NCBI GenBank assembly: GCA_937871435.1
Contig: CALMQM010000123.1
Coordinates: 2,607 to 66,606, forward strand
Direction of reading: 5' to 3'
Source of the DNA: an uncultured Bacteroidota bacterium
GTDB taxonomy: Bacteria; Bacteroidota; Bacteroidia; AKYH767-A; 2013-40CM-41-45
Length of the DNA: 64,000 bases
Shown here piece by piece: positions 1-64,000 of this stretch; position 1 is the first letter of the stretch, and each line of letters begins with the position of its first letter. The position numbers were made by a program, and so were the translations under genes. The notes beneath the pieces are model-generated. The model was not told where the DNA came from, searched no databases, and worked only from the letters and a program-made list of their open reading frames with translations.

Positions 1-2869
1 CAGTCGCACCCATTTCAAGCCCTAATTTTTGACGATCCATTGCAGACATGATATGAATCGGAATGTGTTTTATTTTTTCGTTTTCACGAATTTTTTTCAA
101 CACCGACCAACCGTCCATTCCGGGAAGCTGCATATCCATGATAATCGCTGTCGGATTCATCTCTTCGGCCAGACGTAGTCCAACATCTCCTTGTGTGGCA
201 ACAACAGCTTTGTAATTTTTTTCATGCGCCATATCCAACAGAACACGGGCAAATTGCACATCATCTTCAACAATGAGCAACACCGGCTCAGAACCATCAA
301 GACAATCTCTATCGTCTTCAATAGAAGAAACTAAGTCAACAGAACTTGTTTGAATGGTTTCTGTCCGCATATTCAGTGGAAATCCCGAATGTGTAGTATC
401 GTTGGATACAGAATTTGTTTCCTGTGTAGTATCGGGGATTACAATTTTTGTATCAAGGGGCAGATACATAGAAAATGTACTTCCTTTACCCTGTTCCGAA
501 ACCAATTGCATTTCTCCACCAAGCATTGCAACCAACATTTTACTGATAGATAATCCAAGGCCTGTTCCGCCAAACTTCCTGTTGGTTGAACCGTCCGCCT
601 GTTGAAATGCTTCAAAAATCAGCTGCTGTTTCTCTGCCGGAATTCCAATTCCGGTATCTGTTACAGAGAATTCAATAATGTGTTTACTATTGATCAGGTT
701 AGGATTAGTAAATCGTGTTGATCGATCAGGTTGTTTAATTCGCAAAGTAACTTTTCCTCCGTGCGAAGTAAATTTAAAGGCATTGGACAGAAGATTCTTA
801 ATAATTTGCTCAATACGTACCCGATCTGTAACAAAACGTTCCGGTAAATTCGAATGCTTTTCAATTTCAAATTCAATTCGTTTCTCTTTCGCGAGTTCAG
901 AGAAAAGAGAACGGATGTCATCTTTCACAGTATTCAACTCCACTTCTTCAAGGATGAGTTCCACCTTTCCTGCTTCAATTTTCGAGAGATCAAGAATGTC
1001 GTTAATCAGTACCAATAAATCTGTTCCTGACTTGTGAATTACGCGGGCATATTCAACCTGTTTATCATTAAGATTATTCGCTTTATTTTCAGATAACAAT
1101 TTGGCCAGAATCAGCACACTGTTGAGAGGGGTCCGCAATTCATGTGACATATTTGCAAGGAATTCGGATTTGTATTTGCTGTTCATCTCCAGTTCCTTTG
1201 CCTTCAAACTCAATGCCTCTTGTGCTTGCTCCAGGACTTCATTCTGATGCTCCAATTCACGTGTGTTTTGCTTCAACTCATGGTTGCTCTGTTTGAGTTC
1301 TTCTTCAGAAGCCTGCAGCAGTTTCGACTGGTTGGAAAGCTCTTCGTTGGTTTGGCGCAATTCTTCCTCCTGTGCTGAAAGTCGTTCTGCCAGCTTTTTC
1401 GTTTCATCCAATAATCTTCTGGTTAGAGTATTGGCTTTAACAGAAGCAACTGTTGACGCGATAGTCTCTCCGATGTTTTCAATAAAGTCCTGCTTGTGCT
1501 TTTCAAACTGATTGAATGAAGCCAATTCGATTGCGCCATACACAATACCATGGTGTTTCAATGGAATGATCACAACATGTGACGCCGGTGATTCACCCAA
1601 ACCGGAATTGATTGTTGCATATGCTGAAGGAGCATTCATCAGGTAAATCGGTGTGCCTTGTTTTACAGCCTGTCCTAAAAGCCCTTCTCCGATTTCAATT
1701 CTCTTCTTTGCTTTCGCTCTCTCATCCAGGGCGTAACTACCGTGCAACTCTATCCAGCTTCTGTTCTCGAACTCATTTGATTCAAGTAAATAAATAGCCC
1801 CATGGTATGCGGAGATATACTTCACCAACATGGAAATTATTTCATCGCTCAGCTTAGAAATATCATCGTTGTTTTCTCTCAATACACCATTGATCTGTTC
1901 AATACCGCTGGATATCCAGTTTCTGTGTTTGTTATCAATATCCGCCTGGTGCAGACTAGAACGCATTTGTACCAATGCGTTTCCCAACTCATCATTTGCG
2001 CCCAGTGGTTGAAATTCCACTTCAAAATTTCCATCACCGATATTGTGTGCAAATCTCGCCGTACGCTTAAGGCTCTGCATGAGTGTGCGCACAGCTTCCG
2101 TCATTTGACCTACTGCATTTTTCCTTGGTTCAAGATCCATTTCCGGGATTTCGCCTTTTCCCATCAACAGGATATAGTTTTTCAACTTCATGGTAGGAAC
2201 GATGATGTTGTTGGACATGTAGAATGCAGCCATCAACACAACAATGACAATCAGAATTGCGATTCCCAATACACTCCACATAAGTGCCCTGGAGGAAGCC
2301 CTCATCTGATTGTGTTCGAATTCAGCTTGCGCCTTCTTTTTCAGAATAACCTGATTGAGTTGCGTAATAATATTGGTAGAACCCGGAAGAATTTGATTTT
2401 CGATAATTTCTTCAGCAGAAAATTTCTTCATTGGATCCTCGTAGTCATCGAAATTTACCAATGAGCTCATAATCTGGCGTTGGTACACCATCATTTTTTC
2501 AAAATTCAGGAACACCTTCTGCATGCTGTCTGCATTCTCCTGATCATTCCAGAGGGTCATCATGGCCATGATGTTTCCTTTCAATTCAGGATATTCCACA
2601 GTTTGCAACTCCTTCAGTTTCTCTTTGTCTTCTTTATTTCCCTGGAGGTAGACCCAATTGGTGCTATACATCTTTGCCTTCGTTACCAACAAGTTCATGT
2701 TTTCCAATGACTGCAAAGAAGGAATTTCCACCGTCATGATTTTGGTGGTGACATCCTGATTTCTGGAAATATTCAATGAGCTGTAAATGGCGTTGAAAAC
2801 CGAAATGCCAATTACTGCCATGAATACAACATAAATTTCAAGATCAATTTTATAGTTTTTCGACTTCAT
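1..2869 (-). CDS. Hybrid sensor histidine kinase/response regulator, partial (C-terminus beyond window start). Domains: TM, HAMP, GAF, long coiled coil, HisKA, HATPase_c, REC.
   Basis: Reverse-strand translation from ATG at 2867-2869 gives MKSKNYKIDLEIYVVFMAVIG... with no stop to position 1, so the ORF track omits it. The H-box SHELRTPLNSV, HATPase G-boxes and a REC domain (LLIVEDD...IPIHIMSAMD) are visible. The plus-strand ORFs 678-2710 are antisense artefacts. Confidence 0.85.
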   Translation of the reverse strand, partial: MKSKNYKIDLEIYVVFMAVIGISVFNAIYSSLNISRNQDVTTKIMTVEIPSLQSLENMNLLVTKAKMYSTNWVYLQGNKEDKEKLKELQTVEYPELKGNIMAMMTLWNDQENADSMQKVFLNFEKMMVYQRQIMSSLVNFDDYEDPMKKFSAEEIIENQILPGSTNIITQLNQVILKKKAQAEFEHNQMRASSRALMWSVLGIAILIVIVVLMAAFYMSNNIIVPTMKLKNYILLMGKGEIPEMDLEPRKNAVGQMTEAVRTLMQSLKRTARFAHNIGDGNFEVEFQPLGANDELGNALVQMRSSLHQADIDNKHRNWISSGIEQINGVLRENNDDISKLSDEIISMLVKYISAYHGAIYLLESNEFENRSWIELHGSYALDERAKAKKRIEIGEGLLGQAVKQGTPIYLMNAPSAYATINSGLGESPASHVVIIPLKHHGIVYGAIELASFNQFEKHKQDFIENIGETIASTVASVKANTLTRRLLDETKKLAERLSAQEEELRQTNEELSNQSKLLQASEEELKQSNHELKQNTRELEHQNEVLEQAQEALSLKAKELEMNSKYKSEFLANMSHELRTPLNSVLILAKLLSENKANNLNDKQVEYARVIHKSGTDLLVLINDILDLSKIEAGKVELILEEVELNTVKDDIRSLFSELAKEKRIEFEIEKHSNLPERFVTDRVRIEQIIKNLLSNAFKFTSHGGKVTLRIKQPDRSTRFTNPNLINSKHIIEFSVTDTGIGIPAEKQQLIFEAFQQADGSTNRKFGGTGLGLSISKMLVAMLGGEMQLVSEQGKGSTFSMYLPLDTKIVIPDTTQETNSVSNDTTHSGFPLNMRTETIQTSSVDLVSSIEDDRDCLDGSEPVLLIVEDDVQFARVLLDMAHEKNYKAVVATQGDVGLRLAEEMNPTAIIMDMQLPGMDGWSVLKKIRENEKIKHIPIHIMSAMDRQKLGLEMGAT

Positions 2870-2886
2870 CGATGCGAACTTTCTTT

Positions 2887-3441
2887 TTATGGATTAACGA
2901 GAATCGCCAGGCTGCTTAGTTGCGAAGAAATTTTTATTCCTCCTGACTTTGCGGCGCTCAGATTAATTACGAAACGAATTTTATTTTCAACTTTTACCAA
3001 ATTAATCGCTGCCCATTTTTCAGAATGTTCAGATTCTTCAGAGACCAGCAGAACTCCTCTACCCTGATATTGTTTTGCCCACATTTCTCCGTGCGATTCC
3101 TCGCCCGCTGTCACAAATACAAGTTGGCAAGTAGGCGCGTTTTCAGGATTCAATTGAACCAGTTCAAGTTTTTTCCCTTCCTTCTTTTTCATTGCGATCA
3201 CTTTTTGTAATGCGTCGCTAACACTCGATTTTCCGACAATACCAATTTTAAAAACGGACGCTTCCTGTTCCTTTGGCCATTCCACATATTTGATAAAATT
3301 GAAAAGAAACATTGCTTTAATGTCGGCTTCATTAGATTGCGAATAAATTTTCCCGGTACCAATTAACAAAAACACAACAAGCACCAATCCCTTTCGGAAG
3401 GTGCTTTGAATGGTGTGTTTTATTTTCGGACGGATGCTCAT
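2887..3441 (-). CDS. YfiR/DUF4154 family periplasmic protein
   Basis: 184 aa with a signal peptide. Typical DUF4154 length. Sits between a TonB-dependent receptor and a hybrid kinase, a recurrent Bacteroidota arrangement. Confidence 0.6.
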   Translation of the reverse strand: MSIRPKIKHTIQSTFRKGLVLVVFLLIGTGKIYSQSNEADIKAMFLFNFIKYVEWPKEQEASVFKIGIVGKSSVSDALQKVIAMKKKEGKKLELVQLNPENAPTCQLVFVTAGEESHGEMWAKQYQGRGVLLVSEESEHSEKWAAINLVKVENKIRFVINLSAAKSGGIKISSQLSSLAILVNP

Positions 3442-3444
3442 TCT

Positions 3445-5439
3445 TTACTTATGGAAATCGAACCGATAGCACAAATTGAGTCTGTATTCCCTTGAAAGGC
3501 CCGGTAATGCAGCGTGATTATTATTATAGGGCTGTATGTAAACAACTTTTGAATCAAGCACATTGATACAGCCCGCCTGTATAGTCAGCCCCCGGGTAAA
3601 AATCTGCTCGAAATTGAACATCATATCGATGTAGGCTGCGGGATCATATTTCACAATAACATCTTTTCCCGAATTCGCATCAACATAATAATCGTATCGT
3701 GTATCCAGCAGAGTCATGGAGGGAGAGAGATTCACTTTCCTGCTAATTTTCAGATTTGAACTTAGCGTCACTTTGTTGTTTGGAAAAGCGACTACTTTTC
3801 CTTTCTTGCCGGGAATACTATAGGTTTCGTTTGTTTTTTTACCCCGGGTTGTGAAGAATGAATAATTCAGGTTCATGTACCCTAATAGTGTCTTGACGCG
3901 GTATTCCAGTTCAAATCCTCTGCTACCGGTAACTCCATCATTTTTGTATGCATCCAAATTGTCGGCGGTGTAATAAAAAATAATAGGATCGTGGGTGGTG
4001 ATATCAAAAATATTTGCGGTGAGATACGTATTGGCTCCAAACTCATATCCTGTTTCCAGCTCGGTAACTGTTGTACGTTCAGGCTTTATTCCATTCCCAG
4101 AATTGATATTCTCAATGGATGGTGAACGGAAAGCAGAGCTGTACAAAAGTTTCACGTGCCACTTATTAAATACTCTGGTAAGCCCAATTCTTGGCACAAA
4201 AGCGTCCGCGAATCTGTCGTTAGCATTGTATCGCGCACCAAATGTGATGTTGGCGAACTTGCTACGAATCAACATTTGCGCATAGGCTGCCATGTTATTT
4301 ATTTCAAATTTTCCCGAACCATTTGAAAAATATGTTGAGTCAATTCGTTGAGCTGCTATTTGTTTGCATCCTTCAAGTCCTGTTATCAGGTTGATAGAAG
4401 AATTGATATCGTAATTCGCTTTAAGCTGGCCGAGAAAACTTTCAACCGATACACTATATGGGACGAATTCATCATTCAAGGATGTGCCTTCGAAATTCCA
4501 TGGTGTTTGATGCTTGAATTTCACCGTCGGAAGAAGAGAGAGTTTATCATTTACGTGCACTTCATATTCACCCAAAATATGATAGCTATTGAAATCTGTA
4601 GGGTATGTTTTAGATAAGGCATTTTCATAGCCATCTCTTTGTAATAAATGATATTGGTCGGCAAATGCTGACAGCTTTAGTTTTTTCCAGGTTAAATCGA
4701 GTTTCCCTTGTGCTGTATGTATTCCGGAATTTTCGGCCATGTTATAAGAAGAGCCATAATTGTCAGTGAAATCATTCTGGCTACGATTTGACTCATTGAA
4801 AAACGCCGACAAATTCACTTGTACATCCCCGAGAGGTTTCATGGCAGAAAGAGAGATATTCCGTGTTGCATATTGACGGCTCATCTGACTGTAGGTTGTA
4901 TTCACAGCAATTCCGTTCCCGGATCCGGCTTGTTTGGTGATGATATTGATTACTGCATATTCTGCGTTACCGCCATATACCGCCGATCCCGGCCCACGAA
5001 TAATTTCAATCTGTTTGATTGAGCTGACAGAATAATGGGCACCCAATACAATTGCGGAGAAAAGGTCTTCGTTTAATTCATGACCATCCAGGAGCATCAG
5101 AACTTTTCCTTCGTGTGCCCAATTTCCTCTCACACCCAAACCTATAACTCCTTCAACATCTACTCCAAAATCAAAACCGGGTACTTTTTGTAAAAGCTCA
5201 ATTAAATCAGTTGCTCCTGATTTACGAATTTCGTCTTCCGTAATAAACGTGATAATACCGGGGGATTCTCGTGGTGTAAGTGCTTTGGATGTGGCAACCG
5301 TAACCTCCACTTTCATCAGATCTTCGAGAGACATGTCATAAAAAGAGACACTATCTCTTGCAGTCGAAGAAATCTGTTGTGCAGGAGCAGATCCTGTACT
5401 TAGAATAAGTAAGAAGAAAAGTAAAAGATAAACACGCAT
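3445..5439 (-). CDS. TonB-dependent outer-membrane receptor
   Basis: Signal peptide MRVYLLLFFLLILSTGSAPAQQ from an internal Met. The ORF track starts it at 5514. Plug-domain motif DLIELLQKVPGF. About 660 aa, beta-barrel-like with a C-terminal aromatic residue. Confidence 0.85.
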   Translation of the reverse strand: MRVYLLLFFLLILSTGSAPAQQISSTARDSVSFYDMSLEDLMKVEVTVATSKALTPRESPGIITFITEDEIRKSGATDLIELLQKVPGFDFGVDVEGVIGLGVRGNWAHEGKVLMLLDGHELNEDLFSAIVLGAHYSVSSIKQIEIIRGPGSAVYGGNAEYAVINIITKQAGSGNGIAVNTTYSQMSRQYATRNISLSAMKPLGDVQVNLSAFFNESNRSQNDFTDNYGSSYNMAENSGIHTAQGKLDLTWKKLKLSAFADQYHLLQRDGYENALSKTYPTDFNSYHILGEYEVHVNDKLSLLPTVKFKHQTPWNFEGTSLNDEFVPYSVSVESFLGQLKANYDINSSINLITGLEGCKQIAAQRIDSTYFSNGSGKFEINNMAAYAQMLIRSKFANITFGARYNANDRFADAFVPRIGLTRVFNKWHVKLLYSSAFRSPSIENINSGNGIKPERTTVTELETGYEFGANTYLTANIFDITTHDPIIFYYTADNLDAYKNDGVTGSRGFELEYRVKTLLGYMNLNYSFFTTRGKKTNETYSIPGKKGKVVAFPNNKVTLSSNLKISRKVNLSPSMTLLDTRYDYYVDANSGKDVIVKYDPAAYIDMMFNFEQIFTRGLTIQAGCINVLDSKVVYIQPYNNNHAALPGLSREYRLNLCYRFDFHK

Positions 5440-5606
5440 TTTCCCACGATTCTGGCAGAAAAGTCTGCCGGAACTTATACTATTATACCCAATTGAAATC
5501 GTGGCGTTCCGCAAAAAGAGATCGATTTGACCTCATTTCTTACAGATCAGAAAAAAAATTTTAGGCAATTGACAGAAACCCGTTGTTGTCAGGAAAAGTT
5601 GCGAAT

Positions 5607-8600
5607 TTATTTTTGCAGAATAATTTTACGGTTTGCAATAGCTCCGGAATTCGAAATACTAACCCAATATACTCCTGAAGCAAAATTATTGCAGTCGAGA
5701 GTATACAACTGGTCCTGTGTGGTGAGCTTGATTTCTTCTTTGACTAATACTTGCCCCAGTGCGTCAGTTAATGCGATGCGTACTGTTTGCAATTTACCGG
5801 AGTGGATCATGAGATTAACCTGATCATGCGCAGGATTCGGGAAAATATAAAACAGAGCTTGTTCGGGTGTTTCATCTATACCAACCAAAGCAACAAAGCG
5901 TGTAGCAGAAATGGATGTGCATCCTTTACCATCTGTTATTTCTACAGAGTAATTTCCTGACAGTGTTGCAACAAACTGTTGATTCGTAGCACCGGAAATT
6001 GGAATTCCATTCAGATACCATTGATAACTCAACGCAGGAGAACAAGTAAGTGTATCACCGCTTTGACTAAACACCGGTGTTTGAGGATTTGAATTAACCT
6101 GAATAAAATTTGTCAGCTGTAATGTATCAGTTCCTGCAGTATTCGTAACGATTTGTGTAATGGAATAATTTCCGGGCTGTGAGTAACAAACACCTGAAGG
6201 GCTTTCATCGGTAGATGATGCCGGTGTTGCTCCCGGAAACAACCATTGCCACGAAACCGCATTCAACGCCATAGAGACAAAAGAAATGCAGGAGCCTCCG
6301 CATAAGTTTGTGTCGCTGCTGATAAAATTAGCTTGTGGCAATTGCGAACAGTTCACAACGTGGATCAATCCGCTCGTTGATCTGGATCCGGAGCAATGTC
6401 CATCAGACACTGTAAGTCCGACATCAAATGTTCCCATAACAGGATAACATACAGAGCCTGGATTTGCAACAGATGCAGATGAAGGGTTTGCTCCGGTGAA
6501 TGTCCATTGCCAGGTTGTTAATGTTCCGGATGTCTGATCTGTAAACGCGATGCAATCGCCGGGACAAATTGAATTATCCGAAGCAGCGAACTGAACTATT
6601 GGGGAGTTTCTTACGACAATCATATTCACATAGGCTCTTGTGGCCGAACATCCGCCTGCAGCCACAGCTGTAAGTCCTACAGTGTACATACCTGCGTTTG
6701 TAAATTGATGCGATGGAGAAATTGAAGCAGAAGTGTCGCCGTCACCAAATGACCAATGGTAGGAAGATGCTCCGGTGGTTGTATTTGTAAAACTTACAGT
6801 CAGACTGTCGCAGCCTTCTGTGATTGCTGTACTGAAATTCACAACAGGTCGTGGTAATACATTTACTGTTTGAGTCATTGTATCAGAACAAGCACCGGCG
6901 CCTGAAGTAATAAGAGTAACATTGTAAGCGCCTGCAGAAGAATAATAATGAGCAATATCCTGAGATGATGAGAGGGGGCTTCCATCTCCAAAATTCCATG
7001 AATACCCATTGATCACTGCTCCATTGGGCAAGCTTTGATTGGTGAAGTAAAGCGTATCCCCAAAACAAGGAGTACTTGCAGTAAAATCAGCAATCGGACT
7101 TGCGGACACAGTAATCATATTAGGGATCGACAGCGTATCTGCGCAGGATCCCTGAGTTGCAATTAATGAAACAGAATACACTCCGGCAGAAGTATAGGTA
7201 TGTGTCGGTGTAGTCAGAGATGATGTAGAAGATCCGTCTCCAAAATTCCAGGTATAAACAGGAGAACCGCTTGTGGTATTTGTAAAGCTGACATCCACAG
7301 GTGAGCACCCTGATGAAACTGAAGAAGTAAATTGAACTTGTGGTGCCGGGCTTACCGTTACTGTCTGAGTTGTAAAATCAGAACACGTTGCGGTAAATGC
7401 GGTCATGCTTACGGTATATGAGCCTGCGGTAGAATAATAATGAACTGCGTTTGAAGATGTCGATGACGGGGATCCGTCTCCAAAGCTCCACGAATATGAA
7501 ACAATTGTTCCTCCGTTTCCTGTTGAAGTATTAACAAAGTGCACAGAATCTCCGAGACACACATTCGAAGTAGTGAAAGCGGCAGTAGGTTGAGGAACAA
7601 TAGTGATTAGGTTTGTTTGAGTCAGTGTATCTGCACATGAACCCTGTGTGGCGATGAGAGTTACAGAAAATGTTCCGGTGTTTGTATAAGCATGAGAGGG
7701 ATTGGTTGCCGATGAGCTGGCGGTGCCATCACCGAAATCCCAGCTATATACAGGAGATCCTGTGGTTGTGTTGGTGAAAGAAATCGTTTGTGGACCACAG
7801 GCAAGCGTACTGCTGGAGCTAAAGCTGACCTGCGGAGCAGGATTTACTGAGATTGTAATAGTAGTATCGTCTGAACAGACTCCAGCAATTGTGGTGAGAG
7901 TAACCGAATAATTTCCCGCGGAAGTGAATGCGTGTGCGGGCTGAGTTGATGATGAAGAGGGGCTACCATCACCAAAATTCCAGGCATATCCAGAAATTGC
8001 AGAACCATTGCCAGTCGATAAATTCACAAAGTGAACTGTATCGCCAAGACAAACAGAAGATGGTGCTGAATAAGATGCAGTAGGTTTTGCAGAAACGGTG
8101 ATCATGGAGGGAGTTACAAGTGTGTCGGAACATGATCCCTGTGTGGCGATTAGAGTTACAGTATACACACCGGCAGTGTTGAATGTGTGAGATGGGGCAT
8201 TTAATGATGATGCGGGACTACCATCTCCGAAATTCCATGTATATACCGGGCTGCCGGTAGTTGTATTTGTAAAATTTACTGTGAGAGGATTACATCCGCT
8301 CGTTGTAGAAGCAGAGAAAGAAACAACAGGAGCGGGAGCAACACTGATTTGAATTGTGGTGTCGTCAGAGCAGGCGGAAGTAGAAGCTGTAAGTACAACA
8401 GAATAACTTCCTGCTGCGGAAAAAAGATGGTTCGGATTTGTCTGAGAAGATGTTAAACTGCCGTCTCCGAAATTCCATGAATAAGACGAAAGCACGCCTC
8501 CGTTTCCACTGGAAGAATTTGTAAAAAAGATCGTGTCACCAAGGCACACGTTGTTATTGGAAGAAAAAGATGCGGTTGGTGTAGGATTCGCGGTGATGTA

Positions 8601-11600
8601 GTTTGTTCTTGTCAAAGTGTCAGCGCAGGATCCTTGTGTTGCAATGAGTGTGATGGTATAGATACCTGCTGTTGCATAACTGTGTGCAGGTGATGTGGAA
8701 GAAGATGTCGGAGAACCATCACCGAAATTCCAATTATAAGAAGGGCTTCCTGCTGTTGTATTTATAAACGAAACAGACATGGGAGCACAACCATTCGTGG
8801 AAGATGCGCTGAAGTTTACAACAGGAGCGGGGTTCACAGAAATTGATCTTGTAGAATCATCGGTACAATTGGCTGTGGAGGTTGTTAATGTAACTGAATA
8901 ATTTCCCGCACTGGTATAAACGTGATACGGCTGACTAAGAACAGATGAAGGAGAGCCATCTCCAAAATTCCACGAATATCCGGTGATCGTTCCTCCGTTA
9001 CCGGAAGAATTGTTCGAGAAAAATACCGTGTCACCAAGGCAAATTGTTGATACAGATGAAAAGGAAGAAAGTGGTTTGGGATAAACCGAAATCAAAGCAT
9101 TACGTGTTAATGTATCCGCGCATGATCCCTGTGTAGCGATTAATGTTACAGAGTATGTTCCGGAATTCGCATATATGTGTGATGGTGACGTCTGTGATGA
9201 TGATGGACTACCATCACCAAAATTCCATGAATATACAGGTGAGCCGGAAGTTGTATTGGAGAAGTTGACAGTAAGTGGTCCGCATCCATTGGTGGGAGAA
9301 GGTGAAAAATTCACTGTAGGTGCGGGTGCAATCGTTACAGAAATCGTTGTATCGTCACTGCAATGAATGGTATTTGCAGTAAGAGTGACAGAATATGTCC
9401 CGAACGCGTTATATACATGAAACGGGTTTGTCTGAGACGATACAGGAGAGGCGTCACCAAAATTCCAACTGTATGAGGTGAGTGTACCTCCATTCCCGGC
9501 AGACAAATTTGAAAAGAAAATCGTGTCCCCTAAGCAAATATTATTGTTGGAAGAAAAAGAAGAAAGCGGTTGTGGATGTACTGTGATCATTGCAGACTGA
9601 GTACTGGTGCTGGTGCATCCTGAGCTGCTCGTTGCGGTAAGCGTCACAGTATAAGTGCCTGTTGAATTGTAAGTATGTGATGGTGCGGTTACAGAGGATG
9701 CAGGTGAGCCATCGCCAAAATTCCAGGAATAGGATGTCGCGTTGGTGGTGTTATTAATAAAATTCACCAGCGGAGTGCCGCATCCTGATGTGATGTTTGA
9801 AGAAAAACTAATTGTTGGTTTTGCAGATACTGTGACTGTGTGTGACACACTTGAGGTACAGTTGTTATTATCCGTTGCGGTGAGTGTGACAGTGTATGTT
9901 CCGGCTGTACTGTAAGTATATGAAGGGCTTTGTTGATTTGATGTACCAACACCATCGCCAAAATTCCAACTCCAACCGGTGATTGCGCCTGCGGTCGCAA
10001 ATCCGGAACCTGTAAAGGTTGAGGCGGAACCTTCGCATGCTGAACTGTTCGTAAAGTTTGTGGTAACCACATCTACCATTACATCAATCGCGGTTCTGTA
10101 AAATCCCGGGCAGGTTGCTACATAGTAGGTAGTATTGGAAGAAAGAGAGGGGGTAGTATACGTTGTTCCTGTGGTTAACAATGTTCCACCAACAGCTTGA
10201 TTGTACCAGTAAAAAACTGTTCCGGGAGGAATGGTGCCCTGCGGACTGAGAGTGATTGTTGTTGCTCCACCACCGCAAATCATCACTGATGTTGGAAGAA
10301 TTTTAAAGTTCGAAAGTGTAGCATTTGAAATTCCTGCCCCGCCCTTTGTGGCGCCATTCGGGGGGAACTCAGTCATCCCGCGGGAATTTGTTGTACCATT
10401 TGTGCCTCCATTGGCAGTACGCGTAATCGCTCCGCCGGAAATTGCAATGTAACCACCGCCACCGCCACCACCAGGGCCTTCCGCTTCTATTGTAAACACT
10501 CCAACACTCTGACTTCCTCCGTTTCCGCCATTCGCATTTGCACTGATCCCTGAAATATTTCCAAGAGCATTGAGGATAATCACTCCGCCCGCACCACCGC
10601 CACCTGCGCCATCGGTTCCTGTTGAAACAGTGCTGGAACCATTCACTCCATTTGCAAGCACCTGACCCGCACCTGAAATATCCAATTGCGACATGATATA
10701 TGCTATACCGCCACCTGCTCCACCTGCTCCACCGTAATTATCATTCTGGTCTCCGCCACCGCCACCGCCGCCTAAAAAGATTCTTCCTGTAGAATAATCA
10801 AGAGGACGTGCGCCTCTTCCTCCATTATCTCTTCGGGCATCACCACCCCAAGCACCATTTGTAGTACCTACTGAAAGAGCGTTCTGATCGGAAGAAGAAA
10901 ATGTGTAGCCGCCTTTACCACCTCCGCTTGAAGTTGTAGAAGCAAAGCCTGAATATTCAAGGTTCCATGCATTTGCCCAGGAGCCGGTAGAAATATCCGG
11001 AGTACCGCGGCCAGTCCACGATGCAATATTCCCTGCGTTGCTACCGCCACCACCACCACCGTTGTGAGCACTGGCACCACCTCCTCCATTTGCGGGGGCA
11101 CCTTTGCAATAGCGTCCATTCAACACATCGTAATCTGCCTGATAGCCCGCAACGCTTTCTCCTTTTTCTCCTCCATAAGCAGATTGCAAATCCCGATAAT
11201 TCAGGACTCCCCAACCGGCGTTGTTTTCGAGAAGTGCGCCTCCGCGAAATCCTTTGCCACTCACATCTATTTTACCACCACTGTTAATTGAAACACTTCC
11301 CTGTGTCTCTACTACCAGCACACCGCCGGTTGAACCATTCCATCCGGGACAAGTGAGCGTTCCTGCGCCATTAATGGTAAGTGTTGTATAACGAGGGACT
11401 CGTACTACCTGTGTTCTGCCGGAAGTGGAATAGTTTTTTTGAAGAGCACACGAAAGTGTGATGGTTGTACCATTTGGAACAGTAGCAACTTCGGCCATTT
11501 CATAATTCCCGCAGTTGTTATAATTTAAAATCGCACCGTAAGTCGTGTCGTCTGCAGTGCCGATATTCACTCCTTCAATCTGGATAATAAAAATCAAATC

Positions 11601-11849
11601 TCCAGCTGCGAGTGGGGCGCTGAAATATCCATTTGTATTAAGACTGGAATTCGAAACAGTAATTGACGATGCACCGGCATTTGCATCAGCAGCGAGAGTG
11701 GTGTATTCATTTACACTCACACTACCATTGATTGATTTTGCGCCATTCTTACCTGCCTGAGCAGAACTCTGGGTAGGGGTAAAAAAACAGCTTAAAAAGC
11801 AAAAAATTATCATGCTCACCCAACAGGGGGTAAGGGTTCTCATGCGCAT
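5607..11849 (-). CDS. Giant secreted T9SS cargo protein, 2080 aa: signal peptide, Gly-rich region, at least 14 tandem PKD domains, C-terminal Por secretion tail
   Basis: N-terminal signal MRMRTLTPCWVSMIIFCFLSCFFTPTQSSAQA. Poly-Gly/Ala/Asn low-complexity block at about aa 195-500. The PKD signature WNFGDGS recurs 14 times, alternating between two subtypes. C-terminal ...YIFPNPAHDQVNLMIH...GVYWVSI... matches a TIGR04183-type Por_Secre_tail. Confidence 0.9.
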   Translation of the reverse strand: MRMRTLTPCWVSMIIFCFLSCFFTPTQSSAQAGKNGAKSINGSVSVNEYTTLAADANAGASSITVSNSSLNTNGYFSAPLAAGDLIFIIQIEGVNIGTADDTTYGAILNYNNCGNYEMAEVATVPNGTTITLSCALQKNYSTSGRTQVVRVPRYTTLTINGAGTLTCPGWNGSTGGVLVVETQGSVSINSGGKIDVSGKGFRGGALLENNAGWGVLNYRDLQSAYGGEKGESVAGYQADYDVLNGRYCKGAPANGGGGASAHNGGGGGGSNAGNIASWTGRGTPDISTGSWANAWNLEYSGFASTTSSGGGKGGYTFSSSDQNALSVGTTNGAWGGDARRDNGGRGARPLDYSTGRIFLGGGGGGGDQNDNYGGAGGAGGGIAYIMSQLDISGAGQVLANGVNGSSTVSTGTDGAGGGGAGGVIILNALGNISGISANANGGNGGSQSVGVFTIEAEGPGGGGGGGYIAISGGAITRTANGGTNGTTNSRGMTEFPPNGATKGGAGISNATLSNFKILPTSVMICGGGATTITLSPQGTIPPGTVFYWYNQAVGGTLLTTGTTYTTPSLSSNTTYYVATCPGFYRTAIDVMVDVVTTNFTNSSACEGSASTFTGSGFATAGAITGWSWNFGDGVGTSNQQSPSYTYSTAGTYTVTLTATDNNNCTSSVSHTVTVSAKPTISFSSNITSGCGTPLVNFINNTTNATSYSWNFGDGSPASSVTAPSHTYNSTGTYTVTLTATSSSGCTSTSTQSAMITVHPQPLSSFSSNNNICLGDTIFFSNLSAGNGGTLTSYSWNFGDASPVSSQTNPFHVYNAFGTYSVTLTANTIHCSDDTTISVTIAPAPTVNFSPSPTNGCGPLTVNFSNTTSGSPVYSWNFGDGSPSSSQTSPSHIYANSGTYSVTLIATQGSCADTLTRNALISVYPKPLSSFSSVSTICLGDTVFFSNNSSGNGGTITGYSWNFGDGSPSSVLSQPYHVYTSAGNYSVTLTTSTANCTDDSTRSISVNPAPVVNFSASSTNGCAPMSVSFINTTAGSPSYNWNFGDGSPTSSSTSPAHSYATAGIYTITLIATQGSCADTLTRTNYITANPTPTASFSSNNNVCLGDTIFFTNSSSGNGGVLSSYSWNFGDGSLTSSQTNPNHLFSAAGSYSVVLTASTSACSDDTTIQISVAPAPVVSFSASTTSGCNPLTVNFTNTTTGSPVYTWNFGDGSPASSLNAPSHTFNTAGVYTVTLIATQGSCSDTLVTPSMITVSAKPTASYSAPSSVCLGDTVHFVNLSTGNGSAISGYAWNFGDGSPSSSSTQPAHAFTSAGNYSVTLTTIAGVCSDDTTITISVNPAPQVSFSSSSTLACGPQTISFTNTTTGSPVYSWDFGDGTASSSATNPSHAYTNTGTFSVTLIATQGSCADTLTQTNLITIVPQPTAAFTTSNVCLGDSVHFVNTSTGNGGTIVSYSWSFGDGSPSSTSSNAVHYYSTAGSYTVSMTAFTATCSDFTTQTVTVSPAPQVQFTSSVSSGCSPVDVSFTNTTSGSPVYTWNFGDGSSTSSLTTPTHTYTSAGVYSVSLIATQGSCADTLSIPNMITVSASPIADFTASTPCFGDTLYFTNQSLPNGAVINGYSWNFGDGSPLSSSQDIAHYYSSAGAYNVTLITSGAGACSDTMTQTVNVLPRPVVNFSTAITEGCDSLTVSFTNTTTGASSYHWSFGDGDTSASISPSHQFTNAGMYTVGLTAVAAGGCSATRAYVNMIVVRNSPIVQFAASDNSICPGDCIAFTDQTSGTLTTWQWTFTGANPSSASVANPGSVCYPVMGTFDVGLTVSDGHCSGSRSTSGLIHVVNCSQLPQANFISSDTNLCGGSCISFVSMALNAVSWQWLFPGATPASSTDESPSGVCYSQPGNYSITQIVTNTAGTDTLQLTNFIQVNSNPQTPVFSQSGDTLTCSPALSYQWYLNGIPISGATNQQFVATLSGNYSVEITDGKGCTSISATRFVALVGIDETPEQALFYIFPNPAHDQVNLMIHSGKLQTVRIALTDALGQVLVKEEIKLTTQDQLYTLDCNNFASGVYWVSISNSGAIANRKIILQK
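6180..10000 (-). repeat. Tandem array of roughly 270-nt PKD-domain coding repeats, two alternating subtypes
   Basis: Protein-level periodicity (…SWNFGDGSP…TVTLTA…) and recurrent DNA motifs such as ccatcaccaaaattcca. The small ORFs on both strands in this interval are repeat artefacts. Confidence 0.7.
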
Positions 11850-11960
11850 CCTGAATTATTTCTATTTGCTAAAGTAACAAAACTTTGTAAGCTGTTGTCC
11901 ATCAATGGGATGAAATCTTGCGTTTTTATGACGAAAGGGAGCTTATTGATTGTGAATGGC

Positions 11961-13112
11961 TCACTCCCACCTGAAAAATCGTACTGCAGCAACGTATATG
12001 ATTACACCCCAAAGCACGATAACCAGGATCTGGTTTGAAATATCCATCAAACCGGCACCTTCAAAGGCAACCTTTCGAAGAGCGTCATTCAGGTATGTTA
12101 ACGGTAATCCTTTGCAAATGGTTTGTAGCCATGGAGGAAAGGCATCAATAGGAAAGAAGGTTCCGCTTAAGAGAAACTGGGGCAAAGTCACTACGTTGGC
12201 AAGAGGCGGGATCACGCTTTCATTTTTCGCCAAACCAGAAACAACAAATCCAAATCCCATGAAAACAATTAAACCCAATGCCGAAAGCAACAACATCTCA
12301 GCAACAGTCCAGATGCCATTTATCAATGTGAAACCAAATACAAATTTGCCAATAAGAATAATGATGAGGGAACCTGCCATTTGAAAAATTAAACGACTCA
12401 AGGCTTCGCCCAGAACAATGAATGTTTTGCTGATCGGTGTCGCAAAAAATCTCTTCAACACTAATGTTTGACGCAAGGAGAAAAAAACGAATGCCGTTCC
12501 AAATACTCCCGCGCTCAGGATAGCAAAGCCAAGCTGACCGGGTAAGATGAAATCAATCATCTTGTATTCTCTTCCTTCTATTTCCGAAACATTGAGCTGT
12601 GACAGTTCTCTTGCCCACACTCCACTGCCCGGTTGATTGTGTTCCTGCCGTTCACTGATTGACTTCAGCTTTTCAATATTTTGTTTGTCGATGATATTGG
12701 TAAGCGTAGACTCAACAAATCGTCCTTTTTCACGGGATGCTTTGGAAACAAAAAGTTGAATGGTGTTTCCTGATGATGCAGCAGAGGTGGGCTGAATTTT
12801 TAAAATCGCATCCACACGACCTTTGATCAATTGTTGTTTTAATTCTTCACTGCTTTTGTCTGTATTTAAAATAATCGCCGGTGACTGACGGAGCACCTGA
12901 TAGATGGCGGAGGTTGTATCGCATCCGGGCTCAACTCCCACTTCCAGGCGGATTCTGTTCCCGCTGATGAAACCAAAAACAACAATGAAAACCAAGGGGA
13001 ATGCCAGAGTAAAAATTACAGCAGACGGGCTGCGCGTAATTGAACGCAAGCTCGCCCTGGTAATGGCAAACATCGCTTTCCACTGACTATAATTTTTTCC
13101 TTTAGAATTCAT
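11961..13112 (-). CDS. ABC-2 type exporter permease
   Basis: Polytopic membrane protein immediately downstream of an ABC ATPase. Start moved to the internal Met (MNSKGKNY…) to remove a 50-nt overlap with the ATPase stop at 13120. The ORF track gives 13169. Confidence 0.75.
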   Translation of the reverse strand: MNSKGKNYSQWKAMFAITRASLRSITRSPSAVIFTLAFPLVFIVVFGFISGNRIRLEVGVEPGCDTTSAIYQVLRQSPAIILNTDKSSEELKQQLIKGRVDAILKIQPTSAASSGNTIQLFVSKASREKGRFVESTLTNIIDKQNIEKLKSISERQEHNQPGSGVWARELSQLNVSEIEGREYKMIDFILPGQLGFAILSAGVFGTAFVFFSLRQTLVLKRFFATPISKTFIVLGEALSRLIFQMAGSLIIILIGKFVFGFTLINGIWTVAEMLLLSALGLIVFMGFGFVVSGLAKNESVIPPLANVVTLPQFLLSGTFFPIDAFPPWLQTICKGLPLTYLNDALRKVAFEGAGLMDISNQILVIVLWGVIIYVAAVRFFRWE

Positions 13113-13119
13113 TTGGTTT

Positions 13120-13905
13120 CTATTCGTCTCTCCATTCTTTCCCGGTAAGAGATAAGAAGACGTCTTCAAGGTTGGCTCTTTTCACTTCTTTTTTTCTTTC
13201 AAATCCTGTTGCAACCAATTTGTCGATCAGATTTTCCGGTGTATCGAGGGCAATGATTTTACCTTTTTCTACAATGGCAACGCGGTCACACAAACTTTCT
13301 GCTTCGTCCATATAATGGGTCGTGATCACGATTGTCGTTCCGTTGTCCCGAATTTGTCGGATAAGGTCCCAAAGATTTCGTCGGGCTTGTGGATCAAGTC
13401 CGGTTGTAGGCTCGTCCAGAAAAACAACTCGTGGCCGATTGATCAATGTAGTACAAATTGAAAATCGTTGTTTTTGCCCACCGGAGAGTTCCTTGTACCT
13501 GGCTTTGTGACGATCTTCCAGTCCCACCAATCGGAGCATTTCCATCGGGTCTATCTCCACATTATACAATCCTGAAAAAAGCCGGAGTAGTTCTTTGAGA
13601 GTAAGACTTGGATAATATCCTGCTGACTGAAGCTGGACACCAATATGCTTTTTAATTTCACCTGAATCTTTCTCAACAGATAAACCATCTACCCATACTT
13701 CTCCTGACGTTTTATCTCTGAGAGTTTCTATGATTTCGAGTGTGGTTGTTTTGCCGGCACCATTGGGTCCAAGTAAACCAAAAATTTCTCCTTCTGAAAC
13801 AGAAAAACTAATGCCCTGAACAGCATGAAGTTCCCCATAATGTTTCACGAGGTTTTTTACTTCAATAATGTGATTGGGTTGTTGCAAGACAGGCGGATAG
13901 TACAA
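13120..13905 (-). CDS. ABC transporter ATP-binding protein
   Basis: Walker A GPNGAGKTT, ABC signature LSGGQKQR, Walker B VVFLDEPTTGLD, H-loop ITTHYMDE. Confidence 0.9.
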   Translation of the reverse strand: MYYPPVLQQPNHIIEVKNLVKHYGELHAVQGISFSVSEGEIFGLLGPNGAGKTTTLEIIETLRDKTSGEVWVDGLSVEKDSGEIKKHIGVQLQSAGYYPSLTLKELLRLFSGLYNVEIDPMEMLRLVGLEDRHKARYKELSGGQKQRFSICTTLINRPRVVFLDEPTTGLDPQARRNLWDLIRQIRDNGTTIVITTHYMDEAESLCDRVAIVEKGKIIALDTPENLIDKLVATGFERKKEVKRANLEDVFLSLTGKEWRDE

Positions 13906-14030
13906 TGGATAATAATGACACGAAGATCATTCGATTCCCATCTTAGAGAATGAAGGGTGGATGAACTGTGCCGGTGAATTTTCCGGTATGCAAAGAAAGC
14001 TAAACTGCTCTTGTCCTGGCCAAACAGGAA

Positions 14031-15167
14031 TTAAAATAAATTCAGTCGGCTCATTAAATTATCCTTGTATGATTTGCCAATGGGGATTCTGTTTCCGTCG
14101 ATGATGCAGGCATTTTCTTCCAAGGCATTGATCTTTTCCAGCTGAACAATATAGGATCTGTGAACGCGGGCAAAATTCAACTGAGGAAGTTTCACTTCAA
14201 TATCTTTCATTGAACTGTGTAAAATGAATTGTTCTTTGGAAGATGTTTTAATGATCACATAATTGTCGAGTGCCTCGATCCATAATATGTCCTGAAAATT
14301 CACTTTCACGAATCGCGAATCTTTTTTTACAAAGAAGCTGTTGTTCGCGTAAATGTTTTCCAGGAAATTGAAAAGGTTTTTATCGGTATTTGACTCTTGT
14401 ACCGCGTCCTTTCTACCTGGGGAAGTCATGACAAAAGCGCAGCCATTGATTTTATTGTTTACTGAGAGAATCGGAAATGTGTTTACTGCTACTTTGTGTT
14501 CTGCTGCTCCGTTTGAAACCGGAACTTCAGCATCGCTGTCTTGTTTCTGCGCTTCGCCAACCACAGTATGTGCCAGTGTTTTGAATACACTCTTCGTTTC
14601 TGAGCCCGAGTTTTTCATGGCGATGGCGATATCCTTACCCAATGCTTCTTGCTTGAGACAACCGGTGAGTGTTTCGGCCATCTTATTCATAAAAATTACT
14701 TTCTCATTTGAGTCCGTAATTATTACAGCAACTTCCAGGTTGTCTAATGCAGCAGCAAAGCGATTGCCTTTGTTCTGCATTTCCAGATCCTTGGTGTATT
14801 TATAATATGCAATTTCTATCGCGGTGCGAATATCGTCCTCTTCGAACGGTTTGATGATGTAGCCGTAAGGTTCTGTGAGCTTCGCTCTGTCCAGAGTGTT
14901 TTTATCAGAAAAAGCTGTAAGGTAAATGAAGGGGATCTGGTAGTGCTGGTGAATCTGTTCACCGACCTGGATTCCGTCAAGTTCGCTACTCTTGAGATTG
15001 ATGTCAAGCAGGATTAAATCCGGATTAAGTTTTTCAACTGAGTCAAGCGCTTTTTTACCATTTGCAAAAGGATCAAATGCTTCGTATCCAAGCTTCTTTA
15101 AAATTCGTTGAATATCTTTCGCAACGATAATCTCGTCCTCGACGATCATAATCTTCAGTGCGGCCAT
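14031..15167 (-). CDS. Response regulator with REC, PAS-like and LytTR DNA-binding domains
   Basis: REC (MIVEDE…LLDINL…IKP), a central PAS-like stretch (VAVIITDSNEKVIFMNKMAETLTG), and a C-terminal LytTR (…IIKTSSKEQFILHSSMKDIEVKL…FARVHRSYIVQLEKI…). Confidence 0.8.
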   Translation of the reverse strand: MAALKIMIVEDEIIVAKDIQRILKKLGYEAFDPFANGKKALDSVEKLNPDLILLDINLKSSELDGIQVGEQIHQHYQIPFIYLTAFSDKNTLDRAKLTEPYGYIIKPFEEDDIRTAIEIAYYKYTKDLEMQNKGNRFAAALDNLEVAVIITDSNEKVIFMNKMAETLTGCLKQEALGKDIAIAMKNSGSETKSVFKTLAHTVVGEAQKQDSDAEVPVSNGAAEHKVAVNTFPILSVNNKINGCAFVMTSPGRKDAVQESNTDKNLFNFLENIYANNSFFVKKDSRFVKVNFQDILWIEALDNYVIIKTSSKEQFILHSSMKDIEVKLPQLNFARVHRSYIVQLEKINALEENACIIDGNRIPIGKSYKDNLMSRLNLF

Positions 15168-15252
15168 AATTTGGGTTTAATTAAACTTTGTACAAGAAAA
15201 ACGCGCATTTTGTTTCCCTTTTTAACTGAAGAATTTGGAAAAGAAATGATTT

Positions 15253-16458
15253 TCAGCCTTTAGGATAAACAAATGAAACCGTAAAAGCTGTTCCGGGGTT
15301 CCCTGAAACTTCCAGCTCACCATCAATCTGGCTGGTGAGGGCTTGAATTAACTGCATTCCGAGCGACTCTGTTTGTTCAATTGAAAATCCTTCCGGCAGG
15401 CCGATTCCATTATCAGAAATTTTCATGATTACTTTGTTGTCGGCGCGGTACAATTTTATTTTTATTTCTCCTTCAGCGGTACCGGGAAATGCATATTTAT
15501 ATGCATTGGAAACAATTTCGTTGACCAACAAACCACATGGCATAGCAGTGTCCATATCCAAAGACACATGATCAGATTCCACAATCACTTTAATTCTGTC
15601 TGTTTTGTCGCCGTATGACTGATACAAAAACTGTGTAAGCTTTTCTACATATTCTCCGAAATCAATTTCACTCAATTCTTCGGCCTGATAGAATTTCTCA
15701 TGTACGAGAGCCATTGACCTTACGCGGTTCTGTCCATCCTTCACTGCTTTTAACGTGAGCTCGTCTTTTATGTATCCCGACTGAAGATTGAGCAAACTGA
15801 TAATTATTTGCAAATTGTTTTTTACACGATGGTGAATTTCTTTGAGCAACACTTCTTTCTCTTTCAGAGATTGTTCTATCTGCTGTTGCATTTTTTTTCC
15901 GGAAGTGATATTGGTATCGACCATTACCAGTTTTTTCAATTTACCGGCTTCATCATAAATCGGTGTGAGTGTAGAAGAGATCCAGATGTTTTCGAGATGG
16001 TGAGTAGTAACATTGGATTCAAATAATCGTGAATGTTTCTCAACAATAGCTTGCTCGATTTCCGTTTGCACTTTGTTGTATACCTGAATCTCGTCTATTT
16101 TCTTGCCTAATACTTTTTCTTTGGGCATACCGGTGAGGCGGATAAATCCATCGTTCACCCATTCAATCTCTGCGTCTGGTGAGGCGATCAAAACAGCATT
16201 GTCTGTTCTGCTGGCAACAAGCGAAAGTTTTTCAAGCTCTTTATTCTTTTCTACCAGTTGTCTGGTTTTAACCTCAACTCTTTCTTCGAGGAGTTTTCTG
16301 ACTCTACGAAATGTGCTGGTGCGTAGCCGAAAAAAAACATAAATCGTTCCGATAAACATCAAAAAACTGATGGTGATAAGAGCGAGGTCCCGCCAAAAAG
16401 GGGCGGGAGTATTCAATAGAACCAAATAATTCAGCAGTACAATGGAAAGCATAGACAT
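15253..16458 (-). CDS. Sensor histidine kinase: TM, PAS, HisKA_2 and HATPase
   Basis: N-terminal TMs and a PAS-like region. H-box HHRVKNNLQIIISLL (HisKA_2 type) and HATPase G-boxes (GNPGTAFTV). Immediately upstream of the LytTR regulator. Confidence 0.85.
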   Translation of the reverse strand: MSMLSIVLLNYLVLLNTPAPFWRDLALITISFLMFIGTIYVFFRLRTSTFRRVRKLLEERVEVKTRQLVEKNKELEKLSLVASRTDNAVLIASPDAEIEWVNDGFIRLTGMPKEKVLGKKIDEIQVYNKVQTEIEQAIVEKHSRLFESNVTTHHLENIWISSTLTPIYDEAGKLKKLVMVDTNITSGKKMQQQIEQSLKEKEVLLKEIHHRVKNNLQIIISLLNLQSGYIKDELTLKAVKDGQNRVRSMALVHEKFYQAEELSEIDFGEYVEKLTQFLYQSYGDKTDRIKVIVESDHVSLDMDTAMPCGLLVNEIVSNAYKYAFPGTAEGEIKIKLYRADNKVIMKISDNGIGLPEGFSIEQTESLGMQLIQALTSQIDGELEVSGNPGTAFTVSFVYPKG

Positions 16459-16560
16459 CTGAGAGCAACAGGAGTTGCCGGTTCTTTGTACTCAGACTAA
16501 AATAAAATGTTCACCAATTCCCTGAATCAAATGAGAATTAATGGAAACGAAATGATTGGA

Positions 16561-18009
16561 CTAGAATTTCGCCCGAGATTTTCCGTATCCAAAATAAATG
16601 ATAAAGCCAAGAGCCATCCAGGCCAGCAGTCGGAGCCAGGTGTCTAATGGCAGAGATGCCATCATCAGGAAGCAAGAAATCACTCCAAGGATCGGAACAT
16701 ACGGCACCCAGGGTGTTTTGAAGGTGCGAGGGGCATCCGGTTGGGTTTTACGCATCACAAGCACACCGATACACACCAATACAAAAGCGAAAAGAGTTCC
16801 AATGCTGGTCATTTCGCCCACGACACGCGCAGGTACGAATGCCGCAAAAAGGCTAACGAACAAACAAAATAGCAAATTTGATTTCCATGGTGTCTTGAAC
16901 TTTTTGTGTACTGCCGAAAACACCGGGGGAAGGAAACCGTCTTTTGACATAGAAAAAAAGACACGGGATTGTCCGAGTAACATCACCATGATTACAGAAG
17001 AATAACCAGCGAGAATCGCGAGAATGATTGCTTGTTGCAACCACACATAAGGGGTATGGGCAATGGCGACAGCAACCGGGGCGATTCCATCCTGACCCTG
17101 AAACTCTTTATAATTTGCAAGGCCTGTCATTACATGGGCAAACAGAATATAAAGAACGGTGCAGATAGCAAGGGAAACAAGAATACCAATTGGCATGTCA
17201 CGCTTGGGGTTCTTCGCTTCCTGTGCTGCTGTTGAAACGGCATCAAACCCTATATACGCGAAGAAAATAATCCCTGCAGCTCTGACCACTCCGCTCCAGC
17301 CAAAATCACCAAAGTGGCCGGTATTTTCAGGCAGATATGGAACATAGTTTTGCGGGTTAATGTATGACCAACCCAAAGCGATGAACACGATTACAACAAG
17401 TACCTTGAGAGCAACAATGATAGAATTTACGGTAGATGATTCCTGTGTGCCCCGTACGAGGATAAGCGACATTAGTATCACGATGAACACAGCCGGCAGA
17501 TTGACCATTCCTGTTACTATTGTTCCATCAAGCAGAGTAACTGAGTCCCAGGGTGACATCGTGAGTTGAGCGGGCAAATGGATATTAAAGTGTTCGAGAA
17601 ATTTTATGAGGTATCGTGACCAACTGATAGAAACAGTAGCTGCACCAACTGCATATTCCAGCACCAGGTCCCATCCGATAATCCAAGCCATGAACTGTCC
17701 CATAGTGGCATAGGAGTAAGTATACGCGCTGCCGGCTACAGGAATCATGGAGGCAAACTCCGCGTAGCACAATCCTGCAAATGCACAAGCAACGGCGGCA
17801 ATGACAAAAGAAATTGTTACGGCCGGTCCGGCATTGTGTGCTGCCGCTCCACCGGTGATGCTAAACAAACCCGCTCCGATGATCGCGCCAATTCCCAGCA
17901 TTACGAGTGATCGTGCGCCGAGAGTTCTTTTGAGTGTGTGATCACCGGTTTCATCAGCTTCGCCGAACAATACTGCCAATGGTTTTCTTGAAAAATAATT
18001 CGTCGCCAT
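16561..18009 (-). CDS. APC-family amino acid permease
   Basis: 12-TM protein starting MATNYFSRKPLAVLFGEADETGDHTLKRTLGARSLVMLGIGAIIGAGLF. The track ORF start at 18087 reads through an upstream terminator hairpin, so the start is moved to the internal Met. Confidence 0.8.
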   Translation of the reverse strand: MATNYFSRKPLAVLFGEADETGDHTLKRTLGARSLVMLGIGAIIGAGLFSITGGAAAHNAGPAVTISFVIAAVACAFAGLCYAEFASMIPVAGSAYTYSYATMGQFMAWIIGWDLVLEYAVGAATVSISWSRYLIKFLEHFNIHLPAQLTMSPWDSVTLLDGTIVTGMVNLPAVFIVILMSLILVRGTQESSTVNSIIVALKVLVVIVFIALGWSYINPQNYVPYLPENTGHFGDFGWSGVVRAAGIIFFAYIGFDAVSTAAQEAKNPKRDMPIGILVSLAICTVLYILFAHVMTGLANYKEFQGQDGIAPVAVAIAHTPYVWLQQAIILAILAGYSSVIMVMLLGQSRVFFSMSKDGFLPPVFSAVHKKFKTPWKSNLLFCLFVSLFAAFVPARVVGEMTSIGTLFAFVLVCIGVLVMRKTQPDAPRTFKTPWVPYVPILGVISCFLMMASLPLDTWLRLLAWMALGFIIYFGYGKSRAKF

Positions 18010-18058
18010 AGAAGACTCTGTGTTTTTTAAGAGGATGTGATGCAATGTAAATAAAAAT

Positions 18059-18103
18059 GGTTCAAAACAAAAACACCCGGAAACCAATAGGTTTCCGGGT
18101 GTT
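18059..18103 (-). terminator. Rho-independent terminator downstream of the TPR gene
   Basis: Perfect 14-bp inverted repeat aacacccggaaacc / ggtttccgggtgtt with a 4-nt loop at 18072-18103, followed on the minus strand by TTTGTTTTG. Confidence 0.75.
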
Positions 18104-18126
18104 AAATTTATTTAATATCTGTAAGG

Positions 18127-19827
18127 TTAACGATTTCCTCCTTTACCCTGCAATTGATCAATTGCTTTTTGAATGCTCTTCTTCTCTTCCGGGTCCAGAG
18201 GAAGTTCGATTTTCTTTTTCAAATAGAGCAGCGCATTTTCATTATCCTTTTTCAAGATGTAATAGTATGCGAGATACCCATAGGCGTCTGCCAGTCCGCT
18301 TTGGTATTTGGATGGATTCGCGGAATCGGCAAGAGCAAGTTCGATGTATTTTTCAAAATATGGTTTAGCCAATCCTGCTTCAGAAGTACTATCTATATGC
18401 GTATTGGATTTCGCTCTCCACAACCAGCCACTGGCGTACTTCGGCGAAATTTCGTTTACTTTTGAAAATGCCGTATCGGCTAATCCAAATTGGGTATTAA
18501 AATAGTAGGAACGACCAAGGTTGAAGTAGTCTGCTACTTTTACATCTTTACCTGTAGCAATTTTTTCTTCCAGTACAGCTGCTGCTTCTGCGTACTTTTT
18601 CAATTTATAGTATGAATTGGAAATTTCACTTAGCAGATCTGTTCTGTTTGCATCCAGAGAATAGGCTTTTCTCAATTGAATAATGCCTGCTGAATCCTGG
18701 TTGCTGGCGATTAGAAGTTTTCCATAATATTCATAGTCAACTGTTGTTCTTTTGTCGTCAGGAAGGATTGTAAACAATTCATTTACTGTCTCGAGTCCTT
18801 TCGCGTATTCTTTTGTTTCATAATAACAGTACGAGAAAACACGTAGCATTGTAAGGTTTTTCGGATCGCATTTTTGTTGTGTTTGTGACAACTCATTTAT
18901 CGCTCCGGAATAATCTTTACTCAGGTAAAGGAAGGATGCATAACGAATTCTTGCGCCGCAATTGTTCTTGGATAGTTCAAGATACTTTCTGTAGTTCTCT
19001 TTTGCCTTTTCAAGTTTGCCCAGTTTAAAATTTGTTTCCCCCAGCTCACGATAGGCGGGAGCATAATCCGGGGCTATTCCAATCGCATTTTCAAATTCAG
19101 AAGCCGCTCCTTCATAATTTGTAGACCGTTTGTACAGTCTTCCTTTGCTCACAATAGCACGCGCAGATAATTTATTTAATTCAAGTGCTTTGTTGTAATA
19201 ATCTGCAGAAAGCGTTCCATTGTTTTGTTCTGCATAAATATCACCATACAATATCTGGATATCAATATTTTTGGGCTCAATAGAAACTGCTTTATCCAAA
19301 AGCGCTTTTGCTTTGTCTAAATTTTTATTCTTAAAATGTATCAACGCATCGGCAATTTCAATGTAGATGGTCGCGCTTTTCTGAGGAGCCGCTGCTTCTG
19401 CTTCGTTGAGTAGCGCGTTGGCTTTGTTGATATTGTTTTGTGCTTCTTCGCTACGCGTTTTTAATTCGGTATTAGCAGGCTCTCTGCCGCTTGCCGCTTT
19501 AGCTTCAGCAAGGCTGACAGAATTCAACAACACTTTTGCTTCTCCTATTTTCAATAACTGACTGGCGGGATCTTGTTGTCTTCCTTTACTGAAAATGATT
19601 GACGCGGAATCCGGATTATCGCTCAGCAAAAGATTTTCACCAAAATAATAATAGTTGGTTCCGTTCATGGGGTCTTTTGAAATCAGCATTTTGTACACTT
19701 CCGTTGCTGCTTCGTACTGTTCATTTTCCGTTAATTTTCTTGCTTCGTCCAGAGTTTGTGCTGAGAGAGCAATTGCAGTTCCAACTAAGAAATAAAACAG
19801 AAAGATTGTTTTTTTCATTTTCTTCAC
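18127..19827 (-). CDS. Tetratricopeptide-repeat protein with signal peptide
   Basis: 566 aa with an N-terminal signal and repeated TPR-like A/Y/L patterns. Last gene of the exbB-exbD-tonB locus, as in many Bacteroidota. Confidence 0.75.
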   Translation of the reverse strand: MKKMKKTIFLFYFLVGTAIALSAQTLDEARKLTENEQYEAATEVYKMLISKDPMNGTNYYYFGENLLLSDNPDSASIIFSKGRQQDPASQLLKIGEAKVLLNSVSLAEAKAASGREPANTELKTRSEEAQNNINKANALLNEAEAAAPQKSATIYIEIADALIHFKNKNLDKAKALLDKAVSIEPKNIDIQILYGDIYAEQNNGTLSADYYNKALELNKLSARAIVSKGRLYKRSTNYEGAASEFENAIGIAPDYAPAYRELGETNFKLGKLEKAKENYRKYLELSKNNCGARIRYASFLYLSKDYSGAINELSQTQQKCDPKNLTMLRVFSYCYYETKEYAKGLETVNELFTILPDDKRTTVDYEYYGKLLIASNQDSAGIIQLRKAYSLDANRTDLLSEISNSYYKLKKYAEAAAVLEEKIATGKDVKVADYFNLGRSYYFNTQFGLADTAFSKVNEISPKYASGWLWRAKSNTHIDSTSEAGLAKPYFEKYIELALADSANPSKYQSGLADAYGYLAYYYILKKDNENALLYLKKKIELPLDPEEKKSIQKAIDQLQGKGGNR

Positions 19828-20780
19828 GAATTGACTTTAATGATTCTGATAGGCATTGTTGCCGGGAGCATTCCCATTAATCGTACCAAACGCTGTCCCT
19901 GATCACCCACGGCAAAAGAAGCAAACCCTGTTCCGAGGCCGTTTCTTCCTTCACGAATCACAATAAGGACATCTCGCGTAAAGGGATATTGTTTAAGAGC
20001 AATATAGGCCTGATACGGCTTGTAATACTCATGTGCTGCGGTTGAATCAGCAGAAGATATTTCGGCAACTTTTATTTTGCTTAAAAATGAATTCACTTCT
20101 GGATCATCTTTATCGCTGATCCAGTTTACACTGACTACGCCGAGTGCGCGTGGATTCTGACTAACGTAATCAACCACATCTTTGTTTGAGTTTGTTGCAG
20201 ACCAGTTTCCGGGCAGGGGGTCCGAAAGTTGAAATTTATCTTTCAAATATCTCGAATTGCTGGAACCGTTGTTATCAAATACAACCTGAATAGAGTCTAA
20301 ACCGGATTTAGGATTTATCTCTTTCCAGGTCCGGGTTTTTCCTGAGAAAATTTTTTCAACCTGATCATATGTCAAAAGAGTGTCGGGATTTTGGTTATTG
20401 GTAACCAGTGCGACAGCGTCTACTGCGAGTTTATTCACCCGAGGGACGATTTTTCTCCCGTCAAAAAATGCTGCTTCATTTTTATTCAATGGTCGAGCAA
20501 CGATAGCAAGGCGGACAGAATCATTTTTCATGAGTTCATTGAATACCTCCGCTTCGGGCAAATACTTTACACGAATATTTGCATACTTGTAAATCTTCAT
20601 GAACGTATCCAGTTCTACCTGCACAAGTGGTTGATAGGATTCGTCTACTACGATCAGTATATCGCCAGAAATAGGCGTATCGGTATATTCTGGTTTCTTT
20701 GAATCCGAGGAACAGGACAATAGCAACACAAGGCACGCGAAATAAGCCAAAAGGTGTTCTATTTTCAACCAGGATTTCAT
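19824..20780 (-). CDS. PstS-family (PBP superfamily) phosphate-binding lipoprotein-like protein
   Basis: Lipoprotein signal MKSWLKIEHLLAYFACLVLLLSCSS. The start is moved from 20831 to an internal Met. Periplasmic binding protein fold typical of the 'PstS-like' gene downstream of tonB in Bacteroidota. Confidence 0.65.
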   Translation of the reverse strand: MKSWLKIEHLLAYFACLVLLLSCSSDSKKPEYTDTPISGDILIVVDESYQPLVQVELDTFMKIYKYANIRVKYLPEAEVFNELMKNDSVRLAIVARPLNKNEAAFFDGRKIVPRVNKLAVDAVALVTNNQNPDTLLTYDQVEKIFSGKTRTWKEINPKSGLDSIQVVFDNNGSSNSRYLKDKFQLSDPLPGNWSATNSNKDVVDYVSQNPRALGVVSVNWISDKDDPEVNSFLSKIKVAEISSADSTAAHEYYKPYQAYIALKQYPFTRDVLIVIREGRNGLGTGFASFAVGDQGQRLVRLMGMLPATMPIRIIKVNS

Positions 20781-20794
20781 ACGTAAAAAATAAT

Positions 20795-20998
20795 TTAGTG
20801 TCGGATTTTGTACAATTTGAATATCCTCCAACCCGCGTAGCTGATGAGGGCCGCTCCGAGGATCAGGCGATTCATCCGGGGTAAATCAAATGGCGACCAA
20901 ACAAATATCAGGATTATTCCTGCAAGGCCATATAGTAAAATCATCAGGAGATTAAAAAAGAAACGAAACCTCTCCGCAAAGGAGTTGCGCACATCCAT
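20795..20998 (-). CDS. Small membrane protein, about 67 aa, hypothetical
   Basis: MDVRNSFAERFRFFFNLLMILLYGLAGIILIFVWSPF… with two predicted TM helices. Fits the gap between tonB and the PstS-like gene without overlap when the internal start is used. Confidence 0.35.
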   Translation of the reverse strand: MDVRNSFAERFRFFFNLLMILLYGLAGIILIFVWSPFDLPRMNRLILGAALISYAGWRIFKLYKIRH

Positions 20999-21021
20999 TC
21001 TGATGAGAAATAAGGGGGCTA

Positions 21022-21819
21022 CTACTTGAGGGTGAAGTTGACCGGCAGGTTGTACTGAACCTGAACGTTTCGTCCATTTTGGCGTCCTGGTTTCCAATCC
21101 GGCATGGATCTTACCACACGCAATGCTTCTTCGTCACAGCCGCCCTGAACGCCACGCAATACTTTTGCGTCTTTAATTTTACCGTCTTTATCTACCACAA
21201 ATGTGACGTATACACGACCCTGAATACCGTTTTCACGGGCAACAGGGGGATATTTGATATTACGTTGAAGGTATTCGAACAGTTTTGATTCTCCACCGGG
21301 GAATGAAGGCATTTCTTCTACTACTGTGAACACTTTTCCTTCATCGGGATCTGCCACAACCGGGTTTTCCGGTGGTAAATCCACGATATCTTTCGAGCCT
21401 TCCTGTGTCTGAGTAGACACCTGCACATCTTTCACTTCTTCCTGTGTGGGAGGTGGTTCTTGTGCTTCTTCGTCTTTTACAACTTTTGGAGGAGTGAATT
21501 TGATTGTTTGTTGAACCGGCGGAGGAGGAATTACCGGTGGAGGCGGAGGAGTTGTTTTATCAATCGGGGGTGGTTCGGCGAGTGTTACAACTTCCGTAAC
21601 GGCTGCTTTGTTCGCGAATTTTACATTCGACAAAACTTCCATCAGTTTCGGTACTCCCACGACGATTATAACACCAATTACAGAATATAACAATGCCATC
21701 AATATTCTCCGCTGATATTTTTTGCGGATTACATAGGCGCCATATTCTTTATTTCGTTCGGCAAATACCAGTTCCACCCGCTCGGGATTCACTGCATTGT
21801 CCCATCCAAGAATTCTCAT
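21022..21819 (-). CDS. tonB: Energy transducer TonB
   Basis: N-terminal TM anchor, Pro-rich spacer PPPIDKTTPPPPPVIPPPPV, and a C-terminal TonB domain (…GRVYVTFVVDKDGKI…). Confidence 0.85.
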   Translation of the reverse strand: MRILGWDNAVNPERVELVFAERNKEYGAYVIRKKYQRRILMALLYSVIGVIIVVGVPKLMEVLSNVKFANKAAVTEVVTLAEPPPIDKTTPPPPPVIPPPPVQQTIKFTPPKVVKDEEAQEPPPTQEEVKDVQVSTQTQEGSKDIVDLPPENPVVADPDEGKVFTVVEEMPSFPGGESKLFEYLQRNIKYPPVARENGIQGRVYVTFVVDKDGKIKDAKVLRGVQGGCDEEALRVVRSMPDWKPGRQNGRNVQVQYNLPVNFTLK

Positions 21820-21830
21820 TCTCTACAGAA

Positions 21831-22472
21831 TTATTTGGTGTTCTTGATTAACTCCTTTTCAGAATCTGAAAGATCCACGATCGCATATCGGCCTACATTG
21901 CAAATTAGCATTTCATCGAGAATATCAACCAGATTCTTGTATTTTGATTTTTCATCCGGCTTAATCAACACGATTAATCCGCCTTTGTCGCCTTTTACAG
22001 CCGCTTTATGTTTTTTAATGTCTTCTTCTTTATCCGGAATAAGTCCGGCTTTCACTGAATCCTCAACCATTTTCACTTTATCCAACACCAGTTTATTTCT
22101 TTCAAGAAGCATGGTGCGGATACTGTTCGGTCCGGATTGAGAAAAATCTGCGCTGTTGGTAACAGGAGGTGTTGATGGGTCGTCCATTCCAACATACCAG
22201 ATGATTCTGTCGTTTTCTGTCAATAAAATCGAAACCGTCTGAGATGCAGGAACCTTTGTTCTTTCAGCGTCATCGATTTTGTCCTTCACCGGCATGGTGA
22301 TGTCCATTGTTTTCGGTTTGCTGAACGTTGTTGTCAGGATAAAGAATGTCAGCAGCAGGAATGCAAGATCCACCATCGGAGTCATATCGATGTGGGTTGA
22401 TGCTTTCTTTGCCCGGACCTTTTTGTGTTTGCCTTTTTCCTGGCCGCCGTCCGACTGTTGAACCTCTGACAT
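21831..22472 (-). CDS. exbD: Biopolymer transporter ExbD/TolR
   Basis: Single N-terminal TM with the TPMVDLAFLLLTFFILT motif typical of ExbD. Confidence 0.85.
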   Translation of the reverse strand: MSEVQQSDGGQEKGKHKKVRAKKASTHIDMTPMVDLAFLLLTFFILTTTFSKPKTMDITMPVKDKIDDAERTKVPASQTVSILLTENDRIIWYVGMDDPSTPPVTNSADFSQSGPNSIRTMLLERNKLVLDKVKMVEDSVKAGLIPDKEEDIKKHKAAVKGDKGGLIVLIKPDEKSKYKNLVDILDEMLICNVGRYAIVDLSDSEKELIKNTK

Positions 22473-22532
22473 TTTATCTCTGTACTTTAAATTGTTTCAC
22501 GCGTTTCATGTGAAACAACGAGTTGGTCAAAA

Positions 22533-23165
22533 TTACTTATTCGTTGCTGGCGCTGCTGTAACATCTGTCGCGCCTTCAAGATTCGTGATAAGTGCGAATC
22601 TGTTTGCTTTATTGTCTTGCAGTGTTGCAATTACCCTTTTGATCGTCGGGATGTCTGCATCCTGGTCACCTTTGATTGCAATGCTGTGTCTTGGTGCAAC
22701 CGTACGAGCAGCGTTAATCCAGAAGGTAAGTTCGTTATTGGTGGAATCGCTCGGAATACCGGGCGTTTCATTGTTCATTGTTTTGCGTTTTGTTTCATCG
22801 GCATCGAGATATTCTTTCAGACGATTACTTGGCATGCCTATAGATGAAAGAACTGAAAAGCGCTTTTTCTCTTTCTCATCAAAGGTGAGTGAAAACCTGG
22901 ACGCCAGTTTGTCAAGGATGTCCATTCTGGTCTGCTGGCCTTCTACATTGAAAAACACACGACCTCTTCCGTCCACAGTAAGCAGGATCACACCTTTGTC
23001 GGGCAACGGAATTTCGCTGATAGAAGATGGTTGATCCACGATGACGGGCTCGTCCGGCCTGAACTTCGTGGTGAGCATGAAAAACGTCACCAACAGGAAG
23101 GCAAGATCGACCATTGGGGTCATATCTAGTGAGGGGGACTTTTTGGGGACTTTAATCTTCGGCAT
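22533..23165 (-). CDS. exbD: Biopolymer transporter ExbD/TolR, second copy
   Basis: DMTPMVDLAFLLVTFFMLT ExbD motif. Tandem with the first exbD. Confidence 0.85.
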   Translation of the reverse strand: MPKIKVPKKSPSLDMTPMVDLAFLLVTFFMLTTKFRPDEPVIVDQPSSISEIPLPDKGVILLTVDGRGRVFFNVEGQQTRMDILDKLASRFSLTFDEKEKKRFSVLSSIGMPSNRLKEYLDADETKRKTMNNETPGIPSDSTNNELTFWINAARTVAPRHSIAIKGDQDADIPTIKRVIATLQDNKANRFALITNLEGATDVTAAPATNK

Positions 23166-23227
23166 TACCAGTAATTACTTTCTAGAGTCAGAAACTAACA
23201 ATTTCCACACGGGATAACCCGAAGTTC

Positions 23228-24043
23228 TTAGTTCTCTTTATAGCGAGCGGCGAACGACTGAACGATGCTATAGCCGGCCTCGTCAATACCGTAAGTGATG
23301 CTGTCGATGCGGCTTGTAAAGAAGTTGTACATGATAATGGCAAGAGCAGATGTTCCGATACCGAGAGCGGTGTTGTTCAGGGCTTCAGAAATACCGGTTG
23401 ACAGAGCAACAGCGTCAGGCGCACCAGAAGTAGCGATCGCAGAGAAGGCGCGAATCATACCCATTACCGTTCCTAAAAGACCGAGAAGCGTAGCGATGGA
23501 AGCAATGGTTGAAATGATCACGAGATTTTTAGAAAGCATTGGCAGCTCCAGAGTTGTTGCTTCTTCAAGTTCTTTCTGAATACCGAGAAGTTTACGCTCT
23601 TTGTCAAGGTTTTTATCTGCTTCCATTTGACGATAGCTATCGAGTCCCGCGTTCACCACGTTGGCAATTGAGCCACGTTGTTTTGCGCATTCCGCTTTAG
23701 CTCCATCAATATTTCCACTGACCATCAGCGTACGGATTTTTTGAATAAACACTTCAATGTTTCCTGTACCTTTTGATTTTCCGATAGTAATAAAACGCTC
23801 AATGGAAAAAACCACAACTGTGATGAACGTTCCCATCAAAACCGGAACAAGTACACCACCTTTATACATGGTAGCCATGATGTGATTTGGCAATGGGTTT
23901 TTGTTAATATCACCGTCTTCAAATCCGGACGGATCGCCCATGATAAATTTCCAGATCACGAAACCGATACCAATAGCAATAGGAATAACTGCTGCTGCAA
24001 GAATCGATTGAATGTTTCCTCCTTTGGATGACGAGTTGCTCAT
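23228..24043 (-). CDS. exbB: MotA/TolQ/ExbB proton channel
   Basis: Three-TM ExbB topology with a conserved C-terminal TM pair (…LLGLLGTVMGMIRAF…). Confidence 0.85.
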   Translation of the reverse strand: MSNSSSKGGNIQSILAAAVIPIAIGIGFVIWKFIMGDPSGFEDGDINKNPLPNHIMATMYKGGVLVPVLMGTFITVVVFSIERFITIGKSKGTGNIEVFIQKIRTLMVSGNIDGAKAECAKQRGSIANVVNAGLDSYRQMEADKNLDKERKLLGIQKELEEATTLELPMLSKNLVIISTIASIATLLGLLGTVMGMIRAFSAIATSGAPDAVALSTGISEALNNTALGIGTSALAIIMYNFFTSRIDSITYGIDEAGYSIVQSFAARYKEN

Positions 24044-24378
24044 GAGTGTACTTATTTTTTTGTTTGTTGAATTGTTAACGTGGGCAGTTAAGAACGCTGC
24101 TGAAACAATTAAATTATTGGATTTATTAATTTTTCGGACGACAATAATAGGAAATTCCCGTTAATTCCAAAATTGCCAAGAGTGATTTAGATACGATTTA
24201 ACTGAACCGTGACAAAAGACCCTGGGCCCGAGCTTTTCTGTTCATTTTAGATAGAAAAAGGCGTTCAACTTGTTTAGTATCCATAAATGAGAGGTCTGAA
24301 TCAATAAATAGTGCTGCAAAGGTATTGTCTGGCCAGAATAATTTCTCCCAAACAAACTTAATGCAATCAGAATCAGGC

Positions 24379-25752
24379 TTAAATGAGGCCCGCAAGCATT
24401 CCCGGCGCAATGCCTAATGCGAGAGCAGCAAGAGATGTTACCAGCAACAATACTCTAAAAAGGGTGTTGACTTTGATTTCTTTCTCTTCGGATTCGCTCT
24501 TGAAAAGTGCAATTATGATCCTGAAGTAATAAAAAACACCAATCAGGGAACCAAGAATTGCAATGAGTACGAGACCAAGATATCCATTTTGAATGGCTGC
24601 AGAGAAAATATAATATTTAGCAAAAAATCCTGCTGTTGGAGGAATGCCTGCGAGAGAAAGCATTGCGACCAGAGTTACTGCTGAGAGAAAAGGATTTTGC
24701 TTTGCCAAACCATTGAAGGACCTGATTTCATCGCTGCCTGTTTGATGGCTGACTAACAATAAAATTGCGAATGCTGTTATGGATGAGATGGAATATGCAG
24801 TAGCATAGAACATCAGGCTGGAAGAGGCCGACTGATTCATTGCAAGTATTGCCAACACCATATATCCCGCATGTGATATGCTTGAGTACGCCAGCATCCG
24901 TTTAAAATTCGTTTGATAAACAGCGGTGATGTTCCCAACAAGGATGGTGAGTCCGGAAATGATCATCAGCGTTGGCGCCCAGATTGCGGGGCTTGCGCTG
25001 AATGTGTGAATAAAAAGTCTGTAGAAAGCGGCAAAAGCCGCAGTCTTCACAACAGTTGACATGAATGCTGTAATCACTGTTGGTGCACCCTGATATACAT
25101 CCGGTGCCCAAAAATGGAAGGGCGCAGCAGACACCTTGAATGCAAGAGCAATCATCATCATTAATATTCCTGCGACAATCATGACTGAATTTTGTTCATG
25201 ATGCTCGCTGATCATGGAAGAGATTGCGGCCAGATTAAATGAACCGGTAGCTCCATAAATCAGTGCGATCCCGAACAGAAGGAATCCTGTGGCGAAGGAT
25301 CCCATGAGGAAATATTTTAATGCCGCCTCATTCGAAGATAATTTGGTTTTGTGGCTACCCGCAAGAATGTACAATGCGATCGACAAAATTTCTATTCCGA
25401 GGAACAGCATAATCATATTGGCGAATGTGACCATGACCATTGTACCAATGAGAGCGAACACGATGAGCGCGAAGTGATCTGTTTCGCTGGATGGTTCTGT
25501 AAAAAAATCGGGAGACATCAGGCACCAAATGAATGTGATTCCAATCATAAGGCCCATGAAGGCAACACTGTAATTGTCAATTACCACCATTTCATTGAAC
25601 AGATGTGCTCCGTTGTTCCAGTCCATCAGGTTGGTAACAAATGAAGCCAACAATCCAATCAATACGATGGGATGTAATAGTTTTCTGAATCCGAGTATTT
25701 CAGAGAAGAGGCAAACTAAGCCAAGGGCCGATAAAACGATCAGTGTAGTCAA
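24379..25752 (-). CDS. nuoN: NADH-quinone oxidoreductase subunit N-like antiporter subunit
   Basis: 457 aa, about 14 TM, NuoN/ND2 family pattern. Last of an L-M-N triplet. Confidence 0.75.
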   Translation of the reverse strand: MTTLIVLSALGLVCLFSEILGFRKLLHPIVLIGLLASFVTNLMDWNNGAHLFNEMVVIDNYSVAFMGLMIGITFIWCLMSPDFFTEPSSETDHFALIVFALIGTMVMVTFANMIMLFLGIEILSIALYILAGSHKTKLSSNEAALKYFLMGSFATGFLLFGIALIYGATGSFNLAAISSMISEHHEQNSVMIVAGILMMMIALAFKVSAAPFHFWAPDVYQGAPTVITAFMSTVVKTAAFAAFYRLFIHTFSASPAIWAPTLMIISGLTILVGNITAVYQTNFKRMLAYSSISHAGYMVLAILAMNQSASSSLMFYATAYSISSITAFAILLLVSHQTGSDEIRSFNGLAKQNPFLSAVTLVAMLSLAGIPPTAGFFAKYYIFSAAIQNGYLGLVLIAILGSLIGVFYYFRIIIALFKSESEEKEIKVNTLFRVLLLVTSLAALALGIAPGMLAGLI

Positions 25753-25764
25753 TGTCTTCGGCTA

Positions 25765-27234
25765 TTAGTGCGACAATAATGATATTCCATGCGACGAATG
25801 AATCACGTCACGAAGTGTTTTGATTGATGGCTCTGCAAGGCCCATAAAATATCCCGGATACAAACCAATCCAAAAGATCATTACTACCAGAGGAATGAGC
25901 ACCCATTTTTCTGACTGTGACAAGTCGACAAATTTTTCAGTATGGTGATTGGTTACTCCAAGGGAAATTTTCTGATACGCTGTGAGCATATATACTGCTC
26001 CTAAAATGATTGTCAGACCGGCTACAGCGGCCATCCAGGTACTGTATTGAAACACTCCGTTTAACAGTAAGAATTCTCCAATGAAACCATTGGTAAGTGG
26101 AAGAGCTACACTGGCAAGAAGAATGATAATGAAATACGTTGCGAATGCCGGTGCTACCAATCGAATTCCTCCAAGCTCGGACAAATTTCTTGTCTTCATT
26201 CTGTCAAGAATAATTTCCGCAATGAAAAACAATCCTACTACATTGATTCCGTGGCTGAGCATTTGAATTACTCCACCTTGTATTCCCTGCATTGTCAGAC
26301 TAAATACTCCTGCGGATATTAGTCCTACGTGAGCAATGGAAGAATAAGCAATAAGTCTTTTGAAATCCTTTTGCACCAATGCTATACCTGATGCATATAC
26401 AACGCTGATCACAGATAATATCATGGCAGTATTGCCCCATTCGTGAACTCCGGATGGAACAATTGGCAGTAACCAGCGAAGCACACCGTACACACCCATT
26501 TTCAGCATGATTCCGGATAAAAGCATTGTGCCCGGAGTCGGGGAATCAGTATAGGTGTCGGGTTGCCAGGTGTGGAATGGAAATACGGGCATTTTAATCG
26601 CGAATGCGAGGAAGAATGCCCAGAAGATCCAGGACTGTTCTGTTGCAGAAAGATTCAGTGAATAGAGCGCCTGAATATCGAAGCTGTGCGGAGCCGGTGT
26701 TTTCATCCAGAGCCAGATCAATGCCGCTAACATCAGCAGGCTTCCGAATAATGTGTAGATAAAAAATTTGAGCGTGATGCGTATCCTGTCGTTTCCTCCC
26801 CACATGAGACATATCAGATAAATCGGGATGAGGGCTAATTCCCAGAAAATGTAAAAGAGAAAACCATCCTGAGCTGAGAAGACGCCAACCAATGCCATTT
26901 GCATCGACAAAATTAATGCGTAGAAAAGGCCGGGGTTTTTATTGTTGTGTTTAAAGGAAGAAAGAACAATAATTGGAACAAGAAATGTCGTGAGTAATAC
27001 CAGCAACAGGCTTATGCCATCCAGACCAACACTATAATGTATTCCTAAAGAAGGTACCCACCAGAATTCCTGAAAGTATTGAGTGCCTGCAGCCGGATCA
27101 AATCCAAGAGTCATGAATACAGAAAGGCCGAACTCAATGATCGCAGCGATTAGCGCAATTTTTTTTGCGTTTTCGCCCGACATGAGCACGGCAATTGCCG
27201 CCAACAATGGAAAGAAAATAAGTGTGGTCAGCAT
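25765..27234 (-). CDS. nuoM: NADH-quinone oxidoreductase subunit M-like
   Basis: 489 aa polytopic protein. NuoM/ND4-type conserved motifs (…WLPDAM-like HTWQPDTY…). Confidence 0.75.
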   Translation of the reverse strand: MLTTLIFFPLLAAIAVLMSGENAKKIALIAAIIEFGLSVFMTLGFDPAAGTQYFQEFWWVPSLGIHYSVGLDGISLLLVLLTTFLVPIIVLSSFKHNNKNPGLFYALILSMQMALVGVFSAQDGFLFYIFWELALIPIYLICLMWGGNDRIRITLKFFIYTLFGSLLMLAALIWLWMKTPAPHSFDIQALYSLNLSATEQSWIFWAFFLAFAIKMPVFPFHTWQPDTYTDSPTPGTMLLSGIMLKMGVYGVLRWLLPIVPSGVHEWGNTAMILSVISVVYASGIALVQKDFKRLIAYSSIAHVGLISAGVFSLTMQGIQGGVIQMLSHGINVVGLFFIAEIILDRMKTRNLSELGGIRLVAPAFATYFIIILLASVALPLTNGFIGEFLLLNGVFQYSTWMAAVAGLTIILGAVYMLTAYQKISLGVTNHHTEKFVDLSQSEKWVLIPLVVMIFWIGLYPGYFMGLAEPSIKTLRDVIHSSHGISLLSH

Positions 27235-27286
27235 ACGCTGCGATTCATAAATTAATTTTCAGCACCTGATTTAATCTGTGCATGAT

Positions 27287-29179
27287 TTAGAACACCAAAT
27301 TGTACAACAGCATCGCGATGATCCCGAACACCATTGCGAAAATGTAGAAGCCTACATTTCCTGTCTGAACCAGGCGAATGGTTTGCCCGGCCCACACAAC
27401 ACTCTTGCTGACTCCATTTACCAATCCGTCCACAATGCTGTTGTCAACTATTTTCCAGAAGAAATTGCTGATGCTGTAGAGTGGTTTTACAAATGTCGAT
27501 TGGTATATTTCGTCTATATAATATTTGTTATACAATAATTTTGCGACCGGCTTGAATTCCGTTTCCTGGATAGCGGGGATGCGGTGTTTTTTAACAAAAT
27601 GATTGAACGCCCAAAATATAATTCCCGCGAGGGTAATAATGGAAACACCAATGAGTGTCCACTCAAAAGTATGGGATGCTTCACTTTGCAACATTGTTCC
27701 GGGAGTCGACAGAGAGGATTTCAAGAAATCTCCGAAGAAATGGTGTTCTGAAAATACAGTCGGTAATCCCAGAAATCCACCAACAGTACTAAGAATAGCC
27801 AAAACAACCAGCGGAATAGTCATCGAAGGTGGGGATTCGTGCAGGTGGTGCTCCTGATCATGTGTGCCCCGGAACGTTCCGTAGAAGGTGAGAAAAAATA
27901 CACGAAACATATAGATCGCGGTCAGAACAGAGGTTACAGCAAGGAAGAAAAACAAGACGGGGCTTTGTGTCCATGCTCTGGCAAGAATTTCATCTTTTGA
28001 AAAGAATCCAGCAAACGGCGGAACTCCGCTGATCGCCATTGTTCCTATTGCAAATACAGCGAATGTGATTGGCAGTTTTTTTCTGAGTCCACCCATTTTT
28101 CGAACGTCCTGTTCTCCACTCATGGCATGAATTACACTACCGGCAGCGAGGAAGAGAAGGGCTTTAAAAAAAGCATGTGTTGTCACGTGAAACAATGCCG
28201 TGGAATAAGCGCCCACACCAAGTGCAACAAACATGTAGCCCAACTGACTTACTGTTGAGTAGGCAAGAACTTTTTTTATATCCGTTTGTACCATCGCAAT
28301 GGTTGCAGCAAACAATGCTGTTGCCATACCGATAATACTAACCACTTCAAGAGTGAATGGAGAAATTGAATATAAAATGTTAGATCGAACAACCATGTAG
28401 ATACCGGCAGTCACCATTGTTGCAGCATGAATCAATGCAGAAACCGGAGTGGGTCCTGCCATGGCGTCAGGCAGCCAGGTGTAGAGTGGAATTTGTGCGC
28501 TTTTACCCATAGCGCCAACGAATAAAAGCAGTGTGATTGCTGTGATGACCGGTTGATTATCGGGCAATGTTTTCGCCGCGGAGAAAACGTCATCAAAGGA
28601 AACAGAACCGAAGGTCACATAAATGAGAATGATCCCCAAAAGAAAGCCCAGGTCACCAATTCTGTTCATGATAAATGCTTTGTTCGCGGCATTGTTGTAC
28701 TCGGTGTTTTTAAACCAGAATCCGATCAGGAGATAAGAACAAAGCCCAACACCTTCCCAGCCGGCGAACATGACGATGTAGTTGCTTCCCATAACAAGAA
28801 GTAACATAAAAAAGACAAAGAGATTCAGGTAAGAAAAGAAACGAGAGTAACCTTCGTCTTCTTTCATGTATCCAATGGAGTACACATGTATGAGAAAACC
28901 TACGCCGGTTACTATTAACAGCATGGTAAGAGATATGTGATCGATCAGAAACGAAACCGGAATTGAGAGTCCGCCTGATTTTATCCAATCAAATACAAAT
29001 ACCGTTTCTCCGGTTTCAGGAGATTGCAGAAAAATCGCCAGACTAAGAATGAAAGAGGCGAGTACTGTGAGGGACGCAAAAACTCCTGAGAATTGTTTTG
29101 GTAGAATTTTATTTCCCAGGCTGATTACAAGGAAACCGACGAGCGGGAAAACGGGGATCAGCCAGGCCAATTGGGTCAT
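27287..29179 (-). CDS. nuoL: NADH-quinone oxidoreductase subunit L-like
   Basis: 630 aa with NuoL/ND5 motifs (YTWLPDAMAGPTPVSALIHAATMVTAG) and the long C-terminal extension typical of NuoL. Confidence 0.8.
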   Translation of the reverse strand: MTQLAWLIPVFPLVGFLVISLGNKILPKQFSGVFASLTVLASFILSLAIFLQSPETGETVFVFDWIKSGGLSIPVSFLIDHISLTMLLIVTGVGFLIHVYSIGYMKEDEGYSRFFSYLNLFVFFMLLLVMGSNYIVMFAGWEGVGLCSYLLIGFWFKNTEYNNAANKAFIMNRIGDLGFLLGIILIYVTFGSVSFDDVFSAAKTLPDNQPVITAITLLLFVGAMGKSAQIPLYTWLPDAMAGPTPVSALIHAATMVTAGIYMVVRSNILYSISPFTLEVVSIIGMATALFAATIAMVQTDIKKVLAYSTVSQLGYMFVALGVGAYSTALFHVTTHAFFKALLFLAAGSVIHAMSGEQDVRKMGGLRKKLPITFAVFAIGTMAISGVPPFAGFFSKDEILARAWTQSPVLFFFLAVTSVLTAIYMFRVFFLTFYGTFRGTHDQEHHLHESPPSMTIPLVVLAILSTVGGFLGLPTVFSEHHFFGDFLKSSLSTPGTMLQSEASHTFEWTLIGVSIITLAGIIFWAFNHFVKKHRIPAIQETEFKPVAKLLYNKYYIDEIYQSTFVKPLYSISNFFWKIVDNSIVDGLVNGVSKSVVWAGQTIRLVQTGNVGFYIFAMVFGIIAMLLYNLVF

Positions 29180-29296
29180 ATAAACTCAGAATTGTGGGGC
29201 AAAAGTAGTACTTAAATGCAATTAGGCAATGTGAAGAATGTCATGTTCAGGATTGATTCCCTGCCTTCAGTTTTTGTGTGTGTTTTTCAAACTAAA

Positions 29297-29327
29297 GTAA
29301 AAAACCCCCGACATGCTGAAGGGGGTT
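29297..29327 (-). terminator. Rho-independent terminator after the small hypothetical gene
   Basis: Minus strand reads caaCCCCCttcagcatgtcGGGGGTTttttac: a 5- to 7-bp GC stem, an 11-nt loop and a T-tract. Confidence 0.65.
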
Positions 29328-29366
29328 GACTGAAAGAATTTGCTGATACAAAGCTGTTTTGCTTTG

Positions 29367-29615
29367 TTATATTTTCTTTGAGGAATGACTCTTTGGCGTT
29401 TTCTCTTTTCCTGCTTTTTCAAAAACTTTCTTTCGGTTACCGGCTTTAATTTTCAGGCTAACTTTTTCTGTTGCATAAACAGCATAACCTTCGTCCCGGT
29501 ATTCAGACATAAATACGTCTAAATCAAGGTTGTTTTCTTCGGCCATTCGCTCAATGCGATGAACCTTTTCGTTCAGATGATCAAGTGCCATACGATCTTC
29601 TTTACTTAATGACAT
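29367..29615 (-). CDS. Hypothetical small hydrophilic protein, 82 aa, Lys-rich C-terminus
   Basis: ORF with its own terminator. Not NuoK: no TM helices. Confidence 0.45.
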   Translation of the reverse strand: MSLSKEDRMALDHLNEKVHRIERMAEENNLDLDVFMSEYRDEGYAVYATEKVSLKIKAGNRKKVFEKAGKEKTPKSHSSKKI

Positions 29616-29865
29616 AAGCTAATATAAAATGCTTGTTATTGACAAATTTAACTGATTTAGAGGGCTCAATGTTTCGCTCTGATTCAGCGATACTAACCGT
29701 TTATTAACCGTGGCTGTTGATAACGCTGACGTATATGGAGATAAAAATCAGTTTATTATGGCAGAAAACTTAAACAAATACTATTCTGTTGAAAAGCTTA
29801 TTAACAGTTCATAGCGCCCTGTTGAGTTGTTGGTATCAAAGAAATTGGGATTCGGCAAAACACAA

Positions 29866-30366
29866 TCAGCAACCACTCCTGCGTATCTGGAAATACATCT
29901 GATCATCGTCCTGGCCATCGAGATCAAAGTCGACGGTTGACCGGAACTCCGCGTAGTTTTTATCAAAAGTTGCTTCATAACGCAAGGTTTTGATTTTCGG
30001 AAATTCCTGATTCAGGATTAGTGTTTTCCCCTGGGTCGACCATTTTCCGGCGCTTTTGATTACGAGCTTTTTATTCGCGTCACGATATTCTGATAAATAA
30101 GTTCCGTCTTCACGAAAAACAGAGTGCACTTTTGTGGGGTCACAGCAATCTTCCGTCTTGTGGGGCTGAACCTCCATGGTTCCATCTACATCCGAATTGT
30201 TTATGCTCTTCATCGAAATAAGAACATAGCTGGTGTCCCACCTGCCGACAATAGCAGTCTTTAGGTCCTGAGAGGAGCTGGTTGTGTTCGATGCTTCCGG
30301 CATTGGTTCGCTTTGACAGGCAAAGAGAGCCAAGAAAATAACAATAATTGTTGCGAGATTTTTCAT
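29866..30366 (-). CDS. Hypothetical lipoprotein
   Basis: Lipoprotein signal MKNLATIIVIFLALFAC. 166 aa, lipocalin-like size. Confidence 0.55.
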   Translation of the reverse strand: MKNLATIIVIFLALFACQSEPMPEASNTTSSSQDLKTAIVGRWDTSYVLISMKSINNSDVDGTMEVQPHKTEDCCDPTKVHSVFREDGTYLSEYRDANKKLVIKSAGKWSTQGKTLILNQEFPKIKTLRYEATFDKNYAEFRSTVDFDLDGQDDDQMYFQIRRSGC

Positions 30367-30437
30367 GTCAAAAACGGGGGATTAAAAATTGTGGGTATTG
30401 AATCTGCAATTTAAATATTCATTTGACACTATTATTA

Positions 30438-30965
30438 TCATTTAACAGAAATGTTACCGTTTATCTGCACTCTTTTGACTCCGGTGGCACTATCGAAAAA
30501 TCGGCCGGAAAAGGATGCGGCAATAATCTTGTCCGATTCGCTAATATCGGAAATGGTGACTGTCGCATCATCGCTTTCGTCTTCGAGTGTATAAACAACT
30601 TTATCCACAGCCGGGTTGGATCCATAAATTTCAAGATAAATCTTCTCACCGGGTTTTTGATCGCCGTCTTTATCAAGCTTCAGTTTATGTGGTCCCGGAG
30701 TTGCAGGCACTTCGATTTGCAGGTGCAGTGTTTTACCATCGAGTTGGCCAACAAAATCAACGACGGCGCTCTTTTTTACTTCGTCCTTAAAGACAACACA
30801 CGCTATGGAGTCCTTACAGAAAATTGGAATGTTTTTCTCGCCCGGAAAATCCTCACCTTTCAATACGATGGTTCCTTCTCCGGCTTTTACCTGAGTGGAC
30901 AAAGCTGCAAGCAAACAAAAAAGCGCTGCTTTAAAACCGGTGATTTGCTTGTATTTATTTTCCAT
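30438..30965 (-). CDS. Hypothetical secreted protein
   Basis: Signal peptide …ALFCLLAALSTQVKA. 175 aa, beta-rich. Confidence 0.5.
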   Translation of the reverse strand: MENKYKQITGFKAALFCLLAALSTQVKAGEGTIVLKGEDFPGEKNIPIFCKDSIACVVFKDEVKKSAVVDFVGQLDGKTLHLQIEVPATPGPHKLKLDKDGDQKPGEKIYLEIYGSNPAVDKVVYTLEDESDDATVTISDISESDKIIAASFSGRFFDSATGVKRVQINGNISVK

Positions 30966-30991
30966 ATGAAGGAGGTGTCGGATCTGTTCGA

Positions 30992-31726
30992 TTAATTTCC
31001 GAGAGATAGCTCGAGGCCCAGAATCATTCGGGGAAATTCCGGGAAATCAAATCGTGGTCTGAAGAGATCTGTGAATCTGTAGTTTGCATAAAAAGACAAT
31101 CTGCTCAGCCCAAGGCGAGCTTCCGCGTAGGCGTTCAGGTCGGTGTAGTAAGGTTGCTTGCGAATAACGGATGTAACCATGCTGCCATCCGGCAAATCAT
31201 TCTTGGTAACATTTTGACGACCATAATTCCATTCGCCTGCAATGCATAGATCAAGGTATTTTCCCATTGCGTTTCCTCTGAACGGGTCGAAGTTGAGCCG
31301 ATTAAAAAATCCCAGTCGAATGGCCGAGAAATCGATTCGTTCTTTTTTATTTTGAAATGAGTTGGGAACTTTCTTTAATGAATCCTGATTCAGTTTAAAT
31401 GCCGTGTAGTTGTATTGTAACTCCCAGCCCAGAGAATAAACGCTCCCGATTTTATATTTCGTTCGGAATCCAATCGCAAACTCCACGGAGCTTCCATATT
31501 TTATTCTTGCGCCCCGTTCATCGGGTCCCAAAACAAAACCGAATTTCATGAAAGGATAAATATATCTTTTCAGATTAGGCCCTATTTTGGAGGGAATCGA
31601 ATCTGTTGCTCTGTCAACGTTTAACAAAACTGTTTGTGCCTGTCCATGATTGAAAAGTATAATCATGAGCAGCACGAGAGAAAGGCCAAAGGGTGGTCTG
31701 AATAATTTATTTTTGAATTGAGTCAT
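30992..31726 (-). CDS. Outer-membrane beta-barrel protein, hypothetical
   Basis: Signal peptide from an internal Met (MTQFKNKLFRPPFGLSLVLLMIILFNHGQAQ). Alternating amphipathic beta-strands and a C-terminal aromatic-rich end. Confidence 0.5.
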   Translation of the reverse strand: MTQFKNKLFRPPFGLSLVLLMIILFNHGQAQTVLLNVDRATDSIPSKIGPNLKRYIYPFMKFGFVLGPDERGARIKYGSSVEFAIGFRTKYKIGSVYSLGWELQYNYTAFKLNQDSLKKVPNSFQNKKERIDFSAIRLGFFNRLNFDPFRGNAMGKYLDLCIAGEWNYGRQNVTKNDLPDGSMVTSVIRKQPYYTDLNAYAEARLGLSRLSFYANYRFTDLFRPRFDFPEFPRMILGLELSLGN

Positions 31727-33356
31727 CCTGTAGTTCAATTTTAGGAAAATCCAGTGTGCCGGTGTAGCCTTCAAAGTGAACGGTGATTACATCTCCGGTG
31801 TGAAAATCTTCCGCATAAAAATGCAATACCTCTTTGTTTTCTGCCAGAAGTACGGAGTACGAGATCATGTTTCCGCTTTGATTCTCTACTTTATAATAAA
31901 GGTTTCTTCTTACTGCATAGCCAAGTGATCTTTCGGTTTCTGCGTAAGAGAATTGTTCTCTTAACACAACCTTGATTTCATTGTTGGCTACAACAAAATC
32001 AAATGTGGGATCAATGGTTTTATTCGAATCGAAAAAATAGGGTGCCTGTGGAATCCCGTATCCATGTGCATAATCAAAGTAGGGGAACAGATGACCCGAT
32101 TTCTCCATCTCTTTAAATAATTCCATGTTATTCCATGTTCGGTGTGATTGCCATGCACAGGCAGCAAAACCGGCAACAAGTGGCGTAGAAAAAGATGTAC
32201 CAAAAGCAACTTTGATTTTGTGCGCGTCTGCGATCACTGCTTTGCCAACAGCACAAACATTCGGTTTGAGAACGCCTGCGCTATTCGGACCAAAGGAGCT
32301 GAAATAAATGTGCATGTCTGATTCCGGATTTGTGCCACCCACCGTAAGTACACTATCCGCGTCTGCCGGTGTATCAATAGTGTGCCACTCGTTTTGTCCT
32401 TCATTGCCTGCGGCATTGACTACCAATATTCCTTTTTTTGCAGCCATATTAGCGGCACGCGCGACCAGACTTTTTCTACCATCCATATCTGAGGTAAAAT
32501 ACCTGCCGTTGGTATAACCCAATGAACTGGAAATAATATTTGCTCCGTGTTGATCAGCCCATTCGGCGGCGGCGAGCCAGTATTCTTCTTCGGCACGAGG
32601 TTCCCACAAAATTCTTTCTGTTCGTGCCAGCAAATATTCCGCACCTGTGGCAAGTCCCAGGGGAATACTGTCGGCAATACCCGCCATACAGGACAAGGTT
32701 GCGGCTCCATGCCAATGGTGTGCAAAGACAAATTCTTTTTTCGAAACAAAATCATATGTAGCAACGATTCTTTTTTCGTCGCGCAGTTTTTTGAAAACCG
32801 GATTTTTGTCAACTCCCGGAAACCCCGCATCCAACACGGCGATTCTTATTCCGGAACCATCCATGTGATGTTGTCTGAAGACTTCCGCTTTCATTCTTTC
32901 CGTTTGATAGTGCAACAAAGGAATCATTTCAGCCTCTTTTTCTTTCTTTGAGTTTTTCAACGCGGGCAATGCACAAAAAACCATTGGCTCAACCTCTTTC
33001 ACAAATGCGAAAGATTTAATCTGAAGGATCTGCTCGTTGGTTGCAAACAAGGCAACGCCATTCAACCATCGACTAGGCCAGGAAAGAGTTGCTCCTGTGC
33101 TTGCGAGCAATTCAAGGTATTGGGGGGAAACAGGAAAATCTGTTGAATCAACAATCGGAATATTTTGATTTTGCCGCTGTAAAATTGTGCGTTCATCAAA
33201 ATAAGAATAGGGATCAAAAAAGGAATAGTGTTTGTCGGTGAAACTTACCCAGAATTTTACCGGCGATTCCGAAAATACTTTGACAGAAAACAAAAGGCCA
33301 AACAGGAAAAGCCCGCCGGCGAGTTTAAAAAAGAGGGGCGAGGCTGTTTTTTTCAA
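31707..33356 (-). CDS. S8-family subtilisin-like serine peptidase, secreted
   Basis: Catalytic triad motifs AVLDAGF (Asp), HGAATLS (His) and GTSFSTPLVAG (Ser). N-terminal signal peptide. Confidence 0.85.
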   Translation of the reverse strand: MKKTASPLFFKLAGGLFLFGLLFSVKVFSESPVKFWVSFTDKHYSFFDPYSYFDERTILQRQNQNIPIVDSTDFPVSPQYLELLASTGATLSWPSRWLNGVALFATNEQILQIKSFAFVKEVEPMVFCALPALKNSKKEKEAEMIPLLHYQTERMKAEVFRQHHMDGSGIRIAVLDAGFPGVDKNPVFKKLRDEKRIVATYDFVSKKEFVFAHHWHGAATLSCMAGIADSIPLGLATGAEYLLARTERILWEPRAEEEYWLAAAEWADQHGANIISSSLGYTNGRYFTSDMDGRKSLVARAANMAAKKGILVVNAAGNEGQNEWHTIDTPADADSVLTVGGTNPESDMHIYFSSFGPNSAGVLKPNVCAVGKAVIADAHKIKVAFGTSFSTPLVAGFAACAWQSHRTWNNMELFKEMEKSGHLFPYFDYAHGYGIPQAPYFFDSNKTIDPTFDFVVANNEIKVVLREQFSYAETERSLGYAVRRNLYYKVENQSGNMISYSVLLAENKEVLHFYAEDFHTGDVITVHFEGYTGTLDFPKIELQDDSIQK

Positions 33357-33872
33357 TCAGTTTTTTTTCTTCGATTCCGGGAAGACCTTGGTCCACTTCA
33401 GAATATTGACTACGCGCGTTCCATCTTCATAACTGTCGGCGAATTTCGCGCGGAGGTAATCATCGGGAAATTCATAAGTATATTCCATTTCCCCGGCCTT
33501 ACTGATAACGGCAGATGTTTTTGAATATTCGTTTGTTTCCGGGAAAAAATTTCTGTACAAATAGACGCCCTTTACGTCGGTGACCGAAAATTGTACGTCA
33601 TACGATTCTCCGGTAAGGTTGAAGGACTCATATTTGTTATCTTTTTTCATCACAGCCACCTTAGCAGCTTTGGGAAATTTCTGGATATCGTAGAGGGTGT
33701 CGTAATTATAAAATTCCTGTGTAGTGGACACGTTCCAGATGCCTTCGATTGGATCCAGGCTGTCTGCTTGTTTGGTAAAATATTCTTTGAACAAATCTTC
33801 GCTGGTGAGCTTTTGAGCAAGCAGGGGAGAAGCAAAGAGCGAAAGAAGCAGTATTCCGAAACTAAATTTCAT
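33357..33872 (-). CDS. Hypothetical secreted protein
   Basis: Signal MKFSFGILLLSLFASPLLAQ from an internal start. Directly downstream of the S8 peptidase. Confidence 0.5.
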   Translation of the reverse strand: MKFSFGILLLSLFASPLLAQKLTSEDLFKEYFTKQADSLDPIEGIWNVSTTQEFYNYDTLYDIQKFPKAAKVAVMKKDNKYESFNLTGESYDVQFSVTDVKGVYLYRNFFPETNEYSKTSAVISKAGEMEYTYEFPDDYLRAKFADSYEDGTRVVNILKWTKVFPESKKKN

Positions 33873-33941
33873 GGTTACGAAAATACATTTTTTGTTCATT
33901 CAATAACAGGGCTGCTCCATTTCCCTTGTCTTAATAATGTT

Positions 33942-35630
33942 CTATTCTTTGGGCATGGGCCGATCAACCCGAATCCTTTCTTTTCTGTTTGCCACTTCCC
34001 AGGCGGTCAGGAATACAAGTCTGGCTCTACGGGCCAACAACTTCGTGTTTATTTTATCGGCGGTGTCTCCGGTCTGATGATAATCCGCGTGTGTTCCGTT
34101 AAAATAGAAGATTACCGGGATATTGTTTTTTGCAAAATTATAGTGGTCGCTTCGAAAGTAGAATCGGTTTGGGTCGCCCGGTTTATTGTATTCGTAATCC
34201 AGGTGCAACTTGGTAATACTGTCGTTAACCCGTTCGCTTATTTCGTGGAGCTCTGTGCTTAATTTGTTGGATCCAATAATGTAAACGTAATTGGGATCGT
34301 TCAGCGAATCGTGTTTCGGGTCGGTGCGACCGATCATATCAATATTCAGATCAACCACTATTTCGTTCAGGGGGACAGGGGGCCTTTTTACAAAATATTT
34401 TGACCCCAACAATCCCTTTTCTTCGCCGCTGACGAGCATAAAGTAAATGTTTCTCAATGGTCGATGGCCATCCGCTGCCGCTTGTTGAAAAACTCTCGCA
34501 AGTTCCATCACCGCAGATGTTCCGCTGGCGTTATCATCGGCACCCGGATGGAGTAGTGAATCACGGATGCCGAGATGATCATAATGCGCCGTAATAAAAA
34601 CCGATTCATTTTTCTTTTCAGTTCCTTCGATGTAACCGATCATGTTTTGTCCGCGCATCTTATCCGTTTCCGCTGATAATTTTACAATCGCTGAAGTTGA
34701 AGAAGAGATGTTTACAGATTTTTTTCCTCTCGAAATTTTACGCAACGCTTTATTCAACTCAGGTTCCATCGTTTCGGGAAAAAATTTCTGTGCCAGATCA
34801 TTTGTGATATAAACCCATGGAATTGCATTCGGTTGCCGGCAGGAAACTTCAAATGCATTGGGCTTGTTACTATAATTAAATGAATCCGCCATGGCTTCGA
34901 TAGTGTCTGTGATTACAAATACTATTCGTGGTTTTTTTTCGTTGATGAATTCAACTTTTCTCTTCCAGTCTGTTGACCATTCAGATGCATGCTTACTTTT
35001 TGTAATGATGTATTTTCCTTTTTTACTCTTTGGTTCGCCATCTAAAATAATTACGGCTTTACCGGTGATGTCGTTGTTTTTACAATCATCATATGATGGA
35101 TCCGTTATACCATATCCTATAAAAGAAACCGAATCAATCACAAGCATGGTGTCGGTAAAAAAAGACGGGTAATAGAAGTCTTTCATAAAGAGAAAAAACT
35201 GTTGGTTCACTTCTATGTTACATGTTTCACACGACCGTAATGTGATCGGATGAAACTGTTCATAGGTTCCAAAAATTCCGGGGTTCAGATTTAAGTGGCT
35301 AAATCTGTTTTTAATATAGTGCGCTGCTCTTTTCTGACCCGGTTTACCTGTTTCTCTTCCTTCCAGGGAATCCGATGTAAGTATACGAATGGTGGAATAT
35401 GCCGAGTCGGGAGAAATTTGTTTGCTGTATTGAACAGAAAGGTCGCTTTGAGCCAGGCCCTGAAGAGTGTTCAATACAAAGAGGAAAAGGAGGAAAATGT
35501 TGATCTGGAAAGAAGAATTCCTGTTCGTTATTTTAAGAAAAATGGCAGTCCTTTTCACAGCCGTTTTATCATATAATTCAAAGAAGGATTGCCGGTGAAC
35601 GAGTAGTGATTTTGCAGAACGTTTTTTCAC
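33942..35630 (-). CDS. M28-family zinc aminopeptidase, secreted
   Basis: M28 metal-binding motifs HYDHLG, DDNASG and SGEEKGLLGS. The signal-like segment IFLLFLFVLNTLQGLAQS is internal, so the true start may be a non-ATG codon. Confidence 0.8.
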   Translation of the reverse strand: MKKRSAKSLLVHRQSFFELYDKTAVKRTAIFLKITNRNSSFQINIFLLFLFVLNTLQGLAQSDLSVQYSKQISPDSAYSTIRILTSDSLEGRETGKPGQKRAAHYIKNRFSHLNLNPGIFGTYEQFHPITLRSCETCNIEVNQQFFLFMKDFYYPSFFTDTMLVIDSVSFIGYGITDPSYDDCKNNDITGKAVIILDGEPKSKKGKYIITKSKHASEWSTDWKRKVEFINEKKPRIVFVITDTIEAMADSFNYSNKPNAFEVSCRQPNAIPWVYITNDLAQKFFPETMEPELNKALRKISRGKKSVNISSSTSAIVKLSAETDKMRGQNMIGYIEGTEKKNESVFITAHYDHLGIRDSLLHPGADDNASGTSAVMELARVFQQAAADGHRPLRNIYFMLVSGEEKGLLGSKYFVKRPPVPLNEIVVDLNIDMIGRTDPKHDSLNDPNYVYIIGSNKLSTELHEISERVNDSITKLHLDYEYNKPGDPNRFYFRSDHYNFAKNNIPVIFYFNGTHADYHQTGDTADKINTKLLARRARLVFLTAWEVANRKERIRVDRPMPKE

Positions 35631-35634
35631 TTAC

Positions 35635-36078
35635 TCAACTGTGGATGGCAATTTTGTTTACTCTGTTTGTGTGTCGACCACCTTCAAAAGGTGTTGCTAA
35701 AAAAGTTTGTACAAAAGAAAGCGCTTCATCCCTGCTTACAAACCTGGCAGGTATACAGAGCACATTCGCATTGTTATGTTGTCGTGCCAGCGATGCTAAT
35801 TCATTTTTCCAGGCAATGGCGGCTCTTATACCAGAGTGTTTGTTTGCTGTGATTGCGACGCCATTAGCACTACCACAAAAAAGCACACCAATGTCAAATT
35901 CATTTTTTTCAATTGCGTTGGAAAGCGGGTGAACAAAATCCGGGTAGTCAACGGAGTCGGTAGAATAGGTACCAAAGTCTTTTAATTCATAGCCCGCTTC
36001 TTCCAAGTTCTTTTTAATGAACTCCTTGTATTCAAATCCGGCATGATCACAACCAAGGGCAATGCGTTGTTTTTTCAT
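35635..36078 (-). CDS. rpiB: Ribose-5-phosphate isomerase B
   Basis: RpiB/LacAB fold signature MKKQRIALGCDHAGFEYK…GVLFCGSANGVAITANK. Confidence 0.85.
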   Translation of the reverse strand: MKKQRIALGCDHAGFEYKEFIKKNLEEAGYELKDFGTYSTDSVDYPDFVHPLSNAIEKNEFDIGVLFCGSANGVAITANKHSGIRAAIAWKNELASLARQHNNANVLCIPARFVSRDEALSFVQTFLATPFEGGRHTNRVNKIAIHS

Positions 36079-36574
36079 GATTTTACAATCAATGGGTTTC
36101 TAACAAATGTACTAATTTGTTATGAACATGTCATCTTTTCCGATTTTTAGTACGTTGATTTATAGAGCTATCAGGAAACGATTTATTAACAGTATTTTTG
36201 TGTATGGAATTAAAACCTGTGGTTAACTGATGAAAAGAATCTCTTGCAATGTTCATAAGCCATTCTCTTTATGAATCCATTTTATGAAAGCAAGGAAATT
36301 ATATCACAGGTTATGAATTTATGCTAACAAAATAAGACGTGTTTTTCACCTGAAAATTACAGATAATTATTCACAGCACCTGAAATAACGTATTGTTCAT
36401 TTCAGTATGATAAAACTAATTATCAGAAGATTGGAATAAAAATACATGTTGATAACGAAGAACAAAATGTGTGTAAATGAAAAGTCAAGCGTTGTTCGCT
36501 GAAATTACAAACAGAATGAACAGGCTAATAGTAGTAATAGATTTTAAGATATAAATTTAAAATATATTAATTGT

Positions 36575-37579
36575 ATGGATGTGTTGAATGAAAAAATTGC
36601 CGCGGTTTCAACAAAGGGATTTTTGGATATTGAACCGGATCCTTCCTTAGATTTGTTCGCGGAACTCAACAAACTCAAAAAAGAAAAAAATGCGATTCTT
36701 CTCGCTCATTATTATCAGGATGCTGATATCCAGGATGTCGCGGATTATATTGGGGATAGTTTGGGATTGGCGCAACAAGCTGAGAAGACGAATGCATCGA
36801 TTATTGTTTTTGCCGGGGTTCATTTCATGGCAGAGACGGCGAAGATTCTGAATCCGGGGAAGAAAGTATTGTTACCTGATTTGCGTGCAGGTTGTTCGTT
36901 GGCAGATGCATGTAAGCCTGAAGCATTTGCAGCATTTAAGTCGAAGTATCCGGATCATGTTGTTATTTCTTACATCAATTGTTCGGCAGAAATAAAAGCG
37001 ATGAGTGATATCATTTGTACTTCTTCAAATGCAGTCGCTATTGTGAACAGTGTACCGAAAGACAAAAAAATAATTTTTGCACCGGATAAAAATCTTGGTC
37101 GTTATGTGGCAGAAAAATCAGGCAGGGATCTGGTGTTATGGGACGGAACATGTATGGTACATGAAATTTTCTCTTTGGAAAAAATCATGAAGTTGAAAGC
37201 CAAACATCCGCATGCAAAATTTATTGCTCATCCGGAATGTGAACCCGGTGTATTGTCGCAGGCGGATTTTATAGGATCAACAACAGCATTGTTGAAATAT
37301 ACAGTAAGCAGTCTGGATACTGAATTCATAGTCGGAACTGAAACAGGAATATTACACCAGATGGCGAAAGCATCTCCTGAAAAAACATTTATTCCTGCGC
37401 CACCGAATAATTCCTGTGCATGTAACGATTGCCCGCATATGAAACTAAACACGCTGGAGAAATTGTATATTTGTTTGAAGTACGAGACACCGGAATTATT
37501 ACTTCCGGAGACTGTACGAACAAAAGCTCTTATTCCGATTAAACGAATGCTGGAAATTTCCAAACAACAGGGATTATAA
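36575..37579 (+). CDS. nadA: Quinolinate synthase A
   Basis: Typical NadA N-terminus and LAHYYQ motif. 334 aa. Confidence 0.85.
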
Positions 37580-37581
37580 AA

Positions 37582-39123
37582 TTGATTTCAATGAACGTGT
37601 TTTCAAAAAAATATTTCATCACAACACTTTTGTTATCCCTTTGCATTTGTGTTTTTTCTCAAGATGCTCCAAAGACTAACCCAGACGGGTTCAATACATT
37701 TTATTATCCGGGCGGAAAAAAATCCAGTGAAGGTTTTCTGAAAAACGGAAAACCGGACGGGTATTGGAAAAGTTATTATGAGAGTGGCAGAATAAAATCA
37801 GAAGGAAATCGTGTTAATTTCAAACTTGACAGTTTGTGGAAATTTTACAATGATTCTGCGGTTCTGACTGCTGAATACTATTACAAAGACGGATTGAAAA
37901 ACGGAATTCAGAAAACCTATTATGATAACGGAGTTTTGCAGTCGGAAGAAACTGATTCGATGAGTATTCGTCAGGGGATTTCAAAGTATTATAATGAAAA
38001 GGGAATTCTGATTAAAACTATTCCGTATATCAATGGTGTTGAAAACGGAATGGCAAGAGAGTACCGTGAAGACGGCACATTGATCACAGTGACTCGTTAC
38101 AGAAATGGATTTTTTCAAAAAGAAGAAAAAATAAACCGGATAGATAAGTTGGGATTAAAGCAAGGTGTCTATAAAGATTTCTATGATACGGATCAGATTC
38201 GTTCTGAAGGAATGTATAAAGACGATAAGAAGGATGGTATTTTCAAAGAGTATTCATTGGATGGAAGGGTGATTAAAAAAGAGGAATACATTATGGATGT
38301 ACTTCAGGTGAAAGAGGAGGCGGAAAAGGACAAGTTTGAAGTAAAGAGAAATTATTATGCAACAGGGGCTACGAAAATAGTCGGGACATTTAAAAAAGGA
38401 ATTCCGGAAGGAGTGTTCAGACAATATGATGAAAACGGAAACATTGACAGCGCGAAAGTATTTGCAGGGGGACGACTGCTGAGACAAGGAAAGATGGATA
38501 ATCAGGGGAGAGAACAAGGAGAGTGGAAAGAATTTTATGAAAGCGGGAAAATTCGTTCCATAGGCATGTATGTGGACGGAAAAAGAGAAGGTGTTTGGAA
38601 ATTTTCTTTTGAAAATGATTCCATGGAGCAGATTGGTGCTTATGTAAAAGGAAAACCGAACGGGGATTGGAAATGGTATTATCCGAATGGACAATTGCGG
38701 AGAGAGGAAACGTATGCGAACGGAAAAGAAAACGGAATGATGCGCGAGTTTGATGATGATGGCACATTGTTAACCGAAGGAAATTATGTAGACGGGAAAC
38801 AGGAAGGTGATTGGAAATACAGTATTGGTGAATATGTCGCGGAGGGAAAGTTTGTTGAAGGAAAGGAAGATGGTTTGTGGAAGCAATATTACAGAGACGG
38901 CAAACTTGCTTTTGAAGGAGAGTACCTCGAAGGACTTGAAACAGGAAAACACACATATTACTGGCCGAATGGTCGCCTGCACGAGGTCCGCAATTACCGA
39001 CTTGGCCTACCGGATGGTGAATGGTTTTTATACGATGAGGGAGGAGCAGAAGTGTTGAAACTGACATACCGCAGTGGTGATGAAAAGAAGATAGACAACA
39101 CGGATGCACCGGAAGGGAATTGA
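37582..39123 (+). CDS. MORN-variant/YwqK-type repeat protein, secreted
   Basis: Signal peptide, then about 18 repeats of G-x-W-K-x-Y-Y-x-x-G-x-(L/I) (GYWKSYYESGRI, GDWKWYYPNGQL and others). Confidence 0.7.
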   Translation: MISMNVFSKKYFITTLLLSLCICVFSQDAPKTNPDGFNTFYYPGGKKSSEGFLKNGKPDGYWKSYYESGRIKSEGNRVNFKLDSLWKFYNDSAVLTAEYYYKDGLKNGIQKTYYDNGVLQSEETDSMSIRQGISKYYNEKGILIKTIPYINGVENGMAREYREDGTLITVTRYRNGFFQKEEKINRIDKLGLKQGVYKDFYDTDQIRSEGMYKDDKKDGIFKEYSLDGRVIKKEEYIMDVLQVKEEAEKDKFEVKRNYYATGATKIVGTFKKGIPEGVFRQYDENGNIDSAKVFAGGRLLRQGKMDNQGREQGEWKEFYESGKIRSIGMYVDGKREGVWKFSFENDSMEQIGAYVKGKPNGDWKWYYPNGQLRREETYANGKENGMMREFDDDGTLLTEGNYVDGKQEGDWKYSIGEYVAEGKFVEGKEDGLWKQYYRDGKLAFEGEYLEGLETGKHTYYWPNGRLHEVRNYRLGLPDGEWFLYDEGGAEVLKLTYRSGDEKKIDNTDAPEGN

Positions 39124-39149
39124 ATCAACCATACTTTTAGAAATGGTGA

Positions 39150-39464
39150 ATGGAAAAAAAATTTAGATCCTTCAAAGAGTTTTACCCCTATTATTTATCG
39201 GAACATAAAAAACCGATGACACAGGCGTTTCATTTTTTTGGAACTTTTTTGGTGATCTTATTGTTTCTCTACGGAATTTTTATGCAATCCGGAATTGCTT
39301 TTTTATTAATGCCGGTTGCGGGCTATGGTCTGGCATGGATCAGCCATTTGTTTGTTGAGAAAAATAAACCGGCGACATTCACATATCCTTTGTGGAGTCT
39401 ACGCTCCGACTTTGTGATGTTTGCGGATATTCTGACGGGTAAGATAAAAAAGCGGATGAATTAG
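39150..39464 (+). CDS. DUF962 (Mpo1-like) small membrane protein
   Basis: FKEFYPYYLSEHKKPMTQAFHFFGT… matches the DUF962 pattern. Two TMs. Confidence 0.6.
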   Translation: MEKKFRSFKEFYPYYLSEHKKPMTQAFHFFGTFLVILLFLYGIFMQSGIAFLLMPVAGYGLAWISHLFVEKNKPATFTYPLWSLRSDFVMFADILTGKIKKRMN

Positions 39465-39477
39465 AGAGTTGAAAATA

Positions 39478-41838
39478 TTATTTTCCCCAGCGCCTTGATT
39501 TCTTTTTTGGCTTGACGATTTTTTTATCCCTACCCGCAGCACCTCTTTTTCTTGGCGGATGTTCAGGAATGAATACAGGGACAGGACCGTCGCCATTGAT
39601 CATTTTAAAATCAATTTGTTTCCGGATAAGGTCACAACGCATTACCTGAACACGGACATTGTCGCCCATTGTGTATCTCTTTTTCGTGCGGGCGCCAATC
39701 ACGCAATAGTTGGTGTCATCAAATTCATAGAAGTCATCATCTAAGTCGCGCAGGCGAACCATTCCCTCACATTTGTTTTCTATGATTTCCACAAACAGTC
39801 CCCACTCGGTTACGCCTGAAATCAACCCATCGTAGACCTCACCAATTTTATCCTGCAAAAACTCAACTTGTTTGTATTTAATGGAAGCACGCTCCGCTTC
39901 GGAAGCTTTTATTTCCATCTGCGTGCTGTGTTTGCATTGTTCTTCCAGTTGTTCACGATCCACCTCATTTTTATTATTGAGGTATGATTCCAGCAAGCGA
40001 TGAACCATCATGTCGGGATAGCGACGAATAGGAGAAGTGAAATGAGTATAAAAATCGAATGCAAGTCCGTAGTGTCCGATGTTTTCCGTCGTGTATATTG
40101 CTTTTGACATAGTACGGATGGCAAGCTGTTCGAGAACGTTCTGTTCTTTTTTACCATGCAGACTCTTCATGAGACTGTTTAGTGAATTCGAAATTTCCTT
40201 GTCGTTATCAATCTTTAATTTGTAGCCCCACTTGCTTGCGAATCGCGCGAAATTCTGGAGCTTGTCAGAAACCGGACCTTCGTGAACACGATACACAAAT
40301 GGCCTTTTCTGAACGGTCATCGTTTCCTCTTCCTGTTCGCCCCGCTTATTTTTCTTTTGTGAAGTAACAATGTGTTTTCGTCCGATCAATTCAGCCACGC
40401 TTCTGTTGGCCAACAGCATGAATTCCTCAATGAGCTTGTTTGCCTCTTTGCTCTCTTTCAGATACACGCCAAGTGGTTTTCCTTTTTCGTCCAGCTTAAA
40501 TTTCACTTCCATTTTTTCAAAGGCAATCGCGCCTTTTCGGAATCTTTCACTACGAAGTTTTTGGGCCAGTGTGTTGAGGGTTAGAATTTCTTCTTTCAGT
40601 GGTCCCTCACCGGTTTCGATCACATTCTGTGCATCTTCGTAAGCAAAACGTTTGTCGCTATGAATGATAGTTTTTCCAAACCAGGAATTAACAACACGTC
40701 CAGCGTCATTCATTTCGAATACAGCAGCAAAGCAAAGCTTGTCCTCGTTTGGTCTTAAAGAACAAACACCGTTTGACAATTTTTCCGGAAGCATAGGAAT
40801 TACCCTGTCAACCAGGTATACAGAAGTGCCACGGAAGTAAGCTTCTTTATCAAGATACGTTTGCGGCCGAATATAATAAGTGACATCGGCGATGTGTACA
40901 CCAATTTCCCAGTTTCCGTTTTGTAGTTTTTGAATGGACAAAGCATCATCAAAATCCTTCGCGTCATACGGATCGATGGTGAATGTGGTGATCTTACGAA
41001 AATCTCTTCTGCGTGAAATTTCTTCTGCCGGAATAGCTTCAGGAATTTTTGCGGATTCTTCCTCCACTCTGCGGGGAAACTCCAGGGGGAAGCCGTATTC
41101 CGAAAGAATGGAATTCATTTCGACATCGTTGTCGCCGGGCCAGCCAAGGAGTTTAGTAATTTTTCCGATGGGATTTTTAGTTCCGCGAGGCCAGTCTACA
41201 ATCTCAGCAATCACTTTTTGTCCATGCTGTGCATCGCCGATGAGATGTTGCGGGATGAAAATATCCACCAGCATTTTGGAAGAATCAGGAACCACGAAGG
41301 CAAATTTTCCCTGCAGTTGCACATTGCCCGCAAACTCTGTTTTTGATCGCTCGATAATTTCCACAACTTCTCCTTCAAGGCGTTGGTTTTTGTGTCGCGC
41401 ATACAGATATATTTTCACCCGGTCACCGTTAAGCGCATTTTTCACATTGCGTGGAGCGATATAAATATCATCTTCATCATTTTCACTGAGCAGGTAAGCG
41501 GCGCCACTTGCGGAGATATCAATGACACCCTCGGTATATGCATGTTTTGGTTTGAGTTTGTATTTCCCTCTTTCAACTTCCAACAAATCACCTTTCGCCA
41601 TGAGAGTGCGGATGATGATCAGAATTTCTTTTTTCAGTTCAGTGGCAAGATCTTCAACGACGACATCTCCGCCAAGTGTTTCACGGACATAATTCATGAA
41701 GCCCGGCTTGATAGCAGTTGTGAGTTGTTTGTAATTAAATGTTTTGTTCGGATGAGAATTGAGGGTTTTAAAAACTTCCGAAAGTAAATATGCCTGGACA
41801 GGACTTTTAATTTGTTCTTTATGTTTTTTCTTGTTCAT
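39478..41838 (-). CDS. rnr: Ribonuclease R
   Basis: 786 aa with cold-shock/OB N-domains, an RNB catalytic domain, S1, and a basic C-terminal tail RKRGAAGRDKKIVKPKKKSRRWGK. Confidence 0.85.
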   Translation of the reverse strand: MNKKKHKEQIKSPVQAYLLSEVFKTLNSHPNKTFNYKQLTTAIKPGFMNYVRETLGGDVVVEDLATELKKEILIIIRTLMAKGDLLEVERGKYKLKPKHAYTEGVIDISASGAAYLLSENDEDDIYIAPRNVKNALNGDRVKIYLYARHKNQRLEGEVVEIIERSKTEFAGNVQLQGKFAFVVPDSSKMLVDIFIPQHLIGDAQHGQKVIAEIVDWPRGTKNPIGKITKLLGWPGDNDVEMNSILSEYGFPLEFPRRVEEESAKIPEAIPAEEISRRRDFRKITTFTIDPYDAKDFDDALSIQKLQNGNWEIGVHIADVTYYIRPQTYLDKEAYFRGTSVYLVDRVIPMLPEKLSNGVCSLRPNEDKLCFAAVFEMNDAGRVVNSWFGKTIIHSDKRFAYEDAQNVIETGEGPLKEEILTLNTLAQKLRSERFRKGAIAFEKMEVKFKLDEKGKPLGVYLKESKEANKLIEEFMLLANRSVAELIGRKHIVTSQKKNKRGEQEEETMTVQKRPFVYRVHEGPVSDKLQNFARFASKWGYKLKIDNDKEISNSLNSLMKSLHGKKEQNVLEQLAIRTMSKAIYTTENIGHYGLAFDFYTHFTSPIRRYPDMMVHRLLESYLNNKNEVDREQLEEQCKHSTQMEIKASEAERASIKYKQVEFLQDKIGEVYDGLISGVTEWGLFVEIIENKCEGMVRLRDLDDDFYEFDDTNYCVIGARTKKRYTMGDNVRVQVMRCDLIRKQIDFKMINGDGPVPVFIPEHPPRKRGAAGRDKKIVKPKKKSRRWGK

Positions 41839-42108
41839 GTAATCAATAATGAAAGCGACGGAGGGGTGATTGCCAGATTTAATATTGGAGGAAAAATGAA
41901 TTTAGCAGGATAATTATTTTTTGAAAGTTACACAATGCAGGATGGGGAAACACGTTAGTCTGTGCTAATTATAAGGCAACAACCGTTAATAACACAGAGC
42001 GATTGTGAAAAACCTGTTTCATAACTTTTAACTGATCAGCATGAAGCACAAGAGCAGGGGACTTACTTTAGCTCTTTATAATCATCGCACTAAAACCAAC
42101 GCGGAAAA

Positions 42109-43008
42109 ATGGACACACAAAACCAAGAACCCAAAAAGGGAAAAGGAACCCTTTGGATTGTATTATTTTTACTCTCTGCCGTCATGAACATTTATCAGTG
42201 GCGCAACCACACCACCACGATTAACACATACGAGCAGAAGGTGGATACGCTGGTAGTAGAGCGGGTGAATGTTGAAAAAGAGCTTTCGGACACCAAGGCT
42301 GAACTTGAGAAATACCGTGGTATTTCTGCCAACCTTGACAGTTTGTTGAACGAAGCCCAGGCTAAAATCGAAGAGCAGGCTAAGAAGATCAAAGATATCA
42401 ACGCCCGCGAGCGGAATATGGCTTCTTTGAATACAAAACTGAAGCAGCAGCTTGCAGATCTTCAAATGTTGCGCGACGAATACCTGGGTCGTATCGACTC
42501 TTTGTTGATGGCGAACAAACAGCTGGTTACAGAGAAGGAGCAATTGACAAGCAATGTAGAGTCGCTGTCGAAGAACCTCGAAACCACGGTTGCAACAGCG
42601 TCTGTATTGAAAACAGAATACATCAAAGTTCAATCGTTCAAGAGGAAGTCGAATGGAAAATTTGTTGAGACCGCGATGGGCAAACGTACGCACAAATTAT
42701 CGGTTTGTTTTGATGTATTGGATAACAAGATTGCGAAACAGGGCGACAAAACAGTTTACCTGAAAATAACTGAGCCGGGCGGTAAAGCGGTGGGTAATCG
42801 CAGCACAGGATCCAGCTCTTTCAAAACAAGCAGCGGCGAAGAGGTGATGTATGCTGCAACGACTACGATTAATTACACCGGAGCGAAACAAAATGTGTGT
42901 ATGAATTACGAAGAGCAGCAAGATAAAATGTTCCCTGCCGGAACTTACCTTATCGAAGTTTACATAGATGGCAACCTGAGCGGCGCCGGATCTTATACGC
43001 TGAGATAA
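42109..43008 (+). CDS. Hypothetical membrane-anchored coiled-coil protein
   Basis: N-terminal TM, long heptad-rich region and a C-terminal beta-rich domain. Confidence 0.5.
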   Translation: MDTQNQEPKKGKGTLWIVLFLLSAVMNIYQWRNHTTTINTYEQKVDTLVVERVNVEKELSDTKAELEKYRGISANLDSLLNEAQAKIEEQAKKIKDINARERNMASLNTKLKQQLADLQMLRDEYLGRIDSLLMANKQLVTEKEQLTSNVESLSKNLETTVATASVLKTEYIKVQSFKRKSNGKFVETAMGKRTHKLSVCFDVLDNKIAKQGDKTVYLKITEPGGKAVGNRSTGSSSFKTSSGEEVMYAATTTINYTGAKQNVCMNYEEQQDKMFPAGTYLIEVYIDGNLSGAGSYTLR

Positions 43009-43028
43009 TTGTAATTGATAAATAATTC

Positions 43029-43072
43029 AATCGCCATGAATCGGGCAAATCCCGCGTTCATGGCGATTTTTT
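43029..43072 (+). terminator. Rho-independent terminator between convergent genes
   Basis: atcgccatgaa…ttcatggcgat inverted repeat of 11 bp, followed by TTTTTTATT. Confidence 0.65.
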
Positions 43073-43090
43073 ATTGACAACAAAATAATT

Positions 43091-43390
43091 TTAAAGCGGG
43101 TCTTGAATTTTTTCTTCAATTATGCGGATCATTTTTGGCGCGATATCGAACCCGCGCATCCTCCAGATTTCCGCTCCGTTTTTCATCAGGATAAATGTGG
43201 GTACACTTAGAATGTGAAATTCCTTAGCATAATCCGGATGCTCGTCGATATCAATTTTCAACAAAAAGATTTTGTTGTCAAAATGGTTTAATACCAGATC
43301 GATGACAGGATCCGCCCATTTGCAGGGTTCGCACCATGTGGCATGAAAATCGAGCAAGACTAATGGGTGTTCCTGAATTGGAGTAAGCAC
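43091..43390 (-). CDS. Thioredoxin-family protein
   Basis: WCEPC active-site motif. 99 aa. Confidence 0.8.
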   Translation of the reverse strand: MLTPIQEHPLVLLDFHATWCEPCKWADPVIDLVLNHFDNKIFLLKIDIDEHPDYAKEFHILSVPTFILMKNGAEIWRMRGFDIAPKMIRIIEEKIQDPL

Positions 43391-43398
43391 AGATGGAA

Positions 43399-44832
43399 TT
43401 AATTATTCTTCACGCCCGCGAGTCCTGTTTCAACGGGAACATTTTCTTCTTTGATCAAACTCCATCCGCCATATACATTCACAACATTGGAATATCCATC
43501 CGCTTTCATGAGCGAGGCCGCGATCATAGAACGGTATCCTCCGGCGCAATGAATGTAGACTGTTTCGTTTTTAGGAACAGAAGAAAGATTGCTTTTTAAA
43601 TCGGCTAAAGGCAAAACGGTTGCGCCTTTGATGTGACCGGATTCCGCTTCGGTATATTTGCGAACATCCAGAACGGAAGCGCCTTCATTTACCTTTGATG
43701 CAAAATCCGCAGGGCTAACAGAAATCACGGTATCGGTTTTTTTGCCGGCCCTTATCCATTCGGGAAATCCGCCCATCAGGTAACCACGAACATTTTCATA
43801 CCCTACACGGGCCAGTCGTTGTACCGCCTCTTCTTCTTTTCCCGGATCACACACGAGTACAAGTTGTTTACGGATATCGACTACTGTTCCAACCCAGACG
43901 GCAAACATTCCGTTTAGTCCGATATTAACCGAGCCGGGAATAAACCCCTTTTCAAAATCTTCCGGGTTACGTGTATCAAGGACGAGTGAACCGTTTTGAA
44001 GATCCAGTTCAACAGCATCTACAGAGAGAGGACGAAGATTATTTTTCATCACAGCATCGATCGCTTCATAACCCTGCTTGTTAATTCGTGCATCACTGAA
44101 AAAATATGCAGGAGGGGCAACCAATCCTTCGGTGACTTCTTTGATAAACTCTTCTTTGCGCATTTCACGCAACGCGTAATTGGTTTTTTTCTGATGCCCT
44201 ATCGTGCTCCAGGTTTCTTTGCCAATATTTTTTCCGCAGGCAGAACCCGGACCGTGTGCGGGATACACGGTAACTTCATCGGGGAGATTTTTTATTTTAT
44301 TGTTGAGAGAATCATACATCATTCCGGCCAATTCCTCTTTTGTCATTTTTCCATCCAGAAGATCCGGTCTTCCAACATCTCCAACAAATAATGTGTCACC
44401 CGAAAAGAGGCAATATTCCTGATAGCTTTCGTCAAGTAATAAATAGCAGGTAGATTCAGGAGTATGTCCGGGAGTATGAATTGCTTTCAGTGTGATGTTG
44501 CCAAGCTTAAATTCTTCGCCATCTTTCGCTGTATAGGTTTCGTAATGTGTTTCAGCGAGCGGACCAAATACAATCGTGGCTCCGGTTTCTTTTGCCAGAT
44601 CAATATGACCTGAAACAAAGTCGGCATGAAAATGTGTTTCAAAAACATATTTGATTCTGGTTCCGCGCTGGCGAGCCAATTCGATGTAGGGTTCAATTTC
44701 GCGGATCGGATCTACGATGGCAGCTTCGCCGTTCGATTCAATATAATATGCAGCTTCTGCAAGGCAATTGGTATAGAGTTGTTGTACGTACATAGATAAA
44801 GGAGTAGAGACCACAAAGATAGGAAAAAGCAC
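43399..44832 (-). CDS. MBL-fold metallo-hydrolase fused to two rhodanese domains, CstB-like (persulfide dioxygenase/sulfurtransferase type)
   Basis: HFHADFVSGH metallo-beta-lactamase motif near the N-terminus. Two C-terminal rhodanese domains, the last with active-site Cys (CAGGYRS). Confidence 0.75.
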   Translation of the reverse strand: MLFPIFVVSTPLSMYVQQLYTNCLAEAAYYIESNGEAAIVDPIREIEPYIELARQRGTRIKYVFETHFHADFVSGHIDLAKETGATIVFGPLAETHYETYTAKDGEEFKLGNITLKAIHTPGHTPESTCYLLLDESYQEYCLFSGDTLFVGDVGRPDLLDGKMTKEELAGMMYDSLNNKIKNLPDEVTVYPAHGPGSACGKNIGKETWSTIGHQKKTNYALREMRKEEFIKEVTEGLVAPPAYFFSDARINKQGYEAIDAVMKNNLRPLSVDAVELDLQNGSLVLDTRNPEDFEKGFIPGSVNIGLNGMFAVWVGTVVDIRKQLVLVCDPGKEEEAVQRLARVGYENVRGYLMGGFPEWIRAGKKTDTVISVSPADFASKVNEGASVLDVRKYTEAESGHIKGATVLPLADLKSNLSSVPKNETVYIHCAGGYRSMIAASLMKADGYSNVVNVYGGWSLIKEENVPVETGLAGVKNN

Positions 44833-44894
44833 CGGCAGGGAAAAGATAGGAAAATGTACGATCTTCGGAAAAAATTAGCGTCAGGATATTTTAC

Positions 44895-45848
44895 ATGACG
44901 AACCAGGAACAAGCGACGAAGCCAACGAAAGAACAATGGGCAAAACCGGTGTTTTGGCTGGGATTAGCAGTCATCCTTGTTTTCTTTTTGCCGGCAAGTT
45001 TCGCGCTTCTTTTGGGATTGACGCTTGGTATACTGTTCGGAAACCCATTTCCGAAACAATCGAAAGTCGTTACTAAATATTTACTTCAGGGAGCAATTGT
45101 TGGACTTGGATTCGGAATGAATTTCACCAAAGTTGTAGAGGCGGGTAAAGATGGATTTGTGTTTACAGTGTTGACGATCTCGGCGGCAATTGGTGTAGGG
45201 TTTATTCTTGGACGAATTTTGAAAGTTGAGCGGATCATTTCTTACCTCATCTCTGTTGGTACTGCTATTTGTGGAGGAAGCGCTATTGCTGCGGTGAGTC
45301 AGGTCGTGCATGCGGACGAAAACGACATTTCTGTTTCTATCGGCACGGTGTTTATTTTAAACGCGATCGCCTTGTTTATTTTTCCTCCGATAGGAACTTA
45401 TTTCGGTCTTACTCAACAACAATTTGGAGTGTGGGCGGCAATTGCCATTCACGATACCAGCTCTGTTGTTGGTGCGGCATCACACTATGGAAACGAAGCG
45501 TTGATGATTGCAACAACTGTGAAGCTGGCGCGCGCACTCTGGATAATACCGGTAGCGCTACTCACGTCGCTGGTATTTAAAAAACAAAGTTCGGCTGCAG
45601 CCCTCCCTTGGTTCATTCTGTTTTTTGTAATTGCCTCCTTAATAAACACCTATACTCATATTCCTTCTTCGATTTCAGACTTAATAGTCAAAGCTTCAAA
45701 AATTGCATTTAGTGTCACACTTTTTCTCATTGGAACCGGAATTTCAATGAAGACGATCAAAAAAGTAGGAATACGCCCTCTGTTGCAAGGTGTGATATTG
45801 TGGATGTTTATTTTAATTTCCTCTTTATTTTTTATTCTTCATTACTAA
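44895..45848 (+). CDS. YeiH/UPF0324 family putative sulfate exporter
   Basis: Polytopic 317 aa with the characteristic UPF0324 N-terminal region. Confidence 0.65.
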   Translation: MTNQEQATKPTKEQWAKPVFWLGLAVILVFFLPASFALLLGLTLGILFGNPFPKQSKVVTKYLLQGAIVGLGFGMNFTKVVEAGKDGFVFTVLTISAAIGVGFILGRILKVERIISYLISVGTAICGGSAIAAVSQVVHADENDISVSIGTVFILNAIALFIFPPIGTYFGLTQQQFGVWAAIAIHDTSSVVGAASHYGNEALMIATTVKLARALWIIPVALLTSLVFKKQSSAAALPWFILFFVIASLINTYTHIPSSISDLIVKASKIAFSVTLFLIGTGISMKTIKKVGIRPLLQGVILWMFILISSLFFILHY

Positions 45849-45911
45849 ACGTATTTTCGTTTAACCCAAGCGATAGCAGAGCGATTTTTTTGCAAGCCCA
45901 AATTTGCGACA

Positions 45912-47669
45912 ATGGAGATTGCAATTGTTTTAGGACTACTGGTCCTGGCCATTCTACTTTTTTCTATGGAAAAATTTTCTGTGGACCTGGTCACTATGGG
46001 TTTGTTGTTTGTATTGATCGCAACAAAAATTATTACACCGCAGGAAGCGTTTGCCGGATTCGGAAGTGATTTCATGGTGGTTCTTACGTCCATTTTTATT
46101 ATCAGTGGCGCCCTACAGCAAACAGGAGTTTTGGATTTAATTGGCGCAAGATTGCTTTCGCTTGCCAAAGCCAGACCTGAGTATATGATTGTTTACATCA
46201 TGTTTGCGGTTGGGCTTACTTCTGCATTCATGAATAATACGACAGTGACAGCAATTTTTCTTGCTCCTGTCATTGCGGTTGCAAGAAATTTGAAAATGGG
46301 TCCGTCGAAACTTTTAATTCCGGTTGCCTATGCGTCTATTCTTGGCGGAACATGTACATTGATCGGAACGTCTACCAATATTGCGGTTGGAGGCTATCTT
46401 GAAAAAATCGGGATGCAACCGATAGGTATGTTCGAATTTCTTCCTGTCGGGTTAGCACTTTTTGTAACCGGTTTATTGTATATGGCATTGGTCGGTAAAC
46501 GTAGTTTGCCAGACAACAAAGACGAAAGCATGGAAGCGGAATTTGGATTGCGCGCATATGTAAGTGAAATTGTTATCAGCCAGGATTCCCCGCTCATTGG
46601 AAAAGGAATTTTCCAATCCAGTCTTAGCAAGATGGGTTTTCGAATTTTGAATGTGATTCGTCTTGGGCATAATTTTTTACCGGACAAGACAAGCATTATT
46701 GAAGCAAACGATATTTTGATCGTCGAAGGAAAATTGGAAAACCTGATTGCAGTGAAAGAAACAGAAGGCATCGATATTCGTGCAGACGGTCTGTTGGATT
46801 ATTCCCTACAGAGTGAAAACATTAAACTGGCAGAAGTTCTTGTGACACCGCAATCAGAGTTTCTGAATAACACACTGAAGAGCTCTAATTTCAGACAAAA
46901 ATATGGACTGGTTGTACTTGCTATTAACCGGTCAGGGCACACACTGAGAGAGAAGCTGGGAAAAGTTATTTTGCGTGTAGGAGATATATTGTTGGTGCAA
47001 GGACCAATAGAAAAAATAGATTACTATAAGTTATCGCGGGATATAGCCATCCTGGATGATTTCAGACCGTTATTATACAAACGCAGAAAAGGCATTCTTA
47101 CTCTTGCGGTTTTTATCACGTCGATTATTCTTGGCTCCTGCAACATCTTTCCGCTATCTGCATCCATGATTCTCGGAGTTCTGGTTGTTGTATTGATCAA
47201 AGCAGTCAGTATTGAAAGAGCTTACGAAACGATTGACTGGAAATTGTTGGTAATGATTGGAGGAATGTCGGCATTTGGTACCGCGATGACGAACTCCGGT
47301 GCGGCAACATGGTTGTCACAAAACATTGTTAATGTGATGCAACCTTTTGGCACACTTGCAATCATGGCCGGCTTTGTGATTCTGACAGTATTTCTTACAC
47401 AGCCCATGTCCAATGCCGCAGCAGCATTGGTAGTATTGCCTATTGCGATTGAAACGGCGAGACATCTTGAAGTAAACCCAAGGACATTTGCGATTGCGGT
47501 TATGCTGAGCGCATCTGTTTCATTGGTTACACCTTTCGAGCCATCGTGTATCCTGGTGTATGGGCCGGGGAAATACAGGTTCATCGATTTTTTCAAAGCG
47601 GGAGGAATACTCACTGTGATACTGATGGCGGTATTAATGATTCTTATTCCGTATTACTGGCCGCTGTAA
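45912..47669 (+). CDS. SLC13/DASS-family anion permease with central TrkA-C domains
   Basis: 585 aa with two hydrophobic halves around a soluble TrkA_C-like tandem. Architecture of DASS/CitT-like permeases. Confidence 0.7.
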   Translation: MEIAIVLGLLVLAILLFSMEKFSVDLVTMGLLFVLIATKIITPQEAFAGFGSDFMVVLTSIFIISGALQQTGVLDLIGARLLSLAKARPEYMIVYIMFAVGLTSAFMNNTTVTAIFLAPVIAVARNLKMGPSKLLIPVAYASILGGTCTLIGTSTNIAVGGYLEKIGMQPIGMFEFLPVGLALFVTGLLYMALVGKRSLPDNKDESMEAEFGLRAYVSEIVISQDSPLIGKGIFQSSLSKMGFRILNVIRLGHNFLPDKTSIIEANDILIVEGKLENLIAVKETEGIDIRADGLLDYSLQSENIKLAEVLVTPQSEFLNNTLKSSNFRQKYGLVVLAINRSGHTLREKLGKVILRVGDILLVQGPIEKIDYYKLSRDIAILDDFRPLLYKRRKGILTLAVFITSIILGSCNIFPLSASMILGVLVVVLIKAVSIERAYETIDWKLLVMIGGMSAFGTAMTNSGAATWLSQNIVNVMQPFGTLAIMAGFVILTVFLTQPMSNAAAALVVLPIAIETARHLEVNPRTFAIAVMLSASVSLVTPFEPSCILVYGPGKYRFIDFFKAGGILTVILMAVLMILIPYYWPL

Positions 47670-47760
47670 TGCCTATGCTTGCAGCTATTGAAATGAAGAG
47701 TGTCTGAACGGAATAAATGCCTGCAAAAAGTAATTTCGGATTAACTTTTATCACAACTCA

Positions 47761-48978
47761 TTAATTAAGTGTTTTCAAAACTGAATCCGCCCTTAGTTTG
47801 AAATCAGCAGATTCCGCAGAGAGTTTGTGAAGAAGAGTGCGCGATTTGTCAGGCTTGTTCAGTTTTAAATAAATGAGCGCCTGGTACCACAATGATTCAT
47901 TTGCATGCACGCTATCGCTTTTTGCGGTTGACTCAAAAATAGGCAAAGCTTTTTTATAGTTTCCTTTTTCATAGAAACGAACAGCGTCTCTGAAGGTTTG
48001 TGGAAGAATAGATTGAGCGGTTGTAGATTCATTCACAGAATAGCCGGCGTCAGTAACAGAGGGCTTTCTTGTTTCTTCTGATGCGGCGCTGGTTCCTTGT
48101 TTGTCTTTGGCGGAAAAACTTTTTTCGTATACCTCTTCTTTACTTTTAGAAACTCCACTTGCCGCAACGAGCGACTCTTCGTCTTTTGTTTCACGAACAA
48201 CATCCGCGTTTTTTTTACTTTGATCATACTCGACATTGCTTGAGCCAATTTTCAATTTAGAAGAAGGCGAAGGCTGAGTTGGAACAGCCAGATTTCTTGC
48301 ATCAACGATGTCTCGTGATTTTGCATACTCTTTATTGAGCGCAATACTTTTCAACTCATTGTTAATTTCTGCATTTACAGATGGCGGAGCCGGGGAAGTT
48401 TTTTTGTATACATCTTCCTGTCTGACATTATCATCCTGTTCCGCTGATTGAATTGGCGAAGCTGTGTCGGCAGAAATTTTCTTATCCACCATTTTCCTCG
48501 AAAGATCCACATCGCCGACAGAGGCCTGATTTTCTTTCGAGAGGGCAGCATTAGCCAGGTTCGCAGGAACCAATGAATCAACTTTCGGCTCAGCGTTCGC
48601 AAGCGTTTTTTCCTGCACAGCATCTTTTTCAGATCGTAGAATAAAATAAAGGGAACCAATACATACACAAATCAGGGCAATTGAAGCGGCCATTTTCATC
48701 CACGGCCGAATAAACAAGAGCTTTCCTTTTGGCGCGACAGCGGCATCAATGCGGGAGTTCAGATCGAGAATATCGTTTGTTAAATCGGTATTGGTATCCA
48801 TTGCCATCATTCCATCCACCGCATCCGAACAGAGCGGGCAGTCGGCCAGATGAAGCTCCACGACTCTTATTTCTTCCAATGAAGACAAGCCCCGGGCATA
48901 GCGGACGAGAGTTTCTTGATCCGGGCAAGGTCCGGATCCCGGGATCGTATGCTTTTTATTGTCCATGACCTCGTTCAA
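47761..48978 (-). CDS. Anti-sigma factor: zinc-finger, TM, long low-complexity linker, C-terminal TPR-like domain
   Basis: HLADCPLCSDAVDG zf-HC2-like motif, single TM, a Ser/Ala/Lys/Glu-rich linker. 23-nt overlap with the upstream ECF sigma gene. Confidence 0.7.
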   Translation of the reverse strand: MNEVMDNKKHTIPGSGPCPDQETLVRYARGLSSLEEIRVVELHLADCPLCSDAVDGMMAMDTNTDLTNDILDLNSRIDAAVAPKGKLLFIRPWMKMAASIALICVCIGSLYFILRSEKDAVQEKTLANAEPKVDSLVPANLANAALSKENQASVGDVDLSRKMVDKKISADTASPIQSAEQDDNVRQEDVYKKTSPAPPSVNAEINNELKSIALNKEYAKSRDIVDARNLAVPTQPSPSSKLKIGSSNVEYDQSKKNADVVRETKDEESLVAASGVSKSKEEVYEKSFSAKDKQGTSAASEETRKPSVTDAGYSVNESTTAQSILPQTFRDAVRFYEKGNYKKALPIFESTAKSDSVHANESLWYQALIYLKLNKPDKSRTLLHKLSAESADFKLRADSVLKTLN

Positions 48979-49531
48979 GAATGATTTTTAAATTTCTTTT
49001 ACCGTTTTGAATGTGACTTTTTACATTTAACATGGTAAAACCTGTAATATCGCAGACCTCTTTATAGGATTTTTCTTGAAGGTAAAATAAGTCTATACAA
49101 ATTCGTTGTTCTTCCTTCAGTTTTTTTATCGCCTCTTCCAGTTTTCTGTATGTTGTTTCCTTTTCAAGAGCGTCATCAGGATGCCACAGCGAATGCATTT
49201 CCATAACCTCGAGGCCGGACCCTTCTTCGTCAACAGATTGATGGAAAATCCCCTTTCTGCTGCGGAGAATCATCAGGCAATGGTTACGGGTTACAGCATA
49301 TAGCCAGGACTTAAAAAAAGTGATTTCGTGCTTAAAAAGATCGCTTTGAAGCTTTTCGAAAATACTCATGACAGCATCTTTCGACTCATCAGTATCTTTC
49401 AAATATTTCAAACAAACCCCGAATAACTGATGTGTGTACCTTTTGAACAAAACGCCCAATGCATTTTTGTCGCCCTGCTTATACAGGGCTACAAGCTCCA
49501 GATCCGTTAATGAAGAGTGGGCGTTTGTCAT
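48956..49531 (-). CDS. ECF-type RNA polymerase sigma-70 factor
   Basis: Region 2 and region 4 patterns (…LFGVCLKYLKD…, …QRICIDLFYLQEKSYKEVCDITGF…). Start taken at the internal Met. Confidence 0.8.
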   Translation of the reverse strand: MTNAHSSLTDLELVALYKQGDKNALGVLFKRYTHQLFGVCLKYLKDTDESKDAVMSIFEKLQSDLFKHEITFFKSWLYAVTRNHCLMILRSRKGIFHQSVDEEGSGLEVMEMHSLWHPDDALEKETTYRKLEEAIKKLKEEQRICIDLFYLQEKSYKEVCDITGFTMLNVKSHIQNGKRNLKIILERGHGQ

Positions 49532-49704
49532 TTTCCTGTGGATGAAAATACTGCGAATCTCGCGAATGCCCAACGAGTGGCATAACAGGTTATGAACGAA
49601 GAAACGGGAGAACAATTGCGGGAATTAACAGGCGTCAGTGTTTATTTCTAAAGAATACGAAATACACAATCAAAAAAGACCCTCACAATATTATACTACG
49701 ACCG

Positions 49705-50394
49705 TCAGGAGAAGATTTTTTTAAGATGGACAGATGTTTTGTCTTCTATCATTTTGTGTAGAAGCCCACTCAACACATGGAAAGAAGATTTATCGTAGCT
49801 CATCTGTATTTTTCCATTGTCGAGATGATGAATACAATCACAAACGGACTCAAGGCTTTCGTACACATGAGAAGTAATGATTACTGTTTTGCCGGATTTT
49901 CTTAATTCATCCAAAATCAGTTTCAACACTGTAGTAGATTCAAGATCCAGGCCATTGTATGGTTCATCCAGCAAATAGATCTCTTTATCCATTTTAAAAA
50001 CACCAAGAAGCGCAAGCTTTTTTTTCATGCCGGTAGAATACGTTTCAATCAAATCATCAAGAGGAAGAGAAAAAAGTTTGTTCCAGTTTTCCAGGGAAAA
50101 TGGCCGATTTCCCTGAGGGAAAATGGACAAGTATTCACGACCGGTAATAAGTGGGTAAAAATAATTTTGAGTCTCGAGCAGACCAATCACATTTCTATGA
50201 ATGGAATTATTATTTCTTTGAATTTTTCCCGAAGATGGGTTTACGTAACCATAGAATGCATGTAGCAACGTCGTTTTTCCGGAACCGTTCAGTCCGACCA
50301 GACCATGAATTTTTCCTTCTTCAATGTTCCAGTTTAAGCCGGCCAAGACGTTGTGACTTTCATATCCGACAGAAATTGTATCAAACAGTATCAT
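49705..50394 (-). CDS. ABC-type ATPase with degenerate signature motif
   Basis: Walker A GLNGSGKTTLL, Q-loop, signature-like YSTGMKKKLALL, Walker B LLDEPYNGLD, H-loop SHVYE. Confidence 0.75.
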   Translation of the reverse strand: MILFDTISVGYESHNVLAGLNWNIEEGKIHGLVGLNGSGKTTLLHAFYGYVNPSSGKIQRNNNSIHRNVIGLLETQNYFYPLITGREYLSIFPQGNRPFSLENWNKLFSLPLDDLIETYSTGMKKKLALLGVFKMDKEIYLLDEPYNGLDLESTTVLKLILDELRKSGKTVIITSHVYESLESVCDCIHHLDNGKIQMSYDKSSFHVLSGLLHKMIEDKTSVHLKKIFS

Positions 50395-51346
50395 CGACGT
50401 ATAGTTTCAAATTGTTTTTAGCAACAGAATAATTTCTCACAATAATCATCAGTGGCAATGGGAGCAAAAAGGGAATCAATGTGGACGCAAACAGAATCGC
50501 CACCCAGACAGAGCCCGCGGCCAATTTTTCGTCCGGACGATAAAACGAATATTTTATCAAGATAAAATAAGAGACATTAATAATGAATATCAATGACGCA
50601 AGGAGAACATAAATCCAGTCGTGCGGATGCCGAAACAGATAAATCAATAAACCTGGAATAAAAAACATGGTGCACGCGATGACGTGAGTTTTCAACTTGT
50701 GTTTTAAAAATTGTTGAGGTGAAAGCGATTCGGCATTAATAACCGCAGCAGATTCACCATCTGAATAGAATGAACTGAAAGACATAGAAACCAGCAAAAG
50801 CACAAACAGAGAAACAAGAGTTAATCCGGAGAGTCCGATTGCAAACGCATAAACAATGAAAATGAATGTTCCGTGTTTTCTCAGTCCGCTCCTCCATTCA
50901 AAGAATGACATTGGAACCAATGGAATGAGGAGGCGGGACCCTAAGAATAAATGACCCCGATTTCCAACCGGAAGGAAAAAGAGCAAGATCGTTTCTGTCA
51001 ACCAGATGCACAGGCAAAGCAGGATTAACCACCACCATCCATTCAATGCCAGCAACACCAGAAAAGGCATGGAAAGACAGAAATATTCTCCTAAATAAAT
51101 CCGGAGAGGATGGAACGCGACACTTTTAAGAAACCGATGATCATTTCTTGCGAAGTGAATATACAGAACAAGCAGAATGTAAACGGAAATAGAAATGAGG
51201 GCATAGAAAATATCAGATAGCTTTAAATACAGACCATAAGAAAAATACGCAATCCCCCCTGCGATCAACAGCCAATATACCAGCGGCAAGCCAGATAAGG
51301 ACCGACTAAGCTGAAGCACCCGAATGCGAAGCAGTGTTTTTAGCAA
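50381..51346 (-). CDS. Polytopic membrane protein, hypothetical partner of the ABC ATPase
   Basis: About 8 predicted TMs. 14-nt overlap with the ATPase gene. Confidence 0.5.
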   Translation of the reverse strand: MLKTLLRIRVLQLSRSLSGLPLVYWLLIAGGIAYFSYGLYLKLSDIFYALISISVYILLVLYIHFARNDHRFLKSVAFHPLRIYLGEYFCLSMPFLVLLALNGWWWLILLCLCIWLTETILLFFLPVGNRGHLFLGSRLLIPLVPMSFFEWRSGLRKHGTFIFIVYAFAIGLSGLTLVSLFVLLLVSMSFSSFYSDGESAAVINAESLSPQQFLKHKLKTHVIACTMFFIPGLLIYLFRHPHDWIYVLLASLIFIINVSYFILIKYSFYRPDEKLAAGSVWVAILFASTLIPFLLPLPLMIIVRNYSVAKNNLKLYVDDTV

Positions 51347-51459
51347 TGCGGAAGACCTTTGGTTCGATCGGGAACTACTTTACCCGAAGACGTTGAATAA
51401 AAAGAGAATTTGTAGGCGGCAATGTTAAGAGATTTTACGCGTAAAAAATTGCCAATAAG

Positions 51460-51488
51460 AAAAAAACCATCACCGAGGGATGATGGTT
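51460..51488 (-). terminator. Rho-independent terminator
   Basis: Stem aaccatca/tgatggtt with an 8-nt loop. On the minus strand it is followed by TTTTTTT. Confidence 0.6.
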
Positions 51489-51506
51489 GGAAACTAAACA
51501 GGCGTA

Positions 51507-51962
51507 TCAGTTCCTGACTTGAAACAGAGTCAGGGGATCATCAAAAGTGAAAGCAAGTGAGTCAGAAACGGAAGAGGGGATAAAGTGGTTAGAGTTAGCG
51601 GTATGTTTATACCATCTTTTTTCATCCATCGCATACAGAAAGAATTCTCGCAAACGAAAACGATCCATTAATTGACAAACACGGCGATTCAATGAATCCA
51701 CATCCGCGCTATTACAAATTTCGATCGCCATTAATGGCTGCAATCCGTTTTCTTTTTGGTAAACCACCACATCCGGTTCTTCTGATGAGGAATTAAAAAC
51801 ATCGAGTCCGCCTTCATAAACAGCCTCATATTTGTTTCTGTCGAGAAGTCTCGATAAATAATGTGTAAGCTGCCGGGAAAGAAATTTTTTCGTTGTTCCG
51901 GAAGATGTGAGCCAGGTGTGTTCCATGAGAATCATGAGTTTAGTTTTTTTTATTTGATCCAT
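51507..51962 (-). CDS. Hypothetical protein, possibly a Uma2/DUF820-like PD-(D/E)xK fold
   Basis: EPDVVVY…AIEICNS… loosely resembles the Uma2 core. Weak. Confidence 0.35.
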   Translation of the reverse strand: MDQIKKTKLMILMEHTWLTSSGTTKKFLSRQLTHYLSRLLDRNKYEAVYEGGLDVFNSSSEEPDVVVYQKENGLQPLMAIEICNSADVDSLNRRVCQLMDRFRLREFFLYAMDEKRWYKHTANSNHFIPSSVSDSLAFTFDDPLTLFQVRN

Positions 51963-52327
51963 TTAAAGACAACACTAACGCAGAAATAAACCGAGAACCA
52001 AAGCAACAGATACGTTCGATATACCAGTTTAAGGGTAAAGTTTTTTACACGATGTAAAAAGGTGTTGCGGTTTCCTATGGGTTTTTGGGGCTTCTCTTGT
52101 TCGGGATCGGCCTGAAGAAAACGAACAGCATCTTTATACGTGCCTTTGTTTTGATACACAGAATTCAATGAATCTTTTTGCCGAAAAAGCAGACGATTCT
52201 CGGAAGAGAAGAAATCGAATGGGTTATTCAGTACAATCATATAATGTAATTTGACGGTAAAAATACTGTGCGAAGATTCTCGCAGAATTAAGGGATTGCT
52301 AAATCCATGTAAACAAAAACGCAACAC
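51950..52327 (-). CDS. Hypothetical protein
   Basis: 125-aa ORF overlapping the downstream gene by 13 nt. No recognisable motif. Confidence 0.3.
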   Translation of the reverse strand: MLRFCLHGFSNPLILRESSHSIFTVKLHYMIVLNNPFDFFSSENRLLFRQKDSLNSVYQNKGTYKDAVRFLQADPEQEKPQKPIGNRNTFLHRVKNFTLKLVYRTYLLLWFSVYFCVSVVFKWIK

Positions 52328-52377
52328 CGGAAAAATGAATTTACTATTGACGTTGGAGACAGTTATCTTTACAGTCT

Positions 52378-52878
52378 ATGAAAACATTGTATTTGGTCAG
52401 ACACGCGAAATCAAGCTGGTCGTTGAATGAGTTGCCGGATATAGATCGACCGCTGAACGATCGCGGATATGGCGATGCGCATTTAATGAGCAAAACGCTT
52501 CTTCATAAAATTCAGGTTCCAGATCTGATGATTAGCAGTTCCGCGATTCGGGCCACATCTACCGCTTTGATTTTTGCGCGAACTTTTGGGTATCCCGTAG
52601 AAAAATTGCAGTTAGAATCTCAATTGTATGAAACCAAAGTAGCGGATTACCTGGAAGTGCTTTCGAGGGTGCCCGATGGAGTTCAAAATCTGATGGTTTT
52701 TGCACACAATTTTACCATCAGCGAAATCGTTCCTTATTTTTTAGTAGAGACTATTGAGGAGATGTCCACTTGCGCGGTGATGGGTATGGATTTGGAAATA
52801 GATCATTGGGGCGATATCAAAACAGCCCGGGGAAACAGAGCACTTTATTTATTTCCCAAAATGTTGAAGGAGATGTAA
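52378..52878 (+). CDS. Histidine phosphatase family protein (SixA-like)
   Basis: N-terminal LYLVRHAKS (RHG-type motif). 166 aa. Confidence 0.75.
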   Translation: MKTLYLVRHAKSSWSLNELPDIDRPLNDRGYGDAHLMSKTLLHKIQVPDLMISSSAIRATSTALIFARTFGYPVEKLQLESQLYETKVADYLEVLSRVPDGVQNLMVFAHNFTISEIVPYFLVETIEEMSTCAVMGMDLEIDHWGDIKTARGNRALYLFPKMLKEM

Positions 52879-53038
52879 ACAGCTGGTTAAGTTACTGTTA
52901 AGCTTTGGGAAAAGGGCAAATTTTCAGAAAGAATTTGAGAATTTGACGCAGAAAAGGGAATTCAGCCGCATGTTCGATCACGAAATTCAAGAACATTGAT
53001 CATTTGATATCCACACAACCACTGTTAACTTTATAGGT

Positions 53039-53287
53039 ATGAACAAAGAGGAAAGAAAAAAACTCGAATCAACATTGCATTCGGTCATCGAAGGAACGTT
53101 GAATAATTTGAACGAGAAAACGACAAAAAAAATTCGTAAATTTCTTAAGGGGCATAGCAAGGAAATTTCGAAAAAGTTTTACAAAGTTTTTTCGAGAGAG
53201 AAGAAAAAAATAGAGGCGAAGAAAAAGGCAGTCGCAAAGAAGAAAAAGACTCCGAAGAAAAAAGCGCCGGTCACGAAGAAAAAGTAA
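53039..53287 (+). CDS. Histone H1-like, Lys-rich small basic protein
   Basis: C-terminal KKKAVAKKKKTPKKKAPVTKKK tail. Confidence 0.5.
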   Translation: MNKEERKKLESTLHSVIEGTLNNLNEKTTKKIRKFLKGHSKEISKKFYKVFSREKKKIEAKKKAVAKKKKTPKKKAPVTKKK

Positions 53288-53299
53288 AGAGGATGATTT

Positions 53300-55462
53300 A
53301 TGGGACGCAAACAGGTAGAGTTGGTCGACCGCGATTTAAGTTGGTTGTCATTTAATGCAAGAGTATTACAGGAAGCAGAAGACATATCTGTTCCTCTTTT
53401 AGAAAGACTGAGGTTTCTTGGAATATTCTCCAGTAACAGCGATGAATTTTTCAGAGTGCGCGTAGCCACAATTCGCCGGATGTCAAAATGGGGAAAGAAG
53501 GGAAAAGATCTGCTCGGCACCGATCCCGAAGAGTTGCTTGAAAAGATTCAAAAAACCGTTCTTCTACACCAGAAGAAATTCGAAAAAATATATGCCGAAA
53601 TTCTTCTTGAACTGGAGAAGGAAAATATCAGCATCATCAATGAAAAGCAACTGACGAAAGAGCAAGGAGTATTTGTCAGAAATTATTTTCATGAACATGT
53701 CTATCAGTTTTTGGTGCCAATCATGATAGACTCGTCTCCGAAGTTTCCATACCTGAAAGACAAGTCCATTTATCTGGCAATTGTTCTTAGTCGTCTGGAT
53801 AAATCGAAAAAGGATAAATATTCGCTGATAGAAATCCCGTCAGACGTTGTTTCGAGATTTCTTGTATTGCCATCTGTGAATGAAAAAAGACACATTATCT
53901 TACTGGATGATGTTATCCGCTTTTGTCTGAATGATATATTTTCCATTTTCGATTATGATGCGATTGAGGCCTACACTATTAAACTAACGCGAGATGCGGA
54001 GCTGGACATAGATAGCGACGTTTCGAAAAGTTATGTGGAAAAGATTTCGAAGAGTGTCAAGCAAAGAAAGAAAGGAGACCCCGTCAGGCTCGCTTACGAC
54101 GAAAACATTCCTGTTGATCTGCTGGCGTTCATTCTCAGAAAAATAAAATTGTTCAACGAAGAACATCTGATCCCCGGCGGCAGATATCACAATTTCAAAG
54201 ATTTTATTTCCTTCCCAAATGTGGGCCGAAAGGAACTTCGTTATGCAAAAATCAAATCCATTGACCATCCGGATTTGAAGGGTCAGCGCAGTTTGTTCAA
54301 GGCGATTAAAAACACTGATGTACTGCTTGCATATCCGTATCATTCATTTCATCACATCATTGATTTACTGAGGGAAGCGTCCATTGATCCCAAGGTTACA
54401 TCTATCCGACTTACGCTTTATCGTGCGGCAAACAACAGCAGTTTTGTGAACACGCTGATCAATGCGATAAAAAACGGGAAGCAGGTTACGGCAGTTGTAG
54501 AATTGCAGGCGCGATTCGATGAGGAGACAAATATTTTTTATGCAAATAAGCTACAGGAAGAAGGAGCGGAGGTTATTTTTGGCGTTCCCGGACTAAAGGT
54601 CCACAGCAAACTGATTTTAATTTCCAGAAAAGAAGGCGGCAAGACGGTGAATTATGCTCACGTTGGAACAGGAAATTTCAACGAACAAACAGCAAAAGTT
54701 TACAGTGATCACGCATTGCTTACGAGCAACAAACAGATCACCGCGGAGATCGAACGATTATTTTCTTTTTATAAAGACAATTACAAAACCGGACACTATA
54801 AACACCTGATAGTTTCTCCTTTCAATACAAGAAAAAAATTCTGCTCGATGATTGAGGAAGAAATGGAGAATGCCAAAGCGGGCAGGGAAGCAAAGATTAC
54901 ACTGAAGATGAACAGTCTCGTTGACCGGGAAATGATTTCTTTGTTGTACGAAGCAAGTTGTGCGGGAGTTAAGATCAAAATGATCGTAAGAGGAATATGC
55001 TCTCTCATTCCCGGGGTAAAAGGGATGAGCGAAAACATCGAAGTGATCAGCATCGTGGATAAATTTTTAGAACACAGCCGTATTTTTATTTTTCATAATG
55101 GCGGCAAGGAAAAGTTTTACATCGCTTCAGGAGACTGGATGTATAGAAATCTTGATCATCGCTCCGAGGTAGCTGTACCAATTGTAGACCACCGTTTACA
55201 AGAGGAGTTACGGCAGTACATTGCGATTCAGTTTCAGGATAATTGCAAAGCGCGGGTTGTCAACAAGGCCCAGGATAATCACTATGTTGTAAGAGAGAAC
55301 GGAAAAAAAGTTCGGGCACAAGTTGAGCTTTTTACGTGGCTGCAATCAAAAGCAAAAAAGAAGGAAGGCGAACCAGCACAAACCGCAGTCATTGTTAAGA
55401 CCCAATTGCTTGCTTCTTCAGGCAACGAGTTTGTGGTTGATCCGGGTTTGTTAAAAGAGTAA
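53300..55462 (+). CDS. ppk: Polyphosphate kinase 1
   Basis: 720 aa. Canonical PPK1 N-terminus (…LSWLSFNARVLQEAED…) and C-terminal PLD-like domains. Confidence 0.9.
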   Translation: MGRKQVELVDRDLSWLSFNARVLQEAEDISVPLLERLRFLGIFSSNSDEFFRVRVATIRRMSKWGKKGKDLLGTDPEELLEKIQKTVLLHQKKFEKIYAEILLELEKENISIINEKQLTKEQGVFVRNYFHEHVYQFLVPIMIDSSPKFPYLKDKSIYLAIVLSRLDKSKKDKYSLIEIPSDVVSRFLVLPSVNEKRHIILLDDVIRFCLNDIFSIFDYDAIEAYTIKLTRDAELDIDSDVSKSYVEKISKSVKQRKKGDPVRLAYDENIPVDLLAFILRKIKLFNEEHLIPGGRYHNFKDFISFPNVGRKELRYAKIKSIDHPDLKGQRSLFKAIKNTDVLLAYPYHSFHHIIDLLREASIDPKVTSIRLTLYRAANNSSFVNTLINAIKNGKQVTAVVELQARFDEETNIFYANKLQEEGAEVIFGVPGLKVHSKLILISRKEGGKTVNYAHVGTGNFNEQTAKVYSDHALLTSNKQITAEIERLFSFYKDNYKTGHYKHLIVSPFNTRKKFCSMIEEEMENAKAGREAKITLKMNSLVDREMISLLYEASCAGVKIKMIVRGICSLIPGVKGMSENIEVISIVDKFLEHSRIFIFHNGGKEKFYIASGDWMYRNLDHRSEVAVPIVDHRLQEELRQYIAIQFQDNCKARVVNKAQDNHYVVRENGKKVRAQVELFTWLQSKAKKKEGEPAQTAVIVKTQLLASSGNEFVVDPGLLKE

Positions 55463-56083
55463 GGGAATAAAAGTCTTCCTTTTTATTTTTTAGAAAATCC
55501 AAAACAGCACCCTGAAAGTAGAGAGAGCTTTTGCATCTGCATAAGATTTCAAATTCCCGATAGAATCACGTTTTTCATTAAATCATTCAGGTTTTAACAT
55601 GGCGCATAGTAATAGTACTGGCTTAATTGACGATTTCATTAATTATCCAGGGAGGGGGTAGAAAAACCGGAAGAGGGGGCAGACGCGGAATTATTTTTAT
55701 TTAATGAGAGAAATGTATTTATTTTTTGAAATGAAATTATAATTTTGGTTTTGGAATAGAATGAGAAAAATTATTTTTTACTGTTTAATTGATTAGAGTG
55801 CCTGTTATAAATAATTATCTGGTTTAAATTTTTGCGACCCGATACCAGAATAATTATTCAAGTAAATCAATATACTTTCTGTTTTATACTATTTTATTTT
55901 ATAAACATACAGAAAGAGTAATAGCGGGAAGTCACATCGGTATGATAAAGCATCAACACAAAAACCGGATTGTGAATTAAGGAGAGCGAGTTCAGACCTG
56001 CATGCGAATGAAATCATTAAGTGATTTCGCAATTAAAATTTTTTTTGAAAATATTTCTTCAGTCAATATAAAAATGTTGTCCT
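55463..56083. promoter_or_regulatory. 620-bp extremely AT-rich non-coding spacer upstream of a low-GC operon
   Basis: No ORF. Poly-A/T tracts. GC content falls sharply compared with the flanking ppk gene. Confidence 0.5.
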
Positions 56084-57100
56084 ATGAACCTGCCTGTTGT
56101 CGTTGACGTGGCCATCTCCATGGTTTTTGTGTATCTCTTATTCAGCATTCTTGTTTCTGCAATCAGTGAGTTGTTGCAACACTGGACAAGAGAGCGTGGG
56201 TATTTTTTGTACGATTCTTTGTACAAAATATTTGCTGACCGCCACAATTTGAATTATGCACTTTTATTGTATGGACACCCTATCATTGATTCAAAAAAGC
56301 AAGGAGGGAAAAAATATCCGTCATACATTCAATCGAAAGCTTTCGCAGAAGCATTAATTGATCTGATTGCACAGCCTGCTCTTGCCGGAGCGATACAACA
56401 ACAAAACGGACAGCTTTTTATAGCTCAACTTGCAAATGCTGATATCAGGAAACCAACAAATGTCCACGCCGATTTTCTGGAGGCGGTGAAAGGAATGAAC
56501 AATTCCAATTTACGCATTCTTCTGGCGAGTCTTGCAGCACAATCTGAGTCTTATGAAAAGTTAAAGGAGAATATCATTCTGTGGTATGATGATTATATGG
56601 ATACGGTTTCAGGATGGTATAAGCGGAAGATTATTCGCAGAACACAATACATCGGTTTGTTGGTGGCATTTATTTTTCATGTTGACACAATTTTTCTCGT
56701 GGATAAATTCTGGTCGAATGAAATTCTGCGTTCTTCTGTAGTTCTCGCTGCGGAAAAAGAAGTTTCGAATCCAGAGTTAATGAGAGAGTATTCTGTACTC
56801 AGAGATTCAGCAATCGATAAGGAGAATAACGCTTTCAAAAACATAAATGAAATAAAAAAAATATCTGAACAACTGGCGCTGCCTATCGGAATGAAACAAT
56901 ATGAAATACGATTAGCAAACAAGAGTACATGTAATAAGCTGCTAGAACTATTTCTAATAATGATAGGTTGTACACTCACAGGATTCGCACTTGCCTATGG
57001 AGCAGATTATTGGTTCAATATACTTGGTAAATTAATCAATGTCCGATCGGCCGTAAAACCACCATCCGGAGATCCGTCAAAAAAGGAGGATAAAAAATGA
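56084..57100 (+). CDS. Hypothetical 3-TM membrane protein
   Basis: N-terminal, central and C-terminal TM helices. Stop overlaps the next start (ATGA), suggesting translational coupling. Confidence 0.6.
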   Translation: MNLPVVVDVAISMVFVYLLFSILVSAISELLQHWTRERGYFLYDSLYKIFADRHNLNYALLLYGHPIIDSKKQGGKKYPSYIQSKAFAEALIDLIAQPALAGAIQQQNGQLFIAQLANADIRKPTNVHADFLEAVKGMNNSNLRILLASLAAQSESYEKLKENIILWYDDYMDTVSGWYKRKIIRRTQYIGLLVAFIFHVDTIFLVDKFWSNEILRSSVVLAAEKEVSNPELMREYSVLRDSAIDKENNAFKNINEIKKISEQLALPIGMKQYEIRLANKSTCNKLLELFLIMIGCTLTGFALAYGADYWFNILGKLINVRSAVKPPSGDPSKKEDKK

Positions 57101-58227
57101 ACTTATACAATTGCCACACTCATATTTTTTCAACACAATATGTTCCGGACAATGTTGTAGGACAACAGGATCATCTTGGAGGTTTGACTAAATTTTTAAG
57201 CATACGCAAAATTTCACGATGGAATCCAGCGGTGTTGAATATCGCAGGAAAACTATTTGGAGGCTGGCCGGGAGCAAACAGAGTTATCACATTTGCAAAA
57301 ATTGGACTTGCGGCCACGCAGGAGAAAATATTTGATCAACTGGTTGACTATTACACTCCCTGGGGAGATGTGCGTTTTGTTGTTCTCACGATGGACATGG
57401 AAATGATGCAGGGCGGACCGGTGCCGAGTAATTTGCTCACACAACTTGATGAAATCATCCGATTGCGAAGTAAAGGGAATAACGCGGACAGGATTTTACC
57501 TTTTATCTGTATTGACCCGAGAAATCCCCGTTATCTGAATGGCGATTCCATTGTTGATTTTGTGAAACCTTATTTCGAGAAATATGGATTCATCGGAATT
57601 AAGTTGTATCCGGCACTCGGATATTTTCCACAGGACGCGAAAATGTTTCCATTGTATCGGTGGTGTGCCAACAATTGTGTACCGATTATCACACACTGTA
57701 TTACCGGCGTGATTCATTATCGTGGAGATGTTTCCGCGCTACCTCCTGTAAATAATCCCGGCAATGTTCCTTATGTCGCGGATAACAACAGCAGTGATCC
57801 GAAAATTTATCAGAGAAACTTTACTCAGCCCAGAAACTACTCAGCCATTTTGAGCGAGATCCCCAATCTGAAAATATGCCTCGCGCACTATGGTGATGAC
57901 AAAGAGTTGATAGCAGGAAAAGGCTGGCCACAAGAAATCAACGCTTTGATTCAAAAGTATCCGAATGTTTATACGGATATGTCTTACATTATCGAAAACA
58001 CGGGGACTTTTCCGGCAATTCAAAAATCGCTTTCAACACCGGTGTTGGAAGATCGTGTATTATTTGGAACAGACTATTATGTGGTGAGTAAAGCAAAACT
58101 GGAAAATGAACTTGCAAACGATTTTCGCAGCTACATGATCCAGCAGAATTTACATACGCTGTTTTTGAAATCTGCCACAACAAATGCACAGAAATTTTTG
58201 AGCTCAAAATTTTATACGGCACCATAA
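57097..58227 (+). CDS. Amidohydrolase-2-like (TIM-barrel) metal-dependent hydrolase, cytoplasmic
   Basis: N-terminal CHTHIF (HxH), later ITHCI, LAHYG and FGTDYY Asp. No signal peptide. Confidence 0.65.
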   Translation: MNLYNCHTHIFSTQYVPDNVVGQQDHLGGLTKFLSIRKISRWNPAVLNIAGKLFGGWPGANRVITFAKIGLAATQEKIFDQLVDYYTPWGDVRFVVLTMDMEMMQGGPVPSNLLTQLDEIIRLRSKGNNADRILPFICIDPRNPRYLNGDSIVDFVKPYFEKYGFIGIKLYPALGYFPQDAKMFPLYRWCANNCVPIITHCITGVIHYRGDVSALPPVNNPGNVPYVADNNSSDPKIYQRNFTQPRNYSAILSEIPNLKICLAHYGDDKELIAGKGWPQEINALIQKYPNVYTDMSYIIENTGTFPAIQKSLSTPVLEDRVLFGTDYYVVSKAKLENELANDFRSYMIQQNLHTLFLKSATTNAQKFLSSKFYTAP

Positions 58228-58249
58228 ATCGATTATTAAAACCTGAGAC

Positions 58250-59779
58250 ATGTTTGCAGACCTTCATGTACATCCCGGATTAAAACCGTTTCATAGTGGC
58301 CACCCACTTCCGGACGCGAATAAAAATATATATGCTGATCTCGACAATCCGGGAGTAAAAGATTTTTTGCGATGGCTTGCAAATGTTGCTCATATGGGGG
58401 TGATTTTTTATTCTCAATCAAATCTTGAACGGATGCGATTTGGAAAAGTGCGTGTGGCGTGCGTTTCGCTCTATCCACTCGAAAAAGGTTTTGCAAAAGT
58501 GGATTTGCAAGAAGCTCCATTTTTACAAAGAGAGATTTTGCGTTTGTTTGGGTATGATGATATTCATTTGGTAGAAGCGGTTGCAGGAGTGCAAAAAGAC
58601 AAGGTAGCATTTATCAGAAATACAGAAGACGATTATTTCCCTTTTCTGGAGCAGGAGTATCAATACATGCTTGCTCAGACAAAAACACCGGAAGCGAACA
58701 CCAAAGCGAAATTTGTAAGAGATTTTACAGAATTAAAAACGGTGCTGGCCGAACCGGATACAATCGCATTGATCAATACGATTGAAGGAGCCCATGTGTT
58801 TGGAGCCTACTCTCAAGATGATTCTGTGATTACACCTGAACGGTTAAAAACGTATTCAGAGCGAATAGCACATGTGAAAAATGTCTGGGAATTCCCGCCA
58901 TTCTTTATTTCTCTTCAACATCATTTTTGGAATCACCTCGGAGGACATGCCAGAAGTCTTTCCGGATTACTCAGTGATGTCGTGAATCAAAATGATCACA
59001 TGAATGAAGGGTTGAATGAATTGGGAAAACATGTGATTCGGGAATTGCTGAGTAATCAGAATGGAAAAAGAATTCTGGTTGATATCAAACATATGTCGGC
59101 CCGCTCGAGGAAAGACTTCTACGGAATGTTGAAGACAGAATTTTCCGGAGAGAAAATTCCGATTATCTGCAGTCATACCGGAATTATGGATCAACGGGAA
59201 ACGTTGAACAGAATCATTGCGGAACCTCAGGATACAGAAGAAGCTAACGCGAATAATTATCTGCACAATTGGTCCATTAATCTGTGCAAGGAGGATATAT
59301 TGAATATCTATAGGAGCGGAGGCTTGATTGGAATTCAACTGGATGAGAAGAGACTGGGAGGAGGATTGGCGCAAACGAAACTTACTCTTGCAAAAAAGAA
59401 GCAGCCGCAACCGTCGAATGACCCGGAAAGACCATGGTTGGTCCGGGAAGAATACATGAAACTTCTGTGGGGCAATATTTTTACCCTCGTACGCTATATC
59501 AGGCAACCTGATGCCTGGGATATCATCACAATTGGTTCTGATATGGACGGACTGATTAATCCTATGGACATTTATCCTGACAGCACATACATGGATGAAC
59601 TTGCAGAGGACATGCGTGATTTTCTGCTCAGTAAAACGCCTATTCCTGAATTGAATTTAAGACCGGAATTTATCAAGAATTATATGTATGGCTACACACC
59701 GGAGGAATTGGTAAATAAAATTATGTTTTCAAATATGGAAGATTTTCTGGAAAAGAATTTTCAGGACCATTTAGCCTAA
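58250..59779 (+). CDS. Amidohydrolase-superfamily metal-dependent hydrolase, cytoplasmic
   Basis: DLHVHPG (HxH), IEGAHVFG, QHHFWNH, DIKHM, CSHTG and IGSDMDG. The pattern matches metal ligands of a binuclear TIM-barrel hydrolase. Confidence 0.6.
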   Translation: MFADLHVHPGLKPFHSGHPLPDANKNIYADLDNPGVKDFLRWLANVAHMGVIFYSQSNLERMRFGKVRVACVSLYPLEKGFAKVDLQEAPFLQREILRLFGYDDIHLVEAVAGVQKDKVAFIRNTEDDYFPFLEQEYQYMLAQTKTPEANTKAKFVRDFTELKTVLAEPDTIALINTIEGAHVFGAYSQDDSVITPERLKTYSERIAHVKNVWEFPPFFISLQHHFWNHLGGHARSLSGLLSDVVNQNDHMNEGLNELGKHVIRELLSNQNGKRILVDIKHMSARSRKDFYGMLKTEFSGEKIPIICSHTGIMDQRETLNRIIAEPQDTEEANANNYLHNWSINLCKEDILNIYRSGGLIGIQLDEKRLGGGLAQTKLTLAKKKQPQPSNDPERPWLVREEYMKLLWGNIFTLVRYIRQPDAWDIITIGSDMDGLINPMDIYPDSTYMDELAEDMRDFLLSKTPIPELNLRPEFIKNYMYGYTPEELVNKIMFSNMEDFLEKNFQDHLA

Positions 59780-59795
59780 ATTAAAGAATGAGCGT

Positions 59796-62700
59796 ATGAA
59801 AAATATTTTCAAGCTGTCGAATAAGAGAAGATCACACGCGGAGATATGGGTTGTATTGTTTTTAATCCTTGTATTGGTAGGGTATTATTATATGCTTTAT
59901 ATCCCCAGTCAGCAAAACAGGTTGGTGGAACAAAAATTCAGATCTCTAAGCAGGATTGATGAAAATATTCACAACAAAATAGAGTCCTATCAGAAATACA
60001 TTCGTTCCTATGTATTTGACTCAGACCTCTGGAATTCTCAGAAAATCCGGGAGAAAATAGAAGGGGGGAATTATTATGACGAAGACAAGAAAATACTAAT
60101 AAAAAGACGAACAGATAATTCGAAAATAATTCCACAGGATTCTGCGAAAACGATCCTGGATATTCAAAACAATCAGTTGGAGCAGATCGTTTATACCTGC
60201 TCTGAAAATGGCGCCCTGGAGTTTTCTCAGCGAAATAATTTCAAAGAATTTATCCGCCCTCTACTGACCAATGATCTTTTTGATAACTATTTGATATTGT
60301 CGGATAGCGGAGTGTTGTTTGAGTCTTTTCCTTCCGGAATGTCATTTAAAAAACTGGACTCGGTATTCGATTCAAGATCCACCATTCATTACTGCAAGCT
60401 AAGAGACATTGAAATCGGCGGAGTTAGTTACAAAATGTTTCTACAGCCATTGGGAAATTTATCCGGAAGTGAAATTGTCATCGTTGGATTATTGACTACG
60501 GGTAATTTTAATGCCAATGTCAGACAACTTCCGGAGGCGTTGATTACACCAATTCTTTACATTCTGCTTTCTATTCTTTTGCTCTTCCCACTATTGAAAC
60601 TGATGCTGATGGGTAAAGCGGAGCGCATGCGCTTTGTTGATTTGTTGTTTTCTTATATCTCGCTAATGATGTTGTGTGGAACGACCATTCTGATTCTTTG
60701 CAGATATTCCCCGCAGGTTGATAATGAAACGAACAAACATCTGGAAACGATAAGCAATCAAATCGAGTCGAACTTCAACACAGAAGTACACTCCGCCTTC
60801 AGACACTTATCAAATCTTGATAGTATAGTTAACGACACGAAAAATGGTTTGACCACTCAGAAAAAATCTTTTGCTGAGCAACAGTGGGGATTGGTTTCTA
60901 TCAATGACAAGGACAAAATTAATTTTGACAAGAAAAAAAATACCGATAAAAATAATTCCACAGAGAAAACTGATAAGACAGAAAATCAAAATCAATTTTT
61001 ACAAAATGTTTTCAATTCTATCAAAGACAATTACATCCGCATTTCTCAGGTATATTGGATTGATCCGAATGCAAAGATCAGAATTAATTGGACTGAAGCG
61101 GCTACCAACCCTCCATTTGGAATGGTGGATGATAGAAAATACTTTTCTGCAATTAAAGAGCAGCAGTTCTACTATTTAGACAATGATATCACACAACCCT
61201 ACTATCTGCAGCCTGTAATTTCCTGGTCTGACAAGCAATATAAGCTTGTGATATCAAAGCCATCCATTCATAAAGACTTTGCTGCGACGGGTATGTCATG
61301 CTATTTCAACTCTCTGATACGGACAACGCTGCCACCCGGAATTAGTTTTGCCCTGCTTGATGAAGGTGGAGAAGTACTTGCTCATTCGGATTCACTGAAA
61401 AACCTGAGGGAGAATATGTATAATGAAAGTGACGCCGCATCAGTCATCAGTGGAATTCAATTGACGGAAGTCCCACGTCATTTCAATACGAAATATTCAG
61501 GCGGTAATTATTCTGCTTATGCAAAAAAAATTAAAGGATTGCCATATGTACTTGTAGTATTTGAAGACAGAAGTTATGAAAGCAGCCGGTATGTATCCGC
61601 GTTGTTTTATGCGTTGATTTTATTTGGCAGTTTGCTTGTTGTGATGCTGGGAGAAATCCTGTTGTTGTCGTTCAATGGCTATAACAGATCGGTACTAAAG
61701 AAAAACGATTTCAATTTTAACTGGATTTTTCCACGGACGGGACAGCGCCAGAAATATTGGATGATTACTGCTACCAATGGCCTGTTGATTATAATCTTGC
61801 CGCTTTATTTCACCCATGTTCTCAATGGCAACGTAGAGTTAATCCTGAAATCATTAATCACAACGTTTTTGCTTTCGACCTTGTTTTACACTTTAGTGAG
61901 CTGTGAAAAGAACAAACTAAAATTTGAATTTAACAGAAAGAAAGGACTTTTGTTCTGGTCGTTTATGCTCATCCTGTTTTTTATGTTGTTTCATTCAGCG
62001 ATTCAACCCTGCACTTCACGGGCGTTGTTGAGGACTCTTGGGCCGGCAGGAATAACACTTGGAATTTGCATTCTGAATTTTTCTCTGCTGAAAAACGGAA
62101 TCACATACAGAGGAAACAGTTTGCTTCCAGATGCAGGAAGTGCAAGAAGGAGCTATTCGGCGGTCGTATTTTCCAGAATTCTCCTGACATGCGGAATGCC
62201 GGTTATGTATTTTTATTGCAGTGGATACAATCTGATTTTGAGAAATGAAGCGAAAGAAAAACTATTTGTTTTTGCGCAACAGGTAAATCGATACAACAAG
62301 AGTAATCTCGATCCGGTATTATATCCCGCAAACTGTTCGATGCCAATCCACCAGTTTCTCGGTATTTATTTTGATCAATTCTGGATTTCTGATACATGTC
62401 GCTACGAATCAAAACCAGGAACGGATGAGTTTCGTGTGGACATGGAGCAATTGCAACTTCACACCATGCGAAAGGCGATGGCCATTAGTAAAACCCGCAA
62501 ACATCCATGGTTTTATTCTTATGGACAACGGGCAGACACAGGGTCCTATTCATTTGTAGAAACAAAAAATGGAATCATGCTAAACATGAGGCCTACATTC
62601 AATTCGATTTGTGATACACCGGGCAGCCAATCTATATTCTATACAGGGAAAGATCTATTTGCGTCGATGAGCTTGTTTGGGACGAATTCAAACAAATTAA

Positions 62701-64000
62701 ATGAGGTGATCCTGATTGTTGTATTAATTGTGTTACTGCTTATTTTATTTTTTCTGATTGGATATACGACTGAGAAAATATTTGGAAAATATTCTGTTCC
62801 GGAAATGCCCTCTCGTTTTTTACGCAATCAAATTCTGGAAACAGAAATGCGAAAGCTGTTGTTTATTCAGGGTCCGCCTGGATCAGGGAAAACGCAATTT
62901 GTGAGAGAGTATTTGCGCTACCGTACAAAAGAAAAAATAACTGATCAGCATGGTACGGTACAGGAAGTTACTGTAACAAAGAAGTACCAATTTGCAAAGT
63001 CTGAAAAAGACATCAATGAAACAACAAATGCAGTGATCATTGATTTACTGGAAATTCCGGACTCATCCGAATCGGATAATATTCCACTCTGGAGATACAA
63101 AATCACAAAGATTCTTGAAAACAAGAATTTACAATGCATTCTCATCAACCATTTTGAATACAACATTCGGGACCTTACAACCAACAGAATAAAATTGAAT
63201 TTCCTTGAAAAATTACTGATTGATCATGGCCAACGCAAACTGGTGATCGTATCAACGATAGACCTCGGAGAATTTATTTATTCGATGGAGAACAATCTGG
63301 TTCTGGATGAAAGCCAACGTGCTGAAATATTTGAGGATGTTCACCGCTGGAGAGTTTTACTGGGAAACTTTGCCAATATTTATTTACCTCTCGATACTCA
63401 TTTTGAACACGCTGCAATAAATCTTGATAGCCCAATAGAAGACGTATTAAAAAACGAATGCGGCTCAATAAAATTTCTTCAACCGTTCAGGGAGGAGATG
63501 GAGAAAACGATCCAACTACAGAGAGTAAGGAAAGAAGAGCCCATTTCCGCGATAGAATTAATTTTTCAAATTCAGGGTTTTGCTACACATTTCTACCAGT
63601 ACCTGTGGGCCTCACTGACACGAGAAGAACAAATTATTCTGATAGATATGGCCGAAGACGGAATATTGAACACCAGCAATGCCGGTTGTCTGAAATTATT
63701 GATTGATAAAGGGATTATTAGTATGGTTGATGGTAAAATGCAATTGTTCAATCTGAGCTTTCGTAACTTTTTGCTTACTGTAATTACGACGGAGGATAAA
63801 CAAAAACTGGTAACCGGGATAGACGATAACAGTTACTGGAATAATTATAAGTATCCGATCGGAATAGTTGCCGCCTCCCTTGTGTGGCTGTTGTTATACA
63901 GTGATCCGGAGAAGTTCGGGAATATTTTACCCACACTCACCGCTCTGGGAACCGGCGTGCCGATTATTTTCCGTTTGTTGACAATGTTTAAAACGGGCGA
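59796..64000 (+). CDS. Giant polytopic membrane protein (>1401 aa, 3' partial): periplasmic Cache-like segments, at least 9 TMs, cytoplasmic P-loop NTPase, then a helical C-terminal module (possibly a winged helix)
   Basis: A single uninterrupted frame from ATG 59796 to the window end. It is not in the ORF track because it has no stop, and no frame-0 plus-strand ORFs are listed. Walker A IQGPPGSGKTQF at 62865 (in frame, about aa 1024). Walker B-like AVIIDLLE and KLVIVSTID. Multiple hydrophobic segments. The periplasmic stretch VYWIDPNAKIRINW…YYLQPVISWSDKQYKLVISKP looks Cache-like. Confidence 0.75.
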   Translation, partial: MKNIFKLSNKRRSHAEIWVVLFLILVLVGYYYMLYIPSQQNRLVEQKFRSLSRIDENIHNKIESYQKYIRSYVFDSDLWNSQKIREKIEGGNYYDEDKKILIKRRTDNSKIIPQDSAKTILDIQNNQLEQIVYTCSENGALEFSQRNNFKEFIRPLLTNDLFDNYLILSDSGVLFESFPSGMSFKKLDSVFDSRSTIHYCKLRDIEIGGVSYKMFLQPLGNLSGSEIVIVGLLTTGNFNANVRQLPEALITPILYILLSILLLFPLLKLMLMGKAERMRFVDLLFSYISLMMLCGTTILILCRYSPQVDNETNKHLETISNQIESNFNTEVHSAFRHLSNLDSIVNDTKNGLTTQKKSFAEQQWGLVSINDKDKINFDKKKNTDKNNSTEKTDKTENQNQFLQNVFNSIKDNYIRISQVYWIDPNAKIRINWTEAATNPPFGMVDDRKYFSAIKEQQFYYLDNDITQPYYLQPVISWSDKQYKLVISKPSIHKDFAATGMSCYFNSLIRTTLPPGISFALLDEGGEVLAHSDSLKNLRENMYNESDAASVISGIQLTEVPRHFNTKYSGGNYSAYAKKIKGLPYVLVVFEDRSYESSRYVSALFYALILFGSLLVVMLGEILLLSFNGYNRSVLKKNDFNFNWIFPRTGQRQKYWMITATNGLLIIILPLYFTHVLNGNVELILKSLITTFLLSTLFYTLVSCEKNKLKFEFNRKKGLLFWSFMLILFFMLFHSAIQPCTSRALLRTLGPAGITLGICILNFSLLKNGITYRGNSLLPDAGSARRSYSAVVFSRILLTCGMPVMYFYCSGYNLILRNEAKEKLFVFAQQVNRYNKSNLDPVLYPANCSMPIHQFLGIYFDQFWISDTCRYESKPGTDEFRVDMEQLQLHTMRKAMAISKTRKHPWFYSYGQRADTGSYSFVETKNGIMLNMRPTFNSICDTPGSQSIFYTGKDLFASMSLFGTNSNKLNEVILIVVLIVLLLILFFLIGYTTEKIFGKYSVPEMPSRFLRNQILETEMRKLLFIQGPPGSGKTQFVREYLRYRTKEKITDQHGTVQEVTVTKKYQFAKSEKDINETTNAVIIDLLEIPDSSESDNIPLWRYKITKILENKNLQCILINHFEYNIRDLTTNRIKLNFLEKLLIDHGQRKLVIVSTIDLGEFIYSMENNLVLDESQRAEIFEDVHRWRVLLGNFANIYLPLDTHFEHAAINLDSPIEDVLKNECGSIKFLQPFREEMEKTIQLQRVRKEEPISAIELIFQIQGFATHFYQYLWASLTREEQIILIDMAEDGILNTSNAGCLKLLIDKGIISMVDGKMQLFNLSFRNFLLTVITTEDKQKLVTGIDDNSYWNNYKYPIGIVAASLVWLLLYSDPEKFGNILPTLTALGTGVPIIFRLLTMFKTG

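What the first reader, a model, noticed from the sequence alone, without database searches (positions are those of the whole stretch)
56084..64000. Low-GC 4-gene operon: membrane protein, two amidohydrolase-fold hydrolases, and a giant transmembrane Cache/P-loop NTPase. Candidate undescribed sensor-effector system.
The four plus-strand genes are tightly packed: a 4-nt ATGA overlap, then 22-nt and 16-nt gaps. They follow a 620-bp AT-rich spacer and have visibly lower GC than the rest of the window, which suggests horizontal acquisition. The architecture is unusual. A large NTPase with periplasmic sensor-like domains and about 9 or more TMs is co-encoded with two cytoplasmic binuclear-metal TIM-barrel hydrolases. 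The amidohydrolase superfamily includes nucleotide and nucleobase deaminases. A large ATPase paired with an amidohydrolase-superfamily deaminase is the logic of the RADAR anti-phage system, but here the NTPase is membrane-embedded and sensor-fused, which I do not recognise as a described system. It could be a defence module or a signalling module that converts an extracellular cue into small-molecule hydrolysis.
Basis: partly seen in the sequence, partly recalled or inferred. Interest (0 to 1): 0.8.

Follow-up and report, generated by a model that had tools for sequence, protein, structure and literature searches.

The report
Membrane protein, leaderless hydrolases, sensor NTPase
A real four-gene cluster in an uncultured Bacteroidia bacterium joins an uncharacterised three-helix membrane protein, which in many bacteria sits beside signal-less cell-envelope-degrading enzymes, to two metal hydrolases and a giant membrane sensor ATPase; it is not a RADAR-like phage defence, and its function is still inferred.

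Summary
The four genes and their spacing are exactly as described. The low GC is marginal (0.393 against 0.419) and gives no real evidence of horizontal transfer.

- **g1:** a 3-TM protein with no Pfam family and no fold relative.
- **g2:** an Amidohydro_2 enzyme with a binuclear-type motif set.
- **g3:** a divergent M19 (renal dipeptidase-like) zinc hydrolase.
- **g4:** a 1404-aa, roughly 12-TM protein with Cache-like outer domains and a cytoplasmic AAA+/STAND-type NTPase plus winged helix.

No RADAR or other PADLOC defence model matches.

**Comparative genomics.** g1-g2 is a conserved pair. More broadly, g1 relatives lie beside signal-less peptidoglycan amidases and lysozymes, PLC-like phosphoesterases, Tle1-like lipases and sedolisins. 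The g3 and g4 families are large and almost always solitary. All four genes recur, in a different order, in a Cyclobacteriaceae MAG.

**Best reading (about 0.4).** g1 gives leaderless hydrolases access to, or control at, the envelope. This is holin-like logic without homology to holins. g2 and g3 are its cargo, and g4 is the sensing switch.

**Rivals.** An envelope-peptide salvage operon, a defence system, or partly chance adjacency.

The locus is interesting and apparently undescribed, but its function is unproven.

The parts
55463..56083 (.). AT-rich intergenic spacer between ppk1 and g1; the presumed promoter region of the cluster
   Evidence: 621 bp, GC 0.304. No Rfam family at a meaningful score. 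The sigma-70 scan is not above the shuffled background.
56084..57100 (+). g1: 338-aa membrane protein with 3 TM helices (aa 9-27, 188-206, 286-304). Family motifs are MDRVSGWYKR before TM2 and GAPFWF..L.K..N.R after TM3. It is the conserved partner of leaderless hydrolases.
57097..58227 (+). g2: 376-aa leaderless Amidohydro_2 TIM-barrel hydrolase. Its start overlaps the g1 stop by 4 nt.
   Evidence: PF04909 E 2.7e-15, 57 bits against a cut-off of 26. Family-invariant residues H7-x-H9, K169, H200, H264 and D326 give a binuclear-type ligand pattern. No hydrophobic N-terminus. Lies directly after g1 in 7 metagenome loci and in L085.
58250..59779 (+). g3: 509-aa leaderless, divergent M19 (renal dipeptidase-like) zinc hydrolase
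   Evidence: PF01244 E 4.8e-9, 36 bits against a cut-off of 26. A family profile hits PDB renal-dipeptidase-family proteins at E 5e-4, with the D-x-[KS]-H-[ML]-S, S-H and G-S-D-F-D-G motifs aligned. Invariant or near-invariant H6, H8, E179, H224/H225, H281, H309, D431 and D433. 391 homologues with E <= 0.001, almost all solitary.
59796..64000 (+). g4: giant membrane sensor NTPase. It is 1404 aa in full; the window ends 3 codons before the stop.
   Evidence: Translation. About 12 hydrophobic helices. Family size.
59901..60539 (+). g4 extracytoplasmic domain 1 (aa 36-248), between TM1 and TM2
   Evidence: Topology inferred from the hydrophobic segments and flanking positive charges. Conserved in 48 family members sampled.
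60699..61610 (+). g4 extracytoplasmic domain 2 (aa 302-605), Cache-like
   Evidence: Relatives give weak dCache_1 hits, and precomputed PF02743 is recorded on the L180 and L009 genes. The family profile's best PDB hit is 'Cache domain protein' 9hvj at E 0.015.
61611..62231 (+). g4 block of about six TM helices (aa 606-812)
   Evidence: Hydropathy and sequence.
62232..62705 (+). g4 region aa 813-970, inferred to be a third extracytoplasmic segment. A single TM helix separates it from the cytoplasmic NTPase.
   Evidence: Inference from TM parity.
62763..63815 (+). g4 cytoplasmic AAA+/STAND-type NTPase, helical domain and winged helix (aa 990-1340). Walker A GPPGSGKT lies at 62871-62894, the Walker B-like LINHFEY at 63141-63161, and the most conserved family motif LT.EE..L.D.AEDG..N at 63615-63671.
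63816..63998 (+). g4 two C-terminal TM helices (aa 1351-1368 and 1377-1395). They anchor the NTPase module at its far end.

Best explanation
The locus is a composite envelope-hydrolase module under a membrane sensor.

Its core is the translationally coupled pair g1-g2: a 3-TM protein of an uncharacterised family plus a signal-less binuclear-type amidohydrolase. Across many phyla, g1-family genes sit directly beside signal-less enzymes that attack the cell envelope. These include Amidase_2, GH25 and GH19-like peptidoglycan hydrolases with PG-binding domains, PLC-like phosphoesterases, Tle1-like lipases and sedolisin proteases.

I therefore infer that g1 is the membrane partner that lets such leaderless enzymes reach the envelope, or be held and released at it. 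The logic is holin-like, but g1 is not homologous to any holin and is not a phage gene. In this genome the cargo would be g2 and the M19-like zinc hydrolase g3. A Tat-exported g3 paralogue encoded just downstream argues that this enzyme type works outside the cytoplasm.

g4 has Cache-like outer domains, about 12 TM helices, and a cytoplasmic AAA+/STAND NTPase with a winged helix. It is inferred to be a ligand-gated nucleotide switch that controls when the module acts.

Shown: gene order and spacing, domain identities, conserved catalytic residues, the g1-g2 pair, the g1-hydrolase association, and a second four-gene locus.

Inferred: export or release by g1, envelope or peptide substrates for g2 and g3, and the regulatory role of g4.
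For: - **Pair conservation.** g1-g2 adjacency with overlap or short gaps in L097, L098, L100, L112, L122, L129, L153 and L085.
- **g1-hydrolase association.** Of 80 metagenome loci fetched with g1, HMMs of the neighbour families hit Amidohydro_2 in 7, PLC-like in 8 (4 of these divergent but adjacent), sedolisin in 6, PG amidase/lysozyme in 4, Tle1-like lipase in 3, and the eCIS tail-fibre domain DUF6519 in 3. The last five of these families (all but Amidohydro_2) hit nothing in 1.39 Mb of control loci; the Amidohydro_2 model hit one control locus, L085, which itself carries g1.
- **No signal peptides.** These enzymes lack them.
- **Isolate genomes show the same pairing.** On a Hymenobacter canadensis plasmid, g1 is followed after 1 nt by an amidase and then an S8 peptidase. 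In Caballeronia sp. M1242, g1 is followed after 1 nt by an amidase and then a PG-binding GH19-like protein.
- **Multi-hydrolase batteries.** L100 has g1-g2-Metallophos-sedolisin; L112 has sedolisin-g1-g2.
- **The full set recurs.** L085 has g3-g1-g2-g4 with 13-, 16- and 33-nt gaps. L153 has g3-g1-g2 before the contig ends.
- **Pattern of presence.** g3 and g4 were present together in both evaluable loci that had either, and absent from the six other g1-g2 loci with flanks.
- **g5.** It carries a Tat-type signal and belongs to the g3 family.
- **g4 fold and topology**.
Against: - No experiment or structural complex links g1 to any hydrolase. The association is by neighbourhood only.
- g1 (300-560 aa) is unlike known holins. 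It hits no Pfam or PHROGs holin family, has no fold relative, and is nearly absent from viral contigs (2 of 2.9 million).
- The closest relatives of g3 (55-57% identity) and nearly all of its family are solitary genes, as expected for ordinary cytoplasmic enzymes.
- All seven g4 relatives whose context was examined are solitary among housekeeping genes.
- Window g4 is much closer to solitary members (E about 1e-50) than to the L085 copy (E about 1e-12).
- Only two loci show g4 beside g1-g3.
- The control for neighbour enrichment is not taxon-matched.
- Many g4 relatives have a degenerate Walker A, so NTP hydrolysis may not be general in the family.
Confidence: 0.4

Rival explanations
1. This is an ordinary envelope-peptide or amide salvage operon. 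g5 (periplasmic) and g3 (cytoplasmic) M19-type dipeptidases, together with the g2 amidohydrolase, would degrade peptides or peptidoglycan-derived L-X-D-X fragments. g1 would be an accessory membrane or uptake protein. g4 would sense the substrate and adjust expression or activity.
For: - M19 and Amidohydro_2 are metabolic enzyme families.
- Bacterial M19 enzymes are known from the literature (my own knowledge: Sco3058) to cleave L-X-D-X dipeptides.
- Most g3 relatives are solitary genes in housekeeping contexts.
- The flanking genes here are housekeeping: ppk1, His_Phos_1, an ECF sigma factor.
- Composition is native-like.
- Cache domains typically bind small metabolites.
Against: g1 relatives pair with lysozymes, PG amidases, lipases, PLC-like enzymes and proteases in unrelated phyla. 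This does not fit a substrate-specific permease. g1 has only 3 TM helices and no transporter fold. No transporter, substrate-binding protein or downstream catabolic enzyme lies in the cluster.
Confidence: 0.25
2. This is an anti-phage or conflict system. g4 would act as a STAND-like sensor that activates hydrolase effectors, with g1 as a membrane effector or anchor, leading to cell death or growth arrest.
For: - The g4 NTPase fold resembles STAND/NLR and AAA+ initiator proteins.
- Some g1 neighbours are classic conflict domains, each seen once: TIR_2, caspase, KAP NTPase and eCIS_core. L112 has a MinD-like P-loop plus TPR protein. DUF6519 is an eCIS tail-fibre marker (PMC12923769).
- The Hymenobacter locus also carries a non-specific endonuclease.
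Against: - No PADLOC model matches any of the four proteins beyond P-loop noise, and there is no RdrA or RdrB.
- No deaminase-type domain is present.
- g4 relatives sit alone among housekeeping genes such as recA and prfC, not in defence islands.
- No mobile-element or defence genes flank the locus, and composition is native-like.
- Extracytoplasmic Cache-type sensing is atypical for phage sensors, which detect intracellular phage components.
Confidence: 0.1
3. Only g1-g2 is a functional unit. g3 and g4 would be independent genes that happen to lie downstream. g4 would be a general membrane signalling protein with unlinked targets, and g3 a housekeeping dipeptidase.
For: Both families are overwhelmingly solitary. 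Window g4 and L085 g4 are not close orthologues. Only two four-gene loci are known.
Against: The gaps are 22 and 16 nt here, and 13, 16 and 33 nt in L085, on one strand with no terminator-like site between the genes. Two distant genomes with different gene order both place g3 and g4 against g1-g2. With a handful of g4 paralogues per genome, two such adjacencies among about 8 evaluable g1-g2 loci would arise by chance with a probability of order 1e-3 or less. This is my own estimate, not a formal test.
Confidence: 0.15

Closest known systems
Holin-endolysin cassettes and holin-dependent (type 10) secretion
   Same: A membrane protein is encoded next to signal-less peptidoglycan hydrolases of endolysin architecture (Amidase_2 or GH19-like plus PG_binding_1) that must cross the inner membrane. 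Genes are tightly coupled, and the C-terminus after the last TM helix is charged.
   Different: g1 is 300-560 aa with large helical soluble parts. It matches no holin family in Pfam or PHROGs, has no fold relative, and is almost absent from phage contigs. Its partners also include lipases, PLC-like enzymes, sedolisins and amidohydrolases. In this window the partners are Amidohydro_2 and M19 enzymes, not recognised lysins, and a giant sensor NTPase is attached.
RADAR (RdrA AAA+ ATPase plus RdrB adenosine deaminase)
   Same: A large P-loop ATPase is encoded beside an amidohydrolase-superfamily enzyme.
   Different: No sequence match to RdrA or RdrB models. The hydrolases are Amidohydro_2 and M19, not ADA-like deaminases. 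The NTPase is membrane-embedded with outer sensor domains, and its family is normally solitary.
STAND / NLR-like and AAA+ initiator-clade NTPases (NB-ARC, CED-4, DnaA/DnaC/IstB, Orc/Cdc6)
   Different: The module is inserted between TM helices of a roughly 12-TM protein that has two or three extracytoplasmic domains. Pfam scores are all below threshold. Walker A is degenerate in many relatives. There are no repeat-type sensor arms (TPR, LRR, WD40).
Transmembrane P-loop NTPases of the KAP and YobI/Tmn type
   Same: A P-loop NTPase combined with TM helices in one polypeptide; Tmn is a membrane-associated defence NTPase (PMC13001434).
   Different: No KAP_NTPase or Tmn model matches g4. The TM helices flank the NTPase rather than interrupt it. 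g4 also carries large Cache-like outer domains.
Renal dipeptidase family M19 (for example Sco3058, human DPEP1) and Amidohydro_2 enzymes
   Same: TIM-barrel metal hydrolases with conserved ligand motifs. g3 keeps the EGx, D-x-x-H, S-H and G-x-D-x-DG motifs. g2 keeps H-x-H, K, H, H and D.
   Different: g3 is about 150 aa longer, has H-x-H rather than H-x-D at the N-terminus, and only weakly matches solved M19 proteins (E 5e-4 with a profile). The g2 ligand set, with an invariant Lys, looks binuclear, unlike the typical mononuclear Amidohydro_2 decarboxylases and lactonases (my own knowledge). Substrates are unknown.

Membership tests
RADAR | RdrA-type AAA+ ATPase | tested here: not met
   The PADLOC scan of g4 gives only P-loop-level hits to MkoA and mad8, with no RdrA.
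RADAR | RdrB adenosine-deaminase-like enzyme | tested here: not met
   g2 and g3 hit Amidohydro_2 and Peptidase_M19 only. There is no deaminase family and no RdrB in PADLOC.
Holin-endolysin / type 10 secretion | Membrane protein belongs to a recognised holin family | tested here: not met
   g1 and three relatives have no holin hit in Pfam or PHROGs. No PDB or viral fold relative.
Holin-endolysin / type 10 secretion | Adjacent signal-less peptidoglycan hydrolase | tested here: inconclusive
   Met for g1 relatives (L144, L151, L152, L163, Hymenobacter, Caballeronia). In the window itself the neighbours are signal-less Amidohydro_2 and M19 enzymes of unknown substrate.
Holin-endolysin / type 10 secretion | Membrane protein needed for release of the enzyme | not testable with these tools
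   Needs genetics and fractionation.
STAND NTPases | NB-ARC/NACHT-type P-loop domain plus helical domain plus winged helix | tested here: inconclusive
   The fold matches NLRs and CED-4, but it matches the DnaA/DnaC/IstB AAA+ initiators equally well. Pfam NB-ARC scores 15.6 bits against a cut-off of 23.5.
KAP / YobI(Tmn) transmembrane NTPases | KAP or YobI P-loop domain with inserted TM helices | tested here: not met
   No KAP_NTPase or YobI hit in Pfam, and no Tmn hit in PADLOC.
Cache (dCache_1) sensors | Extracytoplasmic double PAS-like module between two TM helices | tested here: inconclusive
   Position between TM3 and TM4 is met. Sequence support is only weak: relatives at E 6e-4 to 9e-3, and the profile against PDB 9hvj at E 0.015. 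No structure was predicted for this domain.
Peptidase M19 | Pfam PF01244 above the gathering score, with metal-ligand motifs | tested here: met
   36.2 bits against a cut-off of 26. Motifs align with solved M19-family proteins. Invariant His, Glu and Asp columns. Dipeptidase activity itself was not tested.
Amidohydro_2 | Pfam PF04909 above the gathering score, with an H-x-H...H...D pattern | tested here: met
   57.3 bits against a cut-off of 26.4. Invariant H7, H9, K169, H200, H264 and D326.
Extracellular contractile injection system (eCIS) loci | Sheath, tube, baseplate or tail-fibre genes nearby | tested here: not met
   None in the window or its sister contigs. Only 3 of 80 g1 loci carry the tail-fibre domain DUF6519 and one carries eCIS_core.

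The most novel reading that the evidence does not exclude
The g1 family defines a widespread, non-phage and so far undescribed route by which bacteria export or unleash signal-less envelope-degrading enzymes: peptidoglycan hydrolases, lipases, PLC-like enzymes, sedolisins and amidohydrolases. In this Bacteroidia lineage that route has been placed under a new class of receptor, in which Cache-like outer domains drive an AAA+/STAND nucleotide switch embedded between TM helices.
Probability: 0.3. Interest if true: 0.8.

Novelty: new variant of a known kind. Interest (0 to 1): 0.6.

Why it matters
How leaderless lytic and lipolytic enzymes leave the bacterial cytoplasm outside phage lysis is poorly understood. 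A conserved 3-TM partner found from Bacteroidota to Proteobacteria, Acidobacteria-type soil contigs and cyanobacterial plasmids would give a testable candidate, and culturable strains (Hymenobacter canadensis, Caballeronia sp. M1242) carry it.

Separately, the g4 family has at least 1700 clusters at 50% identity and no Pfam model for its NTPase half. It combines extracellular Cache-type sensing with a STAND/AAA+-type switch, an output type not listed among the usual bacterial signal-transduction classes.

The finding also removes a tempting but unsupported 'RADAR-like defence' label.

Tried and rejected
- **RADAR or other known defence:** the PADLOC scan was negative.
- **Phage origin of g1:** PHROGs negative, only 2 hits in 2.9 million viral contigs, and no BFVD fold match.
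- **Horizontal transfer:** GC and tetranucleotide profiles are not distinctive.
- **Regulatory RNA or promoter in the spacer:** nothing above background.
- **General g3-g4 or g1-g4 linkage:** an HMM of the g4 family found a copy in only 1 of 160 g1 or g3 loci.
- **Word-index search for g4 relatives:** it found only 4, which was misleading. The exhaustive HMMER search found 1707.
- **Literature:** the Aravind-lab conflict-system papers and the 2026 STAND survey mention neither Cache, amidohydrolase, sedolisin nor a 3-TM partner. A search on holin and leaderless secretion found nothing relevant.

Full report
**1. Observation**

g1 is 56084-57100, g2 57097-58227 (ATGA overlap), g3 58250-59779 (22-nt gap), and g4 starts at 59796 (16-nt gap) and runs off the window. 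Identical genes on sister contigs of the same uncultured Bacteroidia bacterium show that g4 is 1404 aa, so only three codons are missing. They also show a fifth + strand gene starting 48 nt later.

Upstream lie ppk1 and a 621-bp spacer with GC 0.304. The low-GC claim is marginal. The four genes have GC 0.393 against 0.419 for the rest, g2 and g3 sit at the window mean, and the tetranucleotide distance is not an outlier. I see no real evidence of recent horizontal acquisition. The flanks are housekeeping genes.

**2. The proteins**

*g2* is an Amidohydro_2 enzyme (57 bits, cut-off 26). In seven relatives, H7-x-H9, K169, H200, H264 and D326 are invariant. This is the ligand set of binuclear amidohydrolases.

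*g3* passes the Peptidase_M19 threshold. A 26-sequence profile aligns its D-x-K-H-M-S, S-H and G-S-D-x-D-G motifs with solved renal-dipeptidase-family proteins at E 5e-4. Neither g2 nor g3 has an N-terminal hydrophobic segment.

*g5*, the partial fifth gene, has a twin-arginine-type leader followed by the DLHCHP start of the g3 family.

**3. Defence hypothesis**

PADLOC gives nothing beyond Walker-A-level hits. No deaminase-type domain is present. The RADAR analogy therefore fails on both defining proteins.

**4. Comparative genomics of g4**

The word-indexed search found only three distant relatives. An exhaustive HMMER search with aa 961-1401 found 1707 cluster representatives, 627 of them at E<=1e-10. 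Most are 1300-1500 aa with the module at the same C-terminal position.

Seven genomic contexts were examined: L007, L008, L009, L177, L180, L181 and L182. In all of them the gene stands alone among unrelated housekeeping genes such as recA, prfC and a lipoprotein gene.

In the family alignment the Walker A is often degenerate. The most conserved element is the winged-helix-like motif plus the terminal helices.

**5. Comparative genomics of g3**

The family has 391 homologues with E <= 0.001, mostly in Chitinophagales. Of 80 species-representative loci, 79 have no g1, g2 or g4 nearby. The closest relatives, at 55-57% identity, are also solitary.

The exception is L085, a Cyclobacteriaceae MAG. 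It carries g3-g1-g2-g4 on one strand with 13-, 16- and 33-nt gaps.

**6. Comparative genomics of g1, the informative gene**

Sixty-six homologues were found, all unannotated. A pattern scan returned more than 500 metagenome loci, of which 80 were kept.

Seven of these have a g2 homologue immediately downstream. One of the seven, L153, also has g3 upstream. In the others the pair stands among unrelated genes. g1-g2 is therefore a conserved two-gene module.

The other g1 loci recurrently carry adjacent enzymes of unrelated folds:

| Neighbour family | g1 loci (of 80) |
|---|---|
| PLC-like phosphoesterase | 8 (four divergently oriented but adjacent) |
| Amidohydro_2 (g2-like) | 7 |
| Sedolisin | 6 |
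| Amidase_2 / GH25 with PG-binding domains | 4 |
| Tle1-like lipase | 3 |
| eCIS tail-fibre domain DUF6519 | 3 |

Single cases of TIR, caspase, KAP NTPase, eCIS_core, GH108 and M15 also occur (DUF6519 identity from PMC12923769). HMMs of the five non-g2 families hit nothing in 1.39 Mb of control loci, although that control is not taxon-matched. The enzymes generally begin directly with their catalytic domain, with no signal peptide.

Annotated isolate plasmids confirm the pattern:

- Hymenobacter canadensis: g1, then after 1 nt an N-acetylmuramoyl-L-alanine amidase, then an S8 peptidase.
- Caballeronia sp. M1242: g1, then after 1 nt an amidase, then a PG-binding GH19-like protein. All are leaderless and have endolysin-like architecture.
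- Three alphaproteobacterial plasmids share a cluster that ends in a PAP2-type 'vanadium haloperoxidase' followed by g1.

Multi-hydrolase batteries also occur. L100 has g1-g2-Metallophos-sedolisin and L112 has sedolisin-g1-g2.

g1 is essentially absent from phage contigs.

**7. How real is the four-gene unit?**

Among g1-g2 loci with enough flank, g3 and g4 are either both present (the window and L085; L153 has g3 but ends before a g4 could be seen) or both absent (six loci).

Window g4 is far closer to solitary family members than to L085 g4. Window g3 is closer to solitary g3 genes than to L085 g3. The gene order also differs. The two clusters are therefore not simply one inherited block. 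Repeated juxtaposition argues for a functional link, but n=2.

**8. Interpretation**

Leaderless peptidoglycan hydrolases with PG-binding domains must cross the inner membrane to act, and the only conserved companion is g1. I therefore read g1 as the membrane component that gives signal-less envelope hydrolases access to, or regulated release at, the envelope. It is analogous to a holin but not homologous to one.

In the window, g2 and g3 would be the cargo or effectors. The Tat-exported paralogue g5 shows that this enzyme type is used outside the cytoplasm. g4 would supply extracellular sensing coupled to a nucleotide switch.

All functional steps are inferred. The substrates of g2 and g3 are unknown; peptidoglycan peptides are a guess based on the known L-X-D-X specificity of bacterial M19 enzymes (my own knowledge).

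The main rival is a mundane peptide or amide salvage operon. A defence role and partial chance adjacency rank lower.

**9. Novelty and score**

I found no description of the g1 family, of its pairing with leaderless hydrolases, or of the g4 architecture, either in the domain libraries or in the papers searched.

I file it as a new variant of a known kind, namely a membrane-gate plus leaderless-hydrolase module. I give about a 0.3 chance that it represents a distinct export or activation route coupled to a new receptor class. Interest 0.6.

Noticed in passing
L006 7202-7525 and L005 7563-7802 (same species; 48 nt beyond the end of g4, outside the window): A fifth + strand gene encodes a twin-arginine-type leader (MEDRREFLRKLAAITAFSAMV) followed by the DLHCHP start of the g3/M19-like family. 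It is a secreted paralogue of g3. Only 108 aa are available.
   Followed up: partly
L001-L004 (sister contigs of the window): Four of the six sister contigs fetched end inside g4, and the window itself stops 3 codons short of the g4 stop; the other two (L005, L006) break early in g5. Strain variation or a repeat downstream may be breaking the assemblies.
   Followed up: no
L180 11903-16089: A second uncharacterised gene of more than 1500 aa with no Pfam hit lies two genes downstream of a g4-family gene, separated from it by prfC. It may be a paralogue, which would suggest several copies of this family per Bacteroidota genome.
   Followed up: no
Alignment A7 (g4 family): Many g4 relatives have a degenerate Walker A (for example GAPNADK, SLPYSGL, GITDPEK), while the winged-helix-like motif and the terminal TM helices stay conserved. 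Part of the family may be NTPase-dead.
   Followed up: no
L187, L190, L191 (Agrobacterium, Rhizobium and Paracoccus plasmids): A conserved cluster of three hypothetical genes is followed by a 'vanadium-dependent haloperoxidase' (PAP2-type) and then a g1 homologue. It lies next to transposase or toxin-antitoxin genes.
   Followed up: no
L112 11886-13943: A 686-aa MinD/ParA-like P-loop (KGGAGRT) fused to TPR repeats lies three genes downstream of a sedolisin-g1-g2 cluster. This is another NTPase near a g1 module.
   Followed up: partly
L185 1-4998 (Hymenobacter canadensis plasmid): A DNA/RNA non-specific endonuclease and a 1204-aa hypothetical protein lie just upstream of the g1-amidase-S8 peptidase cluster. 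This looks like an effector-rich island.
   Followed up: no
window 37582-39123: A strong GC and AT skew at 38-39 kb is explained by a 513-aa repeat protein rich in G/K/E/Y, of the MORN/YwqK-like repeat type. The lower-GC stretch at 36-38 kb holds nadA. Both are ordinary.
   Followed up: partly
L009 127-3995: The g4-family gene appears split into two ORFs (127-3453 and 3414-3995). This is probably a frameshift or an assembly error.
   Followed up: no

What the first reader, a model, noticed from the sequence alone, without database searches (positions are those of the whole stretch)
59796..64000. Over 1400-aa protein: P-loop NTPase embedded in a polytopic membrane scaffold with two periplasmic sensor-like domains
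The predicted topology is TM1, periplasmic domain 1 (about aa 37-250), two TMs, periplasmic domain 2 (about aa 306-560, Cache-like motifs), a block of about 6 TMs, a cytoplasmic linker, another TM (about aa 975-995), then a Walker-A GPPGSGKT/Walker-B NTPase followed by a helical module that resembles the winged-helix domain of STAND/AAA+ proteins, and further C-terminal TMs running off the window. KAP-family and STAND NTPases are normally soluble or have only a few inserted TMs. A Cache-7TM-NTPase fusion of this size is not a standard family that I recognise.
Basis: partly seen in the sequence, partly recalled or inferred. Interest (0 to 1): 0.75.

Follow-up and report, generated by a model that had tools for sequence, protein, structure and literature searches.

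The report
Cache membrane receptor with decaying ATPase module
This gene encodes a real, nearly complete 1,400-residue membrane receptor from a large but unnamed Bacteroidota family that joins outside-facing Cache sensor domains to an inside-facing ATPase-like switch whose ATP-binding motifs are lost in most relatives, so its signalling output is still unknown.

Summary
The ORF is real: 1,401 codons with no stop, and about 5-10 codons lie beyond the window end. There are 12 TM helices, two outside sensor domains, a six-helix TM block, TM10, a cytoplasmic P-loop + helical + winged-helix-like module, and a terminal TM hairpin.

Three corrections:
- The 810-970 "linker" is predicted to lie outside the cell, not in the cytoplasm.
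- The Walker B acid is Asn1118, so the site is not canonical.
- The protein ends just past the window, so no further large region is missing.

The protein looked like an orphan, with 4 hits among 5.8 billion sequences in the word-indexed search. An exhaustive HMMER search then found 3,878 representatives (1,769 at E ≤ 1e-30). All named members are Bacteroidota, and sources call them only "cache domain-containing protein" or hypothetical. No Pfam or NCBIfam model covers the cytoplasmic part.

Of 147 relatives, only 20 keep GxxxxGK[ST], and a Persicobacter relative lacks the P-loop domain entirely. The winged-helix-like segment and TM hairpin are the best-conserved parts.

Best reading: a Cache receptor driving a membrane-clamped AAA+/STAND-like switch that binds ATP but probably hydrolyses it poorly. 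The output partner is unknown. I class it as a new variant of known kinds, of moderate interest.

The parts
59796..64000 (+). Receptor gene: 1,401 codons, open to the window end, with an estimated 5-10 codons missing
   Evidence: The N-terminus aligns with homologues from Met1.
59844..59900 (+). TM1 (aa 17-35), N-terminus inside
   Evidence: Hydropathy. There are 5 K/R in the 16-aa N-terminal tail.
59901..60539 (+). Outside domain 1 (aa 36-248): long helices followed by a PAS/Cache-like beta-sheet module
   Evidence: AF2 secondary structure. hhalign of aa ~139-235 against the membrane-proximal module of domain 2 gives probability 85%, E = 6e-6.
60540..60698 (+). TM2-TM3 hairpin (aa 249-267 and 283-301) with a conserved FPxxKL motif and a K/R-rich inside loop
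60699..61610 (+). Outside domain 2 (aa 302-605): double-Cache (dCache_1-type) sensor
   Evidence: Homologues hit PF02743. Foldseek matches solved dCache domains. Invariant residues are H530, N536, E539, N540 and E544.
61611..62222 (+). Six-helix TM block (aa 606-809; TM4-TM9)
   Evidence: Hydropathy plus AF2 helices and the positive-inside pattern. TM5 and TM9 are the weaker helices.
62223..62705 (+). Variable region (aa 810-970), predicted to be extracytoplasmic; fold unknown
   Evidence: TM parity and K/R counts. Its length ranges from 131 to 283 aa among members. hhalign finds no similarity to domains 1 or 2.
62706..62762 (+). TM10 (aa 971-989), the most hydrophobic segment
   Evidence: Kyte-Doolittle 3.74
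62838..63290 (+). Cytoplasmic AAA+/STAND-like P-loop core (aa 1015-1165)
62871..62894 (+). Walker A GPPGSGKT (aa 1026-1033; Lys1032)
   Evidence: It is canonical here but in only 20 of 147 relatives.
63135..63164 (+). Walker B-position strand CILINHFEYN (aa 1114-1123), with Asn1118 in place of Asp and a conserved HFEY
63237..63263 (+). Sensor-1-like strand KLVIVSTID (aa 1148-1156)
   Evidence: Ser conserved in 132 of 147
63291..63581 (+). Helical arm / lid (aa 1166-1262), the least conserved part
63582..63800 (+). Winged-helix-like module (aa 1263-1335), the best-conserved segment of the family
   Evidence: 48% mean pairwise identity. AF2 shows helices plus a beta-hairpin. It is retained in the P-loop-less variant.
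63852..63980 (+). C-terminal TM hairpin (TM11 about aa 1353-1371, TM12 aa 1377-1395), preceded by a conserved GxW...KxP motif

Best explanation
The gene encodes a member of a large, unnamed, apparently Bacteroidota-specific family of roughly 1,350-aa polytopic inner-membrane receptors.

Shown:
- Two extracytoplasmic Cache-type ligand-binding domains, each bracketed by TM helices, are followed by a six-helix bundle, a variable third outside region and TM10.
- A cytoplasmic module follows, built like the nucleotide-binding switch of AAA+/STAND proteins: a P-loop alpha/beta core, a helical arm and a winged-helix-like domain.
- That module is clamped to the membrane at both ends, by TM10 and by a C-terminal TM hairpin.

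Inferred:
- Ligand binding outside is transmitted through the helices to this clamped module, which changes conformation or oligomeric state.
- The signal leaves through the highly conserved winged-helix-like domain and TM hairpin to a partner that is still unknown.
- In the window copy and its nearest relatives the Walker A is intact but the Walker B acid is missing. The module therefore probably binds ATP as a cofactor or slow switch rather than acting as a motor.
- In most of the family the site is degenerate, so the module would act without nucleotide.
For: - The ORF and its collinearity with homologues.
- A 12-TM topology with a consistent positive-inside pattern in seven members.
- Cache identity of domain 2: Pfam hits in homologues and Foldseek hits to McpH, Mlp24/37, CtaA, PctA and Tlp3.
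- Domain 1 is related to the membrane-proximal Cache module: hhalign probability 85%.
- Motif survey of 147 relatives: 20 canonical Walker A, 60 with Lys kept but Ser/Thr lost, 51 with Lys lost, 15 with the segment deleted.
- The three closest relatives (33-35% identity in the C-terminal module) share GK[ST] together with a non-acidic Walker B residue. That suggests this state is maintained by selection.
- The winged-helix-like segment is the most conserved part (48% against 18-33% elsewhere). It persists with the TM hairpin in a 1,001-aa Persicobacter relative that has no P-loop domain, and as a separate 151-aa ORF in locus L004.
- There are no conserved neighbours, no phage match, and only P-loop-limited matches to defence-system models.
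Against: - No output activity or partner has been identified, so the signalling step is pure inference.
- Both AF2 models have low confidence (pLDDT 59.8 and 47.0, built from alignments of 3-4 sequences). All fold matches for the cytoplasmic module are weak: no Foldseek hit at E <= 1e-3, and profile searches of solved structures match only the P-loop motif.
- The winged-helix assignment rests on the secondary-structure pattern and on my own knowledge of STAND/Orc1 sequence patterns. No Pfam HTH or WH model matches it.
- The conserved Glu1121 could substitute as a catalytic acid, in which case the window protein might be an active ATPase.
- The outside location of aa 810-970 depends on two weakly hydrophobic helices (TM5 and TM9).
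Confidence: 0.5

Rival explanations
1. It is a membrane-tethered one-component transcription regulator. The Cache domains sense a ligand, and the conserved winged-helix domain, held at the inner face of the membrane, binds DNA directly. This would resemble ToxR/CadC-type regulators, or the DNA-binding winged helix of Orc1/Cdc6 that follows an AAA+ lid.
For: - The WH-like segment is the most conserved part and survives loss of the P-loop.
- No enzymatic output domain is present.
Against: - No Pfam HTH or WH model matches the segment, even at E <= 10.
- The segment is acidic and hydrophobic in its conserved core (LYDLAEDGLVN) rather than basic.
- It sits about 15 residues from a TM hairpin, which limits access to DNA.
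- No conserved target genes lie nearby.
Confidence: 0.15
2. It is an ATP-driven membrane machine, such as a transporter, flippase or envelope-assembly factor. The 12 TM helices would form the working part, the P-loop domain would supply energy, and the Cache domains would gate it. This is the stronger form of the first reader's idea.
For: - There are twelve TM helices, and the window copy has an intact Walker A.
- A near-invariant acidic residue (E1121) lies close to the Walker B strand.
- 14 of the 20 members with a canonical Walker A also keep an acidic Walker B residue, so a subgroup may be catalytically active.
Against: - About 45% of relatives have lost the Walker A lysine or the whole segment, and a further 41% have lost the Ser/Thr.
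- A relative works with no P-loop domain at all.
- The TM block is among the least conserved regions (22% identity).
- No transporter family matches the protein.
Confidence: 0.12
3. It is a conflict or defence protein of the STAND type. The NOD-like module would oligomerise on a trigger, and the TM helices would act as a membrane-disrupting effector.
For: - TM-bearing STAND ATPases are mentioned in defence systems (bioRxiv 10.1101/2025.11.14.688446).
- There are weak PADLOC hits to MkoA and mad8.
- Foldseek hits include NLR and Dark proteins.
Against: - The PADLOC hits cover only about 35 residues around the P-loop.
- Neighbouring genes are housekeeping genes and differ in every locus.
- There is no phage match, and the only plasmid-collection hit is on a 1.58-Mb replicon.
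- The sensors face outward, whereas phage sensing by STAND proteins is cytoplasmic (established knowledge).
- The family is large and looks vertically spread within one phylum.
Confidence: 0.05
4. The long ORF is an artefact: a fusion of two or more genes by sequencing or assembly error, or a decaying pseudogene.
For: One relative (L004) is split into 1,091-aa and 151-aa ORFs.
Against: - More than 150 relatives of 1,300-1,500 aa match from end to end with the same domain order.
- An independent assembly agrees over 876 residues.
- There is no stop in 1,401 codons.
Confidence: 0.01

Closest known systems
dCache_1-containing transmembrane receptors (chemoreceptors and sensor kinases such as McpH, Mlp24/37, PctA, Tlp3, DctB)
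   Same: Both have an extracytoplasmic double-Cache ligand-binding domain flanked by TM helices. This is supported by Pfam hits in homologues and by Foldseek hits.
   Different: - There is no kinase, MCP, GGDEF or other recognised output domain.
- A second Cache-like loop sits upstream of the dCache domain.
- The protein has 12 TM helices rather than 2.
- The cytoplasmic part is an AAA+/STAND-like module plus a TM hairpin.
STAND NTPases (NB-ARC / NACHT / AAA_16-MalT type; archaeal ATPase_2, e.g. PABY2304)
   Same: - The order P-loop core, helical arm, winged-helix-like domain is the same.
- The sequence pattern LSxEEkxhLxxLA...L..L...GLI....y.hH.hhR.Fh is typical of STAND winged-helix domains (my own knowledge).
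   Different: - No STAND model reaches its threshold.
- The Walker B acid and the hhhTSR-type sensor arginine are missing.
- The Walker A is degenerate in most members.
- The module is tethered between TM helices and is fed by an extracellular sensor, rather than by C-terminal repeats.
Initiator / loader clade AAA+ proteins (DnaC/DnaI helicase loaders, DnaA, Orc1/Cdc6, RFC)
   Different: - The matches cover only 110-160 residues of a moderate-confidence model.
- There is no sequence-level significance.
- Nothing links the protein to replication, and it is membrane-embedded.
KAP family P-loop NTPases
   Same: Both are P-loop proteins with TM helices.
   Different: In KAP proteins the TM helices are inserted inside the P-loop domain. 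Here no TM lies between Walker A (aa 1026) and the Walker B strand (aa 1114), and PF07693 gives no hit.
7TMR-DISM receptors
   Same: Both have an extracellular sensor domain followed by a multi-helix TM block and a cytoplasmic module.
   Different: The protein has no 7TMR-DISM or DISMED hit, its block has six helices, and both its sensor and its output differ.

Membership tests
dCache_1 (PF02743) sensor domain | Significant match to the family HMM | tested here: inconclusive
   The window protein itself gives no hit at E <= 1. Collinear homologues hit the same region: Dyadobacter 52.3 bits and P0106 46.7 bits (cut-off 45), and several others at E = 1e-10 to 1e-12.
dCache_1 (PF02743) sensor domain | Extracytoplasmic location between two TM helices | tested here: met
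   aa 302-605 lie between TM3 and TM4, and the positive-inside pattern places this loop outside.
dCache_1 (PF02743) sensor domain | Double PAS-like fold with a long N-terminal helix | tested here: inconclusive
   The AF2 model is poor overall (pLDDT 47), but aa 510-590 score 70-82. Foldseek's top 30 hits are nearly all solved dCache domains, with a best E of 6e-6.
STAND NTPase | Match to a STAND HMM (NB-ARC, NACHT, AAA_16, ATPase_2) | tested here: not met
   NB-ARC scores 15.6 bits (cut-off 23.5), ATPase_2 15.7 (33.2) and AAA_16 15.4 (32.6). NACHT gives no hit.
STAND NTPase | Walker A GxxxxGK[ST] | tested here: met
   GPPGSGKT lies at aa 1026-1033. Only 20 of 147 family members keep this motif.
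STAND NTPase | Walker B hhhhD[DE] | tested here: not met
   The strand reads CILIN(1118)H. Across the family this position is N in 50, D in 27, K in 20 and E in 10 members.
STAND NTPase | NBD + helical domain + winged-helix arrangement | tested here: inconclusive
Classical AAA+ ATPase | ASCE alpha/beta core with five strands, and structural similarity to AAA+ proteins | tested here: met
Classical AAA+ ATPase | Arginine finger and sensor 2 | not tested
   No conserved Arg could be assigned from the alignments. A reliable oligomer model would be needed.
KAP NTPase (PF07693) | TM helices inserted within the P-loop domain, and an HMM match | tested here: not met
   There is no PF07693 hit, and no hydrophobic segment lies between aa 1026 and 1165.
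7TMR-DISM | 7TMR-DISM_7TM and DISMED HMM matches, and seven TM helices | tested here: not met
   There is no hit, and the block has six helices.
Known anti-phage defence systems (PADLOC) | Full-length match to a defence protein model, and defence-island context | tested here: not met
   Only 33-38-residue P-loop matches were found, to MkoA and mad8. The neighbours are housekeeping genes.

The most novel reading that the evidence does not exclude
The family is a previously unrecognised class of bacterial transmembrane signal transducers. An extracellular Cache sensor would drive a membrane-clamped NOD-like (NBD + helical + winged-helix) switch, making it in effect a "transmembrane NLR-like receptor". 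Its output would be oligomerisation or partner/DNA capture by an invariant winged-helix domain. Nucleotide dependence would be in the course of being lost across the family, giving a natural series from ATP-dependent to ATP-independent switches.
Probability: 0.25. Interest if true: 0.8.

Novelty: new variant of a known kind. Interest (0 to 1): 0.55.

Why it matters
Cache domains are the most common extracellular sensors in prokaryotes (established knowledge). Almost all of those studied feed kinases, chemoreceptor arrays or cyclic-nucleotide enzymes. This family has thousands of sequence clusters and appears restricted to Bacteroidota, yet it couples Cache sensors to a cytoplasmic module that no curated model recognises and that has no enzymatic output.

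If the module is a NOD-like switch, three things would follow:
- The output repertoire of bacterial receptors would gain a new entry.
- Researchers would have a membrane-anchored system for studying how STAND/AAA+ switches work.
- The family would provide a natural series of ATP-site decay for studying how pseudo-ATPases evolve.

A cultured carrier, Dyadobacter sp. 3J3, makes genetic tests feasible. There is also a practical lesson: the word-indexed search made this protein look like an orphan, and only the exhaustive profile search revealed the family.

Tried and rejected
- **Word-indexed homologue searches.** The single-sequence search and the four-sequence profile each found only 4 proteins. 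The apparent rarity was an artefact of the method.
- **Genome scan.** A two-member alignment worked.
- **Restricted inputs.** The AF2 models were therefore built from 3-4 sequences and have low confidence.
- **Unavailable library.** The afdb50 fold library was not available.
- **Searches of solved structures.** Profile searches with the C-terminal module (6 and 15 sequences) and with the N-terminal region gave only P-loop motif hits or noise.
- **Winged-helix-like segment.** Pfam scans of this segment from 7 members at E <= 10 found no consistent family.
- **Conserved gene neighbourhood.** I rejected this after checking seven other loci that share no partners. The amidohydrolase / M19-like genes upstream are specific to this genome.
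- **Possible paralogue.** The 1,504-aa unannotated gene near P0011 is unrelated.
- **Third outside region.** hhalign found no similarity to either Cache-like domain.
- **Literature.** Searches for Cache-STAND or membrane STAND receptors and for degenerate Walker A receptors found no description of this architecture.
- **Family assignments.** KAP, 7TMR-DISM and defence-system memberships were tested and rejected.


Full report
**Observation**

Frame 1 from position 59796 is open for 1,401 codons up to the window end. The first 876 residues are identical to a partial protein from an independent Bacteroidia MAG assembly (P0001, GCA_035343935.1), which carries the same upstream genes. Alignment with full-length relatives shows that the window copy stops 3-8 residues before their C-termini. 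The gene is therefore essentially complete, and nothing large is missing beyond the window.

**Anatomy and topology**

A hydropathy scan and the helices in the AlphaFold models give 12 TM segments:

| Segment | Residues |
|---|---|
| TM1 | 17-35 |
| TM2 | 249-267 |
| TM3 | 283-301 |
| TM4-TM9 (six-helix block) | 606-809 |
| TM10 | 971-989 |
| TM11 | about 1353-1371 |
| TM12 | 1377-1395 |

I counted Lys and Arg in each loop across seven family members. Short loops predicted to be inside carry 3-7 K/R, and short loops predicted to be outside carry 0-2. This fixes the N-terminus inside the cell, with aa 36-248 and 302-605 outside and the 990-1345 module inside.

This step is an inference, and it depends on two weakly hydrophobic helices (TM5 and TM9). 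The alternative with four helices in the block would put a loop with six K/R outside the cell.

**The sensor domains**

The window protein gives no Pfam Cache hit. Its collinear relatives do hit dCache_1 in the region equivalent to aa 302-605. The Dyadobacter member scores 52.3 bits and P0106 scores 46.7 bits, both above the 45-bit cut-off, and several others reach E = 1e-10 to 1e-12.

I built profiles from about 150 members and compared them with hhalign. The alpha/beta part of outside domain 1 (aa ~139-235) aligns with the membrane-proximal module of domain 2 at 85% probability and E = 6e-6. The third outside region resembles neither domain. Its length varies from 131 to 283 residues among members.

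**The cytoplasmic module**

Pfam gives only sub-threshold P-loop hits at aa 1011-1130: NB-ARC, ATPase_2, AAA_16, AAA_22 and others. NCBIfam gives nothing. PADLOC matches only about 35 residues around the P-loop.

The C-terminal AF2 model (pLDDT 59.8) shows a five-strand alpha/beta core, then a helical arm, then helices with a beta-hairpin (winged-helix-like), then two terminal helices. The fold searches gave these results:

- Foldseek finds no hit at E <= 1e-3. Its top list mixes initiator-type AAA+ with STAND/NLR proteins.
- Profile searches of solved structures match only the P-loop motif.

The fold class is therefore AAA+/STAND-like, but membership in any named family is not established.

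**Family size**

The word-indexed searches found just four proteins among 5.8 billion. A pattern scan of GTDB genomes added five loci: Dyadobacter sp. 3J3, Flavisolibacter, Flavihumibacter and two MAGs.

The exhaustive HMMER search then changed the picture. It found 3,878 representatives of 50%-identity clusters at E <= 1e-3, 3,130 at E <= 1e-10 and 1,769 at E <= 1e-30. The top 150 are nearly all 1,300-1,500 aa and match from end to end.

Where a source gives a name, it is "cache domain-containing protein" or "hypothetical protein", and the organism is always a Bacteroidota member. The literature searches found no description of this architecture.

**Decay of the ATP site**

I aligned the C-terminal modules of 147 relatives and classified the Walker A position:

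| Walker A state | Members |
|---|---|
| Canonical GxxxxGK[ST] | 20 (14 of these also keep an acidic Walker B residue) |
| Lysine kept, Ser/Thr lost (typically GxPGSGK-L) | 60 |
| Lysine lost | 51 |
| Segment missing | 15 |
| Near-canonical (K[ST] kept) | 1 |

The window protein has the canonical GPPGSGKT but Asn1118 at the Walker B position. Its three closest relatives are only 33-35% identical in this module, yet they share that state: GK[ST] with Thr or Asn at the Walker B position. This suggests the state is maintained by selection. It fits ATP binding with weak or no hydrolysis.

One caveat applies. A nearly invariant acidic residue three positions later (E1121, within the motif HFEY) might act as the catalytic acid.

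A 1,001-aa Persicobacter protein matches the family at both ends. Its N-terminal region matches at E = 1e-15, and its winged-helix-like module plus TM hairpin matches at E = 2e-23. It lacks the third outside region, TM10 and the whole P-loop domain. Its five-helix block keeps the winged-helix module in the cytoplasm.

In locus L004, the winged-helix-like module plus TM hairpin is encoded as a separate 151-aa ORF. The winged-helix-like segment is also the best-conserved part of the family, at 48% mean pairwise identity against 18-33% elsewhere.

The conserved core is therefore the sensors, the TM bundle, the winged-helix-like domain and the TM hairpin. The P-loop module is dispensable in at least one lineage.

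**Genomic context**

In this genome the gene sits 16 nt after an M19-like dipeptidase gene. An Amidohydro_2 gene and an unannotated 338-aa ORF lie directly upstream of that, and no terminator-like site separates the genes. None of seven other loci carrying a family member shares these or any other neighbours, and the surrounding genes are housekeeping genes. There is no phage match. This argues against a defence island or a conserved multi-gene system.

**Interpretation**

Shown: this is a polytopic Cache receptor with a membrane-clamped AAA+/STAND-like module whose nucleotide site is decaying across a large Bacteroidota family.

Inferred: ligand binding outside changes the conformation or oligomeric state of the clamped module, and the signal leaves through the winged-helix-like domain and TM hairpin to an unknown partner. 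The window copy probably binds ATP but is not a motor. My confidence in the combined statement is about 0.5.

The rivals, with my confidence in each:

- A membrane-tethered transcription factor: 0.15.
- An ATP-driven membrane machine: 0.12.
- A STAND-type defence protein: 0.05.
- An assembly or sequencing artefact: 0.01.

**Verdict**

The interpretation needs three corrections: the ATP site is non-canonical and mostly degenerate in the family, the linker lies outside the cell, and the protein belongs to a large family rather than being an oddity.

The components are known kinds of domain. The combination is not modelled by any curated family and, as far as I could find, is undescribed. I rate it a new variant of a known kind, with interest 0.55.

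Noticed in passing
window 56084-59779 (+): Three tightly packed genes lie directly upstream of the receptor gene. They are a 338-aa ORF with no Pfam hit, an Amidohydro_2 protein (4-nt overlap with the ORF before it) and a 509-aa M19-like dipeptidase (16-nt gap to the receptor's ATG). No terminator-like site separates them. The arrangement is specific to this genome and is not found next to other family members. It may hint at a peptide- or amide-related ligand here.
   Followed up: partly
L012 3436-6441 (Persicobacter sp. JZB09, CP012852.1): A 1,001-aa relative keeps the sensor/TM region and the winged-helix-like module plus TM hairpin. It has no P-loop domain, no TM10 and no third outside region. 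How common this short architecture is among the ~3,900 hits is unknown.
   Followed up: partly
L004 181-3456 and 3543-3998: A family member is split into a 1,091-aa ORF and a 151-aa ORF, the second encoding the winged-helix-like module plus TM hairpin. I did not resolve whether this is a true split or a frameshift.
   Followed up: no
L006 310-4971 (Bacteroidia MAG): This 1,554-aa member carries an insertion of about 120 aa in the third outside region, made of repeated short units (for example KKDTIIINGV and NDTIVIRNIIP). This fits an exposed, fast-evolving surface.
   Followed up: no
window 63144-63155 (aa 1117-1120 region; motif HFEY at aa 1119-1122): The motif H-F-E-Y just after the Walker B strand is nearly invariant across the family (F in 128 of 147, E or D in 128 of 147). 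It is conserved even in members that have lost the Walker A lysine, and its role is unexplained.
   Followed up: partly
window 5607-11849 (-): A 2,080-aa protein has about 14 PKD repeats and a T9SS C-terminal sorting domain (Por_Secre_tail). It is a typical secreted Bacteroidota surface protein.
   Followed up: partly
window 53300-55462 (+) and 52378-52878 (+): Polyphosphate kinase 1 (868 bits to the NCBIfam model) is preceded by a histidine-phosphatase-family gene. Both are ordinary housekeeping context.
   Followed up: no
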